The notes beneath the pieces are model-generated. The model saw nothing but the letters and a program-made list of their open reading frames with translations. It did not search any database and was not told where the DNA came from. A stretch of 64,000 nt of DNA. Source: Acidobacteriota bacterium (GTDB lineage Bacteria > Acidobacteriota > UBA6911 > RPQK01 > JAJDTT01). The stretch is taken from the NCBI GenBank assembly GCA_965203535.1, contig OZ241897.1, positions 5,782,169-5,846,168 of the forward strand, read 5' to 3'. The position numbers were made by a program, and so were the translations under genes. Positions 1 to 64,000 of the stretch are shown here, piece after piece. The number at the start of each line of letters is the position of its first letter. Position 1 is the stretch's first letter.

Positions 1-1
1 C

Positions 2-148
2 CTCTCCCGCTCCCTGGCCGGAGCCCGCGGCCAGACGCTGATCCTCTGCCTCCCGGGAAGCCCCAAAGGCGCCACCGAATCGCTGGACGCCGTCCTCAAG
101 CTGCTCCCCCACGCCGTGGACCTCCTCCAGGGCCGGACCGGCCACTGA
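2..148 (+). CDS. 3' end of a MogA/MoaB-like molybdopterin adenylyltransferase gene (partial, runs off window edge)
   Basis: Frame-2 translation ...[36 protein letters not shown] ends at TGA 146-148. The LPGSP..E motif and length fit the C-terminus of the MogA/MoaB family. No start codon in the window. Confidence 0.45.
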
Positions 149-315
149 TTGCCTGGAGTATCCATGTTGCAAGTGAAGGAGCGGCGTCATCCTTGGCGCC
201 GTCTTACGACCTCGCATTCAAGAAAAACCGGACGGCCGCATCGGCTCTCCCCGCCCGTGTTCTTCCTCACCCCTCCCCCAGCCCGAAAACGAACGGAAGG
301 ACCGATCTCCCTTCG

Positions 316-1000
316 TCTGAGAAAACCATGCCCCCCCCGGAGGGGGGACTTTTAGTCCCCCCGTGGGAGTGGGGGTAGGAAACCCCCCACTCCTTTTCAC
401 GCAGGATTTCGCCGGACCGGGGCCGGTGGGGGAGCTCCGAAGAAAAGCCCCAAGACGTCCAGCCGCCGAGCTTCGAGCACACCCAACGCTCGAAAGAGGG
501 CGACAAGAATGTCGCCCCTCCAAACGAGCACCGGCGTCCTTCCGGGCACCGACCGGGACGGGCGTCGGAGCGGCGTCCTTCCGGGCGCCGACTGGGAAGG
601 ACGTCCGGAGCGGCGTGTTTCACGCGCCGACTGGGACGGGCGTCTTTCCAGGCGCCCGTCTCCAGAATGACAATACGGCGAAAGAATACGGGGCACCTGA
701 AACACGCCCCTCCCAATGGGCGACAAGAATGTCGCCCCTCCTGGCGTGTTTCGGACCGAAGAGGGCATCCACAAGGGGTGCCCCTACGGGGATTCGAAAT
801 CGAGGCTCGACCCGATACGAATACATGGTTTTGCGGGACGCCACAGTAGCTTGTGGGCACCTTTGGGAGCGGTGTACGTGGCGGTGTGGGCGTCGCGTAG
901 GTCAGGGGGGAGGTAGAGTGTTTATCAGCGACCGCGGACACGGGACCTCACTCCTTGGTTCCGTTTTTCATGGGCGACGCTGTGCTTGAAACGGCGTCGC
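316..1000. repeat. Mosaic array of GC-rich palindromic repeat modules (REP/MITE-like) upstream of mcrB
   Basis: Module A spans 316-440 and contains hairpins GGGGGGACTtttAGTCCCCCC and GGAGTGGGGGTAGGAAACCCCCCACTCC. Three tandem ~40-bp units (cggcgtccttccgggcRccgacYggga...) lie at ~525-660. Module C spans 614-706 (...ccagaatgacaatacggcgaaagaatacggggcacctgaaaca). Module B spans 498-525 and 717-790 (GGGCGACAAGAATGTCGCCCCTCC ... ggcatccacaaggggtgcccctac). All of these recur at 3745-4260. The ORFs called here (363..989 and others) are repeat artefacts. Confidence 0.7.
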
Positions 1001-1102
1001 GCAGTCGCCATCGTTGGGCCGCTCGTCCAAAGTGGGCGTGCTAAGTTTATCGTGTCGAACAGCTTGTGATTGGCGCCCGTTTCCGTCTGAGAGGGTGAAG
1101 CG

Positions 1103-2614
1103 ATGAGCAAGGCAGAAGCTCTGGGACAACTTCGGGGAATCCTGCGCCGGATCAAGGCAGGAAAGGACGAAGAACTCTCCCTGATGGCCGGGGCCAAAGA
1201 GGAAGTCCTTCGGAGATACCAGCGGGTGTTTTCGGATGAGAACCTGCCCAACTTGACCAAGGAAGACTTCCTGGGCTTCCTCCTGATCAAGAACAATCGC
1301 CACTGGGACGGGATTCACCGGCAAGGGCCAAATATTACGAAGAGCATGGACGCCCTGCGGGAAGCCCTTCGTGATCTTCTGGACGAGTCGCGCCCGCTGA
1401 GTAGGCGCCTTGACGAGATCCGTCCTCCTTCCGCCGGGCCAGGACGGATCAAGGGTCTGGGACCCGCGACCTTCACTCCAATTCTCTTTGTTCGCTATCC
1501 GGAGAAATATGGGGTTTTCAACAAGACGTTGGAGACTGCGCTTAATCGACTCGGTCTGTCGCCGGATGTCGCCCCGTCCGCCCCCTTCTCCGAGCGATAC
1601 ATCAAGGTCAATGAGCTACTTCTGGATCTTGCGAAGGAGCTTGGGGTTGACCTCTGGACCCTGGACGCCCTCTGGTGGCGTGCTCGGGACTTGGATTCGC
1701 ATGGTGGCGCGGACACGGAAGAGCTGGAAGAGGGACCCTACACGATCGACGATGCCCATAAGGACCTCTTCATCCCTCGCTCGGACTTCGCCCGCCTCCT
1801 CATCTCCATCAGGTCCCGCAAGAATCTCATCCTCCAAGGCCCGCCCGGCACCGGGAAAACCTTCATCGCCCGCCGAATCGCCTGGTGCCTCATCGGCCGC
1901 AAGGACAACGCGCCCATCGAAATGGTCCAGTTCCACCAGTCGTACGCTTACGAGGACTTCGTCCAAGGCTACCGCCCCACCGACAACGGCGGATTCGAAC
2001 TCAAGGACGGTGTCTTCCACCGTTTCTGCGAGCGAGCGAGCGCCAACCCCGACACGCGCCACGTCTTCATCATCGACGAGATCAATCGCGGCAACCTCTC
2101 ACGGATCTTCGGCGAACTCCTCATGCTGATCGAAGCCGACAAGCGCAGCGAGGACTACGCGGTCGCGTTGACCTATTCCGACCGGCGATTCCACGTCCCG
2201 GAAAATGTCTTCATCCTCGGCATGATGAACACTGCCGACCGGTCACTGGCTCTCGTCGATTACGCGCTCCGGCGGCGATTCGCCTTTGAGACTTTGGAGC
2301 CGGCATACGGGAAGGACTGCGGGCGGGCGGAATTTGAGAATTACCTCACAGGCAAGGGCGCGCATCCGGATCTGGTTCGCCGCATCTCCGAACGGATGGA
2401 CAAACTCAACGAGACGATCAGAAACGACGAGGAGCTCGGCCCGGGTTTCCAGATCGGTCACAGCTATTTCGTCCCCGGCGACAGCGACACGCCTTCGGAG
2501 GACTGGTACAAGAACATCGTGGACACCCAGATCGCGCCGCTTCTTCGCGAGTACTGGTTCGATTCCCCGAAAGACGTCCAAAAACAAGTGGATAGACTCA
2601 CAGCCGACGCCTGA
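1103..2614 (+). CDS. mcrB: McrB-family GTP-specific AAA+ restriction subunit with a non-canonical ~230-aa N-terminal domain
   Basis: ATG preceded by gagagggtgaagcg. Walker A LILQGPPGTGKT. McrB signature FIIDEINRGNLSRIFGELLMLIE and the GTP-specificity motif MNTADRS. The stop lies 2 nt before the mcrC start. Confidence 0.85.
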   Translation: MSKAEALGQLRGILRRIKAGKDEELSLMAGAKEEVLRRYQRVFSDENLPNLTKEDFLGFLLIKNNRHWDGIHRQGPNITKSMDALREALRDLLDESRPLSRRLDEIRPPSAGPGRIKGLGPATFTPILFVRYPEKYGVFNKTLETALNRLGLSPDVAPSAPFSERYIKVNELLLDLAKELGVDLWTLDALWWRARDLDSHGGADTEELEEGPYTIDDAHKDLFIPRSDFARLLISIRSRKNLILQGPPGTGKTFIARRIAWCLIGRKDNAPIEMVQFHQSYAYEDFVQGYRPTDNGGFELKDGVFHRFCERASANPDTRHVFIIDEINRGNLSRIFGELLMLIEADKRSEDYAVALTYSDRRFHVPENVFILGMMNTADRSLALVDYALRRRFAFETLEPAYGKDCGRAEFENYLTGKGAHPDLVRRISERMDKLNETIRNDEELGPGFQIGHSYFVPGDSDTPSEDWYKNIVDTQIAPLLREYWFDSPKDVQKQVDRLTADA

Positions 2615-2616
2615 CC

Positions 2617-3726
2617 TTGAAGAACATCCCGATCCTCAACGTCTACTACCTTCTCTGCTACGCCTGGGGACGGGTTCAGGAGCGGGACACCAGGCGGCTG
2701 GCGACGCTGGGCGAACTCTCGTCAGTACAGGACTTGCTGGGCAAGGTGCTCGCCGGCGGTGTCAACCACCTCTTCCGCCGCGGCATCGACCGCGGGTACG
2801 TGGAAAGACGGGAGGACCTTGCCGGCATTCGCGGGAAGCTGGCGGTCAGCGACACAGCGAAGCGTGCTCTCCGGTCTCGAGGACGGGCAGCGTGCGACTT
2901 CGAGGAGTTATCGGTCGACATCCTGCCGAACCGCATCCTGCGCACATCGCTGAGCAGGCTTCTGGGCCGACGAGTCACCTTGGATGGGCATGTCCGTGGC
3001 GAGGTGCGCTCCGCGTACAGGAGGCTCGACGGCGTCTCACGCACCCCCCTGAAGATGAACACCTTTGGCCAGATCCAGCTCGGGGGCAACCGGAGGCTCT
3101 ACCAATTCCTACTCTCGGTATGCAGGCTCCTGTACGAAACCTCATTGGTCGACAAAAGGACCGGTCGCACCACCTTCCGCGATTTCCGGCGGAACGAGGC
3201 CACCATGTGGGCGCTCTTCGAGGAATTCGTCACGGGTTTCTATCAGCGCGAGCAACGCGTGTTTCGTGTCAATCCGGGGGGACGCAGCGTCAAATGGGCG
3301 GACAAAGGCTGGGCGACAGACAAGGACCGGGCGCGGATCCCCAGAATGACCGCAGATGTGATTCTCGAATCGCCCGACCGCCGCATCATCCTGGACACGA
3401 AATACTACAGGGACGCACTCGCCCGCAGCCACGGCTCCGGCAGTGGGAAGCTGCACTCCGGGAATCTCTACCAGCTCCTCGCGTATCTTCGGAACCGTCA
3501 GGCGACCAGGCCGGACGGTGCGAAGCACGAAGGCATCCTGCTATATCCGCAGGTGGGCAGCGAGTCGCTAAGAGCCGACATCCGGCTTGAGGGATTCCGG
3601 GTTCAGGCCCGAACGGTCGACCTCAACCAGGATTGGCGGGCGATTCATGCGGAAATGCTGGAAACAATCGGGATAACCGGTTCCAGCCCCTCGGAGCGAG
3701 TCCGTCCTGTGGATTCTGAAGACTGA
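2617..3726 (+). CDS. mcrC: McrC-family PD-(D/E)xK endonuclease subunit
   Basis: The ORF begins at a TTG 3 nt after the mcrB stop. Nuclease motif ...ADVILESPDRRIILDTKYY... of the D-x(n)-(D/E)xK type. Typical McrB-McrC gene order and spacing. Confidence 0.8.
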   Translation: MKNIPILNVYYLLCYAWGRVQERDTRRLATLGELSSVQDLLGKVLAGGVNHLFRRGIDRGYVERREDLAGIRGKLAVSDTAKRALRSRGRAACDFEELSVDILPNRILRTSLSRLLGRRVTLDGHVRGEVRSAYRRLDGVSRTPLKMNTFGQIQLGGNRRLYQFLLSVCRLLYETSLVDKRTGRTTFRDFRRNEATMWALFEEFVTGFYQREQRVFRVNPGGRSVKWADKGWATDKDRARIPRMTADVILESPDRRIILDTKYYRDALARSHGSGSGKLHSGNLYQLLAYLRNRQATRPDGAKHEGILLYPQVGSESLRADIRLEGFRVQARTVDLNQDWRAIHAEMLETIGITGSSPSERVRPVDSED

Positions 3727-3744
3727 TCTGGCCTCCCTCAACCA

Positions 3745-4260
3745 GTAGGGGCGCCCCTTGTGGGCGCCCGCCCGGCGCCGGTGTGTGGACAAGCGACGTG
3801 TTTCACGCGCCGGGCTCCAGAATGACAATACGGTGAAAGAATACGGGGCGCCTGAAACAGGCCCCTTCTTCTTCTTCTTCTTTCTGAGAAAACATGGGGC
3901 ACCCTCGGAGGGGGGACATTCTTGTCCCCCTCTTCGCCGCCGTTGCCTTCGCTGGGCTCCGGTGGGGCCGGAGTTGGGCGAATAGGAGGGGGGACTTTCA
4001 GTCCCCCCGAGGGAGTGGGGGTAGGAAAACCCCCACTCCTTCTTTTTCTCGCAGGATTTCACCGGACCGGGGCCGGTAGGGGAGCTCCCATGGGCGACTG
4101 GAAAGTCGCCCCTCCACACGCCCCTCCCAGTGGGCGACAAGGATGTCGCCCCTCCTGGCGCGGTTTGGACCGAAGAGGGCACCCACAAGGGGCGCCCCTA
4201 CCCAACATTTTTCGGCAATTTGCACCGGAATTCGAGATTGAGGACCTAAGAAAAACCCGG
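3745..4260. repeat. Second mosaic array of the same palindromic repeat modules, downstream of mcrC
   Basis: Module D GTAGGGGCGCCCCTTGTGGGCGCCC at 3745-3770. Module C at 3798-3862. A (CTT)5 tract at ~3866-3885. Module A at 3883-4092, with an internal insertion. Module B variants at 4092-4120 and 4132-4202. Modules A, B and C are near-identical to the copies at 316-790. Module D matches the tail of module B in inverted orientation. Confidence 0.7.
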
Positions 4261-4331
4261 CTCGAGCGTTAACCTCATAGAGGATGACCGATTCGGGGAC
4301 GAACGCTCGAACATTTGAGAAGGGAGATTGG

Positions 4332-4847
4332 ATGAGATCCGTTCTGGACAACTACCAGGGTCCGCTGGTCCGCTACGCCGCGCACCTCACCGGTGACCTG
4401 GACCTGGCCCGGGACGTGGTCCAGGACACCTTTCTGCGTCTCTGGAAACAGAAGAGGCGAAAGGTCGAGGGACACCTGTCCCAGTGGCTCTTCACGGTCT
4501 GCCGGAACCGGGCCCTGGACCTGTTGCGCAAGGAGAATCGGATGAACCGGATGACAGGAACGGCGAACCTGGAACCGGTCAGCACCGCGCCCGGGCCGGC
4601 CCAACTGCTGGAGCGGCGGGAGACCCTGAGCCGAGTTCTGCTGGCCTTGGAGAGCCTGCCTCCCAGGGAGCAGGAGGTGTTGCGGCTGAAGTTTCAGAAC
4701 GGCCTCAGCTACCGGGAGATCGCCTCCACCGTCGGCATTTCGGTGAGCAATGTCGGTTACCTCATCCATACCGCCGTGAAAAAGGTGCGCGCCGAGCTGG
4801 AGAAGCACTCCGAGCCGGCCGCCACAGCATCGAGGAAGGTCCGATGA
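4332..4847 (+). CDS. ECF (sigma-70 family, group IV) RNA polymerase sigma factor
   Basis: Region 2 (LVRYAAHLTGDLDLARDVVQDTFLRLW) and region 4 (LPPREQEVLRLKFQNGLSYREIASTVGISVSNVGYLIHTAVKKVR) are both present. A GGGAG RBS lies before the ATG at 4332. The in-frame upstream ATG at 4284 is possible but less likely. Confidence 0.85.
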   Translation: MRSVLDNYQGPLVRYAAHLTGDLDLARDVVQDTFLRLWKQKRRKVEGHLSQWLFTVCRNRALDLLRKENRMNRMTGTANLEPVSTAPGPAQLLERRETLSRVLLALESLPPREQEVLRLKFQNGLSYREIASTVGISVSNVGYLIHTAVKKVRAELEKHSEPAATASRKVR

Positions 4848-7267
4848 AATCAGATTTCCAAGATCCGGCCCAGGATCCCAGGCTGACGGCCTATGCCCTG
4901 GGCGAGCTCGCCGACCCGAATGAAATCGAAGCGGTGGAAAGCCTGCTGCGAGGGTCTCCCGCGCTCAGGCGGGAGGTGGAATCGTTGCGAGCCACCGCGG
5001 AGCTGATCCAACTCGAGTTGGAGCAGGAACCTTGTCCCTCCCTCGCTCCCCACCAACTTGCCAGTCTGGGCGAACCGCCGCGGGCTTGGAGCCTGTGGCC
5101 ACGGGTCCGTCCCGGCAACAGGTCCTGGTGGTTTCCCGCGGGGCTGGCGACGGCCGCGGCGGTCGCCGTTATGGTCTCGGCCGCGATCCTCTTCCTTCAG
5201 GAGACGGAAGAGCCGCCCCTCTCCGCCGGTCTCCAGCGGCCGGAACCCGTCGTGGACAACGCCCCTGCCGATTTGGGGAGGGTCACGAAGAAAGCGCAGG
5301 ACCCGACCAGCCCGGGTCCCGGCGCCACCGCTCCCCCGCAAAGCCCGGTCGAAACTGCTCCTGAGCCATCGAAGCCAGCGTCGCCGGCGCCTCCTGCCGT
5401 CCAGGACAGCTCCGGCTCATCGCTCCCGGCGGCTTTGGCAACGGCTGATTCGCCCACCGCTTCGCCATCCGGCCCCGTCCAATCCAACGAACAGGAACTC
5501 TCTCCCCCATCCCGCGCCGAGCACGTTGGTGAAGCTTACGTTGAGACGGTTCCACCCGAGGCGATGGCCGATTCCGTCTCCGAATCCAGCCGTCCCCCGA
5601 TCTCCTATGCGAGAGCAAGGGTCATCGAGCCCCCGGCTTACCCTGAAGGGAGAGTTCTTGAGGCTCCGGCAATCCCGGGAGCAAGGGTCGTCGAGTCCCA
5701 GGTACTCCCCGAAGGAATCGTTCGGGAGCGATATGCTCGCCGCGGAAGATCACGGATGCCGCAGTCGGTGGTTCCCTTTTCTCCATCGGCAACGGTTCGC
5801 GCCAACCTTGACGAGTTGCCGGGCGCACCGTCGCCCGTCCCCAGCCGGTCCAGCACGGAGGACTACCGGTACCAGGAGGAGAACCCGTTTCAAAAGGTGG
5901 TCCGGGAACCTCTTTCCACCTTCGGAATCGACGTGGATACCGCGTCCTACGCCAACGTCCGCCGCTTTCTCCGCCAGGGTTCGCTGCCTCCCAGGGATGC
6001 CGTCCGCATCGAGGAGATGGTCAACTACTTCTCTTACGATTACGAGGCTCCCAGCGGAGAGAACCCCGTCTCCGTCCTCATGGAAATGGCCCGGGCGCCC
6101 TGGAGGCAGGAACATCTTCTGCTCCACATCGGGATCCAGGCCGAGGCCATCGATCCCGCCGCGCGTCCTCCCGGCAACCTCGTGTTCCTGCTGGACGTCT
6201 CAGGGTCGATGCGGCCCGACAACAAGCTGCCCCTCTTGAAGCGGGCCATCAGGCTCCTGATCAAGAACTTGGGCGAGAAGGACCGGGTCGCCTTCGTCAC
6301 CTACGCCGGAGAGTCCACGGTGGTCCTTCCCTCGACACCGTGTGACCGGAAAGAGGAGATCTTCCGGGCCCTGGAGCACATCATGGCCGGCGGTCCCACC
6401 AACGGAGAGGCCGGCATCCGCGAGGCTTACGCCACCGCCGCGGCCCACTTCATCCAGGGCGGGACCAACCGGGTGATCCTGGCGACGGACGGGGATTTCA
6501 ACCTGGGCATGACGGATGAGGGCAGCCTGATCCGATTGATCCGGGAGCAGGCCCGAAGCGGTGTCTTCCTGAGCGTTCTCGGCCTCGGAACCGGCAACTA
6601 CAAGGACGCCTCCCTGGAGTCCCTGGCCAACCGGGGAAACGGGAATTTCGCCTATCTCGACAGCCTGGAGGAAGCGCGAAAAGTACTGGTTCGCGAGATG
6701 GGAGCCACTCTGATCACCGTGGCCAAGGACGCCAAGATCCAGATCGAGTTCAATCCGGCCCGGGTCGATTCCTACCGTCTCATCGGGTACGAGAACCGGG
6801 CGCTGCGGCACGAGGAGTTCAACGACGACACCCGGGACGGCGGCGAGATCGGAGCCGGCCACCAGGTGACCGTCCTGTACGAGATCGTTCCCGCCGGAAC
6901 CGCGTCTCCGGCCGGCGGTGTCGATCCCCTCAAGTATCAGACTCCCCCTGCGCCGAATCGGGCCGGCGATGCCCATGAGTGGCTCACGCTGAAGATCCGG
7001 TACAAGCCGCCCGATCAGGACGAGAGCCGGCTTCTGGAGTTCACCCACAGCGGGTCCCCGTCCACCTTCGCGGATGCCGCGCCCGATTTCCGGTTCGCCT
7101 CCGCCGTGGCCGCATTCGGAATGATCCTGCGCGACTCGCCCCACCGCGGCACCGCCTCCCTGCAACGGGTTCTGCGCTGGACTCTGGATTCCACCGGAGA
7201 CGATCTTCAGGGTCCCAGGGCCGAGTTCGTCCAACTCGTGGCGAAGGCGATGCCTCTCGAGCGGTAG
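4844..7267 (+). CDS. Anti-sigma factor fused to a periplasmic YfbK-like von Willebrand factor A domain protein (single-pass membrane)
   Basis: ATGA overlap with the sigma stop. N-terminal anti-sigma-like segment (LTAYALGELADPNEIEAVESLLRGSPALRREVESLRA). TM helix WWFPAGLATAAAVAVMVSAAILFL. Pro/Ala-rich linker with ~13-aa tandem repeats. A DYRYQEENPF...GIDVDTASYANVRRFL N-terminal module is followed by the VWA MIDAS motif LLDVSGSM, a ...ATDGDFN motif, and the C-terminal HEWLTLKIRYKPPDQDESRLLEFT tail typical of YfbK-type proteins. Confidence 0.75.
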   Translation: MKSDFQDPAQDPRLTAYALGELADPNEIEAVESLLRGSPALRREVESLRATAELIQLELEQEPCPSLAPHQLASLGEPPRAWSLWPRVRPGNRSWWFPAGLATAAAVAVMVSAAILFLQETEEPPLSAGLQRPEPVVDNAPADLGRVTKKAQDPTSPGPGATAPPQSPVETAPEPSKPASPAPPAVQDSSGSSLPAALATADSPTASPSGPVQSNEQELSPPSRAEHVGEAYVETVPPEAMADSVSESSRPPISYARARVIEPPAYPEGRVLEAPAIPGARVVESQVLPEGIVRERYARRGRSRMPQSVVPFSPSATVRANLDELPGAPSPVPSRSSTEDYRYQEENPFQKVVREPLSTFGIDVDTASYANVRRFLRQGSLPPRDAVRIEEMVNYFSYDYEAPSGENPVSVLMEMARAPWRQEHLLLHIGIQAEAIDPAARPPGNLVFLLDVSGSMRPDNKLPLLKRAIRLLIKNLGEKDRVAFVTYAGESTVVLPSTPCDRKEEIFRALEHIMAGGPTNGEAGIREAYATAAAHFIQGGTNRVILATDGDFNLGMTDEGSLIRLIREQARSGVFLSVLGLGTGNYKDASLESLANRGNGNFAYLDSLEEARKVLVREMGATLITVAKDAKIQIEFNPARVDSYRLIGYENRALRHEEFNDDTRDGGEIGAGHQVTVLYEIVPAGTASPAGGVDPLKYQTPPAPNRAGDAHEWLTLKIRYKPPDQDESRLLEFTHSGSPSTFADAAPDFRFASAVAAFGMILRDSPHRGTASLQRVLRWTLDSTGDDLQGPRAEFVQLVAKAMPLER

Positions 7268-7283
7268 GCGCAGGTCCGTCGAA

Positions 7284-8867
7284 TCACTGGAACTTCAGTG
7301 AGTAGAGATCCGCCTCGACCATCTCGAATCGGAGCCGGACCGGTTTTCCCGACAGGGGCGCCAGGTTCCTGGCCTCCCCGAACTCGACGAAGTGCCGGAT
7401 CTCGTCGCCAAAGAACTCCGTGCTGGATTCATATCCCGGGACCGGCCGCTTCGTGGCCGCATCAAGAATGGCGATCCGGATGCCGCCTCCCGCTCCCGTG
7501 GCGGCATTGATCTCCAACCGGGTTCCCTGAAAGACCAGGGGACGAGTGATGGCCGTCCCGCCCGGATAGCTCCCGGCATGCAGCGACCGGAAGCCGTCGA
7601 CCCGAAGCACCCCCCGCCGGATGAAGGTGTCCGGCTGGTGGTCGTGCTGCAGGTAGTAGAAGGAGAGTTCGTCCGGGGCCGTCTGGAGCATGCCCCAGGC
7701 CATGAGGTTCCCGTGCTTGCTCCAGTTCCTGGGGTCGCGTCCCGGGCGCAGGAAGGGCTCGTCCACCAGCACGAAATTTCGCGTGTCGCGGCTGTACATG
7801 ATGGCCGTCTCGCTCAGGCCGTAGGACGTGCCGTGGAAGGGTTTGCGCGGCGCCGTGCGCAACGGAAAACCCAGCGCGATATGCGGCGCCCGAGGGTAGG
7901 GCTTCAGCCCGCTGGTGTAGAGGGAGTGCTTCCATTCCCGGCGCGGCTCCCCATACTCGATGGGCTCGATGTTCCCCCAATTCAGGAAGTCCCGTGAAGT
8001 GGCCCGCATCACCGACCGGGTCTCGGGAAGCCGGCGCTTTCCGTCCCGGGACAGGCAGGGCAGATAGGCCCGGAAGAACAGGACATACTGCCCGTTGTCC
8101 GGATCCCAGAAGCTGACGTTGAGAGAGTCCAGGATCGCCCTTCTGCGGCTGGGATCGTTCCCCCAGCGGATTGCCCCGTGGCGGTCGAAGGCCGGTTCCT
8201 CACCGTCCAGAATGGGCACGTCCTTCAGTTTTCTCCATTCCAGCCCATTGGCGGAGGCGAAGACATGAGCCTCCGGGTTGCCCCCGATGGCCTTGTACCG
8301 TTCCGACGCCGGCGTGCCGGGCCTCGTGTCGATGAAGGGAGCGAAATTATGCGAGGTCCTCCCCTTGAGCAGGATGTTGTTCTCCGTCGATCCCTCGAAC
8401 TCGACACGGCCCAGCCGGATCCGGTTCCAGGTCACTCCGTCGCTGCTTTCCGCGTAGCAGGTGAACTGGGTCTCGGGGTCCCTGGGCTGGAAACGCAATC
8501 CCAGGTAGGACGCGTAGTAGAGACGAAATCTGCCTCCGTCCTCCAACACCACCGGGTACCCGCAGACGGTGAACCCGTGGTATTTCCGGCCCTCCCACGG
8601 GGCATCCAGTTCCAGGATCTTTTCGGCGTCGCGGGGAGAATGCTGACGGAACTCCAGGTCTCGAATCGTCTCGAACAGAGTGTTGTCCAGCATCAACTCC
8701 CGCCGATCGCCCAGTTCGACGGGTGGGTTCCCTTCCCCGAGGAGAGGAACGACAATCAGAAGGAGGAATGCCAGTGGATTGGCGAACCGGGCAAAGGGAC
8801 TCCGGAGGAACCGTTTCAGACCGGGCGCACGCCTGAAATGCCGGTGAGCCGGTCCCTCTTGCCTCAT
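7284..8867 (-). CDS. Secreted hypothetical protein, glycoside-hydrolase-like beta-propeller fold (tentative)
   Basis: 527-aa ORF with signal-peptide-like N-terminus (RFANPLAFLLLIVVPLLGEG) and W/D/G-rich repeats typical of beta-propeller hydrolases. No catalytic motif identified with certainty. Confidence 0.35.
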   Translation of the reverse strand: MRQEGPAHRHFRRAPGLKRFLRSPFARFANPLAFLLLIVVPLLGEGNPPVELGDRRELMLDNTLFETIRDLEFRQHSPRDAEKILELDAPWEGRKYHGFTVCGYPVVLEDGGRFRLYYASYLGLRFQPRDPETQFTCYAESSDGVTWNRIRLGRVEFEGSTENNILLKGRTSHNFAPFIDTRPGTPASERYKAIGGNPEAHVFASANGLEWRKLKDVPILDGEEPAFDRHGAIRWGNDPSRRRAILDSLNVSFWDPDNGQYVLFFRAYLPCLSRDGKRRLPETRSVMRATSRDFLNWGNIEPIEYGEPRREWKHSLYTSGLKPYPRAPHIALGFPLRTAPRKPFHGTSYGLSETAIMYSRDTRNFVLVDEPFLRPGRDPRNWSKHGNLMAWGMLQTAPDELSFYYLQHDHQPDTFIRRGVLRVDGFRSLHAGSYPGGTAITRPLVFQGTRLEINAATGAGGGIRIAILDAATKRPVPGYESSTEFFGDEIRHFVEFGEARNLAPLSGKPVRLRFEMVEADLYSLKFQ

Positions 8868-8868
8868 T

Positions 8869-9981
8869 TCAGAGCTTGCTCAGGGCTTCCAGGACCGGCC
8901 AGAAGTTCAGTTGCCGGACCGAATGGCTGCGGTAGATGCCGACCCCGGAAGCTCCGTTGTCGACGGCGATCCGGCCGGCAGCCAGCATGGATTCCGGATC
9001 CTGAAAGCTTCCCGGGTGATAGCAGGAGAGCTCGACGATCACGGGAACGCGGCCGGCGGCCACGTCCACCACGTGGCGGACCTGCCGCCGGACCGCCTTC
9101 AGGTCCGAGTCGGTCCGGAACCAGAGGTAGAATTCGTCCAGCAGACCCTTCTCGATCCACGCCGGCCAGTCCTGCAGCACCTTGATGTAGTCTTCCGGCT
9201 CCCCGGCGATGATGGTGGTGGAAAGGACCGCCTGGGGGGAGGACCGCTTGATCCTCGCCCGGACCTCCGAGAGGAACAACGTGACGTAACCGGCGCGGAA
9301 TTGCATCCAGTCCGGATCGTCATTGGGCAGGTCGAAGGGGTCCTTGCCGAACCGGTCTCGAAACTCGGAGACGGTCCGTTCCTCGTAGCCGTAGGGCACG
9401 ACGCCGTTTTCGTCTTCATTGCCCAGAACGAACTCGACTTGGAGCCCGTCGGCGCGGGTGACCTCCAGGGCATCGACGAACATGTGCGCCTGGTGGTCCC
9501 GCACCTCGGGGAACGAGGCGCTCAGGTAGAGGTCCTGCCCCGGCTCCAGCGCATAGGAGCGGCTACGGGTCAGGCTCCGGTATTCCGGATGCCGGGCGGC
9601 GAAGTCGGACATCTCGGTATTGACGTACGGACCGTGGTAAATGGGCCGGTGCCCGTCCAGAATCGCCCGGGCCTGAACCGAATTCACAGGGGGCCGCAGA
9701 AAGTCCAGGGACCACCCGTAGGTCATCCGCGCGCTGCCGTGGCGGGGAAAGCCGTTGTAGTCCACGTAGGTGTCGAACTTCATCCCCGCCCGGCGCGCGG
9801 CCCGGGGCCGGGCCAACGTCCGCTCGCCGGCCGGCAGCACCCTGGCGCTGCCGTCGATGATCTTGGTGACACCGTGATCGGCGCATTTCCTCATCCATGC
9901 CGACAACAGGCGGCTGTCCTCGGTCCCTTCGGGGGAGCCGTCCACGTCGGGCGGACCCCAGAGCACGACGGATTCAGGCAC
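8869..9981 (-). CDS. Glycoside-hydrolase-like TIM-barrel protein (GHL10/DUF187-like, tentative)
   Basis: 370-aa ORF. Segments such as VPVIVELSCYHPGS and DYIKVLQDWPAWIEKGLLDEFYLWF resemble the YngK/GHL10 family. Immediately upstream of 7284..8867 with a 1-nt gap, so a likely operon. Confidence 0.4.
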   Translation of the reverse strand: MPESVVLWGPPDVDGSPEGTEDSRLLSAWMRKCADHGVTKIIDGSARVLPAGERTLARPRAARRAGMKFDTYVDYNGFPRHGSARMTYGWSLDFLRPPVNSVQARAILDGHRPIYHGPYVNTEMSDFAARHPEYRSLTRSRSYALEPGQDLYLSASFPEVRDHQAHMFVDALEVTRADGLQVEFVLGNEDENGVVPYGYEERTVSEFRDRFGKDPFDLPNDDPDWMQFRAGYVTLFLSEVRARIKRSSPQAVLSTTIIAGEPEDYIKVLQDWPAWIEKGLLDEFYLWFRTDSDLKAVRRQVRHVVDVAAGRVPVIVELSCYHPGSFQDPESMLAAGRIAVDNGASGVGIYRSHSVRQLNFWPVLEALSKL

Positions 9982-10205
9982 TTGCGGCCTCCTTCAAGAT
10001 GGTCTCAGACTGACACACCGAAACGCGAAATCTCAACCGGCGAACCGCCGGCGCCCATTCCATCGGGATCGATGGGCCCGGTACTCGGGCGCGCCCTCCG
10101 TGAATCCTCGAGGGGTCTCCGCTATATTCGCGGGGCGAATCCGACGATGAACGAAAGAATGGCCGTCGATAGACAGACTGCAGCGCGGCGAATGGAGTAT
10201 TCCCT

Positions 10206-11291
10206 TTGACGGAAATGTTCATGCTCGTCGGGTTCATCCTGGCGGCCTACTCCATCGTGGCCAACGACGCCATCCAGACCCTGGGGACGTTTCTCAGCTC
10301 AAACTCCCGCCGGCCCTGGTGGGTGTTGTGGATCTACGCCTGCGTGATTCTGCTGGCGGTGCTGGTGTACGGATGGCTGACCAACGAGGGCGACATCGCC
10401 TACGGGCGCCTTGAGCAGTTCCCGGAGCCCAAGGGAGGCATCACCTGGCTGCACGCCATTCCTCCCGTGTTCATCCTGTTGTTGACCCGGTACGGTGTGC
10501 CGGTCAGCACCACGTTCCTGGTGTTGACCGTCTTCGCCCCCACGAATCTGCTGAAGATCCTGACCAAGTCGCTGCTGGGCTACGGCGTCGCCATCGGCGT
10601 CGGGTTCGTCCTCTACCTGATTGTCGCCAACCTCCTCGAATCCCGCTTCATGGCGACGAAGAACCGGCCTCCCAGACCCTACGCCGTCGCGCTACAGTGG
10701 CTCGCGACCGCCTTTCTGTGGAGCCAGTGGCTGATCCAGGACCTGGCCAACATCTTCGTCTACCTGCCGCGCACGGCGGAGATCGACGTGCTTATTTTTG
10801 CCGCTGTCGTGATGCTGGTGCTTCACGCGGTCATCTTCAAGAACCGGGGGGGCCGGATTCAGGGAATCGTCACCTCCAAGACCAATACCACCGACATCCG
10901 CACGGCCACCCTCATCGACTTCATCTATGCGTCCATCCTCCTGTATTTCAAGGAGATGTCCAACATCCCCATGAGCACGACCTGGGTCTTTCTGGGATTG
11001 CTGGCGGGCCGCGAACTGGCGTTGGCCTTTCGGCTCCGGCACCGCACGATTTCGGAGTCGATCCTGCTCGCCGGCAAGGACGTGGGAAAGGCGGCCATCG
11101 GGTTGGCGGTCAGCGTTGCGCTGGCGATCGGGCTGCCCATCCTGGACCGCAGCCTGCAACAAGGCTTTTCCGCTTCCGCGACCGTAGTGGAACGAACCGG
11201 CGGCGTGTCCGCGGGAGACCCTGCGTCCGAAGGCGCCCCTCCGCACACCGAGGCCGAAACCGGCCCTGGATCAACTCCCCGGACTTGGTAG
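10206..11291 (+). CDS. Polytopic membrane protein, distantly PiT/PHO4 phosphate-transporter-like
   Basis: 361 aa with about 9 hydrophobic helices. N-terminal AYSIVANDAIQTLGTFLSS resembles the PiT GANDVANAFGT motif. The assignment is weak. Confidence 0.4.
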   Translation: MTEMFMLVGFILAAYSIVANDAIQTLGTFLSSNSRRPWWVLWIYACVILLAVLVYGWLTNEGDIAYGRLEQFPEPKGGITWLHAIPPVFILLLTRYGVPVSTTFLVLTVFAPTNLLKILTKSLLGYGVAIGVGFVLYLIVANLLESRFMATKNRPPRPYAVALQWLATAFLWSQWLIQDLANIFVYLPRTAEIDVLIFAAVVMLVLHAVIFKNRGGRIQGIVTSKTNTTDIRTATLIDFIYASILLYFKEMSNIPMSTTWVFLGLLAGRELALAFRLRHRTISESILLAGKDVGKAAIGLAVSVALAIGLPILDRSLQQGFSASATVVERTGGVSAGDPASEGAPPHTEAETGPGSTPRTW

Positions 11292-11312
11292 AGATCTCCG
11301 AAACGGTGGGAT

Positions 11313-12095
11313 TCAGCCGGAGGCGGAGTCCTCCAGTTCCCGCAGCCTGCTCACGCACTCGTTCAGGCCGATCTGGCCGAAATGCATGAGGTTGCCGACG
11401 TTTATGAAGCGGTAGCCTTGTTCGTAGGCCTTCCAACAGGCGTCAAACCCGGGGAACGTGATCCCGCTGGGCTTGCCGCAGGCGGCCGCGCGGGCGGGAA
11501 AGTTCTCCAGGCATTCCTGAACTTCCGGATGACCGATGTTCCCCAGGTGACCCATCGACGCCGAAATATCGGCGGGACCGGCGAACACCACGTCGACCCC
11601 CTCGACCTCGGCGATCCGCTCCAGGTTGGCCAGGCCCTCCGCCGTCTCCACCTGGACGATGACGCAGGTCTCCCGGTTGGCCGACTCCAGGTAGTCGTTG
11701 ATGTCCACGTCCAGCAGCATCGGCCAGACCGGACCCACGCCCCGGTTTCCCTCGGGAGGAAACTTGCAGTACTCAACGGCCAGGCGAGCCTGCTCCGCAT
11801 TGTCCACCTGGGGCACCATGATGCAACTGCAGCCCATGTCCAGGCCCTTCTTGATGAGGCCCGGATCCAGATTCGGAACCCGCAGCATGGCGTCCCGCCC
11901 CTCGAGGCGGCAAATGATGGGCACCATCTGGACCTCGTTGATCCCGAAAGGCCGATGTTCCGTGTCGATCCAGAGGAAGTCGATGCCTTGTTTGAGCGTG
12001 GCTTTGGCCAACAACTCGGAGGCGTCCGAAAGGGCCGATCCCCAGGCCGCCTTGCCTTCCCCCAGAAGTTTCTTGACCCGATTCTGAAGCATCAT
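11313..12095 (-). CDS. HpcH/HpaI-family 2-keto-3-deoxy-sugar-acid aldolase
   Basis: 260 aa. ...FLWIDTEHRPF... and VQVETAEGLANLERIAEVEGVDVVFAGPADISASMG are characteristic of HpcH/HpaI class II aldolases. Confidence 0.8.
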   Translation of the reverse strand: MMLQNRVKKLLGEGKAAWGSALSDASELLAKATLKQGIDFLWIDTEHRPFGINEVQMVPIICRLEGRDAMLRVPNLDPGLIKKGLDMGCSCIMVPQVDNAEQARLAVEYCKFPPEGNRGVGPVWPMLLDVDINDYLESANRETCVIVQVETAEGLANLERIAEVEGVDVVFAGPADISASMGHLGNIGHPEVQECLENFPARAAACGKPSGITFPGFDACWKAYEQGYRFINVGNLMHFGQIGLNECVSRLRELEDSASG

Positions 12096-12394
12096 TTCCT
12101 TTCCGGCCCTGTTGATTCGAGGACCTCAACGACCGGCTTCCTCCCGTCCGCCGGACAGGGCGCGCACTATAACAGCCCACGAAGAAAGTCGCCACGGCAT
12201 TCGATCATGAAGAACCCGGCGTTCTCCGACGGTGGTTTCTTGCCGCGCGCCGTTCGCCGGCAGGTCTCTGAACCGCTTTCGATTCGCGCTCCTGTTTCTT
12301 CATTCCCCCGATTTGGGTATGATTCCACTTCGATCAGCGTCGGGCTGAGAGTCCGGCGGCTTCTCACATCCTTTCGTTTTATTTAGGGGGATTT

Positions 12395-12790
12395 ATGCAG
12401 GATATACTGTCAAAGTACGCGAATGAGACCTACGCTCTGGTCCGGATCGTCTCCGGGTTTCTGTTCGCGTTCCATGGAGCCCAGAAGGTGCTGGGCCTCT
12501 TCGGCGGCGCCGGCGGAGACTCGGGTGCGGCGGCGCCCCTGATCAGCCTCATGGGGCTGGCCGGAATCGTCGAGCTGGTGGGAGGCCTTCTGATCGCCGT
12601 GGGACTCCTGACCAGTTGGGCCGCCTTCATCTCCAGCGGTCAGATGGCCGTGGCCTATTTCATGGCCCATCAGCCTCACGGATTGTGGCCGATCCAGAAC
12701 AAGGGCGAGCTGGCGGCCATCTACGCCTTTCTCTTCCTGTTCATCGCGGCCAAGGGCGCGGGAATCTGGAGCCTCGACAAGAAGGGTTGA
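12395..12790 (+). CDS. DoxX-family small membrane protein
   Basis: 131 aa. ALVRIVSGFLFAFHGAQK at the N-terminus and four hydrophobic helices fit the DoxX family. Confidence 0.7.
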   Translation: MQDILSKYANETYALVRIVSGFLFAFHGAQKVLGLFGGAGGDSGAAAPLISLMGLAGIVELVGGLLIAVGLLTSWAAFISSGQMAVAYFMAHQPHGLWPIQNKGELAAIYAFLFLFIAAKGAGIWSLDKKG

Positions 12791-12808
12791 GACTTCGGAC
12801 CGGACCCC

Positions 12809-14956
12809 CTACCGCGTCGCTTCGCGGGCGATCTTGCGGTAGACGTCCTGACCCTTGCGAAACAGGTCCACGACCTTCTGTTTCTGGGCCGCGTCCTTGA
12901 AGACCCCGTTGCGGTCGACCCGCTCCAGCAGCGCATCGATCTGCTCTATGAAATAGAGCGCATCCTCCCGAAAATGGATGCGGGACCCGTCCCGGTAACA
13001 GTAGACCGGACTGGTGTGGGCGTAGAGTTCCGTGTCGTTGGGCACCAGGCGATGGGCTCCACCGCGGACCCGAACGGCGATCCAGGCGCTCTCTTCCAGT
13101 TGGATTTCCCGTGACAAACTCGCCCGCATGCCGTCATCGGCAGCCTCCACCGTATAGACCGGTTTGCCGTTGACCACCACCTCCATGGTCTTCATGGGGA
13201 CATGGGAGACCGCCTGAGCCTCCACCCGAACCGTCTTGGAACCGGAACTCCATCGGATCTCCTCCCCCGCCCCCTTGCCGTCGACGCTGAATTCCACGAG
13301 GGGAGCGTTGGAAGCGAAGCTCCTGCCCTCCAGGTAGGCCTGGATCCACTTGTCATAAGTCAGTTGGGGCCCGGTATTCACGTAGACGCGCCCCGCGCCC
13401 GCCAGCAAGTGGTAGGGGACGTTCAGGAAACAGTCGGTCCCCGCCGAGATTCCGCAGCGGAAGCCCGAGTTGAGCAACCGGTACCAGTCCGCCGTGTTCT
13501 TCTCCTCGTTCCCCTGGCACATGACGTCGATGGTGTCGATGACTCCCAGGGCAATGTCCACCGGGTATTCCTGGGGCAGGCCCGGATGCACCTGGACGAC
13601 GGCCGCTCCCTGCTGCTTGGCGGCGGCCGCCAGGTAGTAATTGGGAGGATAGTCGTAAGGCTGATCGGTGCGGGGCCAACCGACATAGGAGGGATGGACG
13701 AACTCCGTGAGCTTCAGGAACGCCATGTGGCCGTAGACCCGCAGGTTTCTCATCTCCTGGTTCCAATAGAGGATGTAGTTCTTCTCCGAGAGGCGGTTGG
13801 GCTTCCCTTTGAAATAGACCAGGTCGGTGATGAATCCGTCCGTGTCGTTGCAGGCGAGGAGGTGCGGCACGTTCAGGTCTTCGGCCTTGGTGATCCGCAG
13901 CACGTCGTGAGGCCGGATCCGGGTGTCGGAGAAGAGGTTGGGGTGGATGTGGGTGTCTCCCGAGAACCAGCCCTTGGCCGCCATGTTGAAGGGCCGGTCC
14001 AGACGGGCCACGACCTCCTTCCGGCCGGACGCCGGCATCTGAAAGGTCGTACTGAAAGGCGCGTACTCCAATCCCTTGATCACCTCGAGCCGCGTCTCGC
14101 CTTGGGGAAGACTCACTGAGAATCCACCGTCGGTGTAGAAATAGTATTCGCCGCCGTAGGGCTGACCGTAGTCGGCGCTGGTGATCCGGGGAATGATCTC
14201 GTGCGGCGTGTGGCGCTTGCCATCGGCGCCGGTGAGATAGACGCGGGCGGGCGTCGGGAGACCGGTTTCATCCACGACTTTGACCCGCAGCAGGCTCATA
14301 TTCCTGAACCGAGCCGGGACCGAGACCCGGCCCGTGACGGAACCCGCGTCCACCTTGAGCACAAGCTCCGAGGCCTCCGGGCGGATGGGGGAGACGATCA
14401 GCCACGCGCCCGTGGTCTCCCCTCCCCTGAGACGGACGATCCGGGGCTCCACTTCCACGTCTTCGGAGCCGGAACCGATGGTCACGGTCGCCTCCGTGGC
14501 GCCGGCGTTTCGAATGATCACCGGGACTTCGGTTCCTGCGAACCCCAGCAGATCCAGTTTCGCGGGCGCCTCGATCAGGGTCACCGCGGAACCGACTTCG
14601 ATCTTGGTGAGCTGAGGACAGGTGAGGGACTCGTAGCTCTCGGTGGTGAACCGGACGATCTCCTCCAACGTCGGAGCCTCGGTGGCGGTGCCGTTCCAGC
14701 GCCGGTAGAAACTCCCGACCTTGCCCTTGAGGGTGCGCTGCAACCGGGCCACGCTGCGGTCGGTTTCGGTCCACTGCAGCAGGTGAATGGCGAACTCGGC
14801 CAGGTCCGAGAGCTGGCGGCCGATGACCGGATCCCCGATAAAGTCGGGGGCCGTGAACGGCACCAGGGTATTCGGCGGACCCTCGTGCCCGTCCAGGGAA
14901 AAGGTGGAGAAGCCAACGATGAAAACGAGTGAAGCGATGCCGAGCGTTCTTTTCAT
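12809..14956 (-). CDS. Secreted multi-domain protein: carboxypeptidase-regulatory-like beta-sandwich plus PHP/CehA-like metallohydrolase-like region (tentative)
   Basis: Likely start at the internal ATG (MKRTLGIASLVFIVGF signal peptide). The 26 upstream codons of the ORF-track call are encoded by the repeat hairpin at 15008-15036. LLRVKVVDETGLPTPARVYLTGADG resembles CarboxypepD_reg. GDTHIHPN and later His/Asp clusters are suggestive of a PHP-type metal site. Confidence 0.4.
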   Translation of the reverse strand: MKRTLGIASLVFIVGFSTFSLDGHEGPPNTLVPFTAPDFIGDPVIGRQLSDLAEFAIHLLQWTETDRSVARLQRTLKGKVGSFYRRWNGTATEAPTLEEIVRFTTESYESLTCPQLTKIEVGSAVTLIEAPAKLDLLGFAGTEVPVIIRNAGATEATVTIGSGSEDVEVEPRIVRLRGGETTGAWLIVSPIRPEASELVLKVDAGSVTGRVSVPARFRNMSLLRVKVVDETGLPTPARVYLTGADGKRHTPHEIIPRITSADYGQPYGGEYYFYTDGGFSVSLPQGETRLEVIKGLEYAPFSTTFQMPASGRKEVVARLDRPFNMAAKGWFSGDTHIHPNLFSDTRIRPHDVLRITKAEDLNVPHLLACNDTDGFITDLVYFKGKPNRLSEKNYILYWNQEMRNLRVYGHMAFLKLTEFVHPSYVGWPRTDQPYDYPPNYYLAAAAKQQGAAVVQVHPGLPQEYPVDIALGVIDTIDVMCQGNEEKNTADWYRLLNSGFRCGISAGTDCFLNVPYHLLAGAGRVYVNTGPQLTYDKWIQAYLEGRSFASNAPLVEFSVDGKGAGEEIRWSSGSKTVRVEAQAVSHVPMKTMEVVVNGKPVYTVEAADDGMRASLSREIQLEESAWIAVRVRGGAHRLVPNDTELYAHTSPVYCYRDGSRIHFREDALYFIEQIDALLERVDRNGVFKDAAQKQKVVDLFRKGQDVYRKIAREATR

Positions 14957-15007
14957 GATACCCGGGAGCGTAGCCCTACACCCGCAACCGGTCAAGACGG
15001 CACGCCG

Positions 15008-15036
15008 ACGGAGTGGGGGTTTTCCTACCCCCACTC
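15008..15036. repeat. Solo inverted copy of the GAGTGGGGGTAGGAAAACCCCCACTC hairpin module
   Basis: gagtgggggttttcctacccccactc is the reverse complement of the hairpin at 366-394 and 4012-4040. It sits in the 100-bp gap between two minus-strand genes. Confidence 0.6.
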
Positions 15037-15056
15037 CTCAGGGGTGACACTATGCC

Positions 15057-16538
15057 CTACGTGTCCATCAACCGATCGATGTCCGGATCCAGAACAGGGG
15101 GCCGCGACGCCAGGGAGATCCCGACGAAGAGGGTCAGCGACACCAGCAGCGAAATCGCGCCCGGATCGATGCCCCAGGGAACTTCGGCATCGAGCAGACG
15201 AAACGCGAAATTGATGGACAGGCTGACCAGAATGGCGGTCTTGGCGGCCAGCGCCGTGGCCCGCTTCCAGTTCAGTCCCAGGGCCACGACCGGGACCAGC
15301 GCCGCCGCGAAGGTTCCCCAACCGAAGGCCCCCAGAATGGCCACCAGGTCGCCGCTGTAGAGGGCGAAGACCGAAGCCACGGCGGCGATGATCACGGTGG
15401 CCGTCCGGGCCCAGAAGAGCTCGTTTCCCAGCGACCGGCCCCGGAGCGCCCGGGGAATATCGTGGACGACGGCGGCCGCGCCGATGTTCAGAAAGCCGTC
15501 GGCCGTGGACATGATGGCCGCGAAGAGGGCCGCGAAGACCAGCCCGGCCAGGACCGGCGGAACGTAGTGTGCGAGGAATTGAGGAGCAGCCGAATCGGCA
15601 CCCTCGAGCTCCGGATGCAACCCCCGGATCACCAGGGCCCGCATGGCCAGGCCGATGCTGATCCAGAGCAGCGCCGACACGGCGTAACCGAGGGCGGCCA
15701 CCGGCAGGATGGACTTGGCGTCCCGGACCCGCCGGTTCATCATCATCTTGGTGACGACGTGGGGTTGACCGGCGACCCCCAGGATGAAGAGCAGGTACCA
15801 GGACAGCCCCTGGAATGCTCCCATGGTTCCCCACGGGCTCATGGAGCCGGCGTCGTCGGCCGAGATGGTCGAGACGATCCCGTTCCAACCCCCGGGCGCC
15901 ACGTTGGCCGTGGCCAGGAAGACCAGCACGGCGGCGGCCACCATCACCAGTCCTTGCACCAGGTCCGTATAGACCGAGGCGATGATGCCTCCCGTCACGC
16001 AATAGAAGACCAGCACCGCGCAGGAAAAGGCCACGCAGGCTTCCATGCTGAAGACGCCGAGACCGGCGCCTGCGACCAGGTCGCGGAGCACCGTGGCCAT
16101 GGCCAGGATCTGCGTCGCCAGGTACCCCATGACACCCAGGAGAATGGCGAGCGCGGCCAGGAACCGGCATCCCTCGCTGCCGTATCGCGCCGCCACCGCA
16201 TCGGGCAGCGAGACCGGTTCCCTGAGCTCGGCCAGAAGCCGGATCCGCTTGGCCAGCAGCGCGAAACAGAGGACGTAGCCCAGGGGGATGCACATCACCA
16301 TCCAGACGGAGGTCATTCCCATCCGGTAGACCAGTCCGGGGCCGCCCACGAATCCGAACCCGCTCATGGTGCTGGAGAAGACGGCCAAGCCGGTGACCCA
16401 GACGCCGAGGTCCCGTCCGGCCATGAAGAAATCCCGCGTGGAGCGGGTCCGGCTCAGGGCCCAGAGCCCGACGGCGACGCACATCACCATGTACAAGCCC
16501 ACGAAGAGCAGGATCACCGAGCTTCGGGACAGATCCAT
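15057..16538 (-). CDS. Sodium:solute symporter (SSS family) transporter
   Basis: Start MDLSRSSVILLFVGLYMV at the ATG overlapping (ATGA) the upstream gene's stop. Multiple TM helices. SSS-family segments GRDLGVWVTGLAVFSSTMSGFGFVGGPGLVY and TDLVQGLVMVAAAVLVF. Confidence 0.8.
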   Translation of the reverse strand: MDLSRSSVILLFVGLYMVMCVAVGLWALSRTRSTRDFFMAGRDLGVWVTGLAVFSSTMSGFGFVGGPGLVYRMGMTSVWMVMCIPLGYVLCFALLAKRIRLLAELREPVSLPDAVAARYGSEGCRFLAALAILLGVMGYLATQILAMATVLRDLVAGAGLGVFSMEACVAFSCAVLVFYCVTGGIIASVYTDLVQGLVMVAAAVLVFLATANVAPGGWNGIVSTISADDAGSMSPWGTMGAFQGLSWYLLFILGVAGQPHVVTKMMMNRRVRDAKSILPVAALGYAVSALLWISIGLAMRALVIRGLHPELEGADSAAPQFLAHYVPPVLAGLVFAALFAAIMSTADGFLNIGAAAVVHDIPRALRGRSLGNELFWARTATVIIAAVASVFALYSGDLVAILGAFGWGTFAAALVPVVALGLNWKRATALAAKTAILVSLSINFAFRLLDAEVPWGIDPGAISLLVSLTLFVGISLASRPPVLDPDIDRLMDT

Positions 16539-17077
16539 CACCCGCTTCCCTTCCCTTTTCGGGATCGGACGAACCGGCGAAAGTGGCGGTCGGTCTCCTC
16601 CGTCAAGATCCAACGGTCGAAGCTGACGACGTACAGGATCACGAAGTAGATGGGCGGCAGGATCCAGAGGAAGAAGACCATCACCACGGTGGGCGGCGGG
16701 AACGACCAGAGAGAAGGCGCGACGGGATAGACGTGCGCCAGAATCATCCACGTAAAGATTCCGGCGTGGAGAAGGCCACCCAGCAACAGGGGAACCCGCA
16801 CCGGGCCCGAACCCTTTCGTCCCGACAGACCCAGGCCCAGGAGGCAGAGAAACACGGCGATCTGCAGCGCTCCCACCAGCCAGACGCCTGCCAGGAGAGG
16901 ATCATTGATCTCCCAACTCCAACCGCTGCGCTGCATGGTGGGAAACTGCGGATGGTCGACGGGTCCCCAGTTGCTCCTGGCGCCGTGCAGGATGAGGGCT
17001 CCCAGGACCAGGCTCAGCGCGGCAAGCAGAGCCAGGAGCATCCATGTCAGCCGAGTTCGCGAATCTCTATCGGACAT
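16538..17077 (-). CDS. Small polytopic membrane protein translationally coupled to the SSS transporter
   Basis: 179 aa with four or five hydrophobic helices. Its stop overlaps the symporter start. Possibly related to DUF4212-type symporter accessory subunits, but it is longer than those. Confidence 0.5.
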   Translation of the reverse strand: MSDRDSRTRLTWMLLALLAALSLVLGALILHGARSNWGPVDHPQFPTMQRSGWSWEINDPLLAGVWLVGALQIAVFLCLLGLGLSGRKGSGPVRVPLLLGGLLHAGIFTWMILAHVYPVAPSLWSFPPPTVVMVFFLWILPPIYFVILYVVSFDRWILTEETDRHFRRFVRSRKGKGSG

Positions 17078-17084
17078 TCCCGTA

Positions 17085-19418
17085 CTACCCCGCGGGAGAG
17101 AAGATCGGCACCAGGAAAACCAGAAGAATCAGAATCACCACCGTCAGGGGCGTCCCGACCCGGATGTAGTCGATGCTTCGATACCCTCCGGCCCCCATCA
17201 CCAGGAGGTTGGCCTTGTGGCTGAACGGCGTCATGAAGGCCGCCGATGCGGCCAGACTGACGCTCATCATGACCGTATACGGATCAAGCCCCATTTGGGC
17301 GCCGGCATTCAACGCCACGGGCGCCAGCAGCACCACCGCGGGGGCCCCGTCCAGACCCTGGCTCATGAGGCTCGTCAGCAACACCAACGCGGCCAGGATC
17401 CCATATTCGCCCCAGGGTCCCGCCAACCCGGTCACGGCATTGGCCAGCAGAAGCGCCGCCCCCGTGTGCTCCATGGCCGACCCGAACGCCAAAACCGCCG
17501 CCACCAGAAAGATGGCCCTCCACTCGATGGCGCGGTACGCCTCCTCCATGGTCAGGGTCCCGAAGAGAAGAACCAGGCTCGCCGCCGTAAACGCCGCGAC
17601 GTGGATCGGCTGAAAGCCGCTGACCACCATGGCCACCATCACCAACAACCCCGTCAAGGCGAAGGGCGCCTTGCGGGTGCGCCGGGGCCGGCGTTCCGCC
17701 CGGGAGAACAGGACCAGGTCGGCGTCCAGCTCCAGATGCCGAATCCGGTCCCAGCGTCCTTGCAGCAGCAGTGCGTCTCCGAAACGCAAGGCAAGGTCCG
17801 CCAATCCCGAATGGATGGGCCGGCCTTCCCGCCAGACGGCCAGGATCTGAAGGCCGAATCGATCCCGGAACTTCACTTCGTTGAGGGTGCGCCCCACCAG
17901 GGACGAGCGCGGCGCGAGGGCGGCTTCGGCAAGGCCCACGTCGTCCGTTTCCAGGGAGATTCCCCCGATACCCGGATCGAGCTCCACGTCTCCCGTCCCG
18001 AGACGGCGCACGATCTGTTCCGGGTCCCCCGAAACCAACAACCCGTCGCCCTCCCGGATCTCGGCATCCGCGAACACCCCCAAATGGGTCATGCCTCCAC
18101 GGATGATGGCGCCTACGGTGACACCCGCCAACTCGCCGATCCGGCTGTTGCCGACCGTCGAGCCCACCAGGGCGGACCCCTCGGGAACCCGGATCACGAA
18201 AAGCTGATCCCATATGTTTCTCAGTACGGACAATCCCACTTCCCTGACCCGCAAGTCACTTTGGGAACGCAGTCTCTCCAGGTGGGCCCGGGCCCCCAGC
18301 GCCAACAACTCGTCATTTTTCCGCAGTGTCCTCTTGGCCAAGTCCTCCTTCAGATACTCATCACCCCGATGGATCGCCACGACGACGGCGCCAAAGCGCT
18401 TCCGGAAATGAACTTCCCGCAGACTTCTTCCCGGCAGGCCGGAGCCATCCGGCAATTGGAGCCGAACCCCCGTCACCCCCTTGACCGGCCGCGGCAGTTG
18501 TCCGGCCGTGGTCTCCTGAAGCGTCAAGTCCCGGACTTTCATCAGGTCCCGGAGATCCGAGCGGTTCCCTTCCACCAGCAGCACGTCCCCACTCCTGAGG
18601 AACGTCCCCGGTTCCGGGACCAGCCGTTTCCCGGCGCGCCGCAAAATGGCGACGACCTTGATCCCCAGAGCGGTCCCGAGCCGCGATTCTCCCAGGGAGA
18701 TGCCATCCAGCCGGGATTGGGGAGGAATCCGGATTGAGAACAACCGTTCGTGCAACTGGTAGACCTGGGACAATTGGGACGACCCGCTGGTGACCGGTCC
18801 CACCTCGCGCCGGGGCAACAACTTTTGGCCCAGGGTCACCATGAACAGGATCCCGGCCGCCAGGAGGGCCAGGCCGACGGGAGTGAAGTCGAACAGCCCG
18901 AAGGGCTCCAGGCCCCGTTCCCGCATGATGGTCCCGCCAAGGATATTGGGGGGAGTGCCGACCAAGGTGGTGGTGCCTCCCAAAATGGCCCCGAAGGCGA
19001 GGGGCATGAAGAGCCTGGACGGAGGAATTCCGCTCCGGTAGGCGATGCTGCCGACGGCCGGCATGAGGACCGCCGTCGCCGCTATGTTGTTCATGAAGGC
19101 GGAGAGCAGTCCCGCAATCGCCATCAGGATCACGGTCAGTGGGATCTCCCGGCTCCCGACAAGCGTATAGATGAACCCTCCGGCACGATCGGCGACACCG
19201 GTGTGCAAGAGTGCGGCACTGACGATGAAAACGGACATCATGGTGATGACCGCCGGCGACGAGAAGCCGGTGAAAGCCTCTGCCGGCGTGACGTATCCCA
19301 CCAGGGTCAGGACCACCAGGCCCAGGAAGGCGGTCAAATCGACCGGAAGCTTTTCGGTCAGGAACAGGTAGGCCATGACCGCCAGAAGAACAAAGAGAAA
19401 GGCGATTTCCGGCGTCAT
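17085..19418 (-). CDS. SLC13/DASS-family anion permease with two central TrkA-C regulatory domains
   Basis: 777 aa. Permease halves (…AFMNNIAATAVLMPAVGSIA… and …SFAPSGFTMAASAALSVSMMVTYPDLGMQAGANLAVPAL…) flank two TrkA-C-like segments (…GESRLGTALGIKVVAILRRAGKRLVPEPGTFLRSGDVLLVEG…). Confidence 0.75.
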   Translation of the reverse strand: MTPEIAFLFVLLAVMAYLFLTEKLPVDLTAFLGLVVLTLVGYVTPAEAFTGFSSPAVITMMSVFIVSAALLHTGVADRAGGFIYTLVGSREIPLTVILMAIAGLLSAFMNNIAATAVLMPAVGSIAYRSGIPPSRLFMPLAFGAILGGTTTLVGTPPNILGGTIMRERGLEPFGLFDFTPVGLALLAAGILFMVTLGQKLLPRREVGPVTSGSSQLSQVYQLHERLFSIRIPPQSRLDGISLGESRLGTALGIKVVAILRRAGKRLVPEPGTFLRSGDVLLVEGNRSDLRDLMKVRDLTLQETTAGQLPRPVKGVTGVRLQLPDGSGLPGRSLREVHFRKRFGAVVVAIHRGDEYLKEDLAKRTLRKNDELLALGARAHLERLRSQSDLRVREVGLSVLRNIWDQLFVIRVPEGSALVGSTVGNSRIGELAGVTVGAIIRGGMTHLGVFADAEIREGDGLLVSGDPEQIVRRLGTGDVELDPGIGGISLETDDVGLAEAALAPRSSLVGRTLNEVKFRDRFGLQILAVWREGRPIHSGLADLALRFGDALLLQGRWDRIRHLELDADLVLFSRAERRPRRTRKAPFALTGLLVMVAMVVSGFQPIHVAAFTAASLVLLFGTLTMEEAYRAIEWRAIFLVAAVLAFGSAMEHTGAALLLANAVTGLAGPWGEYGILAALVLLTSLMSQGLDGAPAVVLLAPVALNAGAQMGLDPYTVMMSVSLAASAAFMTPFSHKANLLVMGAGGYRSIDYIRVGTPLTVVILILLVFLVPIFSPAG

Positions 19419-19570
19419 AGGCGTGTTTCTCTAATAACACCGGCGCCTTGAACCGGTCAATCCGGCTTGGCGGAACCGCAGCGAAACAATCCCGGCCCGG
19501 CCGCGTACTGGATGGGTGACAGTCATGCGAAAGACACGCATTCGGAACAGTCACAGGAGGTAGATCGGAA

Positions 19571-20182
19571 ATGTCTCAACAGAGTCGGATCGTCCCATTG
19601 TTTGCCGCGGTTCTGGCATTGGTCTGGGTGGGGCCGCATTCCGTCGCGGCGGAGGCCCCGGACTTCTCGGGGAGCTGGATCCTCAACGAGGACAAGAGCG
19701 AGATGCCGCGTTTCGGACGCGGCCGCGGCGGGGGCCGGGACGGCGGCTTTCGCGGCGGCGGCCGCGGTGGCGGCGGTCGAGGCGACGGGGGCCGGGAGGG
19801 CGGCTTTCGCGGTGGCCGGCGCGGCGGCGGCCGGGGCGCTGCAATGGCTCCGTCGCGATTGTCGGTGCAGCAGGATAAAGATACTCTGACCGTGGTCCAC
19901 GAAGGGAGACGAGGCCGGTCCCAGGAGATCACTTTCAAGCCCGGCGCCGGACCCCAGGAGGTCTCCTCCTTCATGGGAGTGGGGATGGTCGAGTCCAAGT
20001 GGAAGGGCTCGGAACTGGAAGTCAAGCAGGTCCAGGAACGTGAGACTCCCAGGGGCAACTTCAAGATCGAGCAGAAGACACGGTGGAGCCTCTCGGACGA
20101 CGGCAGGACCTTGACCACGAAAGTCACGCTCAAGACGCCCCGGGGCGACATGGACCATACGCTGGTCTACGACAAGGAATGA
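19571..20182 (+). CDS. Secreted protein with a Gly/Arg-rich (RGG/GGFRGG) low-complexity region
   Basis: Signal peptide MSQQSRIVPLFAAVLALVWVGPHSVAAEA. GRGRGGGRDGGFRGGGRGGGGRGDGGREGGFRGGRRGGGRG stretch. A structured C-terminal ~100 aa follows. The stop overlaps (ATGA) the start of the next gene. Confidence 0.6.
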   Translation: MSQQSRIVPLFAAVLALVWVGPHSVAAEAPDFSGSWILNEDKSEMPRFGRGRGGGRDGGFRGGGRGGGGRGDGGREGGFRGGRRGGGRGAAMAPSRLSVQQDKDTLTVVHEGRRGRSQEITFKPGAGPQEVSSFMGVGMVESKWKGSELEVKQVQERETPRGNFKIEQKTRWSLSDDGRTLTTKVTLKTPRGDMDHTLVYDKE

Positions 20183-23100
20183 TGCGGCACCCTCCATCCA
20201 GGACGCGGCGCCACCGTTGGAGGTTTTCGGCGGTGGCGTCGCTGCTCTGCTTGACTCCCTGTTTCGGAGCTCCGGACCCGGACCTCCTGCATCGACTCGC
20301 CCGCGTGCTCGAGCTGAGAAAAGAGCTGCTGTCGGGCTATTCGGTGGAGGTCGAGAACCGGACCGTGGCCAACACTCCCTTCGGCAATCAACGGTTCGAT
20401 TCCCGGGAACGCCACTACCTGGGAGGCACGGAAGAGTTCAAGAAGGAGATCCTGAGCCTGAGGCGCAACGGCCAACCCATGGACCCCAACTCCCGGCGCC
20501 GCCGGGGCGGACGTTTCATGAATGCGCTCGGTCCGCTGGAAGGGCTCGACATTCTGACCTCTCGGGATTTTCTCAGGAAGGCGGCGATTGCAGGCCCCGG
20601 GCAGGTGGACGAACGGCCCGCCGTCGAGGTGAGGACGGAGCCCAAGATCCCTGGCTTGAAGGTTCGGGAGGCCCGCATCTGGATCGATCCTGAAACCGCC
20701 ATGCCGCTCCGGGTCCGGTTGCGTTTCTCGGCCGGAGTGTTCATCAGCGACGCCCGCCTGACTCTGAACCTGGCTCTCGACTCCAACCAGGGGATCACCG
20801 TGCCCCGGTCCCAGACGGCCACCGTCACCATGGGCGGCTTCGGCCGGGGGGGCGGATTCGGAAGAGGAGACCGCCCCGGCCGTGGAGGAGGCGGCGGCGG
20901 GAGGATGGGCTTCGGCGGCGGGTTCGAGATCGAAACCTCCCAGACGTGGAAGGGGTACCGGTGGGGCTTGGAGTTCGAGAAGGACTTCTTCAAGGCCCAG
21001 GCCAGTCCCGAGCCTTCCAGGCAACGCCGGCCGCGACGCCGGAATGCTCTCGAAGAGGACCCCTTCGAAGAGATCCGCATCGGGGGTCAACAGAGCTTCG
21101 GCGGCCGGGACAGGAGTCTGGAGCAAACCACGGAAGAGGTGTTGATCCAGGGAGCGTCACTCCGCCAGGGAGGCGGCTTCGGCGCCAGCGAAAGTCAGAT
21201 CATGGGCGCCGTCATGGGCCGCGGGGGACGCGGCGGGCGCGGCGGATTCCGGGGAGCCCGCATCGCCGGCGGCCGGGTCAACCGGGTTCAGGGCTCCGTT
21301 TCCATGGGATTCTCCGGATCGGCGCTGGATGCGAAACCGTATTCCCTGGACGGTGGAGAAACGCCGGACCCGGACTACGTTTCGTGGAACGCGGGGGTGT
21401 CGGCAGGCGGCCCGCTGACCCGGCAGGACGATTCGTCGAGGAGATCCTTTTTCGGCCGCCGCCGTTCGTTTTTCTTCGCCGACTTCAACGCCAACTGGGG
21501 CGACCAACTGAGAACCCAATACGCTTCGGTTCCCACGGCCGCGGAACGGCAAGGGGACTTCTCTCAAACCGTCTATCGATCCGGTCCACTGGCGGGCGAA
21601 CCGGTCCGAATATTCGATCCCTCCAGCGGCCGGGCCTACTCCGGGGCATCGCTTCCGAGTGACCGGCTCAATCCCGTATCCCAATCGCTGCTCTCCTTCT
21701 TTCCCCTCCCCAACCGCGGCGACCCCTATCTCAACTACTTGAACCTGGAACCCCTGGGCATTGCGGGAAACCGATTGAATTCCCGGATCTTCCACTCCCT
21801 TTCCGACTCGCTGCGAGTGACGGGAGGCTACAACTTCAACCGCAGCGACCGGGATGAATTCAACGCGTTTCCGGCCCTTTACGGCAGCGGCAGCGAGCGC
21901 GGACAGAATCTCTCGTTGAACCTGGTCCAAACCACGGCGGGCGGCCTGCTGCACAACGTGCGGGTTCGTTGGAACCGGAACCGGAGCCGGCGGCTCAACC
22001 CGTTCGCTTTTCAATCCAACGTCAGCTCCGACCTGGGCATCCGGAACACGTCGATGGCCCCCATCGATTTCGGACTCCCCCAGATTCAGTTCACCAACTA
22101 CACCTCGCTCTCCGATGGCAGCTCCTCCTTGAACATCCGGGAGACGCATTCGGTGGGCGACTCGCTCCAGTTGACCTTTGCGGGACACCATTTCCGCATC
22201 GGCGGGGAGGTGGCCTGGAACCGGCGGAATCAGTTGGGCAACCCGGAAGGCGCGGGTGTCCAGATCTTCGCCGGGGTGGCCACCAGCGCCTATGGTTCGG
22301 GCCGTCCCGTGGCTGGGACCGGCTACGACTTCGCCGACTTCCTGCTCGGGTTCGCCCAGAGCAGCCGGATCCGGTACGGCAACAGCGACCACTACCTGAG
22401 GGCGCCGGAATACTCCCTCTTCATCAACGACAACTGGAGGATCCACTCCAGGCTCACCCTCCAGTGGGGTCTCCGCTACCAATACGTGGCGCCGTGGGTG
22501 GAAGTGTACGACCGGATGGCCAACCTGGACGTCTCCCCCGGGTTCCAGTCGGCGGCGACCGTATTTCCGGGAAGCCGGGGACCCTGGTCGGGAACCGTTC
22601 CGCGAGCGCTGATCCGGGACGACCGCAACAACCTGGCCCCGCGGGTCGCGCTGGCCCTCCGCCTCAGGTCCGGCCAATGGGCGTCTGTCCTCCGGGCCAA
22701 TTACGGAGTCTTCCATCCCCACGAGTCCTACGCCGCCCTGTCCGGAGAGCTGATCTCGCAGCCCCCCTTCGGATTCGCGATCCAGCAAACGGTGGCCGGA
22801 CAGGACTTTCTTCCCATCGAATCGGCGTTCTCCAGCGATCTTGAAGAGGACGTCCCCAATACCTACGCGGTGGACCCGAACTTCCGCCTGCCCACGGTGC
22901 AGGCCTGGAACCTGTCTCTGCAGCAGTCGCTCCCCCGCAACTTTTTCCTCAGCCTGGGCTACGCCGGCTCGCGGGGGACGGGTCTGGAACTGCTCCGCGC
23001 CCCCAACCGGCTCCTGGACGGGATTCAACGGATCCACGACACGGCCCAGTTCCTGTTCCTGACTCCGGGGGCCTCCTCCTATTTCCACGGCCTCCAGGTG

Positions 23101-23811
23101 TTGGCGGTGCGGCGGGTCCGGTCCGGCTTCACGCTGAACCTCCGCTACGAGTACGGCAAATCGCTGGACAACGCGGCCACGCTCTCAGGAGGCGGCCGCG
23201 TGGTGGCCCAGAACGACGACGACTTGAACTCGGAGTGGGGACCCTCCAACCTGGACCGGCGCCACAGCCTGCGCCTGGGCGGTTTCTATGAGCTCCCCTT
23301 CGGAGACCGCCACCGTTGGCTCCGGGACCGGGGCGTCCTCAGTGCCATCTTCAGCAACTGGTTTGTCACCACGAATCTCAGGGTCAACAGCGGCCGCTTC
23401 CTGACGGCCCGTGTTTTGGGCAACCAGATCAACAACAGCGGCAGCGCCTCCCAGGCCAGCGAGCGGGCCAGCGTGACGGGACTTCCCGTCATGCTGTCCG
23501 CTTCCCAACGCTCCACCGGAGCCTGGTTCAATACCGCGGCCTTCCGCCTCCCCGACCCGGGGAGCTTCGGGGACGCCGGTCGCAACACCATCCAGGGTCC
23601 GGGATCCTGGACCATCGACCTGAGCCTGGCCAGGTCCATCCCGGTGGGAGGTGAAGGGATGCGGCTGATCCTGCAGGCCGATGCCACCAACCTGCTGAAT
23701 CATGTCAACTACACCGGATTGAACACCATCGTGAACTCCCGCGGGTTCGGACAGATCACCTCGGTCTCCGAGATGCGGCGGATCCAGTTGCGCCTGAGAT
23801 TCATGTTCTGA
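20179..23811 (+). CDS. Large Oar-like TonB-dependent-receptor-like outer membrane protein with an N-terminal RGG/GGF-repeat extension
   Basis: Start MMRHPPSRTRRHRWRFSAVASLLCLTPCFG, a signal-like peptide. Gly/Arg repeats (GGFGRGGGFGRGDRPGRGGGGGGRMGFGGGFE; GRGGRGGRGGFRG). The C-terminal ~800 aa has beta-barrel character and a terminal ...RLRFMF ending in an aromatic residue, typical of acidobacterial TonB-dependent receptor-like proteins. Confidence 0.7.
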   Translation: MMRHPPSRTRRHRWRFSAVASLLCLTPCFGAPDPDLLHRLARVLELRKELLSGYSVEVENRTVANTPFGNQRFDSRERHYLGGTEEFKKEILSLRRNGQPMDPNSRRRRGGRFMNALGPLEGLDILTSRDFLRKAAIAGPGQVDERPAVEVRTEPKIPGLKVREARIWIDPETAMPLRVRLRFSAGVFISDARLTLNLALDSNQGITVPRSQTATVTMGGFGRGGGFGRGDRPGRGGGGGGRMGFGGGFEIETSQTWKGYRWGLEFEKDFFKAQASPEPSRQRRPRRRNALEEDPFEEIRIGGQQSFGGRDRSLEQTTEEVLIQGASLRQGGGFGASESQIMGAVMGRGGRGGRGGFRGARIAGGRVNRVQGSVSMGFSGSALDAKPYSLDGGETPDPDYVSWNAGVSAGGPLTRQDDSSRRSFFGRRRSFFFADFNANWGDQLRTQYASVPTAAERQGDFSQTVYRSGPLAGEPVRIFDPSSGRAYSGASLPSDRLNPVSQSLLSFFPLPNRGDPYLNYLNLEPLGIAGNRLNSRIFHSLSDSLRVTGGYNFNRSDRDEFNAFPALYGSGSERGQNLSLNLVQTTAGGLLHNVRVRWNRNRSRRLNPFAFQSNVSSDLGIRNTSMAPIDFGLPQIQFTNYTSLSDGSSSLNIRETHSVGDSLQLTFAGHHFRIGGEVAWNRRNQLGNPEGAGVQIFAGVATSAYGSGRPVAGTGYDFADFLLGFAQSSRIRYGNSDHYLRAPEYSLFINDNWRIHSRLTLQWGLRYQYVAPWVEVYDRMANLDVSPGFQSAATVFPGSRGPWSGTVPRALIRDDRNNLAPRVALALRLRSGQWASVLRANYGVFHPHESYAALSGELISQPPFGFAIQQTVAGQDFLPIESAFSSDLEEDVPNTYAVDPNFRLPTVQAWNLSLQQSLPRNFFLSLGYAGSRGTGLELLRAPNRLLDGIQRIHDTAQFLFLTPGASSYFHGLQVLAVRRVRSGFTLNLRYEYGKSLDNAATLSGGGRVVAQNDDDLNSEWGPSNLDRRHSLRLGGFYELPFGDRHRWLRDRGVLSAIFSNWFVTTNLRVNSGRFLTARVLGNQINNSGSASQASERASVTGLPVMLSASQRSTGAWFNTAAFRLPDPGSFGDAGRNTIQGPGSWTIDLSLARSIPVGGEGMRLILQADATNLLNHVNYTGLNTIVNSRGFGQITSVSEMRRIQLRLRFMF

Positions 23812-23832
23812 CGCCAACGTCCCTGACTGTCC

Positions 23833-25920
23833 ATGAAGCTGCTTGCCGGAACTGAAAACAGGGATCCTCCGAACCGGCCCGCGTCCGGAGCCCGGCGCCT
23901 GGCCCGGATGTTTGCGTCCGCCATGGTCTGTCTTCTGGCCTGGAACGGCCTGTGGAGCCAGGACTCCCCCATCCGTTTCCGGGTGAGGACGAATCTGATC
24001 CTGGTGGACGTCCAGGTCCGGGATGCGGACGGGCGTCCGGTCCGGGGGCTGAAGGCGGAGGACTTCACCCTTATCGAGGAGGGAGTCTCCCCGAAGATCG
24101 GGTATTTCCAAGAGGTGTTCCTGCCCCTCACCAGCGAGCGGGTCACCGTCCGGCGAGCCGAACCCAAGACCCCGCCCGCGGCCTCTCCCGCCGGGTCCGG
24201 CGCGGACCATCCGGCCACGCCCGAGAAGCGCTACCTGATCCTCCTCTTCAACTTCTCCAACGCCAACATCCAGGACTCGAGGATGATGCGCGAGTCGGCT
24301 CTCCGGTTCCTGGACCGGCAACTGACTCCGCAAGACGCCGTCGCCGTCCTGGCCTACGACCAGGGACTCGAGCTTCTCGTGGATTTCACCTCCGACCCCG
24401 GAGAATTGTCCCGGGTCCTGGGAGGCCTCTCCCAACGGGATCGGGAAAGCGACGTCTCGTTGCCGGATGAGGATTCGGACGCGGCCGCCGGCGGGGAGTT
24501 TCTGGCCGACGAGACCGAGTTCGCCCTGTTCGAGAGCAACCACCAGCTCAGCGCCATCCAGGCCATCGCCGATGCCTTCCGCGACGTTCCCGGAAGGAAG
24601 GCCCTGGTCTACTTCTCCGCCGGACTCACCAGCCGCGGAATCGAGAACGACGACCAGCTCCGTTGGACCGCGGATCTCTGCAACCGGGCCAATATCAGCA
24701 TCTATTCCGTCGATGCCCGGGGACTCGTGGCCCTCTCCCCCGGGGGCGGAGCGCATCGTTCGGGAGGGGGACAGGGCATCTTCACGGGCCGGGCGGACCT
24801 CAACCAACTGGTCCGGCTCAGCCAGTCGCGCGAGGGGCTCATCACCCTGGCCGCCGATACCGGCGGTGCGGTGCTCCTGGACGACAACGACCTGGGAAAG
24901 ATCTTCCGCAAGGCCCAGGAGGATTCGAGCCACTACTACCTTCTGGGCTACTACGCTCCCGCCCCACCCCGCGACGGCCGCTTCCGCAAGGTCGAGGTCA
25001 CCGTCAGCCGGCCCGGGCTCCGCCTCGCCTACCGGCAGGGTTACTATGCGGACAAGCCCTACGCCGCCTTGAGCAATCCCGAAAAGGAATTCAAGCTGCT
25101 CCAGACCGTCCTGGAGGGCGACCCCAAGGTCGAATTCCCCGTCGAGATCTCGGCGGAATACTTCCCCGACTTCGAGGGAGGGTACCGGGTTCCCGTCCTG
25201 GCGGCCTTCGATCGCACCGAATTCCCGTCCTTCAGCGAATCCGGGCGGCTCAACCTGGAAGTGATCATCCTGGCCCGCGACCTGAAGGACGTGGCCCGCG
25301 CCGGGCTCCGGGACCGGGTGGAAATCCGCCGGCGCAACGAGGGGGAGAAGGACACCCGCTTCGTTTACCAGAACCTCCTGGTCCTGGGACCCGGCCGGTA
25401 CGTGCTCCGGGTGCTGCTCCGGGACAACCGGTCCGGGTTGTTGTCCCAGATGGACCACCGGTTGGACCTTCCGTCCCGCAAAACGATACAGTCCAGCTCA
25501 CTCGTGTTGGCCGGTAAGCTGGAAGAATCGGCGTCTCAGTCCCGCTACAGGATCAAGACGGGCAAGCAGGTGGCGGAGATCGCCAATCCCCTGGAAATCG
25601 GAGCCCGGGTTCTCATTCCCCGGGTCGGGGGCCGTTTCCACCGGCACGAGACCCTCTACGTGCACGGCCAGGTGGAAACCGCCGATAACGCCGGCGGTGA
25701 ATACAGGATCTTGATTCTGAACGCCGGAGGAATGAACATATACGAAGGAGTTTGGAAGGCCCTTCGCGGAGGATTGGAAAGTACGGCCAGCGTCAATGCA
25801 CGGCTCCCGCTGCAACAACTCGCCCACGGCAAGTATCGAATCGTGGTGGAGGTGCGCTTCGCCGAATCCCGGCCGCATCGTCTGGCTGAGGATTTCCAGA
25901 TCGTTCCCGACGGGGTCTGA
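23833..25920 (+). CDS. VWFA-related acidobacterial-domain secreted protein (VWA domain)
   Basis: FRVRTNLILVDVQVRDADGRPVRGLKAEDFTLIEEGVSPKIGYF matches the TIGR03436-type 'VWFA-related Acidobacterial domain'. The VWA core runs from RYLILLFNFSN to KALVYFSAGL. The true start is possibly MFASAMVCLLA at ~23908. Confidence 0.7.
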   Translation: MKLLAGTENRDPPNRPASGARRLARMFASAMVCLLAWNGLWSQDSPIRFRVRTNLILVDVQVRDADGRPVRGLKAEDFTLIEEGVSPKIGYFQEVFLPLTSERVTVRRAEPKTPPAASPAGSGADHPATPEKRYLILLFNFSNANIQDSRMMRESALRFLDRQLTPQDAVAVLAYDQGLELLVDFTSDPGELSRVLGGLSQRDRESDVSLPDEDSDAAAGGEFLADETEFALFESNHQLSAIQAIADAFRDVPGRKALVYFSAGLTSRGIENDDQLRWTADLCNRANISIYSVDARGLVALSPGGGAHRSGGGQGIFTGRADLNQLVRLSQSREGLITLAADTGGAVLLDDNDLGKIFRKAQEDSSHYYLLGYYAPAPPRDGRFRKVEVTVSRPGLRLAYRQGYYADKPYAALSNPEKEFKLLQTVLEGDPKVEFPVEISAEYFPDFEGGYRVPVLAAFDRTEFPSFSESGRLNLEVIILARDLKDVARAGLRDRVEIRRRNEGEKDTRFVYQNLLVLGPGRYVLRVLLRDNRSGLLSQMDHRLDLPSRKTIQSSSLVLAGKLEESASQSRYRIKTGKQVAEIANPLEIGARVLIPRVGGRFHRHETLYVHGQVETADNAGGEYRILILNAGGMNIYEGVWKALRGGLESTASVNARLPLQQLAHGKYRIVVEVRFAESRPHRLAEDFQIVPDGV

Positions 25921-25955
25921 AATCGTGGCCGCCGCCTGAGAAACGAGGTTCGCCC

Positions 25956-26774
25956 ATGCGAAAATCGATCCTGCTTGCCTCCTGCATCCTGTTGCTGACC
26001 ACCGCCCCGGTCTGGCCCCGAAAATTCTGGAAGGAATCCGCGTACTCCGACTGGTCCGAGAAGGAAGTGATGCGGATGCTCAACAAGTCTCCCTGGGCGA
26101 AGGAGATGATCGTGAGCTTGCAGCGGCCCCGGGGCGTCACGGGAACCACCATGCGAACGGGCCGCCGCGACGGTCCCAACCGGTCGGGACGGGGCTTCGG
26201 CTCCGGCGGAGGTCTCGGCGGCGGCGGTGGCGGTTTCGGCGGTGGTCGAGGCGGTGGCCGAGGGTTCGGCGGTCGCGGCATGGGCCGGGGCTTTCCCCCC
26301 GCCATGAATCTGACGCTGCGATGGTACAGCGCCCTGCCCATCAAGCAGGCATTCGCGCGCGCCCGGTTCGGCGATCAGGCGGAGCCGACAGCCGAATTGG
26401 CCGAGCTCCTGGCTCCGGAAGCGAACTACATCATCATCGGCGTTGGCGGACTGCCGGCCCGCATGACCCGGATTCCTCCCGATCGGCAGCAGGCGGTAGT
26501 CGAAAGGCTGAGGTCCGAATCTTTCCTCAAGGTCAAAGGCCGCGAGCCCATTGCTCTCGAGGCCGTCCAGATGCAAAAGGACCAGGTTCACCTTCTGAAC
26601 GCGCAAACCGGCCAGGGCGGCTTCGAATTGATCTTCGTCTTTCCCCGCCCCACCTCGAATCCCATCACCTTGAAGGAAAAGAACATCGAGTTCGTCACCC
26701 GGCTCATGGGCCGCAAGGTCTCCAAGAAGTTCAAGCTCAAGGACATGGTCTTCGACGGCAAGCTGGAGCTTTGA
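25956..26774 (+). CDS. Secreted protein with a Gly/Arg-rich (GRG/GGF) low-complexity region
   Basis: Signal peptide MRKSILLASCILLLTTAPVWP. GRRDGPNRSGRGFGSGGGLGGGGGGFGGGRGGGRGFGGRGMGRGF stretch. A structured C-terminal half follows. Confidence 0.6.
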   Translation: MRKSILLASCILLLTTAPVWPRKFWKESAYSDWSEKEVMRMLNKSPWAKEMIVSLQRPRGVTGTTMRTGRRDGPNRSGRGFGSGGGLGGGGGGFGGGRGGGRGFGGRGMGRGFPPAMNLTLRWYSALPIKQAFARARFGDQAEPTAELAELLAPEANYIIIGVGGLPARMTRIPPDRQQAVVERLRSESFLKVKGREPIALEAVQMQKDQVHLLNAQTGQGGFELIFVFPRPTSNPITLKEKNIEFVTRLMGRKVSKKFKLKDMVFDGKLEL

Positions 26775-26838
26775 CGGCGGGTCCGAAACCGCCGAGGACG
26801 ATTTCGGGCCGGGGTCTGCAGGCCGGCGGAACGAAGGT

Positions 26839-27705
26839 TCAACGGCCGAACGACAACTTGACGGTGAGCCCCAGCGACCAGTGGTTCATGCCGCTGAATC
26901 GGGTCTCGCTGGTCAATCCCGGGATCGGATGGACTTCGTACCCTCCCGTAGCGACGAAATCCCCCATCCGCGTGTGGGACAACTTCACGCCCAACAGCGT
27001 CCTTTCACTCAATCCGAAGTCGACGCCGGCGTACAGGTGTTTCGAGAGCGTCGTATCGGACAGGTCCTCGTCGGTCCGGCTGGCGTAGAACTTCAAGGGA
27101 GGGTCGTAGGGACCGCCGGGACCGCTGTAGGACACCTCGTAGAACAGGTCGGTCACGTCGACGAACCCGATCCCAAGTCCGGCTCCCGCGTATGGGGTGA
27201 CTCGATTCGATGCCGACGGGAGATCGTAGTACAGGTTCAGCGAGAGCGTGCGGATCGTCAGATCACCTACCGAAGACGTTCCCTCCGACCGAATGTCGGT
27301 TTCGATGGAGAGGATGGGTGACCCGTCCACGTAGCTGATCCCGGAAAAGTCCGAGTCAATGTCGTTCTGCTGCCGGCTGACCGAGAATTCCACCCTGAGG
27401 TGGCTGAACATGCGCCCGAGGGAAAACTCGTACGCGGTTCCTGTCTTTCCTGAAATGTCGTAACGCCAGCGATACCCTGGCGGCCTCCCGCCGGGCAAGC
27501 GGTCGCAGTCCTCGCCCGGATAGCAGGTGGTATCCAAATTGTGGCCCTCCTGCTCCATCCTGGACGGCCAATTCGCCCCGGCCGCTCCGCCCACGTACCA
27601 TTGGGACCGGCGTGATTGCGCCCCGGCCTCGGCCACCATGCCGATGAGAACCCCAGCCCCCAAGAGGCCCATTGCGGCGTGCGGTACCGCCCCGTATAAC
27701 CACAT
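26839..27705 (-). CDS. Outer-membrane beta-barrel protein (OmpA/OmpW-like barrel, tentative)
   Basis: 288 aa with signal peptide (GLLGAGVLIGMVAEAGAQS). Alternating hydrophobic/polar beta-strand pattern with Tyr/Gly-rich segments. Confidence 0.45.
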   Translation of the reverse strand: MWLYGAVPHAAMGLLGAGVLIGMVAEAGAQSRRSQWYVGGAAGANWPSRMEQEGHNLDTTCYPGEDCDRLPGGRPPGYRWRYDISGKTGTAYEFSLGRMFSHLRVEFSVSRQQNDIDSDFSGISYVDGSPILSIETDIRSEGTSSVGDLTIRTLSLNLYYDLPSASNRVTPYAGAGLGIGFVDVTDLFYEVSYSGPGGPYDPPLKFYASRTDEDLSDTTLSKHLYAGVDFGLSERTLLGVKLSHTRMGDFVATGGYEVHPIPGLTSETRFSGMNHWSLGLTVKLSFGR

Positions 27706-27882
27706 CGCAAGTCCTTTTGGTTCGCAGGGGCGACCCTGGTGTGTGTGGTCGCCCGCCCGGCGTCATCTGCCGGGATCATCCGGACGGCCCTTCCGGACCC
27801 CCGCACCACGTTCCCGTGGTTGTACGAGGTTCGAATCCAAGGCCGGACCCGTTCCGAATGCATGAATTTGCGGGACAGGATC

Positions 27883-28713
27883 CTAGAACGCCACGCTCAG
27901 GGTAAAGCCGCCCCAGAGCGTGTCGGCCAGGTCGGCGCCTGTCGGCTTGGCCGGTTCCCGAGGATCCTGAAACTGGCTGTCGCGAATCTCCTGACCGATG
28001 AGGCCGCTGTAGGTGACGAAGAAACCCGCGGACCAGTTGTCGTTGATGGTGATGGGAAGGGTCGCCGTGAGACTGGCGTCATGAAGACCGCCGGAACTCA
28101 CGCCATAATAGAAGTCAGTGAATCCCGTGTTCACCATGGCCAACGTCGCCGACAGATCGAAACTGGTGAAGACATCGTGATTGGTGGGGAAACTGTGTCC
28201 GGCGGCCATCTGAAAATAGAGTCCGGTGCTCCCGCCATTGCTCGTCTCGTCCACATCCACGTAGAGGGTGAACGACGGGGCCAGGGGCGCGTTGTCCAGA
28301 CTCACTCCCCAGTAGACCTCGGTCGTCGACGCCAGTGAAGCCGAGCGCTTGGGAAAGGTGTAAAAGATGGTGCCGACGCTGATGGTGGCGTTTTCCAGCG
28401 AATGATCGTAGGAGAAGGTGTAGTCGACCTCGGAGAATTTTCCTTTCAATCCATCACCCGGCTGGATCGGCAACGCATCACCCGGGTTCACGGCGGTCAG
28501 ATCCATGGTTCCCCAGATATTGGCGGAGAAACCGCCGATGCCCAGAGTGAACGCCGGTTGCATACTCCAGTCGTTGGTCAATCGTTGTCCGCGCCACAGG
28601 TACTTGCTGACCATGGCGACGTCGCCGGCCGCCGAATAGATGGAATCCTGTGCCGTCGTCATCCCCTGAAATCCGAACACTAAGATGGCGAGAGATGTGA
28701 TTTTCTTCTTCAT
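27883..28713 (-). CDS. Outer-membrane beta-barrel protein (Gcw_chp/porin-like, tentative)
   Basis: Likely start MKKKITSLAILVFGFQGMTTAQ (signal peptide). C-terminal ...GGFTLSVAF ends in Phe, typical of outer-membrane barrels. KYLWRGQRL resembles the Gcw_chp family. Confidence 0.45.
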   Translation of the reverse strand: MKKKITSLAILVFGFQGMTTAQDSIYSAAGDVAMVSKYLWRGQRLTNDWSMQPAFTLGIGGFSANIWGTMDLTAVNPGDALPIQPGDGLKGKFSEVDYTFSYDHSLENATISVGTIFYTFPKRSASLASTTEVYWGVSLDNAPLAPSFTLYVDVDETSNGGSTGLYFQMAAGHSFPTNHDVFTSFDLSATLAMVNTGFTDFYYGVSSGGLHDASLTATLPITINDNWSAGFFVTYSGLIGQEIRDSQFQDPREPAKPTGADLADTLWGGFTLSVAF

Positions 28714-29077
28714 CTGCTTCAACTCCGTTCCACGTTCACACGTACGATTGGTTACCACCGAACACTGTAGCGAGCGTAGAGAAATTCACCGTTGAAGCCG
28801 AACGGGGCGGACCGGCGCGAGAATTCGAAGATACACGGCGAGTCGATGACCAAGTTGCCAGAGAAATCTTCGAGTCGCCCACTCCGCGACTGTCCAACTG
28901 TGTTCTCGTCGGGAACAATATTGAACAGCGTGCAGGAGCCCAATGTCAACTCGGGTTTTTCCCCGATCCGGATGCTGACATCCAGGTCCGTGAGCCTCTT
29001 GCCTCCGATTCTACGCTGTCGCAGCAGATTGATTTCTGCCGCGCAGCCTCCCAGGTCGGCGGACACCCGACGACGAA

Positions 29078-32000
29078 CTACTCGAAGTCGACTACACTCA
29101 GAATCCGCTCTTCTGCCCCGGCGGCAGCAGCCTGGAAGAACTCGACCACGAAGGGGTGACAGGTGAACACCAGGACCTGGTTGGTCCGGGACAGTTCGAC
29201 GAAAGCATGGGCAGCCTGCAGCCCTCGGTCGGGATCGAAGTTCACCAGCACTTCGTCGACCACGACGGGCAGAGGCTCCGTCCTCTTCCCCAGTTCCCGA
29301 ATCAGGCCGAAACGCAACGACAGGAACAACTGTTCCCTCGTGCCCCGGCTCAACTGCGACGGCTCCTTGGCGCGCCGGTCGGCGCCGGCGACTTCGATCG
29401 TCTTCCGCCCCAACGGAGCGGATACGCGCCGGTACTCTCCGCCGGTGATCCGGCGGAAGAAGTCTTCGGCCTGGCGGACGACCCCCGGCTGCCGTTCTCG
29501 CTCGAACCGGCTCTGCGCCTCTTCCAGCAACCGTTCGACGATCCTGCGCTTCGTCCACTCTCGAGCGTGATCCCGGATCTGCTCGACCAGGCGGTTGCGC
29601 TCCATTCGCAGCCCCGAGGATTCCTCCTCACTCTCCAGTCGTTCCAGCTTCGCCCGGAGGGAGCCGCGCTCGGTGGACAACTCCTTGAGATCCGCGTCTA
29701 CCCGTTCGATTTCTGCCAGCGTCCGGCTCTCTTCGTCGGCAATCGACTGGAGATCCGTGTTGCGGAGCGCGTTCTTGAGCGCTTCGAGGAGCGCTCCGGG
29801 GCCGCTCCGGCGTTGCAGTCGGCCTTCGGCATCCTGCCGGCTCCTTTTCAGCTCCTCTCGCCGGCGGTGGAGTTCGGCCCGCCTGCGGAATTCTTCGGCG
29901 CCGCCGGCGCCGCCGGAGTGGAGCAGGCCCGCCAGCTCTTCCTTCGCATCCCGAAGTCGCCGGTTCCGCTTTTCCAGTTTGCGCTGGGCGGCCTTCCACT
30001 CGGCCTCCGCCGCCTCCCGAACATCGACCTGCGCCCGAACGGATTGATACAACTCGATCAGCCGGTCCGCAGCCGTGGCGACGGCCGGCGGCCGGTTCGC
30101 ATCGAAGCCGATTTCGAAGGCCGACGCCAGAGGCGCGACGCTCTCCGTGTATTCGCGGATCTCCTTTTCGAGGGCGCGGAATCGCTGCTCCTGCTTCCGC
30201 AATTCACCGAGCAGGCTGAGGCCCAGCTTGATCCTCTCCCGCAGCTCGCCGACGGTATCCGGCGTGAACGATTGCGGCAGGCTGCGCGCCTGGAGCCACT
30301 CCCGCCACCTGCGCCGGACCGTTTCGAGATCCCGCTCCGCCCGTTCGACGGCCGTTCGAGACCGGCTTGACTGGACGGACCGCCGATGCAACGTGTCCCT
30401 CGCGGCATCCAGAGACTCGGCAAGTCGAGCCCGTTCACGGACCCCGGACTCCGTTGCGTCCAGTGACTCTTCGGCCTGGATGAGGGAGTGCTCGTCGAGC
30501 GTCTCCAGGTCCAGGTCATCGGCCTCATCAGCCGCCTTCGACTCCAGCTCGTTCAAGTCCGCCTCGGCCCGCCGCAACGATTCGCCTATCGAGTCGGCCA
30601 GGGGGGCGCCCGGGTCGGGGCCCGAAGACAGCGCGGCCGACCTGAAGACGTAGGCGGCGACGGCCAGCAGCAGGAGACCGGCGGCGGCGCCGATGAACAA
30701 GGCCGCTCCGCCGGCGGCGGCTCCCCCGACCAGGAGGGCGACGCCGGCGACGCCGATGGCCGCGGCCGCCCCGGCGCCCCGCGGCCGTCCGGTCGGCGCG
30801 GCGGAGGCGCCGATCCCGTCCAGTTGGCTTTGCAGGTCGCTGACGCGCTGTCGAACCCGGGCCAGCTCGTCCAGGCGCGCCCTGGCCTGACGAATCCGCG
30901 TCCGGCGCAGTCGGACTCCGTCGGCGTCCAGACCCGGATCCGGCGCCTCCTCCAGGGCCCGTTCTGCCCGATCGGACGCGTCGCTCGCTTCATCCCGCGC
31001 GTTCTCGGCCTGTGCCCGGGACGATTGGCGGCGCGCCAGCTCCTCGCCGGCCCCGCGGAATTCGGTCCGAAATCCCGAGATCTCCTGACGGACGGCCAGG
31101 GACAGGTCGAACGCCTCGAGACGAGCGACGTCCCAGTCGGGCCCCAGGTCCTTCAGTGTCTCGGACAGGGATCTTCGGTGTCCGAGAAGCTCCTCCTCCC
31201 GCCCGGGCAGGTCCCGGGCCGACTTCTCGAAGGATTCGCGACGCTTCACCAGCCGGCGGATCCGCAACGAGTGATCGAGAAGGGACTCGTGGGAGACCTG
31301 CGCCACGCGCCGGTCCCGAGCCTCTGTGACGCGCGCGGCCGCCGAGTCGCGCTCCTGCCGCGCCGTCCTGACCCGCTCCTCCAGACCCTCCAGGCGGCTG
31401 ACGCCGTCCACGGGAAACTCCTCGACCACCGGTATTTCGTCGAGCTGCCGCCGGGCCGTGAGCAGGTCGTTCCAGTCGCCCCAGGCGGACTTGAGACGCC
31501 GTGCGCCATCAAGCCGGGATTCGGCCTCCCGGCGGCGAGCGTCCAGTGCCTGCAGCTTCGTCCCGACGTCTTCGAGCTCCGCAGACAACGCTCCATAGTC
31601 CGAAGCGTTGCCTGCAACTTCAGCCAGGCGGGTGTCGATCCGGGCCACTTCTCCTGCGGCCTGGGCCAGTTTGTGCTTTCTCCCGCCTTTGAGGAAAAGG
31701 TCGCTCTTTTGCGAAGCGAGCGCTTTCCGAACGTTCGGAAGCCTGGTGACGCCCATGCCGGCGCTGTAGATCTGGTCGTTGACGCTGGAGTCTTTCAGCA
31801 GGTCGTCACTGTGAAGCTCATCGAGGGTGAAGGCGAAGACGCTCTCAAAGACGTCCTTGGTGTGGTGTCCCAGCAGCCGGGCCAGCGTGGCCGCGCCGAA
31901 AGTCCCTCCGGCACCGTCGGTGATGGTCACCGGGCCGGCGCCGCGTCCTTGAACCCGATGAACGATATACCGTTCCCCGGCTTCGTCGACCAGGGTGGCG

Positions 32001-32212
32001 CGGCCGCCGTGGGCGCCTCCGGCCAGGGGCGGGTAGTGCCGTCTTCCCAACCGCTTCGGAAACCCGAACAGGATCGCGCGGATGAACTCCAGGTAAGTGC
32101 TCTTTCCGGCTTCGTTGGGGCCGTGGAAGATGGTGACGGGAAGGTCCAAGGGGCCCACGGTCCGGTCGGTGAATCGGCCGAAGCCGTCGATATGGAACTC
32201 GCGGATCCTCAC
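29078..32212 (-). CDS. SbcC/YhaN-like AAA ATPase (Rad50/SMC-type DNA repair ATPase)
   Basis: 1044 aa. N-terminal MRIREFHIDGFGRFTDR...FHGPNEAGKST (Walker A). Long Ala/Arg/Glu-rich coiled-coil region. C-terminal ...LPVVVDEVLVNFDPDRG... (D-loop/Walker B). Confidence 0.75.
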   Translation of the reverse strand: MRIREFHIDGFGRFTDRTVGPLDLPVTIFHGPNEAGKSTYLEFIRAILFGFPKRLGRRHYPPLAGGAHGGRATLVDEAGERYIVHRVQGRGAGPVTITDGAGGTFGAATLARLLGHHTKDVFESVFAFTLDELHSDDLLKDSSVNDQIYSAGMGVTRLPNVRKALASQKSDLFLKGGRKHKLAQAAGEVARIDTRLAEVAGNASDYGALSAELEDVGTKLQALDARRREAESRLDGARRLKSAWGDWNDLLTARRQLDEIPVVEEFPVDGVSRLEGLEERVRTARQERDSAAARVTEARDRRVAQVSHESLLDHSLRIRRLVKRRESFEKSARDLPGREEELLGHRRSLSETLKDLGPDWDVARLEAFDLSLAVRQEISGFRTEFRGAGEELARRQSSRAQAENARDEASDASDRAERALEEAPDPGLDADGVRLRRTRIRQARARLDELARVRQRVSDLQSQLDGIGASAAPTGRPRGAGAAAAIGVAGVALLVGGAAAGGAALFIGAAAGLLLLAVAAYVFRSAALSSGPDPGAPLADSIGESLRRAEADLNELESKAADEADDLDLETLDEHSLIQAEESLDATESGVRERARLAESLDAARDTLHRRSVQSSRSRTAVERAERDLETVRRRWREWLQARSLPQSFTPDTVGELRERIKLGLSLLGELRKQEQRFRALEKEIREYTESVAPLASAFEIGFDANRPPAVATAADRLIELYQSVRAQVDVREAAEAEWKAAQRKLEKRNRRLRDAKEELAGLLHSGGAGGAEEFRRRAELHRRREELKRSRQDAEGRLQRRSGPGALLEALKNALRNTDLQSIADEESRTLAEIERVDADLKELSTERGSLRAKLERLESEEESSGLRMERNRLVEQIRDHAREWTKRRIVERLLEEAQSRFERERQPGVVRQAEDFFRRITGGEYRRVSAPLGRKTIEVAGADRRAKEPSQLSRGTREQLFLSLRFGLIRELGKRTEPLPVVVDEVLVNFDPDRGLQAAHAFVELSRTNQVLVFTCHPFVVEFFQAAAAGAEERILSVVDFE

Positions 32213-33546
32213 GAGCCGCCCTCGAGCAGCAGGTCCAGGGCGATGGACTCCGCCTCGTCGATCAGGACGGCCAGATCCTGATCGTCAGGGACCGAGTCTC
32301 TCAGATACCGTCCGAATTTCCGGTGACGGTACAGTTCGTCCAAGTCACCGCGCAGGCGGGCCAGGAGTTCGGGCTCGGACTTCGCCCGGTCGCAGAGGCG
32401 GAGCAGATCGGCCACGAAGTCGGAGCCCAGGAGCAGGTCTCGCCGGTCGAAGGGCGCCGCCGTCTCGTCCCGGATGCGCTCGCACCAGGCGAAGGGCGAC
32501 CGCGAGGCCCAGTCTTCGTTGAGCCCCTCCACCAGAGCGTCCAGAAAGTCGGGGCGGCGCAGGGAGCCGTGCAAGGTTCCCCGGCCCGTCAGGGCGAACC
32601 TCAATACCATCGAGAGACCCTTTCCCCGCTTGAGGGAGCTCTCCGTGCGCCGGTGGAGGCGGTCGATCAACTCCTGCTCCGTCTCCATGCCGGAGACGTC
32701 CACTTCAAGGCGCTCCCAGCGGACGGTGTCCACGGGACGGAATTCGAGCCCGGTGCGGCCGCCGGAACCGACCCGCACCAAGTAGACCCCCCGGGCGCCC
32801 CGCTCGGTCGGGCGCGTTCCCTGCGGATTGCCGGGATAGACCACCGTCGGATCCGTCCGGCTCAGCACGTGTCGGGTGTGGACGTGTCCCAGCGCCCAGT
32901 AGTCGACTCCCGACTCCGCCAGATCGCTCAGAGAGCAGGGCGCGTAGGCGCCGTGGTCGGGATTGTCGCCGACGTTGGCGTGCAGCAGACCGATGTTGAA
33001 GGCGTTGCCGTCGACGCGACCGAGGCGACGGGCCAGATTCGTCCTGACGTGGCGCTTCGGGTAGCTCACGCCATGGACCGCGGCGCGCCCGGGATCCTCT
33101 TCGAAGACCGGAACCGCCTCGAACTCGGCGCCGAAGCGATGGCAACTCGGCGGATACTCCAGCCGCGCCTCCCAGCCGTCCAAGGGGTCGTGGTTGCCGT
33201 GGCAGACGAACGACCGGATTCCGGCCCGGTGCAGCCTGGTCAGGCCCTGGACGAACCGGTGCTGGGCGCGGAGGCTGCGGTCGGCCCCGTCGTAGACGTC
33301 TCCCGCGACGAGCAGCGCGTCGACCCGTTCCGAGATGCAGAGTTCGACGATGTTGTCGTAGGCGTCGAAGGTGCCCTCATGGAGGCTTCTTGCAACGTGC
33401 TCAGGCGCCCTGGCCCTCAAGCCCGTGAAGGGGCTGTCCAAGTGCAGGTCTGCGGCATGTACGAAGCAGAACGGCTTCACTGCTTTCGGTACGCTTGGAA
33501 GTGGATGACGTCGCCAGTGTAGCCGAAGTCCTCGGCGCTTCGCCAA
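32209..33546 (-). CDS. SbcD/YhaO-like calcineurin-type metallophosphoesterase nuclease
   Basis: FVHAADLHLDSPF, GDVYDG and VCHGNHD phosphoesterase motifs. The stop overlaps the sbcC-like start by 4 bp. The true start may be the GTG at ~33480 (VKPFCFVHAADLHLD). Confidence 0.75.
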   Translation of the reverse strand: MAKRRGLRLHWRRHPLPSVPKAVKPFCFVHAADLHLDSPFTGLRARAPEHVARSLHEGTFDAYDNIVELCISERVDALLVAGDVYDGADRSLRAQHRFVQGLTRLHRAGIRSFVCHGNHDPLDGWEARLEYPPSCHRFGAEFEAVPVFEEDPGRAAVHGVSYPKRHVRTNLARRLGRVDGNAFNIGLLHANVGDNPDHGAYAPCSLSDLAESGVDYWALGHVHTRHVLSRTDPTVVYPGNPQGTRPTERGARGVYLVRVGSGGRTGLEFRPVDTVRWERLEVDVSGMETEQELIDRLHRRTESSLKRGKGLSMVLRFALTGRGTLHGSLRRPDFLDALVEGLNEDWASRSPFAWCERIRDETAAPFDRRDLLLGSDFVADLLRLCDRAKSEPELLARLRGDLDELYRHRKFGRYLRDSVPDDQDLAVLIDEAESIALDLLLEGGS

Positions 33547-33577
33547 CCGAGCACGTGGGTCGAACGGGGCGGCAACG

Positions 33578-34915
33578 TCAGGGGACTGCGCCGGGGCCGG
33601 GACCGATGGCGTAGAGGTTCTTTTCGCCCCGCAGATAGACGTTCCGGCCGGAAAGGGCGGCCGAGGCGCTGAAGCGGTCGTCCAGCCGGTTGAGGGCCAG
33701 CGCCCGCGGAGATTCGGCGTGGCTCAGCACCAGGGTCGACCCTTCGAGGTCGGTGACGTAGACGCGCCCGGCGGCGGCCACCGGCGAGGCGTAGACGTTG
33801 CCGATCCCCTGCAGCCGCAAGGAGCCGGGCCGATCCTGGCCGGTCTTGGCGTCGACCCGGGTCAGGACCCCCTGATAGTGGGCGAGGAAATAGAGCGCCC
33901 CGTCATGGAGAAGCGGAGAGGGGACGTAGGGCGTCGTCCGCCTCCGCGTCCACGGCACCCGGTCCGTTCCCGTGATGTCTCCCCGGGCGCCGTCCAGTCG
34001 AATCGCCACCAGGACCCGCTTTTCGTAGCTGCTCCCCACGAAGGCCATTCCATCGCCCGCCACGGGCGAGGCCACGATATTGGACGCCAGGCCACCGCAC
34101 TCCCAGATCACTTCTCCGGTTTCCAGATCGTACCCGCGAACCCGGCTGGTGCCGGCGACGATGACCTGAACCGCGCCGTCCTGCTCGACGGCAATGGGGG
34201 TCGCCCAAGAGGTCACCTCGTTACGCGGGATCTTCCAGCGTTCTTTTCCGGTCCGCTTGTCCAGGGCGACGACGAAGGATTGGCCCTCGTGGTCCCAGTT
34301 GACGACCAACGTCTCCCCGTGCAGAACCGGAGTGCTCCCTTCCCCATGGCCGTGTCTGGTCCGCATCACCCCCAGTTGCTTCTTCCACTGCACCTCGCCG
34401 TCCGGGCTCAGACAGTAAATCCCCTGGGACCCGAAGTACGCCAGGACGCGCCGGCCGTCGGTAAGCGGCGAGGCGGATGCCAGACTCGCCGTGAAGTGCC
34501 CTCCCTCGTGGGGAAGGCCGGTGCGCACGGTCCGTTCCCAGACCACTTCTCCGCTGCCGCGGTCCAGAGCCAGGACCACGAAGGCCTGCCGGCGGGTCAC
34601 GGGAAGGTTTCCATGGGAGCCGGGCGCGTCATCGTAGATGGGATCAAAAGCCTCTCCCACGGGAACGGCCGCGGTCACGTAGATCCGGTCCCCCCAGACG
34701 ATGGGTGTCGAGTGCCCGAGTCCCGGGAGCGCCTTCTTCCAGAGGAGGTTCCGGGATTCGCTCCACCGCACCGGCGGATCGGCTTCAGGACCGACTCCGG
34801 TCCCCAGAGGGCCTCTCCATTGAGGCCAGTAGCGGACCGCCTCTCCCGATTTGCGGTCCTCGGCCCAGGCAACGGAAAGGAGCAGAAAAAAGATCGCCAA
34901 GGCCGTTCGGGGCAT
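33578..34915 (-). CDS. Secreted PQQ-like beta-propeller repeat protein
   Basis: Signal peptide MPRTALAIFFLLLSVAWA. Repeated W-x-(n)-G/propeller blades (PQWRGPLGTG..., LLWKKALPGLGHSTPIVWGDRIYV, EVVWERTV...). Confidence 0.7.
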   Translation of the reverse strand: MPRTALAIFFLLLSVAWAEDRKSGEAVRYWPQWRGPLGTGVGPEADPPVRWSESRNLLWKKALPGLGHSTPIVWGDRIYVTAAVPVGEAFDPIYDDAPGSHGNLPVTRRQAFVVLALDRGSGEVVWERTVRTGLPHEGGHFTASLASASPLTDGRRVLAYFGSQGIYCLSPDGEVQWKKQLGVMRTRHGHGEGSTPVLHGETLVVNWDHEGQSFVVALDKRTGKERWKIPRNEVTSWATPIAVEQDGAVQVIVAGTSRVRGYDLETGEVIWECGGLASNIVASPVAGDGMAFVGSSYEKRVLVAIRLDGARGDITGTDRVPWTRRRTTPYVPSPLLHDGALYFLAHYQGVLTRVDAKTGQDRPGSLRLQGIGNVYASPVAAAGRVYVTDLEGSTLVLSHAESPRALALNRLDDRFSASAALSGRNVYLRGEKNLYAIGPGPGAVP

Positions 34916-35220
34916 AACTTTGAGGACGACGGGACCTCACGCCAGGATTTCTTGGATGACCCTCCCTCCCACGTCGGTCAGGCGAAAGTCGCGTCCCTTG
35001 AAGCCGAAAGTCAGACGCATGTGAAACCCGCAAGGGAGATCATCACACACTCCATCGAAGTGTTCCAACGGCGGTCCCGGAGACTCGACGGCAGGCGGCG
35101 GAGCATCGATTCCGTATCCCCGTTTCGGAAGAATATCGTACTATTTTCGCGGGAAACCCAGGCTTGGCGCACCGGCTGGGTGGAGGAAAACATCAGCGTC
35201 GTCATCGGGAGCGGGATTCT

Positions 35221-36159
35221 GTGATTTCGAGGTGCCTGCGATTTTCCCTCGCCGCCATTCTCCTCCTGACCATGGGGGAATCGGCGCAAGCCGGGGTCAA
35301 GCTGAAACCCGAAACGGTCCAGGGTTACGACCGGTATGTCCGGGGCCTGGAGTCGAATTTTGAGAAGCGAATCAGCGGGGAGATGCCGTTCCTCTGGTCT
35401 GACCAGGCCCCCGAACATCGGGCCGCCCTGAAGCGGGGCCAGATACTGATCGACGAATTGAAAGACCTGCCTGAAGTCCCCGGCGCCAGGATCCACGTCT
35501 GGCTGGGAGCCGTCTTCATTCCCGGCGCCCTGTCCGCCGACGTGCTGTCGGTGCTGATGGATTTCGACCGCCACCAGGAATGGTACCCGGAGGTTCTGGA
35601 TTCCAGACTCCTGAGTCGCGACGGGTACAGGCTCCGAGGGTACCAGCGCCTCAGAATGAAGAAGATCCTGACCGTGATCTTCAACACCGAACACGAAGTC
35701 GCCTATTCGCAGGTGTCCCCGAAACGCTGGCGGGGCGTGTCGCGCAGCACCAGAATCGCCGAGGTGAAGGATGCTGGAGAGCCCAAGGAGCGGGAATTGC
35801 CGGTCGGCGACGACCGCGGCTTCATGTGGCGGCTGAACGCCTATTGGCACCTGGAAGAAAGGGAGGGTGGGTTGGCCGCCGAGTGTTGGGCCGTTTCTCT
35901 CTCCCGGAAGATTCCCTTCGCGCTCCGCTGGATGCTCAAACCTCTCGTGACAAGCGTCCCCCGCCAAGCTCTCCGGAACACCCTGCGAGGCACTCGCCAG
36001 GCCGTGATGGACGGACTCCGAGGCAAGGCGAGCGATGCGGGACGATGGGACGATCGGGCGTATTTCCGTGGTGAAGGGAGGTCCCACGCAACTGCACCGT
36101 TCGCAGTGACTGATATCCCGCATTTCTCACCAGGTCGCTACGCGTATGATAGAAAGTAA
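35221..36159 (+). CDS. Secreted hypothetical protein, paralog of 39822..40694
   Basis: Likely GTG start giving signal peptide ISRCLRFSLAAILLLTMGESAQA. The ORF-track start is 35164. Shares GVKLKPETVQGYDRYVR, ...TVIFNTEHEVAY... and DDRGFMWRLNAYWHLEEREGGLAAECWAVSLSR with the paralog. Confidence 0.55.
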   Translation: MISRCLRFSLAAILLLTMGESAQAGVKLKPETVQGYDRYVRGLESNFEKRISGEMPFLWSDQAPEHRAALKRGQILIDELKDLPEVPGARIHVWLGAVFIPGALSADVLSVLMDFDRHQEWYPEVLDSRLLSRDGYRLRGYQRLRMKKILTVIFNTEHEVAYSQVSPKRWRGVSRSTRIAEVKDAGEPKERELPVGDDRGFMWRLNAYWHLEEREGGLAAECWAVSLSRKIPFALRWMLKPLVTSVPRQALRNTLRGTRQAVMDGLRGKASDAGRWDDRAYFRGEGRSHATAPFAVTDIPHFSPGRYAYDRK

Positions 36160-36421
36160 TCTGTTTTTGAGCATTGACGCGGATTTCGCCAAGGTTCCTC
36201 CGGCACCGACTGCGCTGGGCGCGCGCTCGCTGGTCTTTTCGCCCTCAGCGCGCACATGCTCCCTCAAACGTAGTCACCACTACGTTCTCGGTCACGAGCA
36301 CGCGCTGAGGGCGAAAATCCTGCGCGATCGTCACGCCCCCTGGTGAGAAATGCGGGATGATGCTCGCGGGTTCTCGGTTCGAAGGGCGCTGTGCGCCACC
36401 GACCCCCGGCGTCCAGGAGTC

Positions 36422-36988
36422 ATGGTAGTGCCTGACAATCCCCAGGCGGTGGCGCGGCTGATCCGCGAGTCCAGATCCGGAGACGGGAACGCCCTCTCTC
36501 AACTCTTCCCCGTCGTTTATCAGGAACTGAGAAGGCTGGCCGGCAACTACATGCGCCGGGAGGCCCGCCAGACCTTACCCGCCACAGCCCTGGTCCACGA
36601 AGCGTACCTTCGACTCCTGGGCGAAAAGCAGGTGCATTGGAAGGACAGGGCTCATCTGCTGGGTATCGCGGCCCGTTCCATGCGGCAGATCCTGGTGGAG
36701 CGGGCGCGAGCGAGAATGGCCCGGAAGCGGGGCGGCGGGCAACACGCGGTGACCCTCATCGACGAGACCCTGGGCCAGAACGCGCGATCCATCGATTTCA
36801 TGGCTCTGGACCAGGCACTGCGGGCTCTCGCCGAGTTGGATCCGAAACAGGCCCGACTGGTCGAGCTCAGGTTCTTCGGTGGCCTGACGCTGGCGGAAAC
36901 CAGCGAGGTCATGGGCATCTCTCCTGCCACCACCAAACGCTGGTGGGCGCTCTCCCGAGCTTGGTTGCGACGCGAGTTGAACGGGTGA
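36422..36988 (+). CDS. ECF sigma factor (kinase-associated type)
   Basis: Start MVVPDNPQ preceded by AGGAG; the ORF-track start is 36350. Region 2 (ALSQLFPVVYQELRRLAGNYMRRE) and region 4 (LRFFGGLTLAETSEVMGISPATTKRWW) are present. The stop overlaps (GTGA) the downstream kinase start. Confidence 0.8.
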   Translation: MVVPDNPQAVARLIRESRSGDGNALSQLFPVVYQELRRLAGNYMRREARQTLPATALVHEAYLRLLGEKQVHWKDRAHLLGIAARSMRQILVERARARMARKRGGGQHAVTLIDETLGQNARSIDFMALDQALRALAELDPKQARLVELRFFGGLTLAETSEVMGISPATTKRWWALSRAWLRRELNG

Positions 36989-38517
36989 ACCCGAAAACGT
37001 TTCAGCGAGTCAAGGAAATCTTCGAGGCCGCCCTGGAACAGGATTCGGAATCGCGGGAGGACTTCGTCCGGCGGGAATGTTCCCCCGACACGGAGTTGAC
37101 CCGCGAGGTCCTGTCGCTGCTGTCCCACCACGATCCTGAAGCCACCTTCCTCGAAGGGAACCTGTTTCAACCCGCCGGCGTGGAAACGGCCGCCAGTCTC
37201 CTGGCGGAGGGGGACACCCTGGGCCCGTACCGGATTCTCGGCGAGGCGGGCCGGGGTGGCATGGCGGTCGTCTACCGCGCCGTCGACACGCGGCTGGACC
37301 GTACCGTGGCTCTCAAGGCAGTCTCTCCCCTCGTGGGCCGGGATGTCGAACAACGGCGGCGGCTCCGCCGCGAGGCCAAGGTCGCGGCTTCCCTGAATCA
37401 TCCCGCCATCGCCGCCGTCTATGCCCTGGAGGAACTCGACGGCGGGCTCTTTATCGCCGGCGAGTACATCGAGGGGAAGAATCTGCGATCGCGGATCGAG
37501 CAGGGGCCTCTTCCCCTCCCCGAACTTCTGCGGATGGCGACGCAGGTGTGCCAGGGCCTCGTGGCCGCCCACTCCAACGGCGTGGTCCATCGGGACCTCA
37601 AACCGGAGAACGTTCTGCTGGATGCGCAGGGAAATCTGAAGATCGTGGACTTCGGCCTGGCGCTTCCCACGCTGGAACCTTCCCGCAGCCAGCGCCTGAC
37701 GCAGGAGGGAACCGTTCTCGGAACCCCGGTCTACATGTCTCCCGAGCAGTTGGAGGGACAGGAAGCCGACTTCCGCTCCGACCTGTTCTCTTTCGGAATG
37801 TTGTTGTATGAACTGGCGACGGGCCGTCACCCGTTCGAAGGAAAGACGCCGTTGGCAACCGTGGCCAGGATCCTGGAGGGCAAACCGGGCCGCTCGGATG
37901 CCGTCGCTCCTCCGCCCGCATTGGAACGGATCCTCTTGCGGTGCCTCGAAAAGGAGCCGGCCGGCCGTTTCCCATCCACCGAGGAACTCCTGGAGCAATT
38001 GCTGCGCCTGGAGTCGGAGACCAGTCGCATCCCCCGGCAACCGTCCGCTTCCCGTGAGTCGCTTCACGGTGGCTGGTGGAACTTCCACCAGTCGGCGGTG
38101 ATCCTCTTGTACGCCGTCATGGTCTACGGCGTCTGGGAGTTCAAGCAGGCTGCATCACAGATCCCGGGAACCCGGTTTTTCCCGCTGATTCTCTTCTTTC
38201 TGGTGTTGGCATGCGCCTTGTGCAACGGCACGATTCGCACCCACCTCCTGTTCACGGCGCGTTTCAACCGTTCCGCCATCGAAGCGGAACTGAACCGGGT
38301 CGGCCGCTGGAAACAACGAGTCGACGCGCTCTTCTCCCTGTGCCTCCTGCTGGGAGCCAGTCTGATCGTGACCGGGGACCAACTCCTCGCCGGCTGCCTG
38401 GCTGCCGTTGCCGTCAGCTACACGGTCGTCTTCCTGGTGGTCGAGCCGGCCACCCAGCGGGCCGTCTTCAAACCAGCCGCGTCTCCGGTTCCACCGTCAT
38501 CCCACCGATCCTCCTGA
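36985..38517 (+). CDS. Ser/Thr protein kinase with C-terminal transmembrane segments
   Basis: GTG start at 36985. Hanks motifs: GEAGRGGMAVVYRA (G-loop), VALK, HRDLKPENVLL, IVDFGLA, GTPVYMSPE. Four C-terminal hydrophobic helices. Confidence 0.8.
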   Translation: MNPKTFQRVKEIFEAALEQDSESREDFVRRECSPDTELTREVLSLLSHHDPEATFLEGNLFQPAGVETAASLLAEGDTLGPYRILGEAGRGGMAVVYRAVDTRLDRTVALKAVSPLVGRDVEQRRRLRREAKVAASLNHPAIAAVYALEELDGGLFIAGEYIEGKNLRSRIEQGPLPLPELLRMATQVCQGLVAAHSNGVVHRDLKPENVLLDAQGNLKIVDFGLALPTLEPSRSQRLTQEGTVLGTPVYMSPEQLEGQEADFRSDLFSFGMLLYELATGRHPFEGKTPLATVARILEGKPGRSDAVAPPPALERILLRCLEKEPAGRFPSTEELLEQLLRLESETSRIPRQPSASRESLHGGWWNFHQSAVILLYAVMVYGVWEFKQAASQIPGTRFFPLILFFLVLACALCNGTIRTHLLFTARFNRSAIEAELNRVGRWKQRVDALFSLCLLLGASLIVTGDQLLAGCLAAVAVSYTVVFLVVEPATQRAVFKPAASPVPPSSHRSS

Positions 38518-38621
38518 GCCCTTTTTCTCTCCGTTCTCACATTCCCTGACAGTGCGGCCGATACCCGCCGGGAAACACCCGCCAGATTCTCGGCTGCAGG
38601 AGGAAACCAGGGAGGACTTTC

Positions 38622-39398
38622 ATGCAGAGACAAAAGGGCTTCAAACACGTACGGCATCACGACAGCATCCTGGCCTCCGCCGAAAAAAGACTCCTGGTGT
38701 GGATCGCCCGGCGGCTCCCGTCCCGGGTCAACGCCGATCATCTGAGCCTGCTGGGAGTCGTGGCCATGCTGGGAGTGGGCCTTTCGTACTGCGCGGCTTC
38801 CTGGGACCGGCGGGCCCTGTTCCTGGTCGTGGCGGGCCTGTTGCTGAACTGGTTCGGAGACAGCCTGGACGGCACCCTGGCCCGGGTCCGCAAGCAGCAG
38901 AGGCCGCGTTACGGATACTACGTCGATCACGTCCTGGATCTGGCCGGAACGTTGTTTCTGCTGGGAGGCCTGGCGGCATCCGAATTCATGAGCCCCGTCA
39001 TCGGGCTCGGCCTGCTGACCGCCTATCTGCTGGTGTCCGCCGAGATCTATCTTGCGACCCATGTGCTGGGCGTTTTCCGGCTCTCTTTCCTGAAGGTCGG
39101 ACCGACGGAACTGCGACTCCTGCTGGCCGCGGGCACGGTTTTTATCTTCTACAAGCCGGTGGTCGGGCTGGGAGAACTGGGGACCTTCAACCTCTTCGAC
39201 GTCGGGGGTCTGGCCGGCATCCTGGGTCTGGCCCTGGCGTTTTCCGTTTCCGCCCTGCGGCACACGCGAAGGCTGTACCGCGCCGAACCCCGGCCACGGT
39301 TGCAGCGGCCCCTTCCCATCAGCTTGCCCCGGTTCCCCTCCACCGGATTCGGCCCCATGGGATCGGTATTCCCCGGGTCACAACGCAACCGGAACTGA
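38622..39398 (+). CDS. CDP-alcohol phosphatidyltransferase family protein
   Basis: Strong RBS (AGGAGGAAACCAGGGAGG). Signature D-x2-DG-x2-AR-x8-G-x3-D-x3-D: DSLDGTLARVRKQQRPRYGYYVDHVLD. Polytopic membrane protein. Confidence 0.75.
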   Translation: MQRQKGFKHVRHHDSILASAEKRLLVWIARRLPSRVNADHLSLLGVVAMLGVGLSYCAASWDRRALFLVVAGLLLNWFGDSLDGTLARVRKQQRPRYGYYVDHVLDLAGTLFLLGGLAASEFMSPVIGLGLLTAYLLVSAEIYLATHVLGVFRLSFLKVGPTELRLLLAAGTVFIFYKPVVGLGELGTFNLFDVGGLAGILGLALAFSVSALRHTRRLYRAEPRPRLQRPLPISLPRFPSTGFGPMGSVFPGSQRNRN

Positions 39399-39409
39399 GG
39401 AAGTCTGAG

Positions 39410-39820
39410 ATGGAACACCTGATCCGCTGGGCGCGATTCAACGCCGTCGGCCTGATGGGAGTCCTGGTTCAGATCACCGTGCTCATGCTTCTGCGCGGAG
39501 TCTGGAACCTGCACTATCTGCCGGCCACCGCCCTGGCGGTGGAGATGGCGGTGTTGCACAACTTCTGCTGGCATGAGCGTTGGACGTGGTCGGACCGCAC
39601 GGCAACGGCGGGTACGAGCGTCTTGGGGCGGTTGCTCCGATTCAACATGACGGTCGGAACGATCTCCATCGTCCAGAACCTGTTTCTGATGGAGCTCCTG
39701 GTGGCCGGTCTGAATCTGCACTATCTGCCGGCCAACCTGCTCGCCATCGCCTCCTGTTCCACGTTGAACTACTTTTCCAGCCATTGGCTGGTCTTCCGGC
39801 CGGCCGCCAAGGAGAAATGA
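39410..39820 (+). CDS. GtrA-family membrane protein (polyprenol-linked sugar flippase-like)
   Basis: 136 aa. MEHLIRWARFNAVGLMGVLVQITVLMLL... has the typical GtrA N-terminus and four TM helices. RBS gaggaag. Lies in the frame of the longer ORF 38408..39820. Confidence 0.7.
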   Translation: MEHLIRWARFNAVGLMGVLVQITVLMLLRGVWNLHYLPATALAVEMAVLHNFCWHERWTWSDRTATAGTSVLGRLLRFNMTVGTISIVQNLFLMELLVAGLNLHYLPANLLAIASCSTLNYFSSHWLVFRPAAKEK

Positions 39821-39821
39821 A

Positions 39822-40694
39822 ATGAAGACATCTGCATCGGCCAAAGTGCGGTTGGCGTTTGGAACCGCGGTCCTGGCCACGGTATGTCCCGTGGGCTCCG
39901 GCTCACTGCTTCAGGGCGCCGAGCTGAAACCCGAGACCTTGCTGGCCTGGGACAAGTACGTTCGGATCACCGAGGCAAGAATCCGCGACGAGCTGGCATC
40001 GGAGAAGGGATTCTTCGGACACGAATTCGGTCGAAAGAACGAAGCGCGGGCGGCTTGGCAACAGGTTCGTTCGGGCCGGGTCATGGTCGCCCGGATGGAA
40101 ACGGAGGATTCCCGGGGCCGAACCATCAAGGTCCGCGGTGGAATGATCCACCATTGGCGGGGGGCCATTCTGATTCCCTCCGTCCGGCTGGAACAGGTCA
40201 TCCATCGCCTGCGCTATCCGGACCCCAACGTGCCTCCTCAGAAGGACGTGCTGGAGACGAGAATCTTGGAACGGGACGAGGACTCCCTGCGCATCTACCT
40301 GAAGTTGGTCCGCAAGAAAATCGTCACCGTCGCCTACAACACCGAACACCTGGTCCGTTACCGCTGGCACGATCCGTTCCGGGCCTCGAGCCGCAGCATC
40401 GCCACCCGGATCGCCGAGCTGGAGAAACTCCATACTCCACAAGAGCGGGAAAAGGCGCCCGGACACGACCGGGGATTCCTGTGGCGGCTCAATTCCTATT
40501 GGAGATACCAGCAGGTCGAGGGCGGCGTGGTGGTGGAATGCGAATCCTTGTCCCTGAGCCGCGGCTACCCCGTCATCTTCAAACCCATCGTGGCTCCCAT
40601 CGTGAGGTCCGTCGCCAGGAAATCCATGAAGCGGACGCTGGCCTCGCTCCGAAACCGACTTCTCGCATCCCACACGACACGAGTCAAGCTCTAG
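39822..40694 (+). CDS. Secreted hypothetical protein, paralog of 35221..36159; its 3' end is duplicated at 49307-49390
   Basis: Signal peptide MKTSASAKVRLAFGTAVLATVCP. Shares AELKPETLLAWDKYVR, ...TVAYNTEHLV... and HDRGFLWRLNSYWRYQQVEGGVVVECESLSLSR with the paralog. Confidence 0.6.
   Translation: MKTSASAKVRLAFGTAVLATVCPVGSGSLLQGAELKPETLLAWDKYVRITEARIRDELASEKGFFGHEFGRKNEARAAWQQVRSGRVMVARMETEDSRGRTIKVRGGMIHHWRGAILIPSVRLEQVIHRLRYPDPNVPPQKDVLETRILERDEDSLRIYLKLVRKKIVTVAYNTEHLVRYRWHDPFRASSRSIATRIAELEKLHTPQEREKAPGHDRGFLWRLNSYWRYQQVEGGVVVECESLSLSRGYPVIFKPIVAPIVRSVARKSMKRTLASLRNRLLASHTTRVKL
40567..40650. repeat. Left copy of ~85-bp direct repeat bounding the genomic island (inside the 3' end of the gene 39822..40694)
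   Basis: ccccgtcatcttcaaacccatcgtggctcccatcgtgaggtccgtcgccaggaaatccatgaagcggacgctggcctc is near-identical (1-2 mismatches) to 49307-49390. Confidence 0.75.
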
Positions 40695-41116
40695 TCTCAC
40701 TCAGAATAGATATCCGCTCAATGCCTCGACTTGGCATCCGTCGCTATCCGGTGGCCAAATGGTGGTCCTAATACGTCAAGTTGTCTGGATGATTCGCGCT
40801 TGATCGGCTGAGTCTAGGCTCTCAAAGTTAAGTTCGTGTTTCTACATCGAAAACGAGTCCACGATCGCAGTCAGAAAGCGAGATACCATATAGAACAGTT
40901 CGGAATATGTCCTGATCCCCCGAGGACGCTAATAGAGGCTCCCGAGCCGAAAACGATCCCGCTCGATCAGAGTACGGATTTTGCCGGATCGGAAAAGAAG
41001 TAGTTTGCCCACCGACCAAGGTGGCCACCGTGACCGTCCGCGTCCTGCCCGATACCACCGGTGTTCTCGTCAAGCTGCCGTGTGAAGCGAGGCGGTTTGT
41101 CGGCAAAACATAGCTC

Positions 41117-44100
41117 TCATGTCATGGTGTCAGCATCAACTGGCAATTCGGCTTCAAGATGGATTCGAAGGTCCGCAGCGATGGCTTTCGGTATCGGTGC
41201 CCACGCTGGCTCCTGCTCACTAACGGTGTCACTCTTGTTTACTTCACCCAACTCAGCGGTCCGGATTCTGCGGCCATCCACCTCGTATTTGCCGCCCATC
41301 ACAACATCAAAGAGGTGGGCACGACCATGTACGACGCGGAAACGATGCTCGTCGTAGGTGCCTGCGATGTAGGGGACAGCGACATCCAGGGGACAATTTT
41401 GCTTACCGTGGCTCCAGAGACGTTCGGTTTTGCTACCGATCCGATCGACACGACCCGTCCGCTGCTCAAGCGTCGCCGGGTTCCACGGGAGGTCGTGGTG
41501 GATGACATGGCGGCACTCCCGGTGAAGGTCAATGCCTTCTTGGCCGACCGTGGTGACGACTAGAACCTCTGGAAACAGCGGCGAGTTGAAGCCCATAAAT
41601 AGCCGGTCACGCTCCGAGTTGGCAACCGATCCCGTCACGCGGGCGACGACATCGCGGTTTCTACTCGCATCTTCGTAGACAGAGATTTGCTCCTCAAGGC
41701 CGACTGCCCTCCGGAGTGTCTCCAGGTAAGCGTCGAACCGCTCTTGGGCGGACTCCCCCGCCGCAGACGGTGTCTGGTAGCGCTTGTGGATCAGTGAGGT
41801 CCAGTCATCATCGGCGGTATCGTCGTCGATGCTGGGCCGTTCGTTCGGATCGTCCAAAATGAAGCGGGCGAGGAAGCCGGGTGAACGGACAATGCGACGA
41901 AACATGCGCGTGGCCAACGTGCGGAGTCGGCCGGGCAGTCGCGCCAGCGCAGCCGAGTGACAGCACGTGAGCAGACTCGGCACTTCGATGCCTGGCTCGG
42001 CCAAGTAGGGAGAAAGCGTCGCTTGACCAGCGCGACCTTCGAGCACGGCCTTCCACGCGTCGATGTCTTCGGGCCGAGCGTAATGGCCGGCGGTGTAGAT
42101 GTCCTGATGGTCGGAAAGTAACTTGGATTTTAATTTCGGAAGGATACCTTCGACAACCTCACGGCGGCGAATAGGCCAGTCGGGGGCCAACACAAGGTTG
42201 AGCGACGCCGAAACCGTTTCCGCAAGCCGGAGCGGTCCAACTACGTCATTGATTTGTTGTTGTCCCCGGGAAAACTCCTTCCATCGGTCCACCAGAACCT
42301 GCTCGGCCGCGGCGAGTACACGTCGGCGGCTAAACTGGCTACGGTTGCGCGGCGGACCGCTGAGTGCAAGGCGTACCGCGACATCTGCGATTCCTCGCCC
42401 ACGAAGAGCAAGTCCCTGTGGAACACGTAGTTTCGGTCCTGCGAGGGGGTGGTCCTGGAAAAGCAGAAAGACCGACTGACGGTAGTTGTAAAGCCTCTTC
42501 TGGAAGTTCTTTAGGCGCTGTTCCAGCTTGTCCTCGGTGCACTCAAACGCTGCAGTCAACACCTTCGTATTGTATGTGTCGACCCGTCTCTTTACGGCGT
42601 TTCGGACCGCCTTAACGGTCTCAATATTGAAACAGAAGACCAGGGTCTTGTCGCCCTTACGCCACGCGCGGAAGGCACGCTCTGCAGTAACCGCAACCTT
42701 TGGGTGTTCGTGACCGCCTCCCCTAATCGCCCGCTCGACTAGGCCGAGATAACGCCTCGCCTCCTCGTTGCTCCCAGGCAGCATCCGCCTCAACTCACCT
42801 TTTCGGAAGAACGCGTATGAACCCCCGAGATCAGCTCCGAGGCTCGTCGAGCCACGCCCTCCCTTTTCTTCCTGCACGGCTCTCATCATCAGATAGTGCA
42901 CCAGTTCGGCGTCGCCGCTCACGTCTAGACCGGGTCGCCAACGAAGAACGCTTTCGCGTGTGGGGCGTTCGCTCGATTCTGGATCGGCCTCGCGGCCCAC
43001 CCACCACGCGCGATGTGAGACGTCGCGTAGGTGCCGCAGCAGGAACGGATTGAGGCTCATACTGAGTTGTTTTTGGGTGTCGCGCACGCGCACCAACGCT
43101 TTTACCGCTCGCCGCAGTCGTGGCGGCAGGTGATCAGACCAACCACGCTCGCCATTCTCATCCCAAGCCTGTTCCAGCTCGTTCATGTCACGTTCTTCAA
43201 CCTCGGCCCAAACGCTTCGGAGCGATTCTCCCGCCGCTTTGGCCGCTTGAAGCTGTACATCGAGAGTGCGGATGCGTTCATTTAGGAAGACCATGCGTTC
43301 TTCCGACAAGCCGATGCAGCACCGGAGATCAAGCACCCGGACGAGCTCATGCGGCCTGAGCTGGAACGGGGTCGCAGACAGTCCGAGCAAGCGGTCTATC
43401 CGCAGTCCCAGCGTGTGAAGGAACCTCCACCAGCTCGTTGGGTGGTTCTTCCAGTTGTGAATTTCGTCCACGATAACGAGAGGTACACTGTGGGGCACAG
43501 TCTGACCGAGCGCAGTGCGACAGATTTCTCGCAGATCCACCCAGTAAGATGATCGTTTCGAATGGCCGCTTCGGACTCTGTTCCACGAGTCCTTCATACG
43601 ATCACAAAGTCTGCGGTCGGCAAACTCGAGTCGACTCCACGCGGAACGTATATGGTGGTTGTCGAAGCCCACCTCGTCGGCGCTCCGCGCTTCCTGCCAC
43701 GCTACGGAAGATCGTCGCAGGTCCAGTTTCTCTCGCGTCGGACAGAATGACTGTGATTGGCAGTCGGACAACATCTCAAGGCGCTTTTGCATCGAAAGAT
43801 CGAATCCGTCCATGCGTAGCAGCGAGTGGATGACCGCCATACGCGCAGTATCGAGTCGATGTAGACGCCCGGAGAACGCGGACATACGCGCGATCACCAG
43901 TGTAGGCTTTCGTTTCCTCAGCTTGCGAACCAGATCGTGTGGTGTCTCTGCGGTCTCGACCTCGAAGCCATTGTCCGGCGGTGCCACGTGGAGGAGGAAC
44001 TGTTCAGCCTCTCGCTTCCACTTTGCAAAAAGGGCGTGGGCGTGAGGAGTGACGACGAGCACCGGACCAGTAGAAAGGCCCGCCACCGAACGCTGGCGAA

Positions 44101-44332
44101 GCACCGACCAAGCTACGCCCAACGCCACGAAGGTCTTCCCGAGCCCGACCTCGTCGGCAAGAAGGACGATTTCCCGGCGGCCCTCATCATCATCGTTGTA
44201 CAGGCGCCGAAGGATGGCATCGATGGTGCGCTCCTGCCGCATCGCCGCCTTCTCCACTGCAACAGGATCGCCATCCCCGAGCGCATGGCGGAGTGAGCAC
44301 CGCAAATCGAGTCCGTCGGGCCGTACGATCAT
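41117..44332 (-). CDS. SF2 (SNF2/DEAD-like) helicase, 1071 aa
   Basis: Motif I LLADEVGLGKTFVALGV. Motif II VIVDEIHNWKN. Motif III LLGLSATPFQ. Motif V LVVTTVGQEGIDL. Motif VI LEQRTGRVDRIGS. The start overlaps the upstream PLD gene's stop by 4 bp. Confidence 0.8.
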   Translation of the reverse strand: MIVRPDGLDLRCSLRHALGDGDPVAVEKAAMRQERTIDAILRRLYNDDDEGRREIVLLADEVGLGKTFVALGVAWSVLRQRSVAGLSTGPVLVVTPHAHALFAKWKREAEQFLLHVAPPDNGFEVETAETPHDLVRKLRKRKPTLVIARMSAFSGRLHRLDTARMAVIHSLLRMDGFDLSMQKRLEMLSDCQSQSFCPTREKLDLRRSSVAWQEARSADEVGFDNHHIRSAWSRLEFADRRLCDRMKDSWNRVRSGHSKRSSYWVDLREICRTALGQTVPHSVPLVIVDEIHNWKNHPTSWWRFLHTLGLRIDRLLGLSATPFQLRPHELVRVLDLRCCIGLSEERMVFLNERIRTLDVQLQAAKAAGESLRSVWAEVEERDMNELEQAWDENGERGWSDHLPPRLRRAVKALVRVRDTQKQLSMSLNPFLLRHLRDVSHRAWWVGREADPESSERPTRESVLRWRPGLDVSGDAELVHYLMMRAVQEEKGGRGSTSLGADLGGSYAFFRKGELRRMLPGSNEEARRYLGLVERAIRGGGHEHPKVAVTAERAFRAWRKGDKTLVFCFNIETVKAVRNAVKRRVDTYNTKVLTAAFECTEDKLEQRLKNFQKRLYNYRQSVFLLFQDHPLAGPKLRVPQGLALRGRGIADVAVRLALSGPPRNRSQFSRRRVLAAAEQVLVDRWKEFSRGQQQINDVVGPLRLAETVSASLNLVLAPDWPIRRREVVEGILPKLKSKLLSDHQDIYTAGHYARPEDIDAWKAVLEGRAGQATLSPYLAEPGIEVPSLLTCCHSAALARLPGRLRTLATRMFRRIVRSPGFLARFILDDPNERPSIDDDTADDDWTSLIHKRYQTPSAAGESAQERFDAYLETLRRAVGLEEQISVYEDASRNRDVVARVTGSVANSERDRLFMGFNSPLFPEVLVVTTVGQEGIDLHRECRHVIHHDLPWNPATLEQRTGRVDRIGSKTERLWSHGKQNCPLDVAVPYIAGTYDEHRFRVVHGRAHLFDVVMGGKYEVDGRRIRTAELGEVNKSDTVSEQEPAWAPIPKAIAADLRIHLEAELPVDADTMT

Positions 44333-46467
44333 ATTCGCCCCCGCTGCAGACAGAGATAGATTCGGACAACTTCGGCGTTGGTCTCCGTTGGAAGCTCAGC
44401 AACCACCTTATCGAGCAACGAGGTAACCTCGGCTAACGCTTCGGCCCGAAGTATGTCGGCGACGCCGTCAGCCAGCACCGGAAGCGGTGCGGTCTTGAGC
44501 AGGTACCGCAGTTCCGCGAGTTGAAACGCGGTGGCCACGGCGGTCTTGCGGGGCCGGTCGGGTTGGGGATTACGATAGGAGGCCAACGACTGGCGAGCCA
44601 GCTCGACGGGGGACCGATGTCCCAGCAACGCGGCGCGAAGTCCCGTCTCGTTCATGCCGGCTTCCGACAGGCGGTTACGAACGCCCGGGAGTGCGTGCAC
44701 GAAATCACGCACGAAATAGCTCAAGATGTCCTGCGTAGCCGACGGCAGATCATCGTTCCCCGGAAGAGGATCGATGCTATGGCCGAAGCCCCCGTCCTCC
44801 ATCTCACCGGCGGGCCGTAGCCCGAGAAACCAGGCGACGAGCGATTGCTCGTCCTCTCGGTACCGGGACTCGACGACCGGAAACAAGTGTTTGTCTTCAA
44901 ACACCACGGGTAAAACGGCAACGTTGCCGTTCCACGAGACCTCGGCTTCCAGATCCGGTAGCGCTGGCCACGTCTGACCGTCACCCGACGAACCCTGGTC
45001 CAACCACGACGCACTCAGCGAAGTGGACTCCGAAAATACACCCTCCGAGCTGGCGGGAGAGGACACGGTCCACGCGTCGAACCACTGTTTCTGATTGTAC
45101 AGCCGCGACCGAATGTCCCTCATACGAATGACGACTTTCTCCGGCCAAGTTGTGGCATCGCCCTTGATGAACAGCTCCTCCCTCTTCGCACGCAATGATA
45201 GGATGAAGGTGGGCCAGCCATCCTCGTCGTCGCCAATGTACTCCCGGGGCTCGACGACGAAGTCCTCGGGTCGCCGCGTCACCTTGCGCCACGCAGTTGC
45301 GAAGGACACGATGTCGGAAAGGCCCGAAGACTGGTCGTTCGGGAGTTCCCATAACAGACCCGCCTCCGCGTTCGAGTTGTTGACGAGGCCGAGGCCCTTC
45401 CGTGTGAAGTTAAACGACCCGATCGCGAGCCGCGTCGTCTTGTCGCCTACCGCGAGTAAGACCTTAGCGTGCAACGAGCGATTCCCGGTCGGGCTCGCTC
45501 CCCGGCCATCGGCGACCTTGTCGAACTCGCCCTTATCGTCTTCGTCTTCCGTCGCGCAACCGAAACCCGGGTCCGCAGCAGCCACCTCCACCTTCAACCC
45601 TGCGGCAAGCAGATCCCGCACGAGGCTCGCGGGGATGACTGGCCGAGCTTTCCCCTGCTCGTCCAAGTCCGCGCTCCCGATGAGCTGCACCGTCCCCAAG
45701 CGTCCGCCGCAGAACCGCCCAAGCGCGGTGACGACGTCGGAGAGATCGTTTCCCGATGGCCAGAACGGACTCGCGATGGTTAGCCGACCCACTCGCTCCC
45801 GAGATCCTGCGAGTCGCGGAAAGCCGGTCGCGGAGGGAAGACCCACAAATCGGAGCCGTTTGTCCCGACGCGATGCTGAGCGACTCATGAACACCGCCTT
45901 CATGTCTCGGAGCTGCCGGGTCACTTGGTTTGTCGATGAACCGATCAACCGTTCGAGCCAGTCCACCGCCTCCCGAACAGCCGTGGCTGCCTCCGACAAA
46001 CTACCGCGTGCGTCGTCGAGGGCCGCCGCTACCTCGATATTGCTCCGGTAGCCCGAGTTCGTGAGGTTCGCAGAACCGACAACTAGGCGGACAACCTGGT
46101 TTGCGGCCTCCGGTGAGTCTGGCGCAACGAAACGAAGGAGCGCCACCTTCGCGTGCAGTTTGGGGTAACGCCCTTCGGGCAGTGGAATGAGGTCGATGCG
46201 AGGAGACTTGCGCCGCCCGGGCTGGTAGCGGCCTGGATGGAAAAACACCGACACCTCTGTGTCCGCGAGCGCGTTTTCCAATTCCACGCGAAAGTCCCTC
46301 CCGCGGGCTGGCGGCAATCGCAGGCCAAGCGCGACCGGTAGGATGTCCTCCTCAAGGAAGTCCGCCTGCAGATCGTAGGTCGTAGCGATCACGCTAGCGA
46401 GCCGGTGACCCCGGGGCGCCTCCCAGAGTTCGATGAGTCGACGTGCCATCAAGAAACGGACTTCCAT
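44329..46467 (-). CDS. Phospholipase-D-family protein with two HKD motifs plus ~350-aa C-terminal region of unknown function
   Basis: HKD motif 1 is LHAKVALLRF...GSANLTNSGY. HKD motif 2 is LHAKVLLAVGDKTTRLAIGSFNFTRKGLG. The true start is possibly the internal MARRLIELW at 46449, which would give a 1-nt overlap with the upstream stop. Confidence 0.75.
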   Translation of the reverse strand: MEVRFLMARRLIELWEAPRGHRLASVIATTYDLQADFLEEDILPVALGLRLPPARGRDFRVELENALADTEVSVFFHPGRYQPGRRKSPRIDLIPLPEGRYPKLHAKVALLRFVAPDSPEAANQVVRLVVGSANLTNSGYRSNIEVAAALDDARGSLSEAATAVREAVDWLERLIGSSTNQVTRQLRDMKAVFMSRSASRRDKRLRFVGLPSATGFPRLAGSRERVGRLTIASPFWPSGNDLSDVVTALGRFCGGRLGTVQLIGSADLDEQGKARPVIPASLVRDLLAAGLKVEVAAADPGFGCATEDEDDKGEFDKVADGRGASPTGNRSLHAKVLLAVGDKTTRLAIGSFNFTRKGLGLVNNSNAEAGLLWELPNDQSSGLSDIVSFATAWRKVTRRPEDFVVEPREYIGDDEDGWPTFILSLRAKREELFIKGDATTWPEKVVIRMRDIRSRLYNQKQWFDAWTVSSPASSEGVFSESTSLSASWLDQGSSGDGQTWPALPDLEAEVSWNGNVAVLPVVFEDKHLFPVVESRYREDEQSLVAWFLGLRPAGEMEDGGFGHSIDPLPGNDDLPSATQDILSYFVRDFVHALPGVRNRLSEAGMNETGLRAALLGHRSPVELARQSLASYRNPQPDRPRKTAVATAFQLAELRYLLKTAPLPVLADGVADILRAEALAEVTSLLDKVVAELPTETNAEVVRIYLCLQRGRI

Positions 46468-47786
46468 GCGCCGGCCTCGCGCAACATGGCCGTGAACTGC
46501 TCGAGGCGATATGGGTGTGTGAACTCAGTGCGACCAGGGTTCTCGGGCCTCTCGTCGAGCGCGTACCGGGGAGCGACCACGATATCGACATCGTTATCGC
46601 ACAACTTAACCCAGGGGAGCTTGGGCTGCCGAGAGGCATCGAGCTTGCCGTCCTGCACCCGTTCGTGGTGGCGAATCAGATCGTGAATGACCTCCGCCTC
46701 GTTCTCCGCACGGACAGCTGGTTCGACGGCGCGGTAGAAACTATGCACGGCCGCGTGCACCGAAGGAGGCAGCCGGGCCTTGTGCTGTTCCAGAGCTCCC
46801 GAGAGCGAGTCGCCCAAGCGAGAGAGTGGCACGTCTCCTCCGCTGAGTTGGATGCTCATCAAGGGTGCGGGGCGATGCCGGTCCAACGACGCGCGCACTT
46901 GATTAAAGCGATGGAGCAACTCACGGTGGAGATCCTCGAAGGACGACGCGACAGCGAGGACTGCCGCTAGCTGGTCTGTTCGCGGTTCCCCCTGCTGGCT
47001 GAAGTGCTTGCTAAGCAACCGAAACGAGTTACCATTGGACGTGCTGGCACCCGTCGCCCGCATCGCGGACGCCATCCGCCTGTGAGCGAGCGGCTCTAGG
47101 AGAGCATCGGCGAGCAGCCGACGCTCGTGCATCGAAGCCGCTCCGAGATGCGCCACGTTGCCCCAGTCGGCCAGCGTGGTTTCTGTGAACACGACGTCCT
47201 CTCCACTGATGACCCTACGCAATCGGGCATGGTCAGGCGTCCCCCGGCGTCGAAGAAAGGCATCGGCCAGTTTCTTGCCCCGAGCGGTGAGTGCGCCGGC
47301 GCTGTCCTCGACCAACCGTGCCGCGACCAGACTAACCCAGTAGGTCCCTACGCCGCCCACGCCGGCTTGGTTTCGCAACATTGGGAACGCCGGTGAACGA
47401 ACCCCCTCGGTAACCGCGCGGCGTACATAGGACACACCTCGAAGCTGGTGCCATGAGCGGTCGTCCGCAGCGGCGCCTTGGGCAGTTGCGTGGATACCAG
47501 TGGCCAATGCCACGAGACGCTCCCACGCCAGGATTTTCTGTCGTCGCGCCCGACCGGCTCTACCGCCGGAAGGTGCGTCGGGAAGTTTGTCCAGCAACCG
47601 AAGTCCGGCACAGACCCAGGAGAGATAGCGGACGCGGGACGTGATCGTGGTAACTCCGGGGAGGAGCGTGGTCGCGATTGAAATAAAGGACCGTAGCGCT
47701 CCCAAAGGATCGATGCTACCCGAAACGGCAGCGCGGGGATCCCAGACGGACACGAAGGGTAAGGGCAGAAAGTCAGAACGCTTCAC
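46449..47786 (-). CDS. Hypothetical protein (445 aa) of unrecognised fold, embedded in the nuclease/helicase operon
   Basis: Continuous ORF with GC3 similar to the neighbouring genes. Tightly coupled at both ends, overlapping the Mrr-cat stop and the PLD start. No motif recognised. Confidence 0.5.
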   Translation of the reverse strand: MKRSDFLPLPFVSVWDPRAAVSGSIDPLGALRSFISIATTLLPGVTTITSRVRYLSWVCAGLRLLDKLPDAPSGGRAGRARRQKILAWERLVALATGIHATAQGAAADDRSWHQLRGVSYVRRAVTEGVRSPAFPMLRNQAGVGGVGTYWVSLVAARLVEDSAGALTARGKKLADAFLRRRGTPDHARLRRVISGEDVVFTETTLADWGNVAHLGAASMHERRLLADALLEPLAHRRMASAMRATGASTSNGNSFRLLSKHFSQQGEPRTDQLAAVLAVASSFEDLHRELLHRFNQVRASLDRHRPAPLMSIQLSGGDVPLSRLGDSLSGALEQHKARLPPSVHAAVHSFYRAVEPAVRAENEAEVIHDLIRHHERVQDGKLDASRQPKLPWVKLCDNDVDIVVAPRYALDERPENPGRTEFTHPYRLEQFTAMLREAGAWKSVS

Positions 47787-48415
47787 TAGGTTCCTTGATT
47801 CTCAGTTGCTCTTTTCTTCGGGTGCGAATGCATCTGCTTTCGTCTCCAAAAATCGCGATCGGACACTTTTGGACGCTGATGCGGGGCTGGATGAGGAAAA
47901 CGAACAGCCTTTTGCCATCGGTGAAGGTAATAGGGGGACGACCTCAGCGAACGCAGCTTCCTGAGTCGTTTTGCAGACTGGGAGGCTGTAACGAAAATTT
48001 TGCGGACGGCGTAGAATCGGTAGAGCGTGCCGTGGAGCACGTCGCAGATTTTACGTTGGATCGTAGTGGGATAGCGTTTCACCTGCGAGATATCACGGAC
48101 CGACGTGATGCCGAGATCGTTGTCGCCGGCCACATCAACGCCGTCGTCGTGCGACTGCGCAGTGACCACCACGTTCTGGCAACCCATCTTTTCCAACTGA
48201 CGTCCGATTACGTGCTCAAAGGCGAAGGGGTCCATGTCATCGGGGAGTCCGCGCATGCCATTACGAACCGTGTTCTCCTTATGGCCAATGAGGGCCCGGG
48301 TTTTGCAGTGGTCGTTTCCGCTGACGGAGTCTTCCTCGCTAGCCCAAGAGGCAGACCAGCCCATCCAGCGTCGCGGACAATTCCCTTCCTTTCCGCTTGA
48401 CCAAGCCCAACTCAA
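47786..48415 (-). CDS. Mrr-cat (restriction endonuclease) domain protein, C-terminal part of an apparently frameshifted Mrr-like gene
   Basis: FEHVIGRQLEKMGCQNVVVTAQSHDDGVDVAGDNDLGITSVRDISQVKRYPTTIQRKICDVLHGTLYRFYAVRKIFVTASQSAK matches the PD-(D/E)xK Mrr_cat architecture: D...D...QVKRY...T-T-S. The N-terminal 25 aa of the ORF call are low-complexity and probably out of frame. Confidence 0.6.
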   Translation of the reverse strand: MSWAWSSGKEGNCPRRWMGWSASWASEEDSVSGNDHCKTRALIGHKENTVRNGMRGLPDDMDPFAFEHVIGRQLEKMGCQNVVVTAQSHDDGVDVAGDNDLGITSVRDISQVKRYPTTIQRKICDVLHGTLYRFYAVRKIFVTASQSAKRLRKLRSLRSSPYYLHRWQKAVRFPHPAPHQRPKVSDRDFWRRKQMHSHPKKRATENQGT

Positions 48416-48545
48416 TTTGGTTTCTAAGCCGGTTGCACATTGTATCTATGATGGTCGACTGTTTTCCGGCGGCCACGCGACCCGACAGGTAGTCGCTCCA
48501 CTCGTTGACAAATCGTACGATTCGAGCCCGCCCTTTTTTCACCAA
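48339..48545 (-). pseudogene. Possible N-terminal (winged-helix, Mrr_N-like) segment of the Mrr-like gene in a different frame (frameshift or assembly error)
   Basis: The 68-aa ORF MVKKGRARIVRFVNEWSDYLSGRVAAGKQSTIIDTMCNRLRNQIELGLVKRKGRELSATLDGL overlaps the start of 47786..48415 (48339-48415) in another frame. Joined together they give a ~250-aa Mrr-like protein. Confidence 0.3.
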
Positions 48546-49306
48546 GTTAGAGAGTAGCTTGACGAGCCCTACATCTTTGTTGATGTCGCTCTCAACTTCA
48601 CCGTCGGGCTAATCCGGGAAGTCCTGGCCGCTCTTCACCCGATGGAGGACACCACTGCCATACTTGCGACTGTGCCTTTAGTTCTGCCCGAACAGCCAGT
48701 GGCCATAGGTGTATCGAGGGTTCACACTTTTCGACCGGTCCCAGACAGCCTCGGCATGCTCGTAGTCGCCACCCTAGACCCGCCCCAGGATACGAGTGGA
48801 AGGAATCGGTGTAATCGACCGGATTCCCGGCAATGCCGCGTGACCCACTGTTCGTAGCTCGAAAACCGGTCACTTGCCATAGCCGGCCCCAGAACCACAC
48901 GCGCAGCAGATGTTGGAGCTCCAAGTAGACTGGGAAGAGTGGGATGCGGACCATCCGGGAGCCTTCGCCTCTCGATGCATCAGCCTCGTATTGATGACTA
49001 ATGGCCAGAGCGGGCATGTTTGGGAACGCGTACAGCCCTCAAATCCCGAACCCGCCGGGTCGGATGCTAATCAAAACGCTCTTCTATCCCTCCCGCTTGA
49101 TATCGACCGCAGTGATCGCGGTGAGCGAGGCGGTCGGAATGGACCCGTCAGTGTGTACCAATCTGATTCTTAAGATGGACTTTTCCAGATCATGGTAGCG
49201 AATCGGAACGTGTGCCTTCACGCACTCGACCGCTACCTCTCGACACGCCATACTCTCTTTATTCTCTTTCGATCGAGTAATCAATCGTGGTCCAACCCCG
49301 CTTCGA

Positions 49307-49390
49307 CCCCGTCATCTTCAAGCCCATCGTGGCTCCCATCGTGAGGTCCGTCGCCAGGAAATCCATGAAGCGGACGCTGGCCTCCCTCCG
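49307..49390. repeat. Right copy of the ~85-bp direct repeat (orphan 3' fragment of the paralog gene)
   Basis: Encodes ...PVIFKPIVAPIVRSVARKSMKRTLASL, then diverges from the intact gene (HRLLLTDVAQESLQPVPGS*). Confidence 0.75.
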
Positions 49391-49783
49391 GCATCGCCTT
49401 CTCCTGACCGACGTGGCGCAGGAAAGCCTGCAACCGGTTCCGGGATCCTGATCCCGGGGAGTCCGAGTTCCGGAAACGGCACCGGCACGTCGCGTGCCGA
49501 ACGGTGGAGACTTGGGCCTCAGGCTGCTACGCTGCCAGAGGCATGGGATCCGGAGAGAGCCAGGAGCGGAAACGGCGCGGCGAATACCGGTACAGCGGTT
49601 GGCTCCTGTTGCTGGTGGGCCTCCTGCTGTTGTCCTCCTTCTACTACACTTTCGATCTCTGGCCGGTGAAGCTGCTGCTGACCCTGTTCCTGCTGTCGGC
49701 GGCGAGCTTCCTGTTGTGGAGGGCCGGCCGCCTTTCAAAACGCTGACCTTCCGGGCTCAGGAATCACCGGCTTTCGAAAAACC

Positions 49784-50650
49784 ATGCTCAAACGCAGGGT
49801 GGGCGACGAACTCTGGTGCATCTCGCAGCCGGACCACGCCGCCGCCTCGGGCTACCTGGCCGCCCACTGGGGCAACGGCGAATTCGCCCGCCCCGGTCGA
49901 TACGCTCCCTTCCCCGACCCCGAACGGCTGCGAGCCGAAACCGTCCTCGCCATCGCCGAGCACGACAACGGCTGGTGGGAGTGGGAGGCCGACCCCCAGA
50001 TCGATCCCGCCGACGGCCTCCCGTTGGATCTGACGAGCCTCAAACAGTCCGACGGCCTGCAACGCTGGCGCCTGGGCGTATCCCGCTTCCAGGACAACCA
50101 TCCCCATGCCGCTCTACTCATCAGCTTGCACGCCTACTGGCTGCACGCGCCCCGCGTCGGGGCCGAGCATACGACGGCGTTTCTCCATCCCCTCTTCGGA
50201 ATCCCTGCCAAGTGGCCTCCACCCGAAGGGAGAGACTTGGCGGAAGCCAGGCAGTTCGTTGCCGAACAACACGCTCTGCAGATACTGCTCACGGAAAGCA
50301 TCAAGGGCGATCCCGAATGGGCCGCCGCCGTCGAGCCGCGGCACCTTCACCCTCACATCCGCCTGTTGCAACTTTGCGACGCCCTCTCGCTCCACCTCTG
50401 TTTCGGCGGTGACAGGGAGCGAACTCTCCTGGAGATTCCTCGCGCGAGTTGGAACGATCGGGTCTCACTCAACGTCCGTCCCGCGGGAGATCGCCGCGTC
50501 GCCATCGATCCGTACCCGTTCGACCTGGATCCCCTCACCGTCACCTTTCGCGCCCGTATCCTGAACCCGGAGATTCGACCCCCGGATGACTTCCAGACCT
50601 GGTGGCAGGCGCGCCCCCGCCGGGAAATCCGGTTCCGGTTCGTCCGTTGA
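49784..50650 (+). CDS. DUF3891-like hypothetical protein
   Basis: 288-aa ORF. Features such as ISQPDHAAASGYLAAHWGN...HDNGWWEWEADP resemble the DUF3891 family. Function unknown. Confidence 0.45.
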   Translation: MLKRRVGDELWCISQPDHAAASGYLAAHWGNGEFARPGRYAPFPDPERLRAETVLAIAEHDNGWWEWEADPQIDPADGLPLDLTSLKQSDGLQRWRLGVSRFQDNHPHAALLISLHAYWLHAPRVGAEHTTAFLHPLFGIPAKWPPPEGRDLAEARQFVAEQHALQILLTESIKGDPEWAAAVEPRHLHPHIRLLQLCDALSLHLCFGGDRERTLLEIPRASWNDRVSLNVRPAGDRRVAIDPYPFDLDPLTVTFRARILNPEIRPPDDFQTWWQARPRREIRFRFVR

Positions 50651-50880
50651 ACGCATCACGCCAACTGAACCGGGCGATTGCGGATTGAGGCAGTGTCCTT
50701 ACCGTGGAATGCCGGGCGCCTCCCCTGATTCGACGCGTCCGGAGTTGCGCATCACGCGTTCAGTATGAACAATCACATTCAGTCTGAACAATTGGGCGCG
50801 AGAACACCGGAATCGGTGTCCCTATCCGCTGGTGTGCTTCGGCGGATGACTGGTCAAAGGGAGTAAAACGGAAAGTAGCG

Positions 50881-52623
50881 ATGGCCAGCCGGAAAAACGA
50901 TCCGACCTGGGGACACCGTTGGGGATTCGCCGACACCCGTTTCGTCCTCAATGACGACGATTCGGTGACACTCACCGGTGATCGCTACGAGCTGTGCGGC
51001 TACAAGATGCACGACTTCCTCCCCTACGTGAGAGAGGTCCTGGGACTCGATCCCGATTTCAAGAAAAAACGACCCGAGGCCGATCCCAAACCGGTTCCCG
51101 CCCCCAGAAAGAACACCCGGTTCTGCCGTCGTCTGGCCAATTTCTGCCGTCCCGATCAATTCACCTTCGACGACCGGGACAGACTCATCCACAGCCACGG
51201 GCAGACCAGCGCCGACGAAGTCTTCCGGGTCGTCTACTCCCAACTCGACCGCGTCGCCGACATGGTCGTCTACCCCGAAGCGGAGAAAGATTGTGCGATG
51301 CTGGTGGCGCTGGCCCGGACGCAAGACGTCTGCCTCGTTCCCTACGGTGGAGGCACCAGCGTCAGTTGCGCGCTGAAACTTCCGGCCTCGGAAGAGCGCA
51401 TGATCATTTCCGTGGACATGAGGCGGATGAATCGCATCGAATGGATCGATCGCGAGAACCAGCGGGCCCTGGTCCAGGCGGGCATCACGGGGGATGAACT
51501 GGAACGCCAGCTCGGAAAAGCCGGTTTCGTCTCCGGTCACGAACCCGACAGCATCGAGCTCTCGACCCTGGGAGGGTGGATTGCCACCAATGCCAGCGGG
51601 ATGAAGAAGAATCGATACGGCAACATCGAGGACATAGTCGAAAAAGTGACGCTGATCACGCCCACCGGCCGCGTGGAGCATCTGACGGCCTCCCCCCGGG
51701 TCTCCATGGGGATGCAGCCCCAGAGTCTTTTCTTCGGAAGCGAAGGCAACCTGGGCCTCATCACCAGCGCCATCATCAAGATCCATCCCCGGCCCCAGGT
51801 CCGCAAGTACGGCTCCCTGGTTTTTCCCGACTTTGCCAAGGGTGTCGCCTTCCTTCGGGGCCTGGCTGAAACCAGTTTCGTACCCGCCAGCATCCGTCTG
51901 GTGGACAACGTGCAGTTCCGTTTCGGCCAGGCACTGAAGCCGAGGCCCACCGGATCGGCGGCCTGGTTGGACAAGCTGAAGAAATATTTCGTGCTCAAGG
52001 TCAAGAAATTCGATCCCCATCGGATGTCCGCCGCCACCATCCTCATGGAAGGATCCCGGGAAGAGGTCGACTTTCAGGAAAAGGGCCTCTACAAGCTGGC
52101 CAAGGAGTACGGAGGCCTGCCGGGCGGAGCCGAGAACGGACGCCGCGGCTATCGGCTCACCTTCGCCATCGCCTATATTCGGGACTTCCTGTCGGACTTC
52201 CACATCCTGGGAGAGACCTTCGAGACCTCGGTGCCATGGAACCGCATTCACCAGGTTTGCGACGCCGTCGTGGCCCGGGCTCAGGCCCGGCACCAGGAGC
52301 TGGACCTGCCGGGACGGCCCTACGTCTCCTATCGAATCACCCAGGTCTACCACACGGGAGTCTGCATCTACTTCATGTTCGGCTTCTACGCCAAGGGGGT
52401 GGAGGACCCGGAAACCGTTTTCAGCCAGGTCGAGCATTCACTGCGCCAGGCCATCATCGACGCGGGCGGGTCCATTTCCCACCACCACGGAGTCGGAAAA
52501 CTCCGCAGTGAGTTCATGAAACACACCCTCTCTGCCCGAGGAATTCGGCTCCTGAAAGAGATCAAGCGCTCCACCGATCCAAACAACATCTTCGGCATTC
52601 GAAACAACGTCCTGGGCGACTGA
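50881..52623 (+). CDS. FAD-linked oxidase of the alkyldihydroxyacetonephosphate synthase (ADPS/AGPS)-like family
   Basis: 580 aa. N-terminal WGF-DT-F motif (WGHRWGFADTRFVLNDD). FAD-binding PCMH domain (LVPYGGGTSVSCALK). C-terminal ...HHHGVGKLR... as in ADPS/D-lactate dehydrogenase-type flavoproteins. Confidence 0.7.
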   Translation: MASRKNDPTWGHRWGFADTRFVLNDDDSVTLTGDRYELCGYKMHDFLPYVREVLGLDPDFKKKRPEADPKPVPAPRKNTRFCRRLANFCRPDQFTFDDRDRLIHSHGQTSADEVFRVVYSQLDRVADMVVYPEAEKDCAMLVALARTQDVCLVPYGGGTSVSCALKLPASEERMIISVDMRRMNRIEWIDRENQRALVQAGITGDELERQLGKAGFVSGHEPDSIELSTLGGWIATNASGMKKNRYGNIEDIVEKVTLITPTGRVEHLTASPRVSMGMQPQSLFFGSEGNLGLITSAIIKIHPRPQVRKYGSLVFPDFAKGVAFLRGLAETSFVPASIRLVDNVQFRFGQALKPRPTGSAAWLDKLKKYFVLKVKKFDPHRMSAATILMEGSREEVDFQEKGLYKLAKEYGGLPGGAENGRRGYRLTFAIAYIRDFLSDFHILGETFETSVPWNRIHQVCDAVVARAQARHQELDLPGRPYVSYRITQVYHTGVCIYFMFGFYAKGVEDPETVFSQVEHSLRQAIIDAGGSISHHHGVGKLRSEFMKHTLSARGIRLLKEIKRSTDPNNIFGIRNNVLGD

Positions 52624-52670
52624 CTGCCCGCCGGCGCGCCGCCGGGACGAGAACCCTCACGACCTGATCC

Positions 52671-53498
52671 ATGCCAAAAGGAAGATTCAAACTCCAGGGC
52701 AAGACGGCTCTCATCACCGGCGCCTCCTCCGGCCTGGGAAAGAGACTGGCTCTTGATCTGGCCGCCCAGGGAATGAACCTGGGACTGGCGTCCCGCTCGC
52801 GGCAGTCGCTCCATGAAACGGCCGCCGGAGCCCGGCGAACCGGAGCCGACTGCCTCGTTGTCCCCACCGACGTGACCGACGCCCGGCAGTGCCGAGAAAT
52901 GGTCTCGGCGGTGACTGACGAATTCGGAGCCCTGGACTATCTCATCCTCAGCGCCGGCGTGAGCATGTGGACCCTCTTCGACCAGGTTCAGAACACCGGA
53001 ATTTTCAGGAGGCTCATGGAAGTGAACTACCTGGGGGCCGTCCACTGCATCCATCCCGCTCTGCCGGCCTTGAAGGAGCAACACGGCATGATCGTGGCCA
53101 TCTCCTCCGTCCAAGGCCGGGTGGGCGTGCCGTTTCACAGCGGCTACACCGCCAGCAAGCACGCCCTGGACGGTCTCCTGGAAACGTTGCGGACCGAGTT
53201 GCACGGCCAGGTCCGGATTCTGAACGTGATGCCGGGATGGATCCGGAGCACCCGGCTCCGGGCTCACGCCCTCTCGGCCGACGGTTCACCCCTGGGCTCC
53301 TCCTCGCATCGGTCCCGGAAGGAGCGAGGTGTAAGCGTCCGCGAGTGTTCCCGCCGAATCACAGGTGCGCTCCCGGGACCGGGAGGGAACCTCTACATCC
53401 CCAAGCCCATGGGAATCCTCCCGCTGGTCAAACTCCTGTTTCCGTCTCTGCTCCGCGCCGGGGTCCGAAGAGCCGTCCGCAAACAGACCAAAACGTGA
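52671..53498 (+). CDS. Short-chain dehydrogenase/reductase (SDR)
   Basis: TALITGASSGLGK (TGxxxGxG). Catalytic S...YxxxK (ISSVQGRVGVPFHSGYTASKHAL). Confidence 0.8.
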   Translation: MPKGRFKLQGKTALITGASSGLGKRLALDLAAQGMNLGLASRSRQSLHETAAGARRTGADCLVVPTDVTDARQCREMVSAVTDEFGALDYLILSAGVSMWTLFDQVQNTGIFRRLMEVNYLGAVHCIHPALPALKEQHGMIVAISSVQGRVGVPFHSGYTASKHALDGLLETLRTELHGQVRILNVMPGWIRSTRLRAHALSADGSPLGSSSHRSRKERGVSVRECSRRITGALPGPGGNLYIPKPMGILPLVKLLFPSLLRAGVRRAVRKQTKT

Positions 53499-53595
53499 TA
53501 CGGCGGAAAAAAGAAAATCTACGCCACTGGTCAAGTAGCGGCACCGGCTGCCGATCCAGCTTTGCGGATTGTTGTGTATCTACTCTACCGGACAA

Positions 53596-53622
53596 GTAGG
53601 GGCGCCCCTTGTGGGTGCCCTC
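53596..53622. repeat. Solo copy of palindromic module D (GTAGGGGCGCCCCTTGTGGGTGCCC)
   Basis: Matches 3745-3770 and the inverted copies at 760-790 and 4176-4202. Intergenic, between the SDR gene and the SSS transporter. Confidence 0.55.
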
Positions 53623-53824
53623 TTCGGCGCTCTGTACATACCCGCTTCGAAACCTTGGAGTCTGCGCGGTAGAAATGATCGTAGCGAGAAAGTGGAGAAT
53701 CGAGGCCAGATTTTCACGATTTAGAGGCGCATAGTTGTTCTATTCGCCGAGAAATCGGGGAAATATGGACCGATTATACGCTTTCGCAGCAGATCAATTT
53801 CTGCCGCGCAGGCTCCTTGGTTTC

Positions 53825-55756
53825 TCAATAGAAGTAGAAGAGAAAAAAGACGGCGGCCGCACAGAGGCATCCCGCCCAGAATCGATCTTCGCGCACGATC
53901 CAGGACACGAGACTCACGGACCCTCGACTCCCGGCCCGGCGCCTCAGCAGCATCCAGAACATCCCCAGGGTCAGGAGCGAACCGAGAAGGGCCGCCGCTG
54001 CCGGGGTCAATCCGCCGCCGGCCACAGCCGCCGCCAGCGCCGCCATGATCCCCAGCCAGACCATCAGGCCTCCCAGCAGATTCCTGACGGCCCCGGGCGA
54101 AATGGCGAGCACTCCGGCCCAGGTCAGCTTCGCTTTGTCCTCGGGGCAACTGCCCCAACGGCTCACCAGGACCGCCGTCAAGGTGCACAGCGCCACGACC
54201 ACGACGACCCGGTGGAAGAAGTTGAGCCCCTCGCCTGTCACCGCCGCCACCGCGGGCAACGGCGCCAGGTACGCGACGTAGATCCACTCCACGGCCCAGG
54301 AATAGAAGACGCCAAGGATGATGGTGACGAAGGCCGCGGTGGGAGTCGTCCGCCGCCAGAACAACCCCAGCAGGAAGACCACCAGGAGCCCGGGAGTCAG
54401 ATAGCCCTGGTAATCGACGATCTGCAGGAAGAAATTCTTCTCCGAGTTGGGATCGATGACGAAAAGCGCGAACAGGCTGGCGAGCGAGACAAACCCCAGG
54501 ATGGACCATCGCCCCACCCGGATCATCTGGGCGTCGGTGGCCTGCGGATTCAGGTACCGCCGGTAGAGGTCCATGCTGACGATGGTGGCGGCCGAGTTCA
54601 TCATGGAATCGATGGAGGACAGGATGGCTCCTACGGCGCCAGCCGCGATCACGCCGATGAGCCCGAATCCCAGCGGCTGGATCACCAGAACGATCAGCTC
54701 GGTGAAGGCGGTGTCGGGGGCCACGGAGCGGTTCGGGAGCTCGGACTGGAAGAGATAGAAGGCGGCCACGCCGCTGGCGATGGAGAAGAACGGGATCAGC
54801 AATTTGAGGAATCCCGCCGCTACGATGCCCAGCCGCGCCTGCGAGTCGCTCCGGGCGCTCAGCGCACGCTGGACGATGAACTGGTTCGTTCCCCAATAGA
54901 AGATGTGCAGAGCCATCAGACCGGTCAGGACCCCGGTCCAGGGAAGATCCGGATGGTCGCTGGGCAGGTAGAGGTGCATCTTCCCGGCCCCCGCCCGATC
55001 CAGATCCATCAGGGCGCTCCAACCTCCCAGCCGGTCAAAGGTGAGGATCGCCAGGAGAATGCCGCCCAGCAGCAGCAGGACCGACTGGATCACGTCCGTC
55101 CAGATCACCGCCTTGAGTCCCCCGAAGATGGTGTAGCTGGTGGCGATGGCGGCCAGGATCAGAACGAATACGCTGTAGTGAAAGCGATTCACGCCCAGCT
55201 TCGACTTGGCCGGCGCGCCGGACGAACCGGCTGACCCCGGCTCCGCTTCCCCCAGCTCGCCAGGAATCGATTCCGAACCGATCTCCTCGAGCGCGGCGCC
55301 GCCCATGAGCACGCAACTCGAACGGGCGCCGATGTAGAGCGCGGGCACCAACTGGACCACCGCCATGGTGATGACCAGAATGATGGCGTAGGCGGCGCGG
55401 CTGCGCTGATCGTAGCGGCGCTCCAGGTATTCGGAGAGGGTGTAGATCCTCAACTTTCGATAGACCGGGAGGAACCCGTAGCAGAGGAGCATGAGACCGG
55501 CGATGGCTCCCAGCTCAAAGTGGCTCTGGGCGAAACCGACGCTGAAGCCGATGCCCATCATCCCGATCATGTGATTGGCGCTGACGTTGCTGCCGTAGAT
55601 GGACCCGGCCACGCCCCACCAGGGGACGTTGCGCCCCGCCAGAAAATAGGCCTCCGCCGTCTTGTCGCGCCGGGAAGCCAGCAGGCCGATGGCCATCACC
55701 AGAGCCAGGGCGGCGAAGAAGACGCCCGCGTCGAGTGGTGTGAAGACGGTGCCCAC
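53825..55756 (-). CDS. Sodium:solute symporter (SSS family, SGLT-like)
   Basis: 643 aa. YFLAGRNVPWWGVAGSIYGSNVSANHMIGMMGIGF and later helices are typical of SSS. About 14 TM segments. Confidence 0.8.
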   Translation of the reverse strand: MGTVFTPLDAGVFFAALALVMAIGLLASRRDKTAEAYFLAGRNVPWWGVAGSIYGSNVSANHMIGMMGIGFSVGFAQSHFELGAIAGLMLLCYGFLPVYRKLRIYTLSEYLERRYDQRSRAAYAIILVITMAVVQLVPALYIGARSSCVLMGGAALEEIGSESIPGELGEAEPGSAGSSGAPAKSKLGVNRFHYSVFVLILAAIATSYTIFGGLKAVIWTDVIQSVLLLLGGILLAILTFDRLGGWSALMDLDRAGAGKMHLYLPSDHPDLPWTGVLTGLMALHIFYWGTNQFIVQRALSARSDSQARLGIVAAGFLKLLIPFFSIASGVAAFYLFQSELPNRSVAPDTAFTELIVLVIQPLGFGLIGVIAAGAVGAILSSIDSMMNSAATIVSMDLYRRYLNPQATDAQMIRVGRWSILGFVSLASLFALFVIDPNSEKNFFLQIVDYQGYLTPGLLVVFLLGLFWRRTTPTAAFVTIILGVFYSWAVEWIYVAYLAPLPAVAAVTGEGLNFFHRVVVVVALCTLTAVLVSRWGSCPEDKAKLTWAGVLAISPGAVRNLLGGLMVWLGIMAALAAAVAGGGLTPAAAALLGSLLTLGMFWMLLRRRAGSRGSVSLVSWIVREDRFWAGCLCAAAVFFLFYFY

Positions 55757-55771
55757 GGTTTTCCGGACTCC

Positions 55772-56791
55772 TCAGCCGGATGGACGGACCAGGACGCTTC
55801 GAGCCTGTTCGGCTCCCGCCACCAGGGTCCTCAGCTTCTTGCGGGTGATCTCCAGCGGGACGTGCTGAAAGCCGCATTCGGAGGCCAACAACAGGCGCTC
55901 GGGGGGGAAATGCTCCAGGGCCGGCCGGGTCCGTTCGACGATCAGTTCCGGCGGCTCGATCTCGTCGCTGCGTTGATCCAGCACTCCCACGGCGAACTCG
56001 CCCCGATAGTCCAGTTCCTCCCAGAGCGGCATCATGTCGTATTCCAGGGTGCAGTGCTCCAGGGAGATCTGGTCGACCGGAGCGGCGCGAAAGGCCTCGG
56101 CCATGTCGGTGTAGCGGGCGAAGTAGACCCGTTTCCGGTACGCGTTTCCTCCGCAGACATGCAGGCCGAATCGTATCCCGAGCCCCTCCGTGGCGATCTT
56201 CAGGGTTTCCGCCGCCCAGACCGCATCTTCAGGAAATGCGGTCCAGGCCGGTTCGTCGAACTGGATGAACTCGCAACCGGCGCGCACCGCCTCCCGAAAC
56301 TCCCGGTTCAGGACCCGGGCGTAGCCGGCCGCCAGCGCCGCGTCGTCGGGGTAAAGGTCGGGCCGGCGGTTGTCCGAGAACTTGGCCAGCATATGCGGGC
56401 CGATGCAGGTGAGCTTCACCTCGACGTCTGCCGGCGCGGCGTCGCGGGCCACCCTCCAGTCGTGGGCCAGTCCGACGCCGGGATTGGAGAGGGGACCGAC
56501 CACCTGCGCCAACTCGATTCCGAACCCGGCGGTCCCGAACTTCCGGTAGGTCATCTCCTCGAAACTGACGCCGTCGACCCGCTTCTGGACGAAGTAGTAC
56601 ATGTTCTCGCGCCGGCCCTCGCCGTCGGTCACGGTGTCCAACCCCGCGTCCACCTGGTCCCGAACCGCCCAGCGGATGATCTCGTCGGCCTCTTCCCGGC
56701 TGAGTTCCGGTTTGCGCAGAGTATCCGTCGGCTGTACCGGCCGCGGATAGCTCCCGGTCACCGTGGTTCGAAATGGTTTTGCCATGCGCAT
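55772..56791 (-). CDS. Cobalamin-independent methionine synthase (MetE C-terminal domain)-like / UroD-superfamily methyltransferase
   Basis: 339 aa. Zn-site-like motifs GLHVCGGN (His/Cys) and LLASECGFQHVP (Glu/Cys). ...TTVTGSYPRP... N-terminus as in short MetE-like proteins. Confidence 0.65.
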   Translation of the reverse strand: MRMAKPFRTTVTGSYPRPVQPTDTLRKPELSREEADEIIRWAVRDQVDAGLDTVTDGEGRRENMYYFVQKRVDGVSFEEMTYRKFGTAGFGIELAQVVGPLSNPGVGLAHDWRVARDAAPADVEVKLTCIGPHMLAKFSDNRRPDLYPDDAALAAGYARVLNREFREAVRAGCEFIQFDEPAWTAFPEDAVWAAETLKIATEGLGIRFGLHVCGGNAYRKRVYFARYTDMAEAFRAAPVDQISLEHCTLEYDMMPLWEELDYRGEFAVGVLDQRSDEIEPPELIVERTRPALEHFPPERLLLASECGFQHVPLEITRKKLRTLVAGAEQARSVLVRPSG

Positions 56792-56818
56792 CCTCTACCG
56801 GACAACGTAACTTCGACT

Positions 56819-56998
56819 CTATGAAGCACTGCCGCTAACGGTGATCATTTTCAGGAAGCCGTAAAGGGCGTAAGGGAGGCAGGTCTTGCCAGTGTTGTTT
56901 CGTCCGGCGATGATCGTGAGGTCGCCCAATTCCAGTGCGGCGTCCTTCACCGGTCCGATCTTCCTGAAGCGGAACGTCACCGGATCACCCGAGAGCAC
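56819..56998 (-). pseudogene. Remnant: N-terminal 59 codons of an AAA-type ATPase (OLD/RecF-like) gene, truncated
   Basis: GTG start. MLSGDPVTFRFRKIGPVKDAALELGDLTIIAGRNNTGKTCLPYALYGFLKM then a stop. The DLTIIAGRNNTGKT P-loop context is typical of AAA_15/AAA_21 abortive-infection or OLD ATPases. Not in the ORF track because it is under 60 aa. Confidence 0.3.
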
Positions 56999-56999
56999 C

Positions 57000-57383
57000 T
57001 TATCCCGCTGATCCGACTACGGAAGCCAAATGTTTGAAATCTGAATCGGCAGTTTCGAGATCAACACGGTAACGGCGGACACAGGCAGCCACGATCACAT
57101 CCGTAGCAGGCACCGTAATGCCTTGAGCTCTGGCTCGACGCGCCAAATCATGTGCAATCCGCCAGACCTCGTCGTCAATGCGCAGTTCTGGTAGCACGCG
57201 GGCGAATACCCGCAGAGCCTTCTGTTCCTGCTGGCCCCTCGCGCCGTTCCAGAGTTCCAACTGGACCAAGGGACACCAGCAGGCCTGACCCGTCCTCAAA
57301 GCCTTTTCGACACGGACGCGAACTGCCGGATCGCCGTTCCGGCGCAGCATGTGAATCCAAGACGACGTATCGACAAGGATCAA
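57000..57383 (-). CDS. vapC: VapC-type PIN-domain ribonuclease toxin
   Basis: MILVDTSSWIHML is the PIN N-terminus (first acidic residue D5). Later acidic residues ...EL...D...D fit the PIN fold. 127 aa. Confidence 0.8.
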   Translation of the reverse strand: MILVDTSSWIHMLRRNGDPAVRVRVEKALRTGQACWCPLVQLELWNGARGQQEQKALRVFARVLPELRIDDEVWRIAHDLARRARAQGITVPATDVIVAACVRRYRVDLETADSDFKHLASVVGSAG

Positions 57384-57387
57384 CGGG

Positions 57388-57591
57388 TTACCCCTTGCGG
57401 CGATTGGCCTGAAGTTCTTCCGGCGTGATCAGTTCAGTGCAGGTTCCCGAAAACCGAGTGAGTTCTGCCATGCGCATGCGGCGATTGAAATCTGCGACGG
57501 CGCCGACGATGGCTTCCCGCTTGGTCTTCGCGTTGGTGAACTTGATAGCATCCTCGAGTTCGTGTTCAGGAATATCAATTGTGGTCTTCAT
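57388..57591 (-). CDS. vapB: VapB-type antitoxin (small DNA-binding protein)
   Basis: 67 aa, 4 bp upstream of vapC. MKTTIDIPEHELEDAIKFT...REAIVGAVADF is typical of type II antitoxins. Confidence 0.7.
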   Translation of the reverse strand: MKTTIDIPEHELEDAIKFTNAKTKREAIVGAVADFNRRMRMAELTRFSGTCTELITPEELQANRRKG

Positions 57592-57818
57592 GCTTCCAAG
57601 ATAGCACTGAGGAGAATCTCATCCCACCCAAAATATTCTCACGGTTTTCGATTGGCGTTCGGTCGACGCGATTGTTCCACCGAAGCTCACGTCGCCCCAA
57701 ATCGCAGACTCTGTCCAAATCAAGCATCTCGTGGTGGAGAATCACGACCAACTTTTCGACATGCTGCAGTCAGTTTTCATTGGGACGATCACGGGAGATC
57801 CGTGCGCGGACAACCCTC

Positions 57819-59048
57819 TCAAAACAGGTCGCTCAAATTGACCCTGTCTATTTTCGGTCGCGGCTTGGGAAGCGCGCCCGCGAACCTCTCGATGGTGAGC
57901 TGCCTTCGTCGCTCCAACCCCCGAAAACGATCGAGAAACAGGGTGCTATCGCCATCGGTCGTGCTGAAATAGATCCATTTGGTCGCGCGGGTAATCCCAA
58001 CGAACAACCATCTTTCCAGTCGTTCATCCATTATCCGAAAGAGACGCCGATTCAGACACGGCATCAAAACAGTGTCGAAGGTCAAGCCCTTGGCGCTCGG
58101 ATACGCCATGAGCTTGGGCCGCGAGGTGCCGAAATCAATGGTTGGCCTCGTGTTTTTCCTTTTTCTCCCAGGTTGTCGAGGAACCTCAACTTCCAGGCCA
58201 GCCTCTCCCAAACCCTTGGCATAGCCGAAGACATGTCTTCGAGTCGGGAACAGGATCGCTATGCGGTCGTTTCTGTCGACGCGGGTGCGGACCACTTCGA
58301 TCAGACGTTCCCGCTCGTCTTTGAATGCCCGGGCGAGGTAGAGAAGCGGGGTTTGGCGTTCGCCTTTGTCGACGGGCGGATTCTGTTCAATGAACGCTTC
58401 GCGTTCCGACGGGTCACGGATAAACGCCGCGGCGACCCGTACGATGTAGGGCGAACAACGATAGGCATCGAGAAGCGTGAGGTTACGCTTGCGCAATCCC
58501 AACGCCGTAAGAACGCCCTTCTCATCGGCGCCTTCATAGAGTTGCTGCTTGTGGTCCATGTAGACCGTGACATGCCCGGCTATACCCTTGAGGGTTTCGT
58601 ACGCGCGAGCGTCCAGATCCTGTCCTTCATCGACCAGCACAAAGTCGTAGAGAGGTATGAGTCTCTTCTGCGAGCGAACTCTTTTCCACACTGCACGGCG
58701 AATCGCCTTGAAGTCCGGACTCTTCCCGTCCCATGGCACGCGTCCACCGATGTGCGTCCTATAGAACCTCCGACACCAATCATCGAAGGTCGTCACGCAC
58801 TCCTCGGGAAGACGGAGATCTTGAAGCGCCGTGCGGATGTAGGCCTTCAGCACGTTGGTGAACACAAGGATCCGGTATCTGCTATCCGGAATTCTGTGCT
58901 CATCCACAAGGTGCCGCGCGCGGTGCAACAAAACGAGCGTCTTTCCGGATCCTGGAGAACCGATAACCAGGCGATGTCGCCTGGAACTCAACTGGACCGC
59001 GCGACTTTGCGCGACAGTCAGCTCATTTCGAGGAACGAGCCAACTCAT
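57819..59048 (-). CDS. UvrD/PcrA-like superfamily-1 helicase, short form (409 aa)
   Basis: Walker A LVIGSPGSGKTLVLLHRA. Walker B FVLVDEGQDL. C-terminal UvrD_C-like ...GLTFDTVLMP...FVGITRATKWIYF. The start overlaps the stop of the Hsp70-like gene by 4 bp. Confidence 0.7.
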   Translation of the reverse strand: MSWLVPRNELTVAQSRAVQLSSRRHRLVIGSPGSGKTLVLLHRARHLVDEHRIPDSRYRILVFTNVLKAYIRTALQDLRLPEECVTTFDDWCRRFYRTHIGGRVPWDGKSPDFKAIRRAVWKRVRSQKRLIPLYDFVLVDEGQDLDARAYETLKGIAGHVTVYMDHKQQLYEGADEKGVLTALGLRKRNLTLLDAYRCSPYIVRVAAAFIRDPSEREAFIEQNPPVDKGERQTPLLYLARAFKDERERLIEVVRTRVDRNDRIAILFPTRRHVFGYAKGLGEAGLEVEVPRQPGRKRKNTRPTIDFGTSRPKLMAYPSAKGLTFDTVLMPCLNRRLFRIMDERLERWLFVGITRATKWIYFSTTDGDSTLFLDRFRGLERRRQLTIERFAGALPKPRPKIDRVNLSDLF

Positions 59049-61480
59049 TGCCCCCGCCTTTCGATCTCATTTCGACGTTCGGGCAGAACTCCAGTCGTCC
59101 CCTCCCGTGATTTTTCCCGGCGCTGCCGTTCGTCCTCGACCTTGCGCGACAGCTTGCTGTTGCCGGCAAGATTCGCGCCTTTCAGATACCATACAAGTTC
59201 CCAATCGCTTAGATTCTTCAGTGGACGGAACTCGGCAAAGGCTTGGTCCAAGAGGGCGTTTCTCTGCTTCTCGTGTCGTTCAAGTTTTTCGGCCAGCGTC
59301 GCCTTGAGCACAAGAGTGGGAGGATCAGACTCCACTGCGAGTGCCTCGTCAATGGTTAGAATCGCCTCCTCAAGTTTGCCCTGACGCATCTGTGAAAGCG
59401 CCAAGTTAAACAGGGGACCTTTCCAATGCGGGGAGACTCGGGCGGCCTCGCGATAGAGCTTCTCTTGACGTGCGAAATCCGCCATCTCGCCGCAGATGAT
59501 GCCCATCCGATTCAGTATCTCGGCATTCGGATGCGGGCGATTCAAGGCGCTCAAGAGATGCAGAGCCTTCTCACGCCTGCCCAAATCCGCTTCAAGTTCG
59601 GCAATCTTTTTCACCGTCGCGCGTTGGTCCGTCGTCGACATGTGCTCCGTGCGCATCCGTTCTTCCAGTTCCAGAATCTCATTCCGCTTTGCGTTCGGAT
59701 TCACCACGTTGGTCAACGGGTTTTCGACCTCTGCCTGAAATTCCTCTCGATCTGGTTGGTGTGCCAAGCCGAGGCGAAGATGCAGCACTTGGTTGCTGTC
59801 CATCCGGCAAAGCAACCGTAGCGGATCCCCCCGGCTGACAATCGGTTGAATCGTCCAGAGTGTGCGCATGACATCGTTGCCCCGCGAGTCTCGGAGTTCG
59901 ACGCGGAGTTCAACGTCGTCGGTCAGGCCGGATCTGGGAACCTTCAAGCTATTGTTCTCCACCCAACCTTCGTCGGTCGGATAGGGCAATTTTGCGCCGC
60001 TTTCAACCAACCGCACCGGCCCATCCGAAGTCTGGATGCTGATGCCATCGCTCGTGACGGGTTGCACGATGCCTCGCCCGTACACAGCCAGAGACAACGC
60101 CTGCCAAGCTGCGCCTTGAGCGATAGCAGTCTGCGTGCGCTCCGGATCGTCGAAGCGCAAGAACCGCGCCTCACTAAAGAAGCCGGCGACGGCATCCGCG
60201 ATCTGCGGAACCAGACTGCTTCCACCGACCGCCAGGCAAAGATCGACGTCCTTGCGGTCCAGTCCGGCCCGGTCCAAAGCGTCTTGTAGCGGCGCAAAAA
60301 CAGAGCAGGTTTCGTGGTAATCCGCCTCCCGGGCGTAGAGCAGGTCTCGATCCAGAAAGGGTTTCAACACCGCGTCGAACTGGCAGGCGCTCAGCGTGGG
60401 GGATTGCAGCCGAAACTCCGTTCCATCTGACAAGAGGCAGGGATAGACTCCAGGATTCCTCTTGACCAGGGCGGCGCGTTCTTCGTCACCGTAGCGATCG
60501 AACTTCTTCAGCCGAGCGATCTCTTGGCATAGTCCGATCTTCAAAGATTCGGCCACGCCAAGGAGCGCTGGAATCACAAACTGGGACTTCTCGCCGTAGT
60601 CCAAATCGCGGAAGTTCGGCCTGTTCTGTTCCATCAATTGCGGGAGCAAGACCTCGACAACGATGGCTCGGTCGATGTCGCTGCCGCCAAGGCGATGATA
60701 GCGAGACACCGTGAGCGGTGCGATTTTGACCGGTTGCCCTGCTTTAGGCGGCAGAAGCTGGAACAGGGCAACGTCGCAGGTGCCGCCGCCAAAGTCGAAC
60801 ACCACGAGCCGCTGCGGTGCCGAAACCTCCGCAAATACTTGTTTGCCTTGAGCGATCTGAAAATCGAGAAACGCCGCGATCGGTTCGTCCAGCAGACCTC
60901 CCTCTACCAAATCGATGCCGCCGAGCGCCGCGGCCTCGACCGTATCCTGCCTCTGCGCGGCTTGGAAGGAGGCCGGCGTTGTGACCACGGTGTTCGTTAC
61001 CGGCGTCGGGTCGTCGGTTAGTGCCGCATCCATGAGAAATCGGAGTACGTGTCCTCCAATGGCCTTGGCAGATTGAAAACCGTCCTTGGCCTTGTGGTAA
61101 GTTCGGCGGACACCGATGTCATTCTTGCAGTCCCAGAAGATGTTTCTGTTCTGTTCCAGACCGTATTCGCTCAGTCGGGCGCGCAGCATCTTCGCTCCCT
61201 CACCCACAAGCAGTTGTCCATACGGACCATCGGCGAACGCAACCACTGACGGTACCAGGGTGTGAATATATTCACCTTGCCGAGTGTGTTGCTCGACTTC
61301 GAGGCAACGAACTTCAGGCAGGTTCGTGTCTCCGGGATGGATAACGATCTCGGCAATAGCAGAATTCGTAGTGCCCAAATCTATGCCGACGACGCGCAAT
61401 GGCTCGTTCGGCGTGCGGACCTGGACATTCTGCGGCGTGATCAGTGCGAGTGATGGCATATCACTTGTCCTGTCATTCAT
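59045..61480 (-). CDS. Hsp70-family (DnaK-like) ATPase with C-terminal TPR-like helical domain
   Basis: Start MNDRTSDMPSLALITPQ. The ORF-track N-terminal extension to 62257 overlaps the dehydratase gene and is spurious. VVGIDLGTTNSAIA (phosphate-1), VVFDFGGGTCDVAL (connect-1) and Hsp70 NBD/SBD-like regions. The C-terminal ~250 aa are helical repeats (TPR-like). Confidence 0.75.
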   Translation of the reverse strand: MNDRTSDMPSLALITPQNVQVRTPNEPLRVVGIDLGTTNSAIAEIVIHPGDTNLPEVRCLEVEQHTRQGEYIHTLVPSVVAFADGPYGQLLVGEGAKMLRARLSEYGLEQNRNIFWDCKNDIGVRRTYHKAKDGFQSAKAIGGHVLRFLMDAALTDDPTPVTNTVVTTPASFQAAQRQDTVEAAALGGIDLVEGGLLDEPIAAFLDFQIAQGKQVFAEVSAPQRLVVFDFGGGTCDVALFQLLPPKAGQPVKIAPLTVSRYHRLGGSDIDRAIVVEVLLPQLMEQNRPNFRDLDYGEKSQFVIPALLGVAESLKIGLCQEIARLKKFDRYGDEERAALVKRNPGVYPCLLSDGTEFRLQSPTLSACQFDAVLKPFLDRDLLYAREADYHETCSVFAPLQDALDRAGLDRKDVDLCLAVGGSSLVPQIADAVAGFFSEARFLRFDDPERTQTAIAQGAAWQALSLAVYGRGIVQPVTSDGISIQTSDGPVRLVESGAKLPYPTDEGWVENNSLKVPRSGLTDDVELRVELRDSRGNDVMRTLWTIQPIVSRGDPLRLLCRMDSNQVLHLRLGLAHQPDREEFQAEVENPLTNVVNPNAKRNEILELEERMRTEHMSTTDQRATVKKIAELEADLGRREKALHLLSALNRPHPNAEILNRMGIICGEMADFARQEKLYREAARVSPHWKGPLFNLALSQMRQGKLEEAILTIDEALAVESDPPTLVLKATLAEKLERHEKQRNALLDQAFAEFRPLKNLSDWELVWYLKGANLAGNSKLSRKVEDERQRREKSREGTTGVLPERRNEIERRGQ

Positions 61481-61488
61481 CCCGCAGA

Positions 61489-62670
61489 TTATTCCCTCAA
61501 CACATCGGACCGCCCCTCCCAGCCTTCGGCCAGGAGATCGATCACGCGGTCTCCCTTGAGGGGATGTTCGCGGGCTACCGAGACGTCGAGTTCCACCCCG
61601 AGGCCCGGTTTCTCCGGCAATTCGATGTAGCCGTTCCGGATGGGGGCCGAGCCGGTGACCAGATCCCGGGTCCAGGAGGGATAGGCGAACTCGGCGAACG
61701 CCTCCTGGATCAGGAACGCCGGCGCCGTGAAGCTGACCTGGATCGAGGCCGCCATGCAGATGGGGCCCAGGGACATGTGGGGAGCGAAGAAGACGCCCAG
61801 GGCGTCGGCCAGGGACGCCATCTTCTTTACCTCCAGCATCCCGGAGGAATAGCCCACGTCCGGCTGGAAGACGCCCGCCGCCCGGTCGGGCAGGTACTGG
61901 CTGGCCTGCACCAGGTCGCTGATGCCGGCCACGTCGGTCCCGATGGGAATATTGACCCGGGACGCCACTTCCTTGAGGGGGGCGGGACCCAGGTAGCCGA
62001 GAGTCGGCGCCTCGTACCAGAGCAGGTCGTACGGTTCCATGGCCTTGCCGAACTGAATCGCGGCTTCGGGATGAAACCGGGCGTGCGCCTCCACGATCAG
62101 GCCTGTGTCGGGTCCGGTGGCGTCGCGCACGGCGGCGACGATGTCCACGGCCAGGCGGAACTCCGACGGTTCGAGGCGGCGGTAGGCGGCCCCGAAGGGG
62201 TCGAACTTGAGAGCCGTGTAACCCTGGTCCACCAGCTTTCCGGCCTTCGCCGCCCATTGGCTGGGTTCACGGGCGTCGAAGTCGTTGTACCAACCGTTGG
62301 CGTAGACGCGGATCCGGTCGCGGACCTTGCCGCCCAGCAACTTGTAGACCGGGACTCCGTAGTGCTTCCCCAGAATGTCCCAGCAGGCCTGCTCCACGGC
62401 GGAGAGAACACTCCTCTCCACCATGCCCAGACCTCGATCGATCCCCAGCATCTGGCGGGTGTCCAGGACCATCTGTTCGATGTCGTGGGGGTCCCGCCCC
62501 AGGAAGAGATGCTCGCCGTTCTGGCGCAGATAGGCTTGGGCCGCCAGGGACCAGTGGTACCCGATCCCTTCGCCGACGCCGACAACACCGGTGTCCGTCT
62601 CCACCTGCACGAAGAACCAGGGGTTCCAAGGATTCTCCACGATGTAGGAATCGACTTTGATGATCTGCAT
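61489..62670 (-). CDS. Enolase-superfamily (mandelate racemase/muconate-lactonizing enzyme family) sugar-acid dehydratase
   Basis: 393 aa. N-terminal capping domain (MQIIKVDSYIVENPW..WFFVQVETDTGVVGVGE). Barrel metal ligands (…DPFG…, …EAP…, …DVAGISD…). Confidence 0.75.
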   Translation of the reverse strand: MQIIKVDSYIVENPWNPWFFVQVETDTGVVGVGEGIGYHWSLAAQAYLRQNGEHLFLGRDPHDIEQMVLDTRQMLGIDRGLGMVERSVLSAVEQACWDILGKHYGVPVYKLLGGKVRDRIRVYANGWYNDFDAREPSQWAAKAGKLVDQGYTALKFDPFGAAYRRLEPSEFRLAVDIVAAVRDATGPDTGLIVEAHARFHPEAAIQFGKAMEPYDLLWYEAPTLGYLGPAPLKEVASRVNIPIGTDVAGISDLVQASQYLPDRAAGVFQPDVGYSSGMLEVKKMASLADALGVFFAPHMSLGPICMAASIQVSFTAPAFLIQEAFAEFAYPSWTRDLVTGSAPIRNGYIELPEKPGLGVELDVSVAREHPLKGDRVIDLLAEGWEGRSDVLRE

Positions 62671-62702
62671 TTTCCGGTTTGCACCTCCTCAACGAACCGT
62701 AG

Positions 62703-63794
62703 CTATGACCTCAAGCCCAGCCCCAGGACCTCCTTGCAGTATCGAACGCTGCGCTCCAACTCGGCCTTCTGGAACGCGGCAGTGGCCTGCTTGACATCGG
62801 CGCCCTCCGGAACCGCAAAAGGCTTCAATGGCGTGCCCCGCTTGGCCAGCGCTACGAACGCGGCGAAATCCCGGGCCAAGGCGGCCGGGTACGGATTCCA
62901 GAAGTCCCGCTCCAGGTAGGGAACGGATCTCTGCACCCCGGAGATGGTCTCCAACTGGATGGGGACGCCGGGACAGAGCCGGGCGAACCGGTCCATGTAG
63001 GTCGCCAGGTCGACGCAGCCGTCCCCCATCGCCGCCCACTGGACGCGGGCGCCGGCCTCGTCCTCCCAGACCATGGAATCCCGGATGCCGCTGGAGGCGG
63101 CGTAGGGACCCAGGATCTCCAGGTTCCGGACCGGATCCTCCAGGCTCCAGGTGGCGTTTCCCGAATCCACCGTCGCGCCCACGAAATCGGTCCCGGCCTC
63201 TTCGATGACCCGGACCGTTTCCCGGGCCTGCATGTCGCCGGCGTGATTCTCGATGGCGATGCGGACTCCCGCGTCAAGCGCCGGGCCCCGCAGCTTCCGA
63301 AACACCTGGACGGTGCTCTTCATGTGGGGTTCGATTCCCTCGGGTCCCAGGCGGTCCTGGCGGGATCCCAGGAAGCAGCGGGCCACGGGCGACCCCAGAA
63401 TCCGGGCGATCCGGATGGTGAGCGCCAGGTGTTCCTCCGCACTGCCGAAGTCGGTCTTGAAGCTGGAGGAGGTGGGACAGATGCTTCCCGTCCCGACGTG
63501 AAGCTGGATGCCGGCGCCTTCCGCCTGCGCCCGAATTTCCTTGAGATGGGACTCGTCGTGACTCTCGTAGACGTAGAGGTCCGAGAGCAGGCAGGAGTCC
63601 AGCCCCAGCTCGGCGGCGTACTCGATCAGGCGCGGCGCCTTCCATCCCAGCGCCCGGATGGAGTAGTTGTCGAACCCCAGCGGGATACGCCGTTCCTTCC
63701 GGCCGGCGGCCTCGGAACGGGAAGAACCGGTCGCGAGCCCCAGCCCGGTCACCGCCAGGACCTGTCCGAACTCGCGACGGCGAATGGTTCCCAT
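62703..63794 (-). CDS. Sugar phosphate isomerase/epimerase (xylose-isomerase-like TIM barrel), Tat-exported
   Basis: Start MGTIRRREFGQVLAVTGLGLATGSS, a twin-arginine signal. ...IAIENHAGD... is typical of the AP-endonuclease-2/xylose-isomerase-like fold. The ORF-track start is 63866. Confidence 0.65.
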   Translation of the reverse strand: MGTIRRREFGQVLAVTGLGLATGSSRSEAAGRKERRIPLGFDNYSIRALGWKAPRLIEYAAELGLDSCLLSDLYVYESHDESHLKEIRAQAEGAGIQLHVGTGSICPTSSSFKTDFGSAEEHLALTIRIARILGSPVARCFLGSRQDRLGPEGIEPHMKSTVQVFRKLRGPALDAGVRIAIENHAGDMQARETVRVIEEAGTDFVGATVDSGNATWSLEDPVRNLEILGPYAASSGIRDSMVWEDEAGARVQWAAMGDGCVDLATYMDRFARLCPGVPIQLETISGVQRSVPYLERDFWNPYPAALARDFAAFVALAKRGTPLKPFAVPEGADVKQATAAFQKAELERSVRYCKEVLGLGLRS

Positions 63795-63862
63795 CTCCTC
63801 ATCCTCTTTCTTGCCGGGAACGCCGGTCCGGCTGGGAATGCCGCCCGGGAAATGCCGGCGTT

Positions 63863-64000
63863 TCAACCCACTGCCGCGCGCCGGCGCCGGACGTCCAGCA
63901 AAGTGGCCACTTCCGCCGGATCGGTGATCTTCTCCCTCAGCTTGCCTCGGCGCCGGCCCCTCTCCTGCTCTTCCCGGTCGATGATATCCCAGTCCGAGAA
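63863..64000 (-). CDS. 3' end of an unidentified gene (partial, runs off window edge)
   Basis: Minus-strand frame ...FSDWDIIDREEQERGRRRGKLREKITDPAEVATLLDVRRRRAAVG* ends at TGA 63865-63863. Confidence 0.3.
   Translation of the reverse strand, partial: FSDWDIIDREEQERGRRRGKLREKITDPAEVATLLDVRRRRAAVG

Follow-up and report, generated by a model that had tools for sequence, protein, structure and literature searches.

The window, the whole 64-kb stretch of DNA that was analysed, contains a protein-coding gene with an insert of 8,739 bp in its 3′ end. The insert is bounded by two copies of an 85-nt direct repeat and carries a three-gene operon and a pseudogene. The features of the locus are as follows:

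39822..40694, + strand: target gene, now a chimera; 290 aa, signal-peptide-like N-terminus, no Pfam family
40567..40651, unstranded: left repeat copy, attL-like; 85-nt core with weaker homology from 40559 to 40664
40695..41116, unstranded: left end of the insert; low GC (about 0.53), no conserved ORF
41117..44332, − strand: ZacC-like SF2/SNF2 helicase, 1071 aa, apparently intact (Pfam, PADLOC, motifs)
44329..46467, − strand: ZacB-like PLD-family nuclease, 712 aa (Pfam PLDc_2, PADLOC, motifs)
46449..47786, − strand: ZacA-like protein, 445 aa, all-alpha, no Pfam family (PADLOC)
47943..48957, − strand: Mrr_cat/NA-iREase1 pseudogene, type IV restriction-like, PADLOC PDC-S02 (tblastn, Pfam, PADLOC)
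49018..49305, unstranded: right end of the insert, including an ORF at 49084-49284 (−)
49306..49390, unstranded: right repeat copy, attR-like (repeat searches and allele comparison)
49391..49451, + strand: native 3′ tail of the target gene, now orphaned (translation)
49504-49746, + strand: small membrane protein, native right flank; directly follows the target gene in insert-free genomes
49784-50650, + strand: DUF3891 protein, native right flank; follows the membrane-protein gene in insert-free genomes

A pattern search found the 84-85-nt block exactly twice in the window, at 40568-40651 and 49307-49390 (the 85-nt core spans 40567-40651 and 49306-49390), while 100 shuffles gave an expectation of 0 chance copies. 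Pairwise alignment and a repeat finder both place two mismatches in the 85-nt core, at 40583/49322 and 40646/49385, and the copies are 98% identical. Weaker homology widens the repeat to 106 nt (40559-40664 versus 49298-49403) at 92% identity. The near-perfect direct repeat of ~85 bp in the original prediction, and the alignment of the two regions that it proposed as a check, are both borne out by these results.

Translation of the two copies revealed what happened to the end of the gene. Within 39822-40694 the left copy codes for ...PVIFKPIVAPIVRSVARKSMKRTLASL, and the right copy codes for the same peptide followed by a different tail, RHRLLLTDVAQESLQPVPGS, with its stop codon at 49451. This orphan tail is identical to the C-terminus of P0121, the target-gene protein of an empty-site strain. 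Because the orphan tail matches the native C-terminus in empty-site strains, the tail now present on the target gene is element-derived: the gene is native up to 40651, and its last 14 codons, RNRLLASHTTRVKL plus the stop (40652 to 40694), came with the element. The alignment of an empty-site contig (L021) to the target gene stops at 40664. Close homologues of the target protein are all 296 aa long and end in ...RHRLL.T....LQPVPGS; the chimera is without the conserved ...LQPVPGS end, its conserved 20-residue native tail having been replaced, and RNRLLASHTTRVKL was found in none of the 120 homologues listed. The chimera tail does keep residual homology to native tails (RNRLLASH versus RHRLLISH; 17/30 nt), as expected if the element brought its own copy of the gene end. 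The gene thus ends in sequence brought by the element, and its native end has moved to the far junction. The original prediction was right to place the repeat in the 3′ end of this gene and to see a divergent orphan tail after the right copy, now recognizable as the native C-terminus, but the gene that it called intact is not strictly so.

Comparison with relatives, the decisive test of the original prediction, was positive. Three metagenome contigs (L021-L023, 98-99% nucleotide identity) have the block only once and are missing the 8,739 bp that separate the two copies here, and five other Acidobacteriota species (L001-L005) have the empty site as well. In these empty sites the homologues of 39822..40694 and 49784..50650 are adjacent, separated by the small membrane-protein gene alone, and island genes are missing. 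Both repeat copies align to a single 106-bp segment of L021 (10738-10843), which sets the insert at exactly 8,739 bp. Together with the identity of the orphan tail, the single block of the empty site supports attL/attR geometry at a gene terminus and delimits the island as precisely as had been claimed. Since five species and three conspecific contigs are all empty, the insertion is, on this comparison, derived at genus level at least.

The insert is foreign in base composition. GC content of 40695-49306 is 59.9%, compared to 63.5% in the rest of the window, so the island is lower in GC as predicted, but the host background of ~68% given with that prediction was too high. It is the lowest-GC 8.6-kb stretch of the window, yet lies only about 1.9 sd below the mean. 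The tetranucleotide signal is clearer: the distance of the island to the rest is 0.274, which is 3.5 sd above the mean of sliding windows (0.154, sd 0.034). The tetranucleotide peak starts at 40501, and the insert is the strongest outlier in the window. The compositional difference is therefore real and, in GC, modest.

Most of the insert is occupied by three genes on one strand in the order A-B-C, with overlaps of 19 nt (ZacA-like/ZacB-like) and 4 nt (ZacB-like/ZacC-like). The helicase contains a Walker A motif (GLGKT at residues 63-67), DEIH at 289-292, and Helicase_C at 894-966; it matches Pfam Helicase_C and SNF2-rel_dom and the PADLOC models PDC-M27C (7e-37) and ZacC (7e-32). The nuclease has two HxK motifs (H105/K107 and H333/K335), each followed by GSxN, and matches PADLOC ZacB over residues 11-396 (7e-23) and PDC-M27B (2e-13). 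For the A protein, PADLOC ZacA is matched by 34/34 members of its family (best 7e-10), with the match confined to the N-terminal ~70 residues, and PDC-M27A by 12/34. None of the 34 matches Pfam DUF6361 at E≤1; one distant representative of the family does so at E=0.007, under the cut-off. An AF2 model of the A protein (pLDDT 86.5) gave no PDB match, and its family of about 680 representative clusters has no Pfam or NCBIfam model.

Azaca was reportedly named by Millman et al. in 2022. Our operon resembles it in its A-B-C order, in a PLD nuclease with intact HxK motifs, in a large SF2 helicase with Walker A and DExH motifs, and in the match of all three proteins to PADLOC Zac models. Phage protection and phage DNA cleavage are known only for the Azaca of Bacillus, where ZacABC cuts the DNA of phage T4 in a reaction that depends on all three proteins and on the Walker A motif of ZacC (bioRxiv 10.1101/2025.07.10.664194). 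The two differ in that canonical ZacA is marked by Pfam DUF6361, which the islet A protein does not match, and in that the islet helicase scores slightly better against PDC-M27C than against ZacC. By its gene content and motifs, the cargo is an intact three-gene system related to Azaca, and its products are predicted to form a complex that would degrade phage DNA in an ATP-dependent manner. From this relationship we infer a role in defence against phage. We also considered DISARM, given a PLD nuclease beside an SNF2-type helicase and weak DrmC and DrmD matches. These matches fall far under the curated cut-offs (32 versus 133 bits and 96 versus 610 bits), and DrmA, DrmB (DUF1998), and methyltransferase genes were not found in the island; DISARM was rejected.

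Upstream of the operon, fragments matching Mrr_cat and PDC-S02 resemble Mrr-family type IV (modification-dependent) enzymes, the difference being that the islet copy is a pseudogene. It carries at least 3 frameshifts and 3 in-frame stops. In tblastn, an intact 388-aa homologue from another locus (L010), located at the same position upstream of an A-B-C operon, matches it in pieces in frames −1, −2, and −3, with no detectable match for the C-terminal ~45 residues. Mrr is paired with A-B-C in only 1/7 other loci examined. The A-B-C order itself recurs in L010, L012, and L024-L026, and elsewhere the module sits in mobile or defence contexts (L010, L011); in L011 it lies about 7 kb from a tyrosine integrase adjoining an ArdC gene. 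Flanking repeats comparable to ours were not found at other copies of the module.

Neither end of the insert yielded a recombination gene. At the left end we found no RNA family or terminal inverted repeat, and an ORF at 40828-41106 had no family match and no tblastn match in related loci. On the right, the region 48420-49300, where the original prediction proposed a search for an integrase or excisionase remnant, contains the Mrr pseudogene's N-terminal half together with the ORF at 49084-49284 (55-66 codons), which has no detectable homologue and no Pfam or NCBIfam match. Six-frame reading, Pfam, and NCBIfam detected no integrase or excisionase remnant at this end. Recombinase families were likewise not detected in the island ORFs and six-frame readings, in those larger ORFs of the 64-kb window that were scanned, or in the 27 kb that L021 shares with the locus, as annotated; a tyrosine or serine recombinase beside either att site was thus not found. 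Relaxase and conjugation families were not detected in the island either. Genome, metagenome, and viral collections, in which few close relatives were reached, gave no other occupant of the site and no relative of this exact island with an integrase. The original prediction of nuclease and helicase genes, defence-type cargo, and no integrase therefore holds, and the Mrr pseudogene fits its description of an old or decayed element.

Known elements offer a close parallel. Cis-mobilizable elements (CIMEs) derive from ICEs/IMEs and can be mobilized by a related integrase-bearing element that uses the same att site; examples are the ICESt1/ICESt3-related elements at the fda 3′ end of Streptococcus thermophilus, reportedly described by Pavlovic in 2004 and Bellanger in 2011. 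Like them, the islet interrupts a protein-coding gene at its 3′ end, its attL/attR direct repeats include the gene end, and accessory cargo and signs of decay accompany the lack of integration and transfer genes. Its repeat is long compared to that of ICESt1 (85 nt against 27 nt). A CIME is defined by keeping attL and attR without integration and transfer genes (PMC5704250), which is the state found here. The islet differs from CIMEs in that no parental integrase-bearing element was found for its site in the collections searched, its host is an acidobacterium, its element-borne tail does not restore the native C-terminus, and its mobilization is only putative.

Taken together, these features suggest that the locus is probably a decayed integrative element that has kept attL and attR, comparable to a CIME, and now serves as a strain-specific defence islet. 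A circular foreign element would have contained its own version of the final ~110 bp of a conserved host gene, composed of an 85-bp block identical to the host and a diverged tail. Recombination with the chromosomal gene end by a single crossover would have fused the host gene to the tail version of the element (attL, 40567-40694) and pushed the native tail 8.7 kb downstream, behind the second 85-bp block (attR, 49306-49451). Whatever recombinase and transfer genes the element had may later have been lost while the Mrr-family cargo gene decayed, leaving an att-flanked remnant with the Azaca-related operon as its presumed working cargo. Because no integrase, excisionase, or remnant was found, it is by inference that we regard the original crossover as site-specific rather than RecA-dependent and the integrase as lost rather than never present.

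The repeat copies themselves complicate this account. Both are identical to the sequence of their own species, whereas sister species differ at 9-15/86 positions, and the two mismatches between copies are standing population polymorphisms: the left copy has the alleles of strain L022 (A, G) and the right copy those of L021/L023 (G, C), with the L021-like haplotype continuing into the right flank. Precise integrase cycles do not predict a species-identical block with population polymorphisms in its copies. Since the copies are species-identical and their mismatches are standing polymorphisms, homologous exchange or gene conversion seems to have acted on the block. The flanks of the insert are a mosaic of population haplotypes, which implies frequent homologous recombination. 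These observations give a realistic, if clearly lesser, chance to a route without a dedicated recombinase, either Campbell-type integration that depends on RecA or repeated homologous exchange. A defence cassette joined to ~85-110 bp of this species' own gene end would have entered as a circle or a fragment, and the islet would then spread and be lost in the population as homologous recombination acts between the repeats or in the core genes on either side. The sharp edges of the block, where identity falls to ~57% on the right and to no homology on the left, and the failure to detect a recombinase also favor this route. However, it leaves unexplained the diverged tail homologue of the element, a feature typically seen where an attP substitutes for the end of a gene; a block of 85 bp is short as a RecA substrate; and homologous A-B-C modules elsewhere travel near tyrosine integrases (L011).

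A more far-reaching idea, which we consider improbable, is that the islet represents a recombinase-free class of defence cassettes, each with a short, host-matched 3′ end of a core gene as a portable homology anchor, and, separately, that the operon is a distinct Azaca-related A-B-C system. General homologous recombination would be the only means by which these cassettes move within a species. The species-identical block with a population haplotype in each copy fits this idea; other copies of the operon are without such repeats. The distinct system would have a ZacA-like protein of a different family.

Slightly less credible still is an islet that never had an integrase and moved in trans through its 85-bp att block, using an integrase that another element of this genome would encode outside the 64-kb window. 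The nearly perfect att-like copies (2 mismatches in 85) and the intact operon would suit such a hitchhiker, and cis-mobilization of integrase-less, att-flanked elements is documented (PMC5704250). Against this, no candidate integrase is visible in the window, no integrase-bearing element was seen at the site in about 20 related loci, and the Mrr pseudogene speaks of decay rather than streamlined design. Lastly, it is very unlikely that the island is ancestral in the species and that empty sites arose by precise deletion, so that the window would display the older state and not a recent gain: recombination between the 85-106-bp repeats would restore exactly the native gene of L021-L023 and the heavily decayed Mrr gene points to a long residence, but the site is empty in five other species and in all three conspecific contigs, the composition is still clearly foreign, and the proposal concerns timing only, since an original integration would still be needed.

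If the locus is a decayed integrative element, it is of an ordinary kind, and our understanding of such islands is unchanged because decayed integrative elements commonly carry defence genes. Its value lies in a gene gain resolved to the base pair in soil Acidobacteriota, a phylum in which mobile elements and phage defences have received little study. Alleles with and without the insert coexist in one population, and the 3′ end of a conserved target gene is marked as an integration site. The operon, in turn, points to a sizeable Azaca-related family that is a candidate for anti-phage function.

We aligned 40500-40720 to 49240-49460 and confirmed the direct repeat reported in the original prediction: an 85-nt core with two mismatches between a left copy (attL, 40567-40651) and a right copy (attR, 49306-49390). 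In the same pairwise alignment, the left flank of the right copy was unrelated to that of the left copy. Weaker homology widens the repeat to 106 nt (40559-40664 and 49298-49403, 92% identity) according to the repeat finder, which gave no further long repeats in 38-52 kb. Searched as a pattern, the block occurs exactly twice in the whole window (40568-40651 and 49307-49390), with 0 expected in 100 shuffles. The left copy sits within ORF 39822-40694, the target gene, whose C-terminus reads ...ASLRNRLLASHTTRVKL and then stop. In frame after the right copy is an orphan tail, RHRLLLTDVAQESLQPVPGS, with its stop at 49451. No terminal inverted repeats of transposon type were found at the island ends, nor did we find tRNA genes or matches to Rfam families or structured RNAs; promoter and terminator scans gave signal no better than chance, or below it.

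The empty site anticipated by the prediction was found in related genomes. With the 290-aa target protein as query, a search covering a single genome per species returned nine Acidobacteriota loci. In the five closest (80-86% aa identity), small membrane-protein and DUF3891 genes, corresponding to window 49504-50650, directly follow the target gene, and no island genes occur within 10 kb of the target homologue. A protein search additionally yielded P0121, a 296-aa homologue 96% identical to the target protein, on three island-free contigs (L021-L023) with 98-99% nucleotide identity to the window. The alignment pairs window 29822-40664 with L021 1-10843 and 49298-53545 with L021 10738-14985. 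Both repeat copies therefore map onto one 106-bp segment of L021, which makes the insert exactly 8,739 bp; the island was correctly found and its limits are precise.

The C-terminus of P0121, ...ASLRHRLLLTDVAQESLQPVPGS, exactly matches the orphan tail that follows the right copy. Moreover, each of the 26 close homologues has 296 aa, and almost every one finishes in ...PGS. Taken together, these ends imply that the tail now on the target gene is element-derived. The target gene is a chimera lacking its conserved C-terminal motif, the native end having been moved to the far junction. Such a tail swap is the geometry expected when a gene recombines with an element that bears a copy of that gene's end. 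The element-borne tail retains some likeness to native tails (RNRLLASH versus RHRLLISH in homologue P0125; 17/30 nt), which supports reading it as a divergent homologue of the target gene's end. About 4 kb upstream, at 35248-36009, the window has a paralogue of the target gene (36% aa identity), as do related genomes. Some more distant target homologues carry a fused GtrA domain, and a GtrA-like gene is immediately upstream in the window (38408-39820).

The lower GC of the island also held (0.599 versus 0.635 outside), although the background is 63.5% rather than the ~68% originally given; the interval is the lowest 8.6-kb stretch in the window, yet only ~1.9 sd under the mean. The tetranucleotide profile is clearer than GC, with the island as top outlier (L1 distance 0.274 versus mean 0.154, sd 0.034) and a peak exactly at start 40501.

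All cargo genes lie on the minus strand. Three of them form an operon with overlaps of 19 nt and 4 nt:

41117-44332, minus strand: SF2/SNF2 helicase, 1071 aa (Helicase_C, SNF2-rel_dom; PADLOC PDC-M27C 7e-37, ZacC 7e-32)
44329-46467, minus strand: PLD-family protein, 712 aa (PADLOC ZacB 7e-23, residues 11-396)
46449-47786, minus strand: ZacA-like protein, 445 aa, no Pfam family (PADLOC ZacA match, best 7e-10 in family)

The helicase has both Walker A GLGKT and DEIH, and the PLD protein has two HxK motifs with GSxN after each. The ZacA-like protein belongs to a family of ~680 representative clusters. PADLOC ZacA matches 34 of 34 aligned members, over ~70 N-terminal residues only, and PDC-M27A matches 12 of 34. 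Its AlphaFold model is all-alpha and confident (pLDDT 86.5), and we found no fold or sequence relative among solved structures. Azaca (ZacABC) has been validated as a defence system: its Bacillus complex cleaves phage T4 DNA, and none of the three proteins, nor the Walker A motif of ZacC, is dispensable; canonical ZacA bears DUF6361 (bioRxiv 10.1101/2025.07.10.664194). In contrast, the A protein here has no DUF6361 match: Pfam DUF6361 matched 0 of 34 aligned family members, and among distant representatives only 1 of 10 gave a faint match. Because of this, we class the operon as related to Azaca, not as Azaca itself; by analogy, it is predicted to work like Azaca in defence. DISARM was ruled out, since DrmC and DrmD scores were far under cut-off and the remaining genes are absent.

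The stretch upstream of the operon (47943-48957) has an intact homologue, a 388-aa Mrr_cat/NA-iREase1 protein encoded at the same position in another A-B-C locus (L010). The island version is broken across three reading frames and contains three in-frame stops; for the final ~45 residues no match was detected. Assembly error is unlikely to have caused this breakage because three long neighbouring ORFs are uninterrupted.

The same A-B-C order occurs in other metagenome contigs at 74-79% nucleotide identity, and the module is found in several mobile or defence settings. A tyrosine integrase and an ArdC gene lie near the module in L011; in L012 it is amid ubiquitin-like, E2 and JAB defence-type genes; in L025 and L026 it adjoins an MmeI-type gene; and in L031 it is in an island with McrB, a dynamin-like GTPase and transposases. 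These copies are often truncated or IS-disrupted. For instance, L010:13535-15910, L011:11342-14906 and L031:11311-12390 hold broken modules (a helicase gene interrupted by an IS, PLD genes in pieces, truncation), part of which may be assembly error since some of these contigs are long-read assemblies of low coverage (3-14x). No direct repeats like those of the island surround the copies elsewhere, and searches of IMG/VR with the att block and the ZacA-like profile gave no viral contig that carries either the block or the module.

As originally noted, the island has no integrase: all its ORFs and a six-frame reading of both ends were free of integrase, resolvase, transposase and excisionase signatures. 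The six-frame reading of 47700-49310 and 40690-41120 gave no integrase or excisionase remnants; the Mrr pseudogene's N-terminal half occupies 48348-48957. Small end ORFs matched nothing in Pfam or NCBIfam at E<=1, and no homologues turned up for the 55-aa ORF adjoining attR. A Pfam scan of ~30 larger ORFs elsewhere in the window, several of them family-less, gave no recombinase, nor did the annotated 27 kb common to the window and L021. A metagenome scan with the target protein for other occupants of the site gave distant relatives only. Four homologues with odd C-terminal tails (P0147, P0219, P0196, P0216) were rejected as occupied sites, being natural tail variants, contig ends or IS-rich regions, with 0 integrase-bearing islands behind them.

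The description that fits the island best is a decayed integrative element, with attL and attR kept and no recombinase, in line with the definition of a cis-mobilizable element (PMC5704250). It is now a strain-specific islet with an Azaca-related operon and a predicted defence function. Site-specific integration followed by decay is our leading model for its origin, and RecA-dependent integration or exchange holds a substantial share as an alternative. Both block copies are identical to their own species' sequence at 83-86 of 86 positions, and sister species differ at 9-15. The two inter-copy mismatches are both polymorphic among empty-site strains, attL having the L022 alleles and attR those of L021/L023. 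The attR alleles extend an L021-like haplotype ~700 bp into the right flank, and the left flank is mosaic. Mapping the crossover by the two mismatches fails, since they are population polymorphisms in mosaic flanks. This pattern is not what precise integrase cycles alone would yield, and it suggests that the block has undergone homologous exchange or gene conversion. Xer/dif-type integration was set aside, as the block is GC-rich coding sequence with no AT-rich dif-like core.

The flanks otherwise alternate between L021-like and L022-like haplotypes, and such switching indicates frequent recombination in the population. Six substitutions seen only in the window cluster at 39857-39890, within the signal-peptide region of the target gene; contigs L021-L023 all agree there.

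A second strain-variable spot lies 7.4 kb right of the island (~56845-56850). At L021:18198-20665, a PDDEXK_4 (350 aa) and AAA_15 (472 aa) pair sits between Meth_synt_2 and PIN genes; the pair is absent from the window, and L022 retains only a 57-aa AAA_15 remnant. This looks like another small defence-type presence/absence polymorphism. Lower GC (0.57-0.61) also marks 57549-62266, which adjoins a PIN-domain gene (57003-57428) and holds a 1073-aa HSP70-like/TPR ORF and a 611-aa family-less ORF; as it is common to L022 up to 59444, where that contig ends, it is not strain-specific, unlike the island. Window 53545-53820 is rearranged relative to L021 and L022. A 32-nt intergenic repeat occurs in at least 4 places, some inverted (53596-53627, 4170-4201, 756-787, 3744-3769), and a 47-nt one in two (53770-53816, 29005-29051); these dispersed repeats may be a REP- or MITE-like element.

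Follow-up and report, generated by a model that had tools for sequence, protein, structure and literature searches.

An intact three-gene operon, A-B-C, which appears to represent a divergent clade of the Azaca/PDC-M27 anti-phage superfamily carried on an 8.6-kb inserted island, is the preferred interpretation of the locus described here (probability roughly 0.7), which lies within a 64,000-nt stretch of Acidobacteriota DNA (the window) that was analysed as a whole. A defence function is very probable for this operon. An earlier note on this DNA had proposed a four-gene operon of an undescribed system; however, PADLOC models and hhalign comparisons link A, B and C to ZacA, ZacB and ZacC and to PDC-M27, and systems of this kind have been described before, since the cassette shares gene order and domain content with these two groups and each of its three proteins is homologous to theirs. 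The features of the locus are listed in Table 1.

Table 1. Genes and repeats of the A-B-C locus, in window coordinates
Feature	Coordinates	Strand	Remarks
Gene C, helicase	41117..44332	-	1071 aa; ORF confirmed
Gene B, PLD	44329..46467	-	712 aa; ORF confirmed
Gene A, unknown	46449..47786	-	445 aa, GTG start; ORF confirmed
PDC-S02-type pseudogene, C-terminal Mrr_cat	47790..48957 (about)	-	model matches over three frames
Direct repeat, left copy, 106 nt	40559..40664	+	3' end of a 290-aa ORF (39822..40694)
Direct repeat, right copy, 106 nt	49298..49403	+	orphan fragment, putative other island end

In the window, ORF calling showed A, B and C to be intact, encoded on the same strand and translationally coupled; their 2228 codons contain no interruption and can be aligned with homologues over the full length. 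Genes B and C share 4 nt (ATGA), and the overlap of A and B measures 19 nt, which would shrink to 1 nt (TGATG) were M7 the start of B. The exact sizes of the three products and their overlapping stop and start codons agree with the earlier note, whose description of four coupled genes thus stands for A, B and C but fails for the fourth, a Mrr-cat gene that is discussed below. The neighbouring genes were also checked and, as had been claimed, no methyltransferase was found in the cassette or adjoining it.

Gene B is predicted to encode a ZacB-like PLD-family nuclease with two HxK lobes in one chain. The lobes occupy residues ~10-400 and are followed by a beta-sandwich and a helical C-terminal region (~420-705); Pfam PLDc_2 matches B twice, and H-x-K...GSxN...E motifs are present at H105/K107/S132/N134/E145 and H333/K335/S351/N353/E368. 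All of these residues, previously recognised as two HKD motifs, are invariant in 29 homologues, and neither copy has the canonical Asp at the HxK(x)4D spacing. The PADLOC ZacB model aligns its positions 10-361 of 586 with residues 11-396 of B (7e-23), the PDC-M27B model gives 2e-13, and true PDC-M27B aligns by hhalign with 97.6% probability (E 3e-12), over residues 27-375 only, that is, the PLD region. For the C-terminal 340 residues there is no alignment to ZacB, whose model positions 362-586 are unmatched, or to PDC-M27B. The AF2 model of B has a pLDDT of 78, and Foldseek relates B to bilobed PLD proteins, including the nucleases BfiI, SauUSI (E 1e-3) and NgoAVII, with no significant match for its C-terminal half.

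Gene C probably encodes a SNF2-type SF2 ATPase similar to ZacC, PDC-M27C and DrmD, in which an insertion of ~550 aa separates the two RecA lobes. Pfam detects Helicase_C (2.9e-17), SNF2-rel_dom (8.7e-9) and ResIII (3e-7), and the helicase motifs I-VI attributed to this protein could be located, including motif I (GLGKT, 63-67), motif II (DEIH, 289-292), motif III (SAT, 319), motif V (930) and motif VI (QRTGRVDR, 957). The best PADLOC match is to PDC-M27C (about 1e-37 to 7e-37, partial), followed by ZacC (about 1e-32 to 7e-32, in three stretches) and DrmD (1e-23).

Gene A encodes a ZacA/PDC-M27A-like protein, all-alpha in its predicted structure, and is presumed to act as an adaptor or specificity subunit. 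It had been described as having no recognisable motif, and indeed no match was found in Pfam (E<=0.1) or NCBIfam. The ZacA hallmark DUF6361 (PF19888) was detected in none of 29 close relatives of A at E<=10 and in one of 37 distant relatives (E 0.0074; the other 36 are without it), and it does not appear among the Pfam annotations precomputed for 120 + 25 homologues. Comparison with ZacA was made through the PADLOC model (PDLC03828), in which positions 28-98 of 396 partially match residues 22-93 of A (E 5e-4); all 29 members of the A family match this model through the same N-terminal motif (best 1.2e-9), and 8 of the 29 match the PDC-M27A model. When the A family was aligned by hhalign to bona fide PDC-M27A sequences, taken from Vibrio and Rhodoferax plasmids, the alignment was full length (413 columns) with 69% probability (E 4e-5), and the wider A family gave 97% (E 5e-11). 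A profile search with A recovered 691 clusters at 50% identity (E<=1e-3). Structure prediction of this protein, proposed in the earlier note, produced a confident all-alpha AF2 model (pLDDT 88, pTM 0.86), but no solved structural relative was found for it.

Of 35 species-representative genomes, about 20 keep the A-B-C order, down to 31% identity, in five phyla (Acidobacteriota, Myxococcota, Pseudomonadota, Planctomycetota and Chloroflexota), and it was also seen in metagenome loci (L001-L003, L040-L042); the neighbourhood analysis that had been suggested therefore shows the triad to be kept as a unit. At the DNA level, the resemblance to more than 20 loci covers 41113-47811 alone and breaks off precisely at the cassette borders, with no shared flank. 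Relatives of the cassette are often found in defence-island or mobile settings, accompanied by type I R-M and AAA_15 genes, by integrases, IS21 and a serine recombinase, or in other cases by DUF2779 and WYL, McrBC and WYL, or Eco57I-like and DUF4011 helicase genes. No copy of A-B-C was found in viral contigs, a neutral result.

With respect to the island, the cassette had been placed on compositionally foreign DNA, and this claim survives only in part. The cassette has a GC content of 0.613, compared with 0.631 for the window on average, and 24% of windows of equal size reach this value or fall below it, so that composition by itself gives no support for a foreign island. An inserted island of 8.6 kb is nevertheless indicated by the 106-nt direct repeats (92% identical) that bracket the cassette and the adjacent pseudogene. 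Their 62-nt perfect core occurs twice in the whole window, with 0 copies expected, and the surroundings of the right copy show no similarity to the left flank beyond the repeat itself.

It is uncertain whether A-B-C is expressed: its immediate upstream neighbour is a pseudogene, and a sigma-70 scan, not informative in organisms of this type, recognised no promoter-like site ahead of the cassette. These two observations, together with the decayed, deleted or interrupted copies that are common in relatives (L004-L006, L021, L033, and L032, L035, L037 and L038 with N-terminal remnants), could suggest a silent relic, its coding sequences intact but its expression or function lost in this host. Such a fate is unlikely, however, given that the three reading frames are unbroken and align throughout with homologues and that their catalytic residues are kept.

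A role outside defence, either as a chromosomal DNA-repair or remodelling module or as a PLD enzyme acting on phospholipids, appears still less probable. It would be compatible with the top Foldseek matches of B, phosphatidylserine synthase and Streptomyces phospholipase D, with the nearest PDB sequences to C, RapA and Rad54, and with the ordinary genes that surround the cassette in its own window. The lipid-PLD matches are explained by the bilobed fold alone, however, and the homologous ZacB is a DNA nuclease. The patchy spread over five phyla without common flanks, the att-like repeats around the locus, the repeated proximity of relatives to R-M, McrBC, WYL and recombinase genes and the frequency of pseudogenisation all argue against a non-defence role.

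As to the PD-(D/E)xK Mrr-cat gene that had been included in the operon, no such ORF starting at 48545 is present, since that frame reaches a stop near 48340. The Mrr_cat domain (Pfam 5.7e-12) lies in another frame, in a TTG ORF at 47786..48415 (209 aa) that adjoins gene A with a 1-nt stop/start overlap. Matches to the PADLOC PDC-S02 model PDLC04796 (390 positions) are scattered over three frames: positions 4-54 match 48957-48805, positions 55-206 match 48803-48348, a segment containing three in-frame stops, and positions 231-333 match 48271-47963, with the tail again in another frame. The region is therefore a pseudogene, a decayed PDC-S02-type gene of ~390 aa that lies outside the conserved system, and no intact ORF of that length with a C-terminal Mrr_cat domain was found in it. 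It is thus very improbable that a Mrr-cat nuclease acts with A, B and C as a four-gene system, despite the stop/start overlap and the shared island, as the gene is broken, no counterpart was detected by tblastn in any of 39 related loci compared, DNA homology to relatives stops at 47811, at the start of A, and PADLOC lists PDC-S02 as a single-gene candidate.

For the three-gene Azaca-like operon, a mechanism may be proposed by analogy with Azaca, which gives more than 1e6-fold protection against T4, whose DNA is cleaved only by ZacABC together, and which needs both the Walker A motif of ZacC and the active site of ZacB, these activity data covering BmAzaca and KpAzaca (10.1101/2025.07.10.664194). 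From homology with ZacABC, we infer that A, B and C form a complex. C would be a SNF2-like dsDNA translocase with an ATPase (Walker A K66, DEIH 289-292) that either powers the complex or licenses its activity, and the two HxK lobes of B (H105/K107 and H333/K335) may build a single PLD active site that cuts DNA via a phospho-histidine intermediate. A, an all-alpha protein with winged-helix-like sub-domains, would be needed for assembly or target choice. Since no methyltransferase is present, self and non-self must be told apart by some feature of the invading DNA; this could be, for instance, base hypermodification, which has been suggested as the Azaca trigger in T4. In that case A-B-C would work as an ATP-dependent type IV restriction enzyme divided over several proteins.

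It is also conceivable, albeit tentatively, that the A-B-C clade constitutes a functionally distinct system type within a much larger and mostly uncatalogued superfamily of A, PLD and SNF2 helicase proteins, with the C-terminal half of B and the novel-fold A serving as a specificity module for a DNA feature other than the one Azaca recognises in T4. The confident model of A and the clade-variable C-terminal half of B provide handles on which part sets target specificity. Besides replacing a four-gene "novel system" by an Azaca-like system of three genes and a neighbouring pseudogene, the analysis extends the Azaca-type three-gene architecture past the two modelled groups (Azaca and PDC-M27) into many soil and water phyla. 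Of the HMM searches proposed for the cassette, that with PADLOC gave partial matches to Azaca and PDC-M27; the existing Azaca and PDC-M27 models of PADLOC v2.0.0 and Pfam DUF6361 capture this clade only in part, which suggests that the HMM sets for the superfamily need widening.

Among the named systems, DISARM likewise pairs a SNF2-like helicase (DrmD) with a PLD protein (DrmC), the HMM matches being weak; however, DrmC is ~240 aa with a single HKD, and DrmA, DrmB and a methylase are missing from the cassette. That the cassette is a DISARM-like or other named helicase and PLD module (a DrmD and DrmC remnant, a Dpd/BREX accessory or a PLD-helicase fusion) can be given hardly any weight: C does match DrmD, DpdE, BrxH and PLD_Helicase and B matches DrmC (4e-7), but these are essentially generic Helicase_C and HxK regions, the bit scores fall far below the cut-offs (NCBIfam DrmD 96 against 610 and DrmC 32 against 133; DpdE 76 against 500; phospholipD_antiphage 59 against 1100), DrmA, DrmB, DrmE, methylase, BREX and Dpd genes are absent nearby, ZacB and PDC-M27C/ZacC score higher, and A links only to ZacA/PDC-M27A. 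The view of the earlier note that the set is not DISARM, Gabija or BREX is supported. SauUSI, which represents the ATP-dependent type IV restriction enzymes, resembles the cassette, by analogy only, in combining a PLD nuclease and an SF2 motor without a cognate methylase, its own target being modified DNA. It is, however, a single polypeptide (PLD, SF2 helicase and recognition domain) rather than three subunits, and no sequence-level homology to the cassette proteins was detected.

PDC-M27 (PADLOC-DB v2), which we take to be only a phage-defence candidate, has the same triad of A, PLD and helicase, and DUF2779 and WYL neighbours occur in some loci of both. Its plasmid-borne examples, from Vibrio nigripulchritudo pTUMSAT-V.nig2-1 and a Rhodoferax antarcticus plasmid, match the models at full length with about 1e-172 (5e-172) to 0, whereas no full-length match to PDC-M27A, B or C was obtained for the window proteins (A none, B 2e-13, C partial). 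In addition, M27C has ~870 aa against 1071 in C, and the C-terminal halves of the B proteins do not align. Azaca (ZacA-ZacB-ZacC), reportedly described by Millman et al. in 2022, is to our knowledge among the least understood of the validated defence systems, and we know of no function for ZacA. It differs from the cassette in that A lacks DUF6361 and matches ZacA over ~70 N-terminal residues, B is ~125 residues longer with an unmatched C-terminal half, the present clade is hosted by Acidobacteriota, Myxococcota, Planctomycetota and Proteobacteria from soil and water, and the match scores point to a distant relative rather than to a member. Nonetheless, both have three genes read in one direction, first that of an unknown alpha-helical protein, then that of a PLD nuclease and then that of a large SF2 helicase, with the RecA2 lobe of the helicase near the C-terminus and no methyltransferase; the ZacB model spans the whole double-PLD region of B, and C carries Walker A (GLGKT) and Walker B (DEIH) as does ZacC.

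Genes A, B and C, all on the minus strand, encode a 445-aa protein without a Pfam domain, a PLD-family nuclease and a SNF2-like SF2 ATPase, respectively. They are uninterrupted open reading frames (table below), and their sizes match exactly those reported in an earlier note on this DNA. As read directly in the sequence, the B/C junction is an ATGA overlap, and the A/B junction is either a 19-nt overlap or, with B starting at Met7, an overlap of one base (TGATG). Helicase motifs I (GLGKT, residues 63-67), II (DEIH, 289-292), III (SAT, 319), V (930) and VI (QRTGRVDR, 957) are present in C, and two H-x-K...GSxN...E motifs are present in B (H105/K107/S132/N134/E145 and H333/K335/S351/N353/E368), with the motif residues of both copies invariant across a 29-homologue alignment. 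In neither copy does the Asp of the textbook motif, HxK(x)4D, occur at its usual spacing. That the cassette is a silent relic is rather improbable, as 2228 codons are intact and the catalytic residues are kept. A promoter and terminator scan around the cassette was uninformative.

Window positions of the cassette genes, the matches upstream of A and the bracketing repeat
Feature	Position	Strand	Description
C	41117..44332	minus	uninterrupted ORF, 1071 aa
B	44329..46467	minus	uninterrupted ORF, 712 aa
A	46449..47786	minus	uninterrupted ORF, 445 aa, GTG start
Mrr_cat-bearing TTG ORF	47786..48415	minus	209 aa; Pfam Mrr_cat 5.7e-12; frame other than that of 48545
PDLC04796 positions 4-54	48957-48805	minus	PADLOC match
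PDLC04796 positions 55-206	48803-48348	minus	PADLOC match crossing three in-frame stop codons
PDLC04796 positions 231-333	48271-47963	minus	PADLOC match
Repeat, left copy	40559-40664		3' end of a 290-aa ORF without family match
Repeat, right copy	49298-49403		orphan fragment

A homologue search with A recovered 188 homologues of about 440 aa each, all of them lacking a Pfam domain. When a single genome was scanned for each GTDB species, 35 loci were identified, among them representatives of Acidobacteriota (Vicinamibacterales, Terriglobia, Bryobacterales), Myxococcota (Haliangium, Bradymonadia), Pseudomonadota (Luteimonas arsenica, Ideonella, Afipia, Lysobacterales), Planctomycetota and Chloroflexota. 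The four window proteins (A, B, C and the Mrr ORF upstream of A) were compared with all loci by tblastn: in about 20 of them all three genes are full-length, adjoin one another and follow the window's order, with A identity down to 31%, six more are truncated by contig ends yet fit the triad, and the remaining ones contain deleted, interrupted or remnant copies. Similarity of the window DNA to more than 20 loci is limited to 41113-47811, and a tblastx comparison of the cassette flanks with the other loci found nothing in common; the triad thus moves as a unit between unrelated genomes. The closest cassettes by DNA are those of Vicinamibacterales. No relatives of A were found on viral contigs, and tblastn against plasmids yielded one weak match for B and, for C, the plasmids carrying PDC-M27, a PADLOC phage-defence candidate with a related triad. 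Decayed triads are common among the relatives (L004, L005, L006, L021, L033, L032, L035, L037 and L038), their forms including B-C fusions through internal deletion, frameshifted copies, a B gene with a ~1.7-kb insertion and the survival of only an N-terminal remnant of A, which suggests that the cassette turns over rapidly.

In other genomes the triad is accompanied by a type I R-M system and an AAA_15 ATPase, by tyrosine and serine recombinases and IS21, by DUF2779 and WYL genes, by McrBC, WYL and Mrr_N genes, or by Eco57I-like and DUF4011/MZB helicases. This patchy, mobile distribution in defence islands makes it unlikely that the cassette has a housekeeping function or that its PLD acts on lipids. 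The defence interpretation put forward in the earlier note is probably right. The DUF2779 and WYL pair lies upstream of A-B-C in a wastewater relative of the window's clade (L001, 1340-3811) and in a Rhodoferax plasmid copy of PDC-M27 (L044, 1-2470), at a distance from A of about 6 kb and five genes in the former and 35 nt in the latter, and a WYL gene also precedes a Clostridium triad (L045). This pair may represent a recurrent regulator or partner of the triad.

The cassette had also been described as a four-gene operon opening with an Mrr-cat gene from 48545. The reading frame from that position closes near 48340, the Mrr_cat domain is in another frame, and the expected C-terminal continuation of the Mrr-type gene (PITFTDGKRLFVFL...) sits in a third. 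When the three frame translations were scanned against PADLOC, the 390-position model PDLC04796 of PDC-S02 was matched piecewise. Because these matches are spread over three frames and cross three in-frame stop codons, the upstream gene is a decayed pseudogene of the PDC-S02 type (a Mrr-like, single-gene candidate), spanning about 47790-48957. Poor sequence quality is an unlikely cause, since the other three genes can be aligned with their homologues over their entire lengths. The Mrr ORF had no tblastn match in any related locus compared. A four-gene system is therefore rejected, the Mrr gene being both a pseudogene and not co-conserved with the triad, and the proposed operon is reduced to three real genes.

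The GC content of the cassette (0.613; window, 0.631) is matched or undercut in 24% of stretches of the same size, so that GC is rejected as evidence of foreignness. Of the compositionally foreign island claimed previously, only the island stands, owing to a 106-nt direct repeat (92% identical, with a 62-nt perfect core) that occurs twice in the window versus 0 expected, its copies enclosing precisely the three cassette genes and the pseudogene. The repeat pair looks like an att-type duplication flanking an 8.6-kb island without an integrase of its own. An exact scan of metagenomes with the 50-nt att core for an empty integration site gave no match, and homologues of the 290-aa flanking gene lacked synteny and did not exceed 53% identity. 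The window neighbours are ordinary, encoding a Ser/Thr kinase, a GtrA-domain protein, DUF3891, an FAD oxidase and an SSF symporter. The kinase (36637-38517, plus strand; Pkinase 3.6e-47) also matches PADLOC PD-T4-6 models at 2e-83; these are probably generic Pkinase matches, and it was discarded as defence-island evidence. At 57819-62257 on the minus strand, where GC within the window is lowest (0.557-0.568), an ORF for a 409-aa UvrD-like helicase (PADLOC C3a187 NERD+UvrD 2.7e-21; GajB 1.5e-15) overlaps the stop codon of a gene for a 1070-aa Hsp70-like and TPR protein; possibly the two form another module of foreign or defence-like nature.

The predicted model of A (pLDDT 88, pTM 0.86) is all-alpha with a small C-terminal beta element, and Foldseek returned no PDB match with E below 0.6; a DNA-binding or adaptor role may be ascribed to it tentatively. 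The model of B (pLDDT 78) has a bilobed PLD domain (residues ~10-400) that in Foldseek resembles single-chain PLDs and the PLD nucleases BfiI, SauUSI and NgoAVII; the beta-sandwich and helical bundle that come after it have no significant match. PDB sequence searches gave no match for A or B, and matched C to RapA and Rad54 only. What is shown for the cassette is its anatomy, conservation, homology and context, whereas the mechanism as a whole is inferred: by homology with ZacABC of the anti-phage system Azaca, A, B and C would form a complex in which the SNF2-like motor C spends ATP to translocate on, or license cutting of, invading dsDNA, B cleaves via a single composite HxK active site, and A, possibly with the clade-specific C-terminal half of B, helps in assembly or target selection. 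As no methyltransferase is present, some feature of the foreign DNA itself would have to provide the discrimination. Under this mechanism, the ATP-dependent type IV enzyme SauUSI would be a functional analogue.

Azaca is a validated three-gene system of ZacA (DUF6361), ZacB (PLD) and ZacC (SF2 helicase) that confers more than 1e6-fold protection against T4; BmAzaca cuts T4 DNA preferentially, possibly recognising glucosyl-hmC, cleavage is achieved by the ZacABC complex only, and the active site of ZacB and the Walker A motif of ZacC are both needed (bioRxiv 10.1101/2025.07.10.664194). In PADLOC-DB, B matches ZacB (E 7e-23, residues 11-396 on model positions 10-361 of 586) and PDC-M27B (2e-13), C matches PDC-M27C (7e-37, partial), ZacC (7e-32, three stretches) and DrmD (1e-23), and A matches ZacA (5e-4, residues 22-93). 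A DISARM, Dpd or BREX module is rejected, as curated cut-offs are not reached and the partner genes are missing. The ZacA model is matched by each of the 29 A-family proteins in the alignment (best 1.2e-9), and PDC-M27A by 8 of the 29. Membership was calibrated on two cassettes that tblastn with C had located on plasmids, one on Vibrio nigripulchritudo pTUMSAT-V.nig2-1 and the other on a plasmid of Rhodoferax antarcticus. They match the PDC-M27A/B/C models over their full length at 5e-172 to 0, whereas the window proteins give partial or weak matches; the latter thus fall outside PDC-M27 at the level of those models and, judging by their partial matches, outside Azaca as well. DUF6361, the Pfam hallmark of ZacA, was essentially absent, and never convincing, in the window's A and in its 29 close and 37 distant relatives, and a homologue search seeded with the most distant relatives and aimed at annotated DUF6361 proteins returned none.

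Profile-profile comparison shows shared ancestry with PDC-M27, A aligning with PDC-M27A over its full length (probability 69%, E 4e-5, 413 columns; 97%, E 5e-11, 410 columns for the wider A family) and B with PDC-M27B over residues 27-375 only (97.6%, E 3e-12). A profile search with A retrieved 691 clusters (50% identity) at E<=1e-3 and 307 at E<=1e-10, and more distant A relatives occur in A - PLD - SNF2 helicase triads of Clostridium sp. YIM B02569 (L045) and a MAG (L046) that match the Azaca and PDC-M27 models only weakly and so represent further unmodelled clades. A larger superfamily therefore seems to exist, of which Azaca and PDC-M27 are two tips with models and the window's clade is a further tip. 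To call the system undescribed, as had been done, was an overstatement given this kinship, and the part that holds is the divergence of its clade: the cassette belongs to a clade of the Azaca/PDC-M27 kind that is divergent and lacks a model.

Follow-up and report, generated by a model that had tools for sequence, protein, structure and literature searches.

A conserved gene pair encoding an Hsp70-like ATPase with a TPR-like C-terminus and a minimal UvrD-type helicase, a probable immune module in Acidobacteriota and other phyla

Background

Hsp70-like components have precedents in predicted immune systems (PMC11090510, PMC7159879, PMC12642450). [quoted passage not shown] HSP70 components also occur in GTPase-centric conflict systems (Kaur et al., eLife 2020, PMC7159879), and DnaK-like domains are fused to EACC1-protease modules (PMC12642450). 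The Hsp70-family proteins of these latter conflict systems, some predicted and some shown, have been proposed as sensors or assembly factors. Helicases are components of two further systems: Gabija, which consists of the OLD-family nuclease GajA and the UvrD-like helicase GajB, and DISARM class 1, which includes the SNF2 protein DrmD, the methyltransferase DrmMI and the DrmA helicase with DrmB. In the classic contact of Hsp70 and Hsp90 with Hop and CHIP, a TPR domain forms one half and a conserved acidic C-terminal peptide the other.

Here we describe a pair of adjacent genes, encoding an Hsp70-like protein and an SF1 helicase, in a 64,000-nucleotide stretch of an Acidobacteriota genome (hereafter, the window). 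Our literature search found no paper that describes such a pair.

Results and discussion

An Hsp70-like ATPase with a TPR-like C-terminus

The first gene of the pair lies on the reverse strand at 59045–61480. The initial annotation had the coordinates and strand of this reading frame right, but its length of 811 amino acids probably reflects too early a start codon. Because the consensus of the family starts at Met8, as does the gene called on a 99%-identical sibling contig (L084), the true start is probably at 61459, which gives a protein of 804 amino acids. The Hsp70 nucleotide-binding domain claimed for this protein is present, with both the IDLGTTNS and DFGGGTCD motifs and a Pfam HSP70 match at residues 30–285 (E 2.6e-25). 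The AF2 model (pLDDT 91.5, pTM 0.90) confidently shows the ATPase domain followed by a beta-sandwich substrate-binding domain of the DnaK type and, in place of the lid, a TPR array. In Foldseek it matches full-length DnaK (E 1e-28), and the alignments to full-length DnaK and BiP span 650–760 columns.

The actin-like nucleotide-binding domain (residues 28–467; 60080–61399, reverse strand) is delimited by AF2 secondary structure and matches to DnaK. Its candidate catalytic residues, which we assigned by our own mapping to those of DnaK, are D34/G36/T37, K119, D198-E199-P200, D229-FGGGT-x-D236 and G419-G420, and all are invariant in 97 homologues. The beta-sandwich domain (residues 473–586; 59723–60064, reverse strand), which AF2 and Foldseek identify as the equivalent of the Hsp70 substrate-binding domain beta, has at least eight strands in the model, and P499 and P501 of its conserved LPYP motif are invariant. 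A TPR-like array of 11 modelled helices (residues 597–790; 59111–59692, reverse strand) takes the place of the lid; Pfam TPR matches at residues 674–723 are sub-threshold, and the family profile matches an engineered TPR protein (E 1.8e-60). The C-terminal tail carries a G-x-L-P motif conserved among homologues (residues 797–800; 59081–59092, reverse strand), in which L799 and P800 are invariant or nearly so. The suggestion that TPR-like helices replace the normal C-terminus is therefore correct for the alpha-helical lid and the EEVD end, but the beta-sandwich substrate-binding domain is retained.

The protein shares with canonical Hsp70s (DnaK, HscA and the YegD-type PRK11678) the ATPase fold and catalytic residues, an interdomain linker-like segment and the beta-sandwich. 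However, it is only about 19–20% identical to DnaK and lacks the lid and EEVD end. We rejected a housekeeping Hsp70 identity, and with it a grouping with the HscC/YegD-type proteins that had been raised as an alternative, on scores far below the DnaK (95 bits against a cut-off of 648), HscA (92 against 620) and PRK11678 'molecular chaperone' (28 against 331) cut-offs. No PADLOC model was matched by the protein. Like the CoCoNuT component it is a separately encoded Hsp70-like protein with nucleotide-binding and substrate-binding domains, C-terminal helical repeats and an SF1 helicase partner, as in that predicted immune operon. In contrast, CnuD, compared here by its description only, has degenerate Walker-A-like motifs (PMC11090510), whereas the ATPase residues of the present family are invariant. 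The DnaK-like domain of the EACC1-protease modules is lidless and about 50% identical to DnaK, compared with about 20% and an added TPR array here. Partners in those modules and in the GTPase-centric systems are GTPases, tubulin, GrpE or protease-effector modules, and include no SF1 helicase.

A minimal SF1A helicase with a conserved C-terminal tail

The second gene (57819–59048, reverse strand) encodes a 409-amino-acid helicase-like ATPase of the SF1A (UvrD/PcrA/Rep) type, in agreement with the initial annotation. Pfam recognizes UvrD-helicase, AAA_19 and UvrD_C domains, and a PDB profile search returns PcrA at 1e-21. The AF2 model (pLDDT 91.4) finds its best Foldseek matches in UvrD, PcrA and Rep (E ~1e-14), with TM scores of 0.6–0.69 normalized to the query and ~0.45 normalized to the target. 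All core motifs are retained, and the 1B and 2B domains are nearly absent. The Walker A motif GSPGSGKT (residues 30–37; 58938–58961, reverse strand) has G30, P32, G33, G35, K36 and T37 invariant among 81 homologues, as are D140, E141, Q143 and D144 of the Walker B motif DEGQD (motif II; residues 140–144; 58617–58631, reverse strand).

The helicase ends in NLSDLF-COOH (57822–57839, reverse strand). Across the 81 sequences the residue at position -3 is aspartate in 71 and the last residue is phenylalanine or leucine in 78, following a linker that is variable and mostly acidic. The final ~20 residues are modelled with low confidence (pLDDT 57–63). Variants encoded on plasmids terminate in DDELFF and SIDDLF.

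As in Gabija, the system comprises two genes and includes a UvrD-type SF1A helicase, and the two may share a logic in which the helicase contributes to the effect by hydrolysing nucleotides. However, GajB models give only partial matches confined to motif blocks (best 1.5e-15), GajB is larger at about 500–650 amino acids, and its partner GajA is an ATPase-TOPRIM nuclease rather than an Hsp70-like protein; no GajA gene is adjacent to the pair. CnuH is likewise a different enzyme, being large and UPF1-like with OB, SmpB-like and RNase-like domains, in contrast to the short UvrD-type core seen here. Moreover, CoCoNuT systems are defined by an McrB-like GTPase, an McrC-like (DUF2357) protein, coiled coils and HEPN or other nucleases, and no genes of these kinds lie next to the pair.

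Linkage and phylogenetic distribution of the pair

The stop codon of the Hsp70-like gene and the start codon of the helicase gene overlap in the sequence ATGA (59045–59048, reverse strand), the 4-bp overlap originally noted, as expected for translational coupling. This arrangement is widespread in the family. Among the 76 loci with room downstream, which come from metagenome-assembled genomes throughout and represent ~17 or more phyla, the helicase directly follows the Hsp70-like gene on the same strand in 72. The spacing is -4 nucleotides in 42 of these 72 pairs and 20 nucleotides or less in 68, and loci at which one protein has diverged more tend to have a more divergent partner (Pearson 0.72, n=63). 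Three very distant branches, represented by two plasmids (pSMS3-3 and pPP6) and two IMG/VR contigs (L100 and L101), keep the gene order at 24–28% identity, and a kinase-fused variant is still paired with the helicase through a 4-nucleotide overlap. The linkage is far beyond chance. The co-occurrence that had been proposed as a check is thus borne out, and the Hsp70-like gene is not generally conserved apart from the helicase, even in the most divergent branches.

The family is rare and patchy. It accounts for at most 319 loci among 185,579 species genomes (at most 0.17% of them, in ~17 or more phyla) and 132 of 1.84 billion cluster representatives at E≤1e-30, and some copies are decayed. With moderate confidence, we regard the pair as one horizontally mobile functional unit that most likely defends against phages or mobile elements, either alone or beside restriction-like systems of SNF2/PLD proteins and methyltransferases.

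Hsp70 chaperones classically take apart nucleoprotein complexes, as in the release of DnaB from lambda P by DnaK and DnaJ. The pair could accordingly be a specialized housekeeping or stress machine with no part in conflict with mobile elements, which remodels stalled protein-DNA or RNA-polymerase complexes in the manner of HelD recycling or repairs protein-DNA adducts. The helicase has weak similarity to the RNA-polymerase recycling motors HelD and HelR, and ordinary metabolic genes make up most of the immediate neighbours in 80 loci. Nevertheless we consider a housekeeping role improbable, given the rarity and patchiness of the family, its decay in several genomes, its presence on plasmids and IMG/VR contigs, the absence of DnaJ and GrpE from the top neighbour families, the foreign composition of the island in the window (below) and Hsp70 scores far under every housekeeping cut-off.

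The island in the window

The pair resides in an island with a GC content of 0.571 and a GC3 of 0.65, compared with 0.65–0.66 and 0.84–0.86 in its flanks. Beside it we find the VapBC module reported initially, with VapB at 57388–57591 (Pfam VapB_antitoxin, E 2.1e-07) and the PIN-domain toxin VapC at 57000–57383 (Pfam PIN, E 2.9e-12), both on the reverse strand. The neighbouring gene described as a decayed AAA-ATPase is a 59-amino-acid N-terminal AAA_15 stub (56819–56998, reverse strand; PADLOC PD-T4-4_A 6.8e-15, PDC-M47A 3e-15). Its truncation is not plain decay: blastn comparison with L084 reveals a 2.3-kb deletion in the window, through which a PD-T4-4-like ATPase and the PDDEXK_4 nuclease beside it were lost, and the stub is what remains of these two genes. 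Both genes are intact in L084 (PD-T4-4_A 8.1e-86, PDC-S26 5.1e-90). The composition, the PD-T4-4-like system of the sibling island and the recurrent defence-type neighbours described below support the defence or mobile-cargo context that had been suggested.

The dS to the sibling contig is 0.007–0.015 for the pair and 0.076 for a flanking housekeeping gene, in support of an accessory, mobile unit. This difference and the foreign composition are also compatible with the pair serving a mobile element selfishly, for instance in plasmid or prophage replication, partition or anti-defence, rather than host immunity; the distant variants on IMG/VR viral contigs and on two plasmids, where IS elements and toxin-antitoxin genes flank them, point the same way. 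However, integrase and transposase genes, a replication initiator, a tRNA and flanking repeats are all absent from the island, the core family has a single IMG/VR match but no match among 50,697 phage and 72,556 plasmid records, and the genes around it belong to host defence and not to element backbones. A selfish role is therefore distinctly improbable in our assessment.

That the copy in the window is itself a decaying, non-functional remnant seems very improbable indeed. The adjacent system in the same island has been deleted, decayed copies exist elsewhere, and the helicase dN/dS relative to the sibling is 0.96, close to one. However, this ratio comes from just eight substitutions, the Hsp70-like gene has a dN/dS of 0.32, and both reading frames are full length with every invariant residue of the family intact.

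Defence-type neighbours

Recurrent neighbour families comprise DrmD-like and PLD-SNF2 proteins, type IIG/ISP methyltransferases, type IV restriction enzymes, WYL and PDC proteins. Individual matches include DrmD (2e-204 and 1.5e-143), a type IV restriction enzyme (3e-273), PDC-S02, NERD+UvrD, MkoA-like, LmuB-like, WYL and DUF3800. Genes for SNF2/PLD proteins and/or large N6-methyltransferases occur in 21 of 80 loci, both in 10, and sometimes bracket the pair. This recalls CoCoNuT, often located within superoperons with restriction-type systems, and DISARM class 1, in that at about a quarter of loci the pair, as a helicase and its partner, would fill the place of DrmA and DrmB beside DrmD-like and DrmMI/type IIG-like genes. 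However, DrmA belongs to the SF2 helicases and DrmB to DUF1998, the pair is homologous to neither, and at most loci, the window included, DrmD and DrmMI are not beside it.

The pair could instead supply the accessory sensor and motor subunits of a split restriction system built on an SNF2-PLD protein and a Type-ISP/IIG-like methyltransferase, laid out like DISARM class 1 with Hsp70 and UvrD replacing DrmA and DrmB; the window copy would then be an orphan that has lost its partners. The closest relatives (L001, L071 and L081; 68–71% identity) share the same-strand order PLD-SNF2, Hsp70, helicase and Type-ISP-like methyltransferase, the genes being separated by short gaps, DrmD and DrmMI models match such neighbours strongly, and neither protein of the pair has a recognizable nuclease, toxin or membrane effector domain. 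However, 59 of 80 loci have neither partner within 8 kb, including fully flanked megabase contigs, and the pair is intact and conserved there. Its position relative to SNF2 and methyltransferase genes is also inconsistent, since the pair can lie between them, follow both or be convergent, and the SNF2/PLD operon of the window (41117–48415), 9.4 kb from the pair, is only a distant relative. We consider this accessory role unlikely. The window pair lacks the SNF2 and methyltransferase partners found beside its closest relatives; this, the missing effector domain and the mostly metabolic neighbourhood weigh against the immune reading.

A possible mechanism

The order and overlap of the two genes indicate co-transcription and translational coupling, as would suit a stoichiometric complex. 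The helicase may be tethered to its partner through the conserved tail, an acidic linker ending in D-hydrophobic-hydrophobic-COOH. We infer from the sequences that this tail docks in the TPR array or in the peptide cleft of the beta-sandwich substrate-binding domain. The former would be a reversed version of the EEVD-TPR contact made by co-chaperones of eukaryotic Hsp70 and Hsp90, in that the TPR is on the Hsp70-like protein itself and the peptide on the partner helicase. The four Hsp70-like alignment columns that best track tail type all fall in TPR helices 642–682, an association that is weak and confounded by phylogeny.

Since the ATPase motifs of both proteins are complete, both should hydrolyse ATP. 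With 1B and 2B nearly absent, the helicase alone would probably be a weak single-strand translocase or ATPase that relies on the Hsp70-like partner for regulation or targeting. In the least certain step, an ATP-driven clamp cycle of the Hsp70-like protein may serve to recognize foreign proteins or nucleoprotein complexes and then gate the helicase, which would strip or unwind replication intermediates of the invader or burn nucleotides. Where present, the flanking SNF2-PLD nuclease and methyltransferase could provide cleavage and self/non-self marking.

Conclusion

The pair may have a role in nucleic-acid surveillance, as had been suggested. The Hsp70-like ATPase and its helicase are probably an undescribed immune module.

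The Hsp70-like protein

The Hsp70-like gene (59045–61480, minus strand) ends in an ATGA in which its stop codon overlaps the start of the helicase gene (57819–59048, minus strand). Its mechanical open reading frame extends further upstream, into the gene for an MR_MLE protein, and the ATG at 61480 gives the 811 amino acids proposed in the initial annotation. The more likely start is 61459: the consensus of the family sets in at Met8, and on a contig of 99% identity the gene was called with 804 amino acids.

Pfam places an HSP70 domain at residues 30–285, with 89 bits for PF00012 against a cut-off of 20.6, which assigns the protein to the Hsp70 superfamily by its ATPase domain; sub-threshold TPR matches fall at residues 674–723. 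An AlphaFold2 model made with 97 homologues as input (pLDDT 91.5, pTM 0.90) consists of the ATPase domain (residues 28–467), a beta-sandwich (strands within residues 473–586), and eleven helices forming a TPR array (residues 597–790). In a Foldseek search the model aligned with full-length DnaK and BiP over 650–760 columns (E ~1e-28, 19–20% identity), and by this alignment the substrate-binding beta domain is retained, with the lid alone exchanged for the TPR array. The family profile matches an engineered TPR protein at 1.8e-60, showing that the C-terminal array is true TPR. Typical Hsp70 proteins have a beta-sandwich substrate-binding domain behind a conserved linker and an alpha-helical lid, and the cytosolic eukaryotic forms end in EEVD. 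The window protein keeps the beta-sandwich but carries neither lid nor EEVD, and its tail bears a G-x-L-P motif that is conserved among the Hsp70-like proteins. The initial annotation had TPR-like helices replacing both lid and EEVD end; the helices are borne out, with the qualification that the substrate-binding domain is still present before them.

Hsp70 ATPase domains are marked by an actin-like fold, DxGTT and DxGGGT phosphate motifs, catalytic lysine and glutamate residues, and a GG adenosine motif. Across 97 sequences there is no variation at D34, G36, T37, K119, D198-E199-P200, D229-F-G-G-G-T-x-D236 or G419-G420. By our own mapping onto the catalytic positions of DnaK these would constitute the full Hsp70 ATPase set, and an active ATPase is therefore to be expected from the sequence. 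The nucleotide-binding domain recognized initially is thus well founded. Equivalence to the housekeeping proteins DnaK, HscA or PRK11678 (YegD-type) was rejected, as scores are far below the curated NCBIfam cut-offs (95.5 against 648, 92.2 against 620 and 28.1 against 331, respectively), in line with the earlier view that this is not a housekeeping chaperone arrangement. No model specific for HscC was among the matches.

A search of 1.84 billion cluster representatives with the segment comprising the substrate-binding domain and TPR array recovered only 132 at E<=1e-30. Nearly all full-length representatives are ~780–810 amino acids long and identical in layout to the window protein. The homologue match lists contain no natural Hsp70-helicase fusion. 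The only fusion found is an N-terminal protein kinase: in metagenomic contig L097 (659–5223) a Ser/Thr protein-kinase domain precedes the Hsp70-TPR protein (1103 amino acids in all), and the helicase follows with a 4-nt overlap.

A small UvrD-type helicase

The second protein matches the Pfam families UvrD-helicase, AAA_19 and UvrD_C. It has 409 amino acids compared with 620–720 for UvrD, Rep and PcrA, is without the large 1B and 2B accessory domains, and falls far short of the NCBIfam cut-offs for all three proteins. Foldseek matches of its AlphaFold2 model (pLDDT 91.4) to UvrD, PcrA and Rep have E-values of ~1e-14 and TM-scores of 0.6–0.69 when normalized to the query and ~0.45 when normalized to the target. 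Together with the secondary-structure map, these scores point to a protein in which both RecA-like domains are present and 1B and 2B are reduced. The accessory domains of UvrD comprise ~125 (1B) and ~170 amino acids (2B). In the model, 1B is represented only by two short helices at residues 88–126, and 2B by a ~28-residue segment at ~283–311 with no regular secondary structure.

Among 81 homologues the invariant positions are Q14, G30–T37 (Walker A), D140–D144 (motif II), R197, Q222, K320/G321/T323 and R354. With motif names of our own assignment, the helicase carries the SF1A core motifs Q, I, II and III–VI in two RecA-like domains. A conserved N-terminus, MSWL(V/I)PR, is also present. The original description of an SF1 helicase with Walker A and B motifs and a UvrD_C tail, joined to its neighbor by a 4-bp overlap, is therefore correct, and both partners look catalytically competent from these conserved residues.

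Matches of the helicase in PADLOC-DB v2.0.0 are to generic helicase models only (NERD+UvrD, C3a187, and partially GajB), and the protein resembles the helicase half of the NERD+UvrD family. A second, larger helicase lies right after the small one at two genome loci. In L032 (8873–10714) this is a NERD+UvrD protein of 613 amino acids (C3a187, 1e-74); in L074 (11701–13539) it was recognized through the helicase HMM alone.

Conservation of the pairing

We scanned one genome per species from 185,579 species for the Hsp70-like protein, obtained at most 319 loci, and took the best 80 further. These show 41–68% identity to the window protein and all derive from metagenome-assembled genomes. By record title they belong to Acidobacteriota, Gamma-, Beta- and Alphaproteobacteria, Binatia, Poribacteria, Nitrospirota, Desulfobacterota, Bacillota, Verrucomicrobiota, Lentisphaerota, Planctomycetota, Chloroflexota, Armatimonadota, Ignavibacteriota, Bdellovibrionota, Hydrogenedentota, Marinimicrobia and Dependentiae. 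The initial annotation had asked whether the two genes co-occur and co-localize. They do: the helicase is the next gene on the same strand in 72 of the 76 loci with downstream sequence. Of these 72 pairs, 42 have a stop-to-start distance of -4 nt, 48 overlap to some extent, and 68 are separated by no more than 20 nt. From locus to locus, the identity of one protein to its window copy rises and falls with that of the other (Pearson 0.72). The two genes thus make up one unit that is conserved, translationally coupled and spread horizontally.

The helicase is absent after the Hsp70-TPR gene in L066, L078, L079 and L080, where identities (41–46%) are among the lower in the set. Three of these four loci lie beside defense-type genes: L066 has PDC-S02, L079 has DrmD and WYL, and L080 has a type IV restriction enzyme. 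Elsewhere, copies have decayed: L004, L008, L015 and L028 have a partial or truncated helicase match, and in L014 and L071 the Hsp70 match region exceeds the normal length by ~0.8–1.1 kb, suggestive of an insertion. Such decayed copies fit a dispensable accessory module.

Distant versions occur on plasmids and viral contigs. Antarctobacter heliothermus pSMS3-3 and Persicobacter psychrovividus pPP6 encode Hsp70-like proteins 28% identical to that of the window, each followed by a gene for an 'AAA family ATPase' of 387/388 amino acids that can be aligned with the helicase of the window over the full length of both (24% identity; E 1e-19 and 6e-27). Two IMG/VR contigs, L100 and L101, encode an 802-amino-acid Hsp70-like protein and, after a gap of 13–15 nt, a 389-amino-acid helicase. 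The pairing is thus retained in the distant versions and predates the family.

Each distant version has a different third gene downstream, encoding 456, 596 and 455 amino acids (plasmid variants L082, 5449–10880, and L083, 5989–11389; L100, 7929–12901). We rejected a common effector, since the three proteins show no relationship to each other or to anything encoded at the 80 loci. The two plasmid third genes had no match in Pfam or PADLOC. The third genes may be variable effectors.

The island in the window

Directly downstream of the pair, Pfam identifies VapB, a PIN toxin, and a 59-amino-acid N-terminal stub of an AAA_15 protein. The resulting island (56819–61480) is bounded by the MR_MLE enolase-superfamily gene and a MetE-like gene (Meth_synt_2). 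The VapBC type II toxin-antitoxin module noted from the sequence is confirmed, with VapB_antitoxin (2.1e-07) directly upstream of PIN (2.9e-12) at a distance of 4 nt. GC content is 0.571 in the island against 0.65–0.66 in the flanking genes, and GC3 is 0.65–0.66 against 0.84–0.86.

A sibling contig, L084, is collinear with the window and shares 98.7% nucleotide identity across the 7.2-kb block that holds the pair. In the interval from VapC to the MetE-like gene, this contig encodes an intact AAA_15 ATPase (472 amino acids; PD-T4-4_A, 8.1e-86 over residues 6–462; PDC-M47A) and a PDDEXK_4 protein (PDC-S26, 5.1e-90). The supposed decayed AAA-ATPase gene is accordingly a deletion remnant: a loss of ~2.3 kb in the window (56819–56998, compared with L084 14611–16925) removed the PD-T4-4-like ATPase and the PDDEXK_4 nuclease, leaving 59 amino acids in place of a full-length PD-T4-4 A-subunit. 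This difference shows turnover of defense genes inside one small island. A dead remnant, as a reading of the window pair itself, would suit this setting of partial gene loss; we rank it lower, as both reading frames of the pair are full length and carry the invariant ATPase and helicase residues.

Synonymous divergence between the window and L084 is 0.015 for the Hsp70-like gene and 0.007 for the helicase gene, compared with 0.076 for the flanking MR_MLE gene (61489–62670); on these small counts the pair has diverged 5–10 times less than its housekeeping neighbor. The lower value suggests sharing or acquisition of the island after the backbones had split, through recent transfer or recombination. 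At the island we found no tRNA and no meaningful direct or inverted flanking repeats, and promoter and terminator matches were at chance level. A search of metagenome contigs with the flanking MR_MLE protein for relatives lacking the island returned only homologues of 33–36% identity. Phage and plasmid databases contain no members of the core family, only the two distant plasmid variants; a match to the Mycoplasma phage MAV1 record (30% coverage, nucleotide-binding domain only) is irrelevant. The foreign composition of the island and the occurrence of distant versions on plasmids and IMG/VR contigs might also be read as a selfish-element function of the pair, an explanation that we rank lower.

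A second low-GC stretch (0.586–0.591) lies ~9.4 kb from the pair (41117–48415, minus strand). Its four tightly packed or overlapping open reading frames encode an Mrr_cat endonuclease (209 amino acids), a 445-amino-acid protein of unknown function, a PLD-like protein (712 amino acids) and an SNF2-family helicase (1071 amino acids). It looks like another restriction-like defense operon. Its relationship to the PLD-SNF2 genes found beside the pair elsewhere is only a distant one.

Neighborhoods in other genomes

In the closest genome relatives (L001, L071 and L081; 68–71% identity) the order on a single strand is PLD-SNF2, Hsp70, helicase, and a Type-ISP-like N6-methyltransferase. A tblastn census of the 80 loci found SNF2 in 16 and a large methyltransferase in 15; 21 loci have at least one of the two, and 10 have both. 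One explanation of this arrangement is that the pair is an obligate accessory of SNF2/methyltransferase systems; we rank it lower, as 59 of the 80 loci have neither gene. Further neighbors include DrmD-like proteins (2.3e-204, 1.5e-143), a type IV restriction enzyme (3.1e-273), PDC-S02, NERD+UvrD, DrmMI-like, MkoA-like and LmuB-like proteins, WYL regulators, DUF3800, and DndD/PbeC. As raw counts, these associations with defense genes are frequent and diverse. Many other neighbors are ordinary metabolic genes, a setting that a housekeeping remodeler would share; that reading too is ranked lower, and the NCBIfam scores separate the Hsp70-like protein from the housekeeping families. The pair does sit in defense-type neighborhoods, and the defense or mobile-element context first suggested for it is upheld by the low GC of the island, the PD-T4-4-like genes of L084, and the SNF2 and methyltransferase neighbors elsewhere.

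The helicase tail and a proposed interface

The helicase C-terminus consists of a variable, mostly acidic, low-confidence linker followed by D-L-x-D-L-F or L-D-F-L. Of 81 sequences, 71 have Asp at position -3 and 78 finish with Phe or Leu. Endings across the genome loci are DLF, DFL, DLL and DIL, and the helicases of the plasmid variants end in DDELFF and SIDDLF. A contact between EEVD and TPR is known from eukaryotic chaperone systems. An acidic helicase tail and TPR on its partner recall this contact with the roles swapped, and by this analogy we infer that the tail may dock within the pair. In a crude co-variation test of helicase tail type against Hsp70 columns, in which phylogeny is a confounder, the best four columns (642, 647, 658 and 682) lie in the TPR helices and the top 60 include 22 TPR columns against 16 expected. 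This signal is weak.

Relation to known systems

In Gabija, GajB stands beside GajA, an ATPase-TOPRIM (OLD-family) nuclease. Here, in contrast, the upstream partner is Hsp70-like and there is no GajA-like gene; with the GajB matches only partial and no GajA next to the helicase, we rejected its identification as GajB. Class 1 DISARM combines DrmD (SNF2), the methyltransferase DrmMI, and DrmA/DrmB. The window island has none of these, whereas DrmD-like and DrmMI-like neighbors occur at other loci. DrmA matches there are secondary matches of SNF2 proteins only, and were discounted.

Type III CoCoNuT systems include CnuD, which combines an Hsp70-like nucleotide-binding and substrate-binding region with HEAT-like repeats, has degenerate ATPase motifs and is partnered by McrBC-like proteins, and CnuH, a UPF1-like helicase (PMC11090510). 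The likeness of our protein to CnuD is one of architecture only, by the published description (PMC11090510). CnuB (an McrB-like NxD GTPase with a coiled coil) and CnuC (McrC, DUF2357) are both absent from the neighbors of the pair in the window, which are MR_MLE, VapBC, the AAA_15 stub and Meth_synt_2, and neither McrB nor McrC is among the top neighbor families in 250 neighbor ORFs. HSP70 also occurs within GTPase-centric conflict systems (PMC7159879), and DnaK-like domains are fused to EACC1-protease modules (PMC12642450). No PADLOC-DB v2.0.0 model matches the Hsp70-like protein (0 families at E<=0.01); its plasmid variant in L082 has a weak match to PDC-M61B (2.4e-06, ~60 residues). We found no description of an Hsp70 and UvrD-like pair in the full-text literature, a search whose coverage takes in few subscription journals; a mention of Hsp70 in a HEPN paper is irrelevant to the pair.

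Possible function

The initial observation of this pair is confirmed, and its interpretation is supported on computation. The pair belongs among the defense-island NTPase modules, with an unusual chaperone core and a specific candidate interface that lends itself to testing. We suggest that the two proteins would form a complex through the helicase tail, in which the Hsp70-like protein would regulate or target a weak, 2B-less SF1A motor. The pair might act by interfering with invading DNA or with the proteins that replicate it, and the flanking SNF2-PLD and methyltransferase genes may sometimes act together with the pair. Neither partner has an effector domain, which is the main gap of an immune reading.

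More specifically, and tentatively, the pair could be a stand-alone, nuclease-free antiviral system. A dedicated Hsp70 paralogue would be its core sensor and regulator and would hold a minimal UvrD-type motor through the reversed EEVD-TPR contact, in which the chaperone contributes the TPR and the client the acidic D-hydrophobic-hydrophobic-COOH peptide, with the ATPase cycle releasing or aiming the motor once a phage protein or nucleoprotein engages the substrate-binding domain. Such a system would have been missed by E. coli-centered screens because its lineages are mostly uncultured. Uncultured bacteria are the source of all 80 close genome loci, which helps to account for the absence of the pair from function-based screens; the distant plasmid variants of Antarctobacter heliothermus and Persicobacter psychrovividus provide cultured starting points, and the conserved C-terminal tail and built-in TPR would offer a concrete, easily tested interface. 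Repeated insertion between SNF2-PLD and methyltransferase genes bears on how restriction-like systems gain modules. Hsp70-like parts have so far been predicted only as accessories, in CoCoNuT (PMC11090510) and GTPase-centric systems (PMC7159879). If the pair is an immune module, the Hsp70 chaperone family would join the standalone core parts of bacterial immunity, and the pair would offer a manageable system of two proteins in which a chaperone ATPase controls a nucleic-acid motor.
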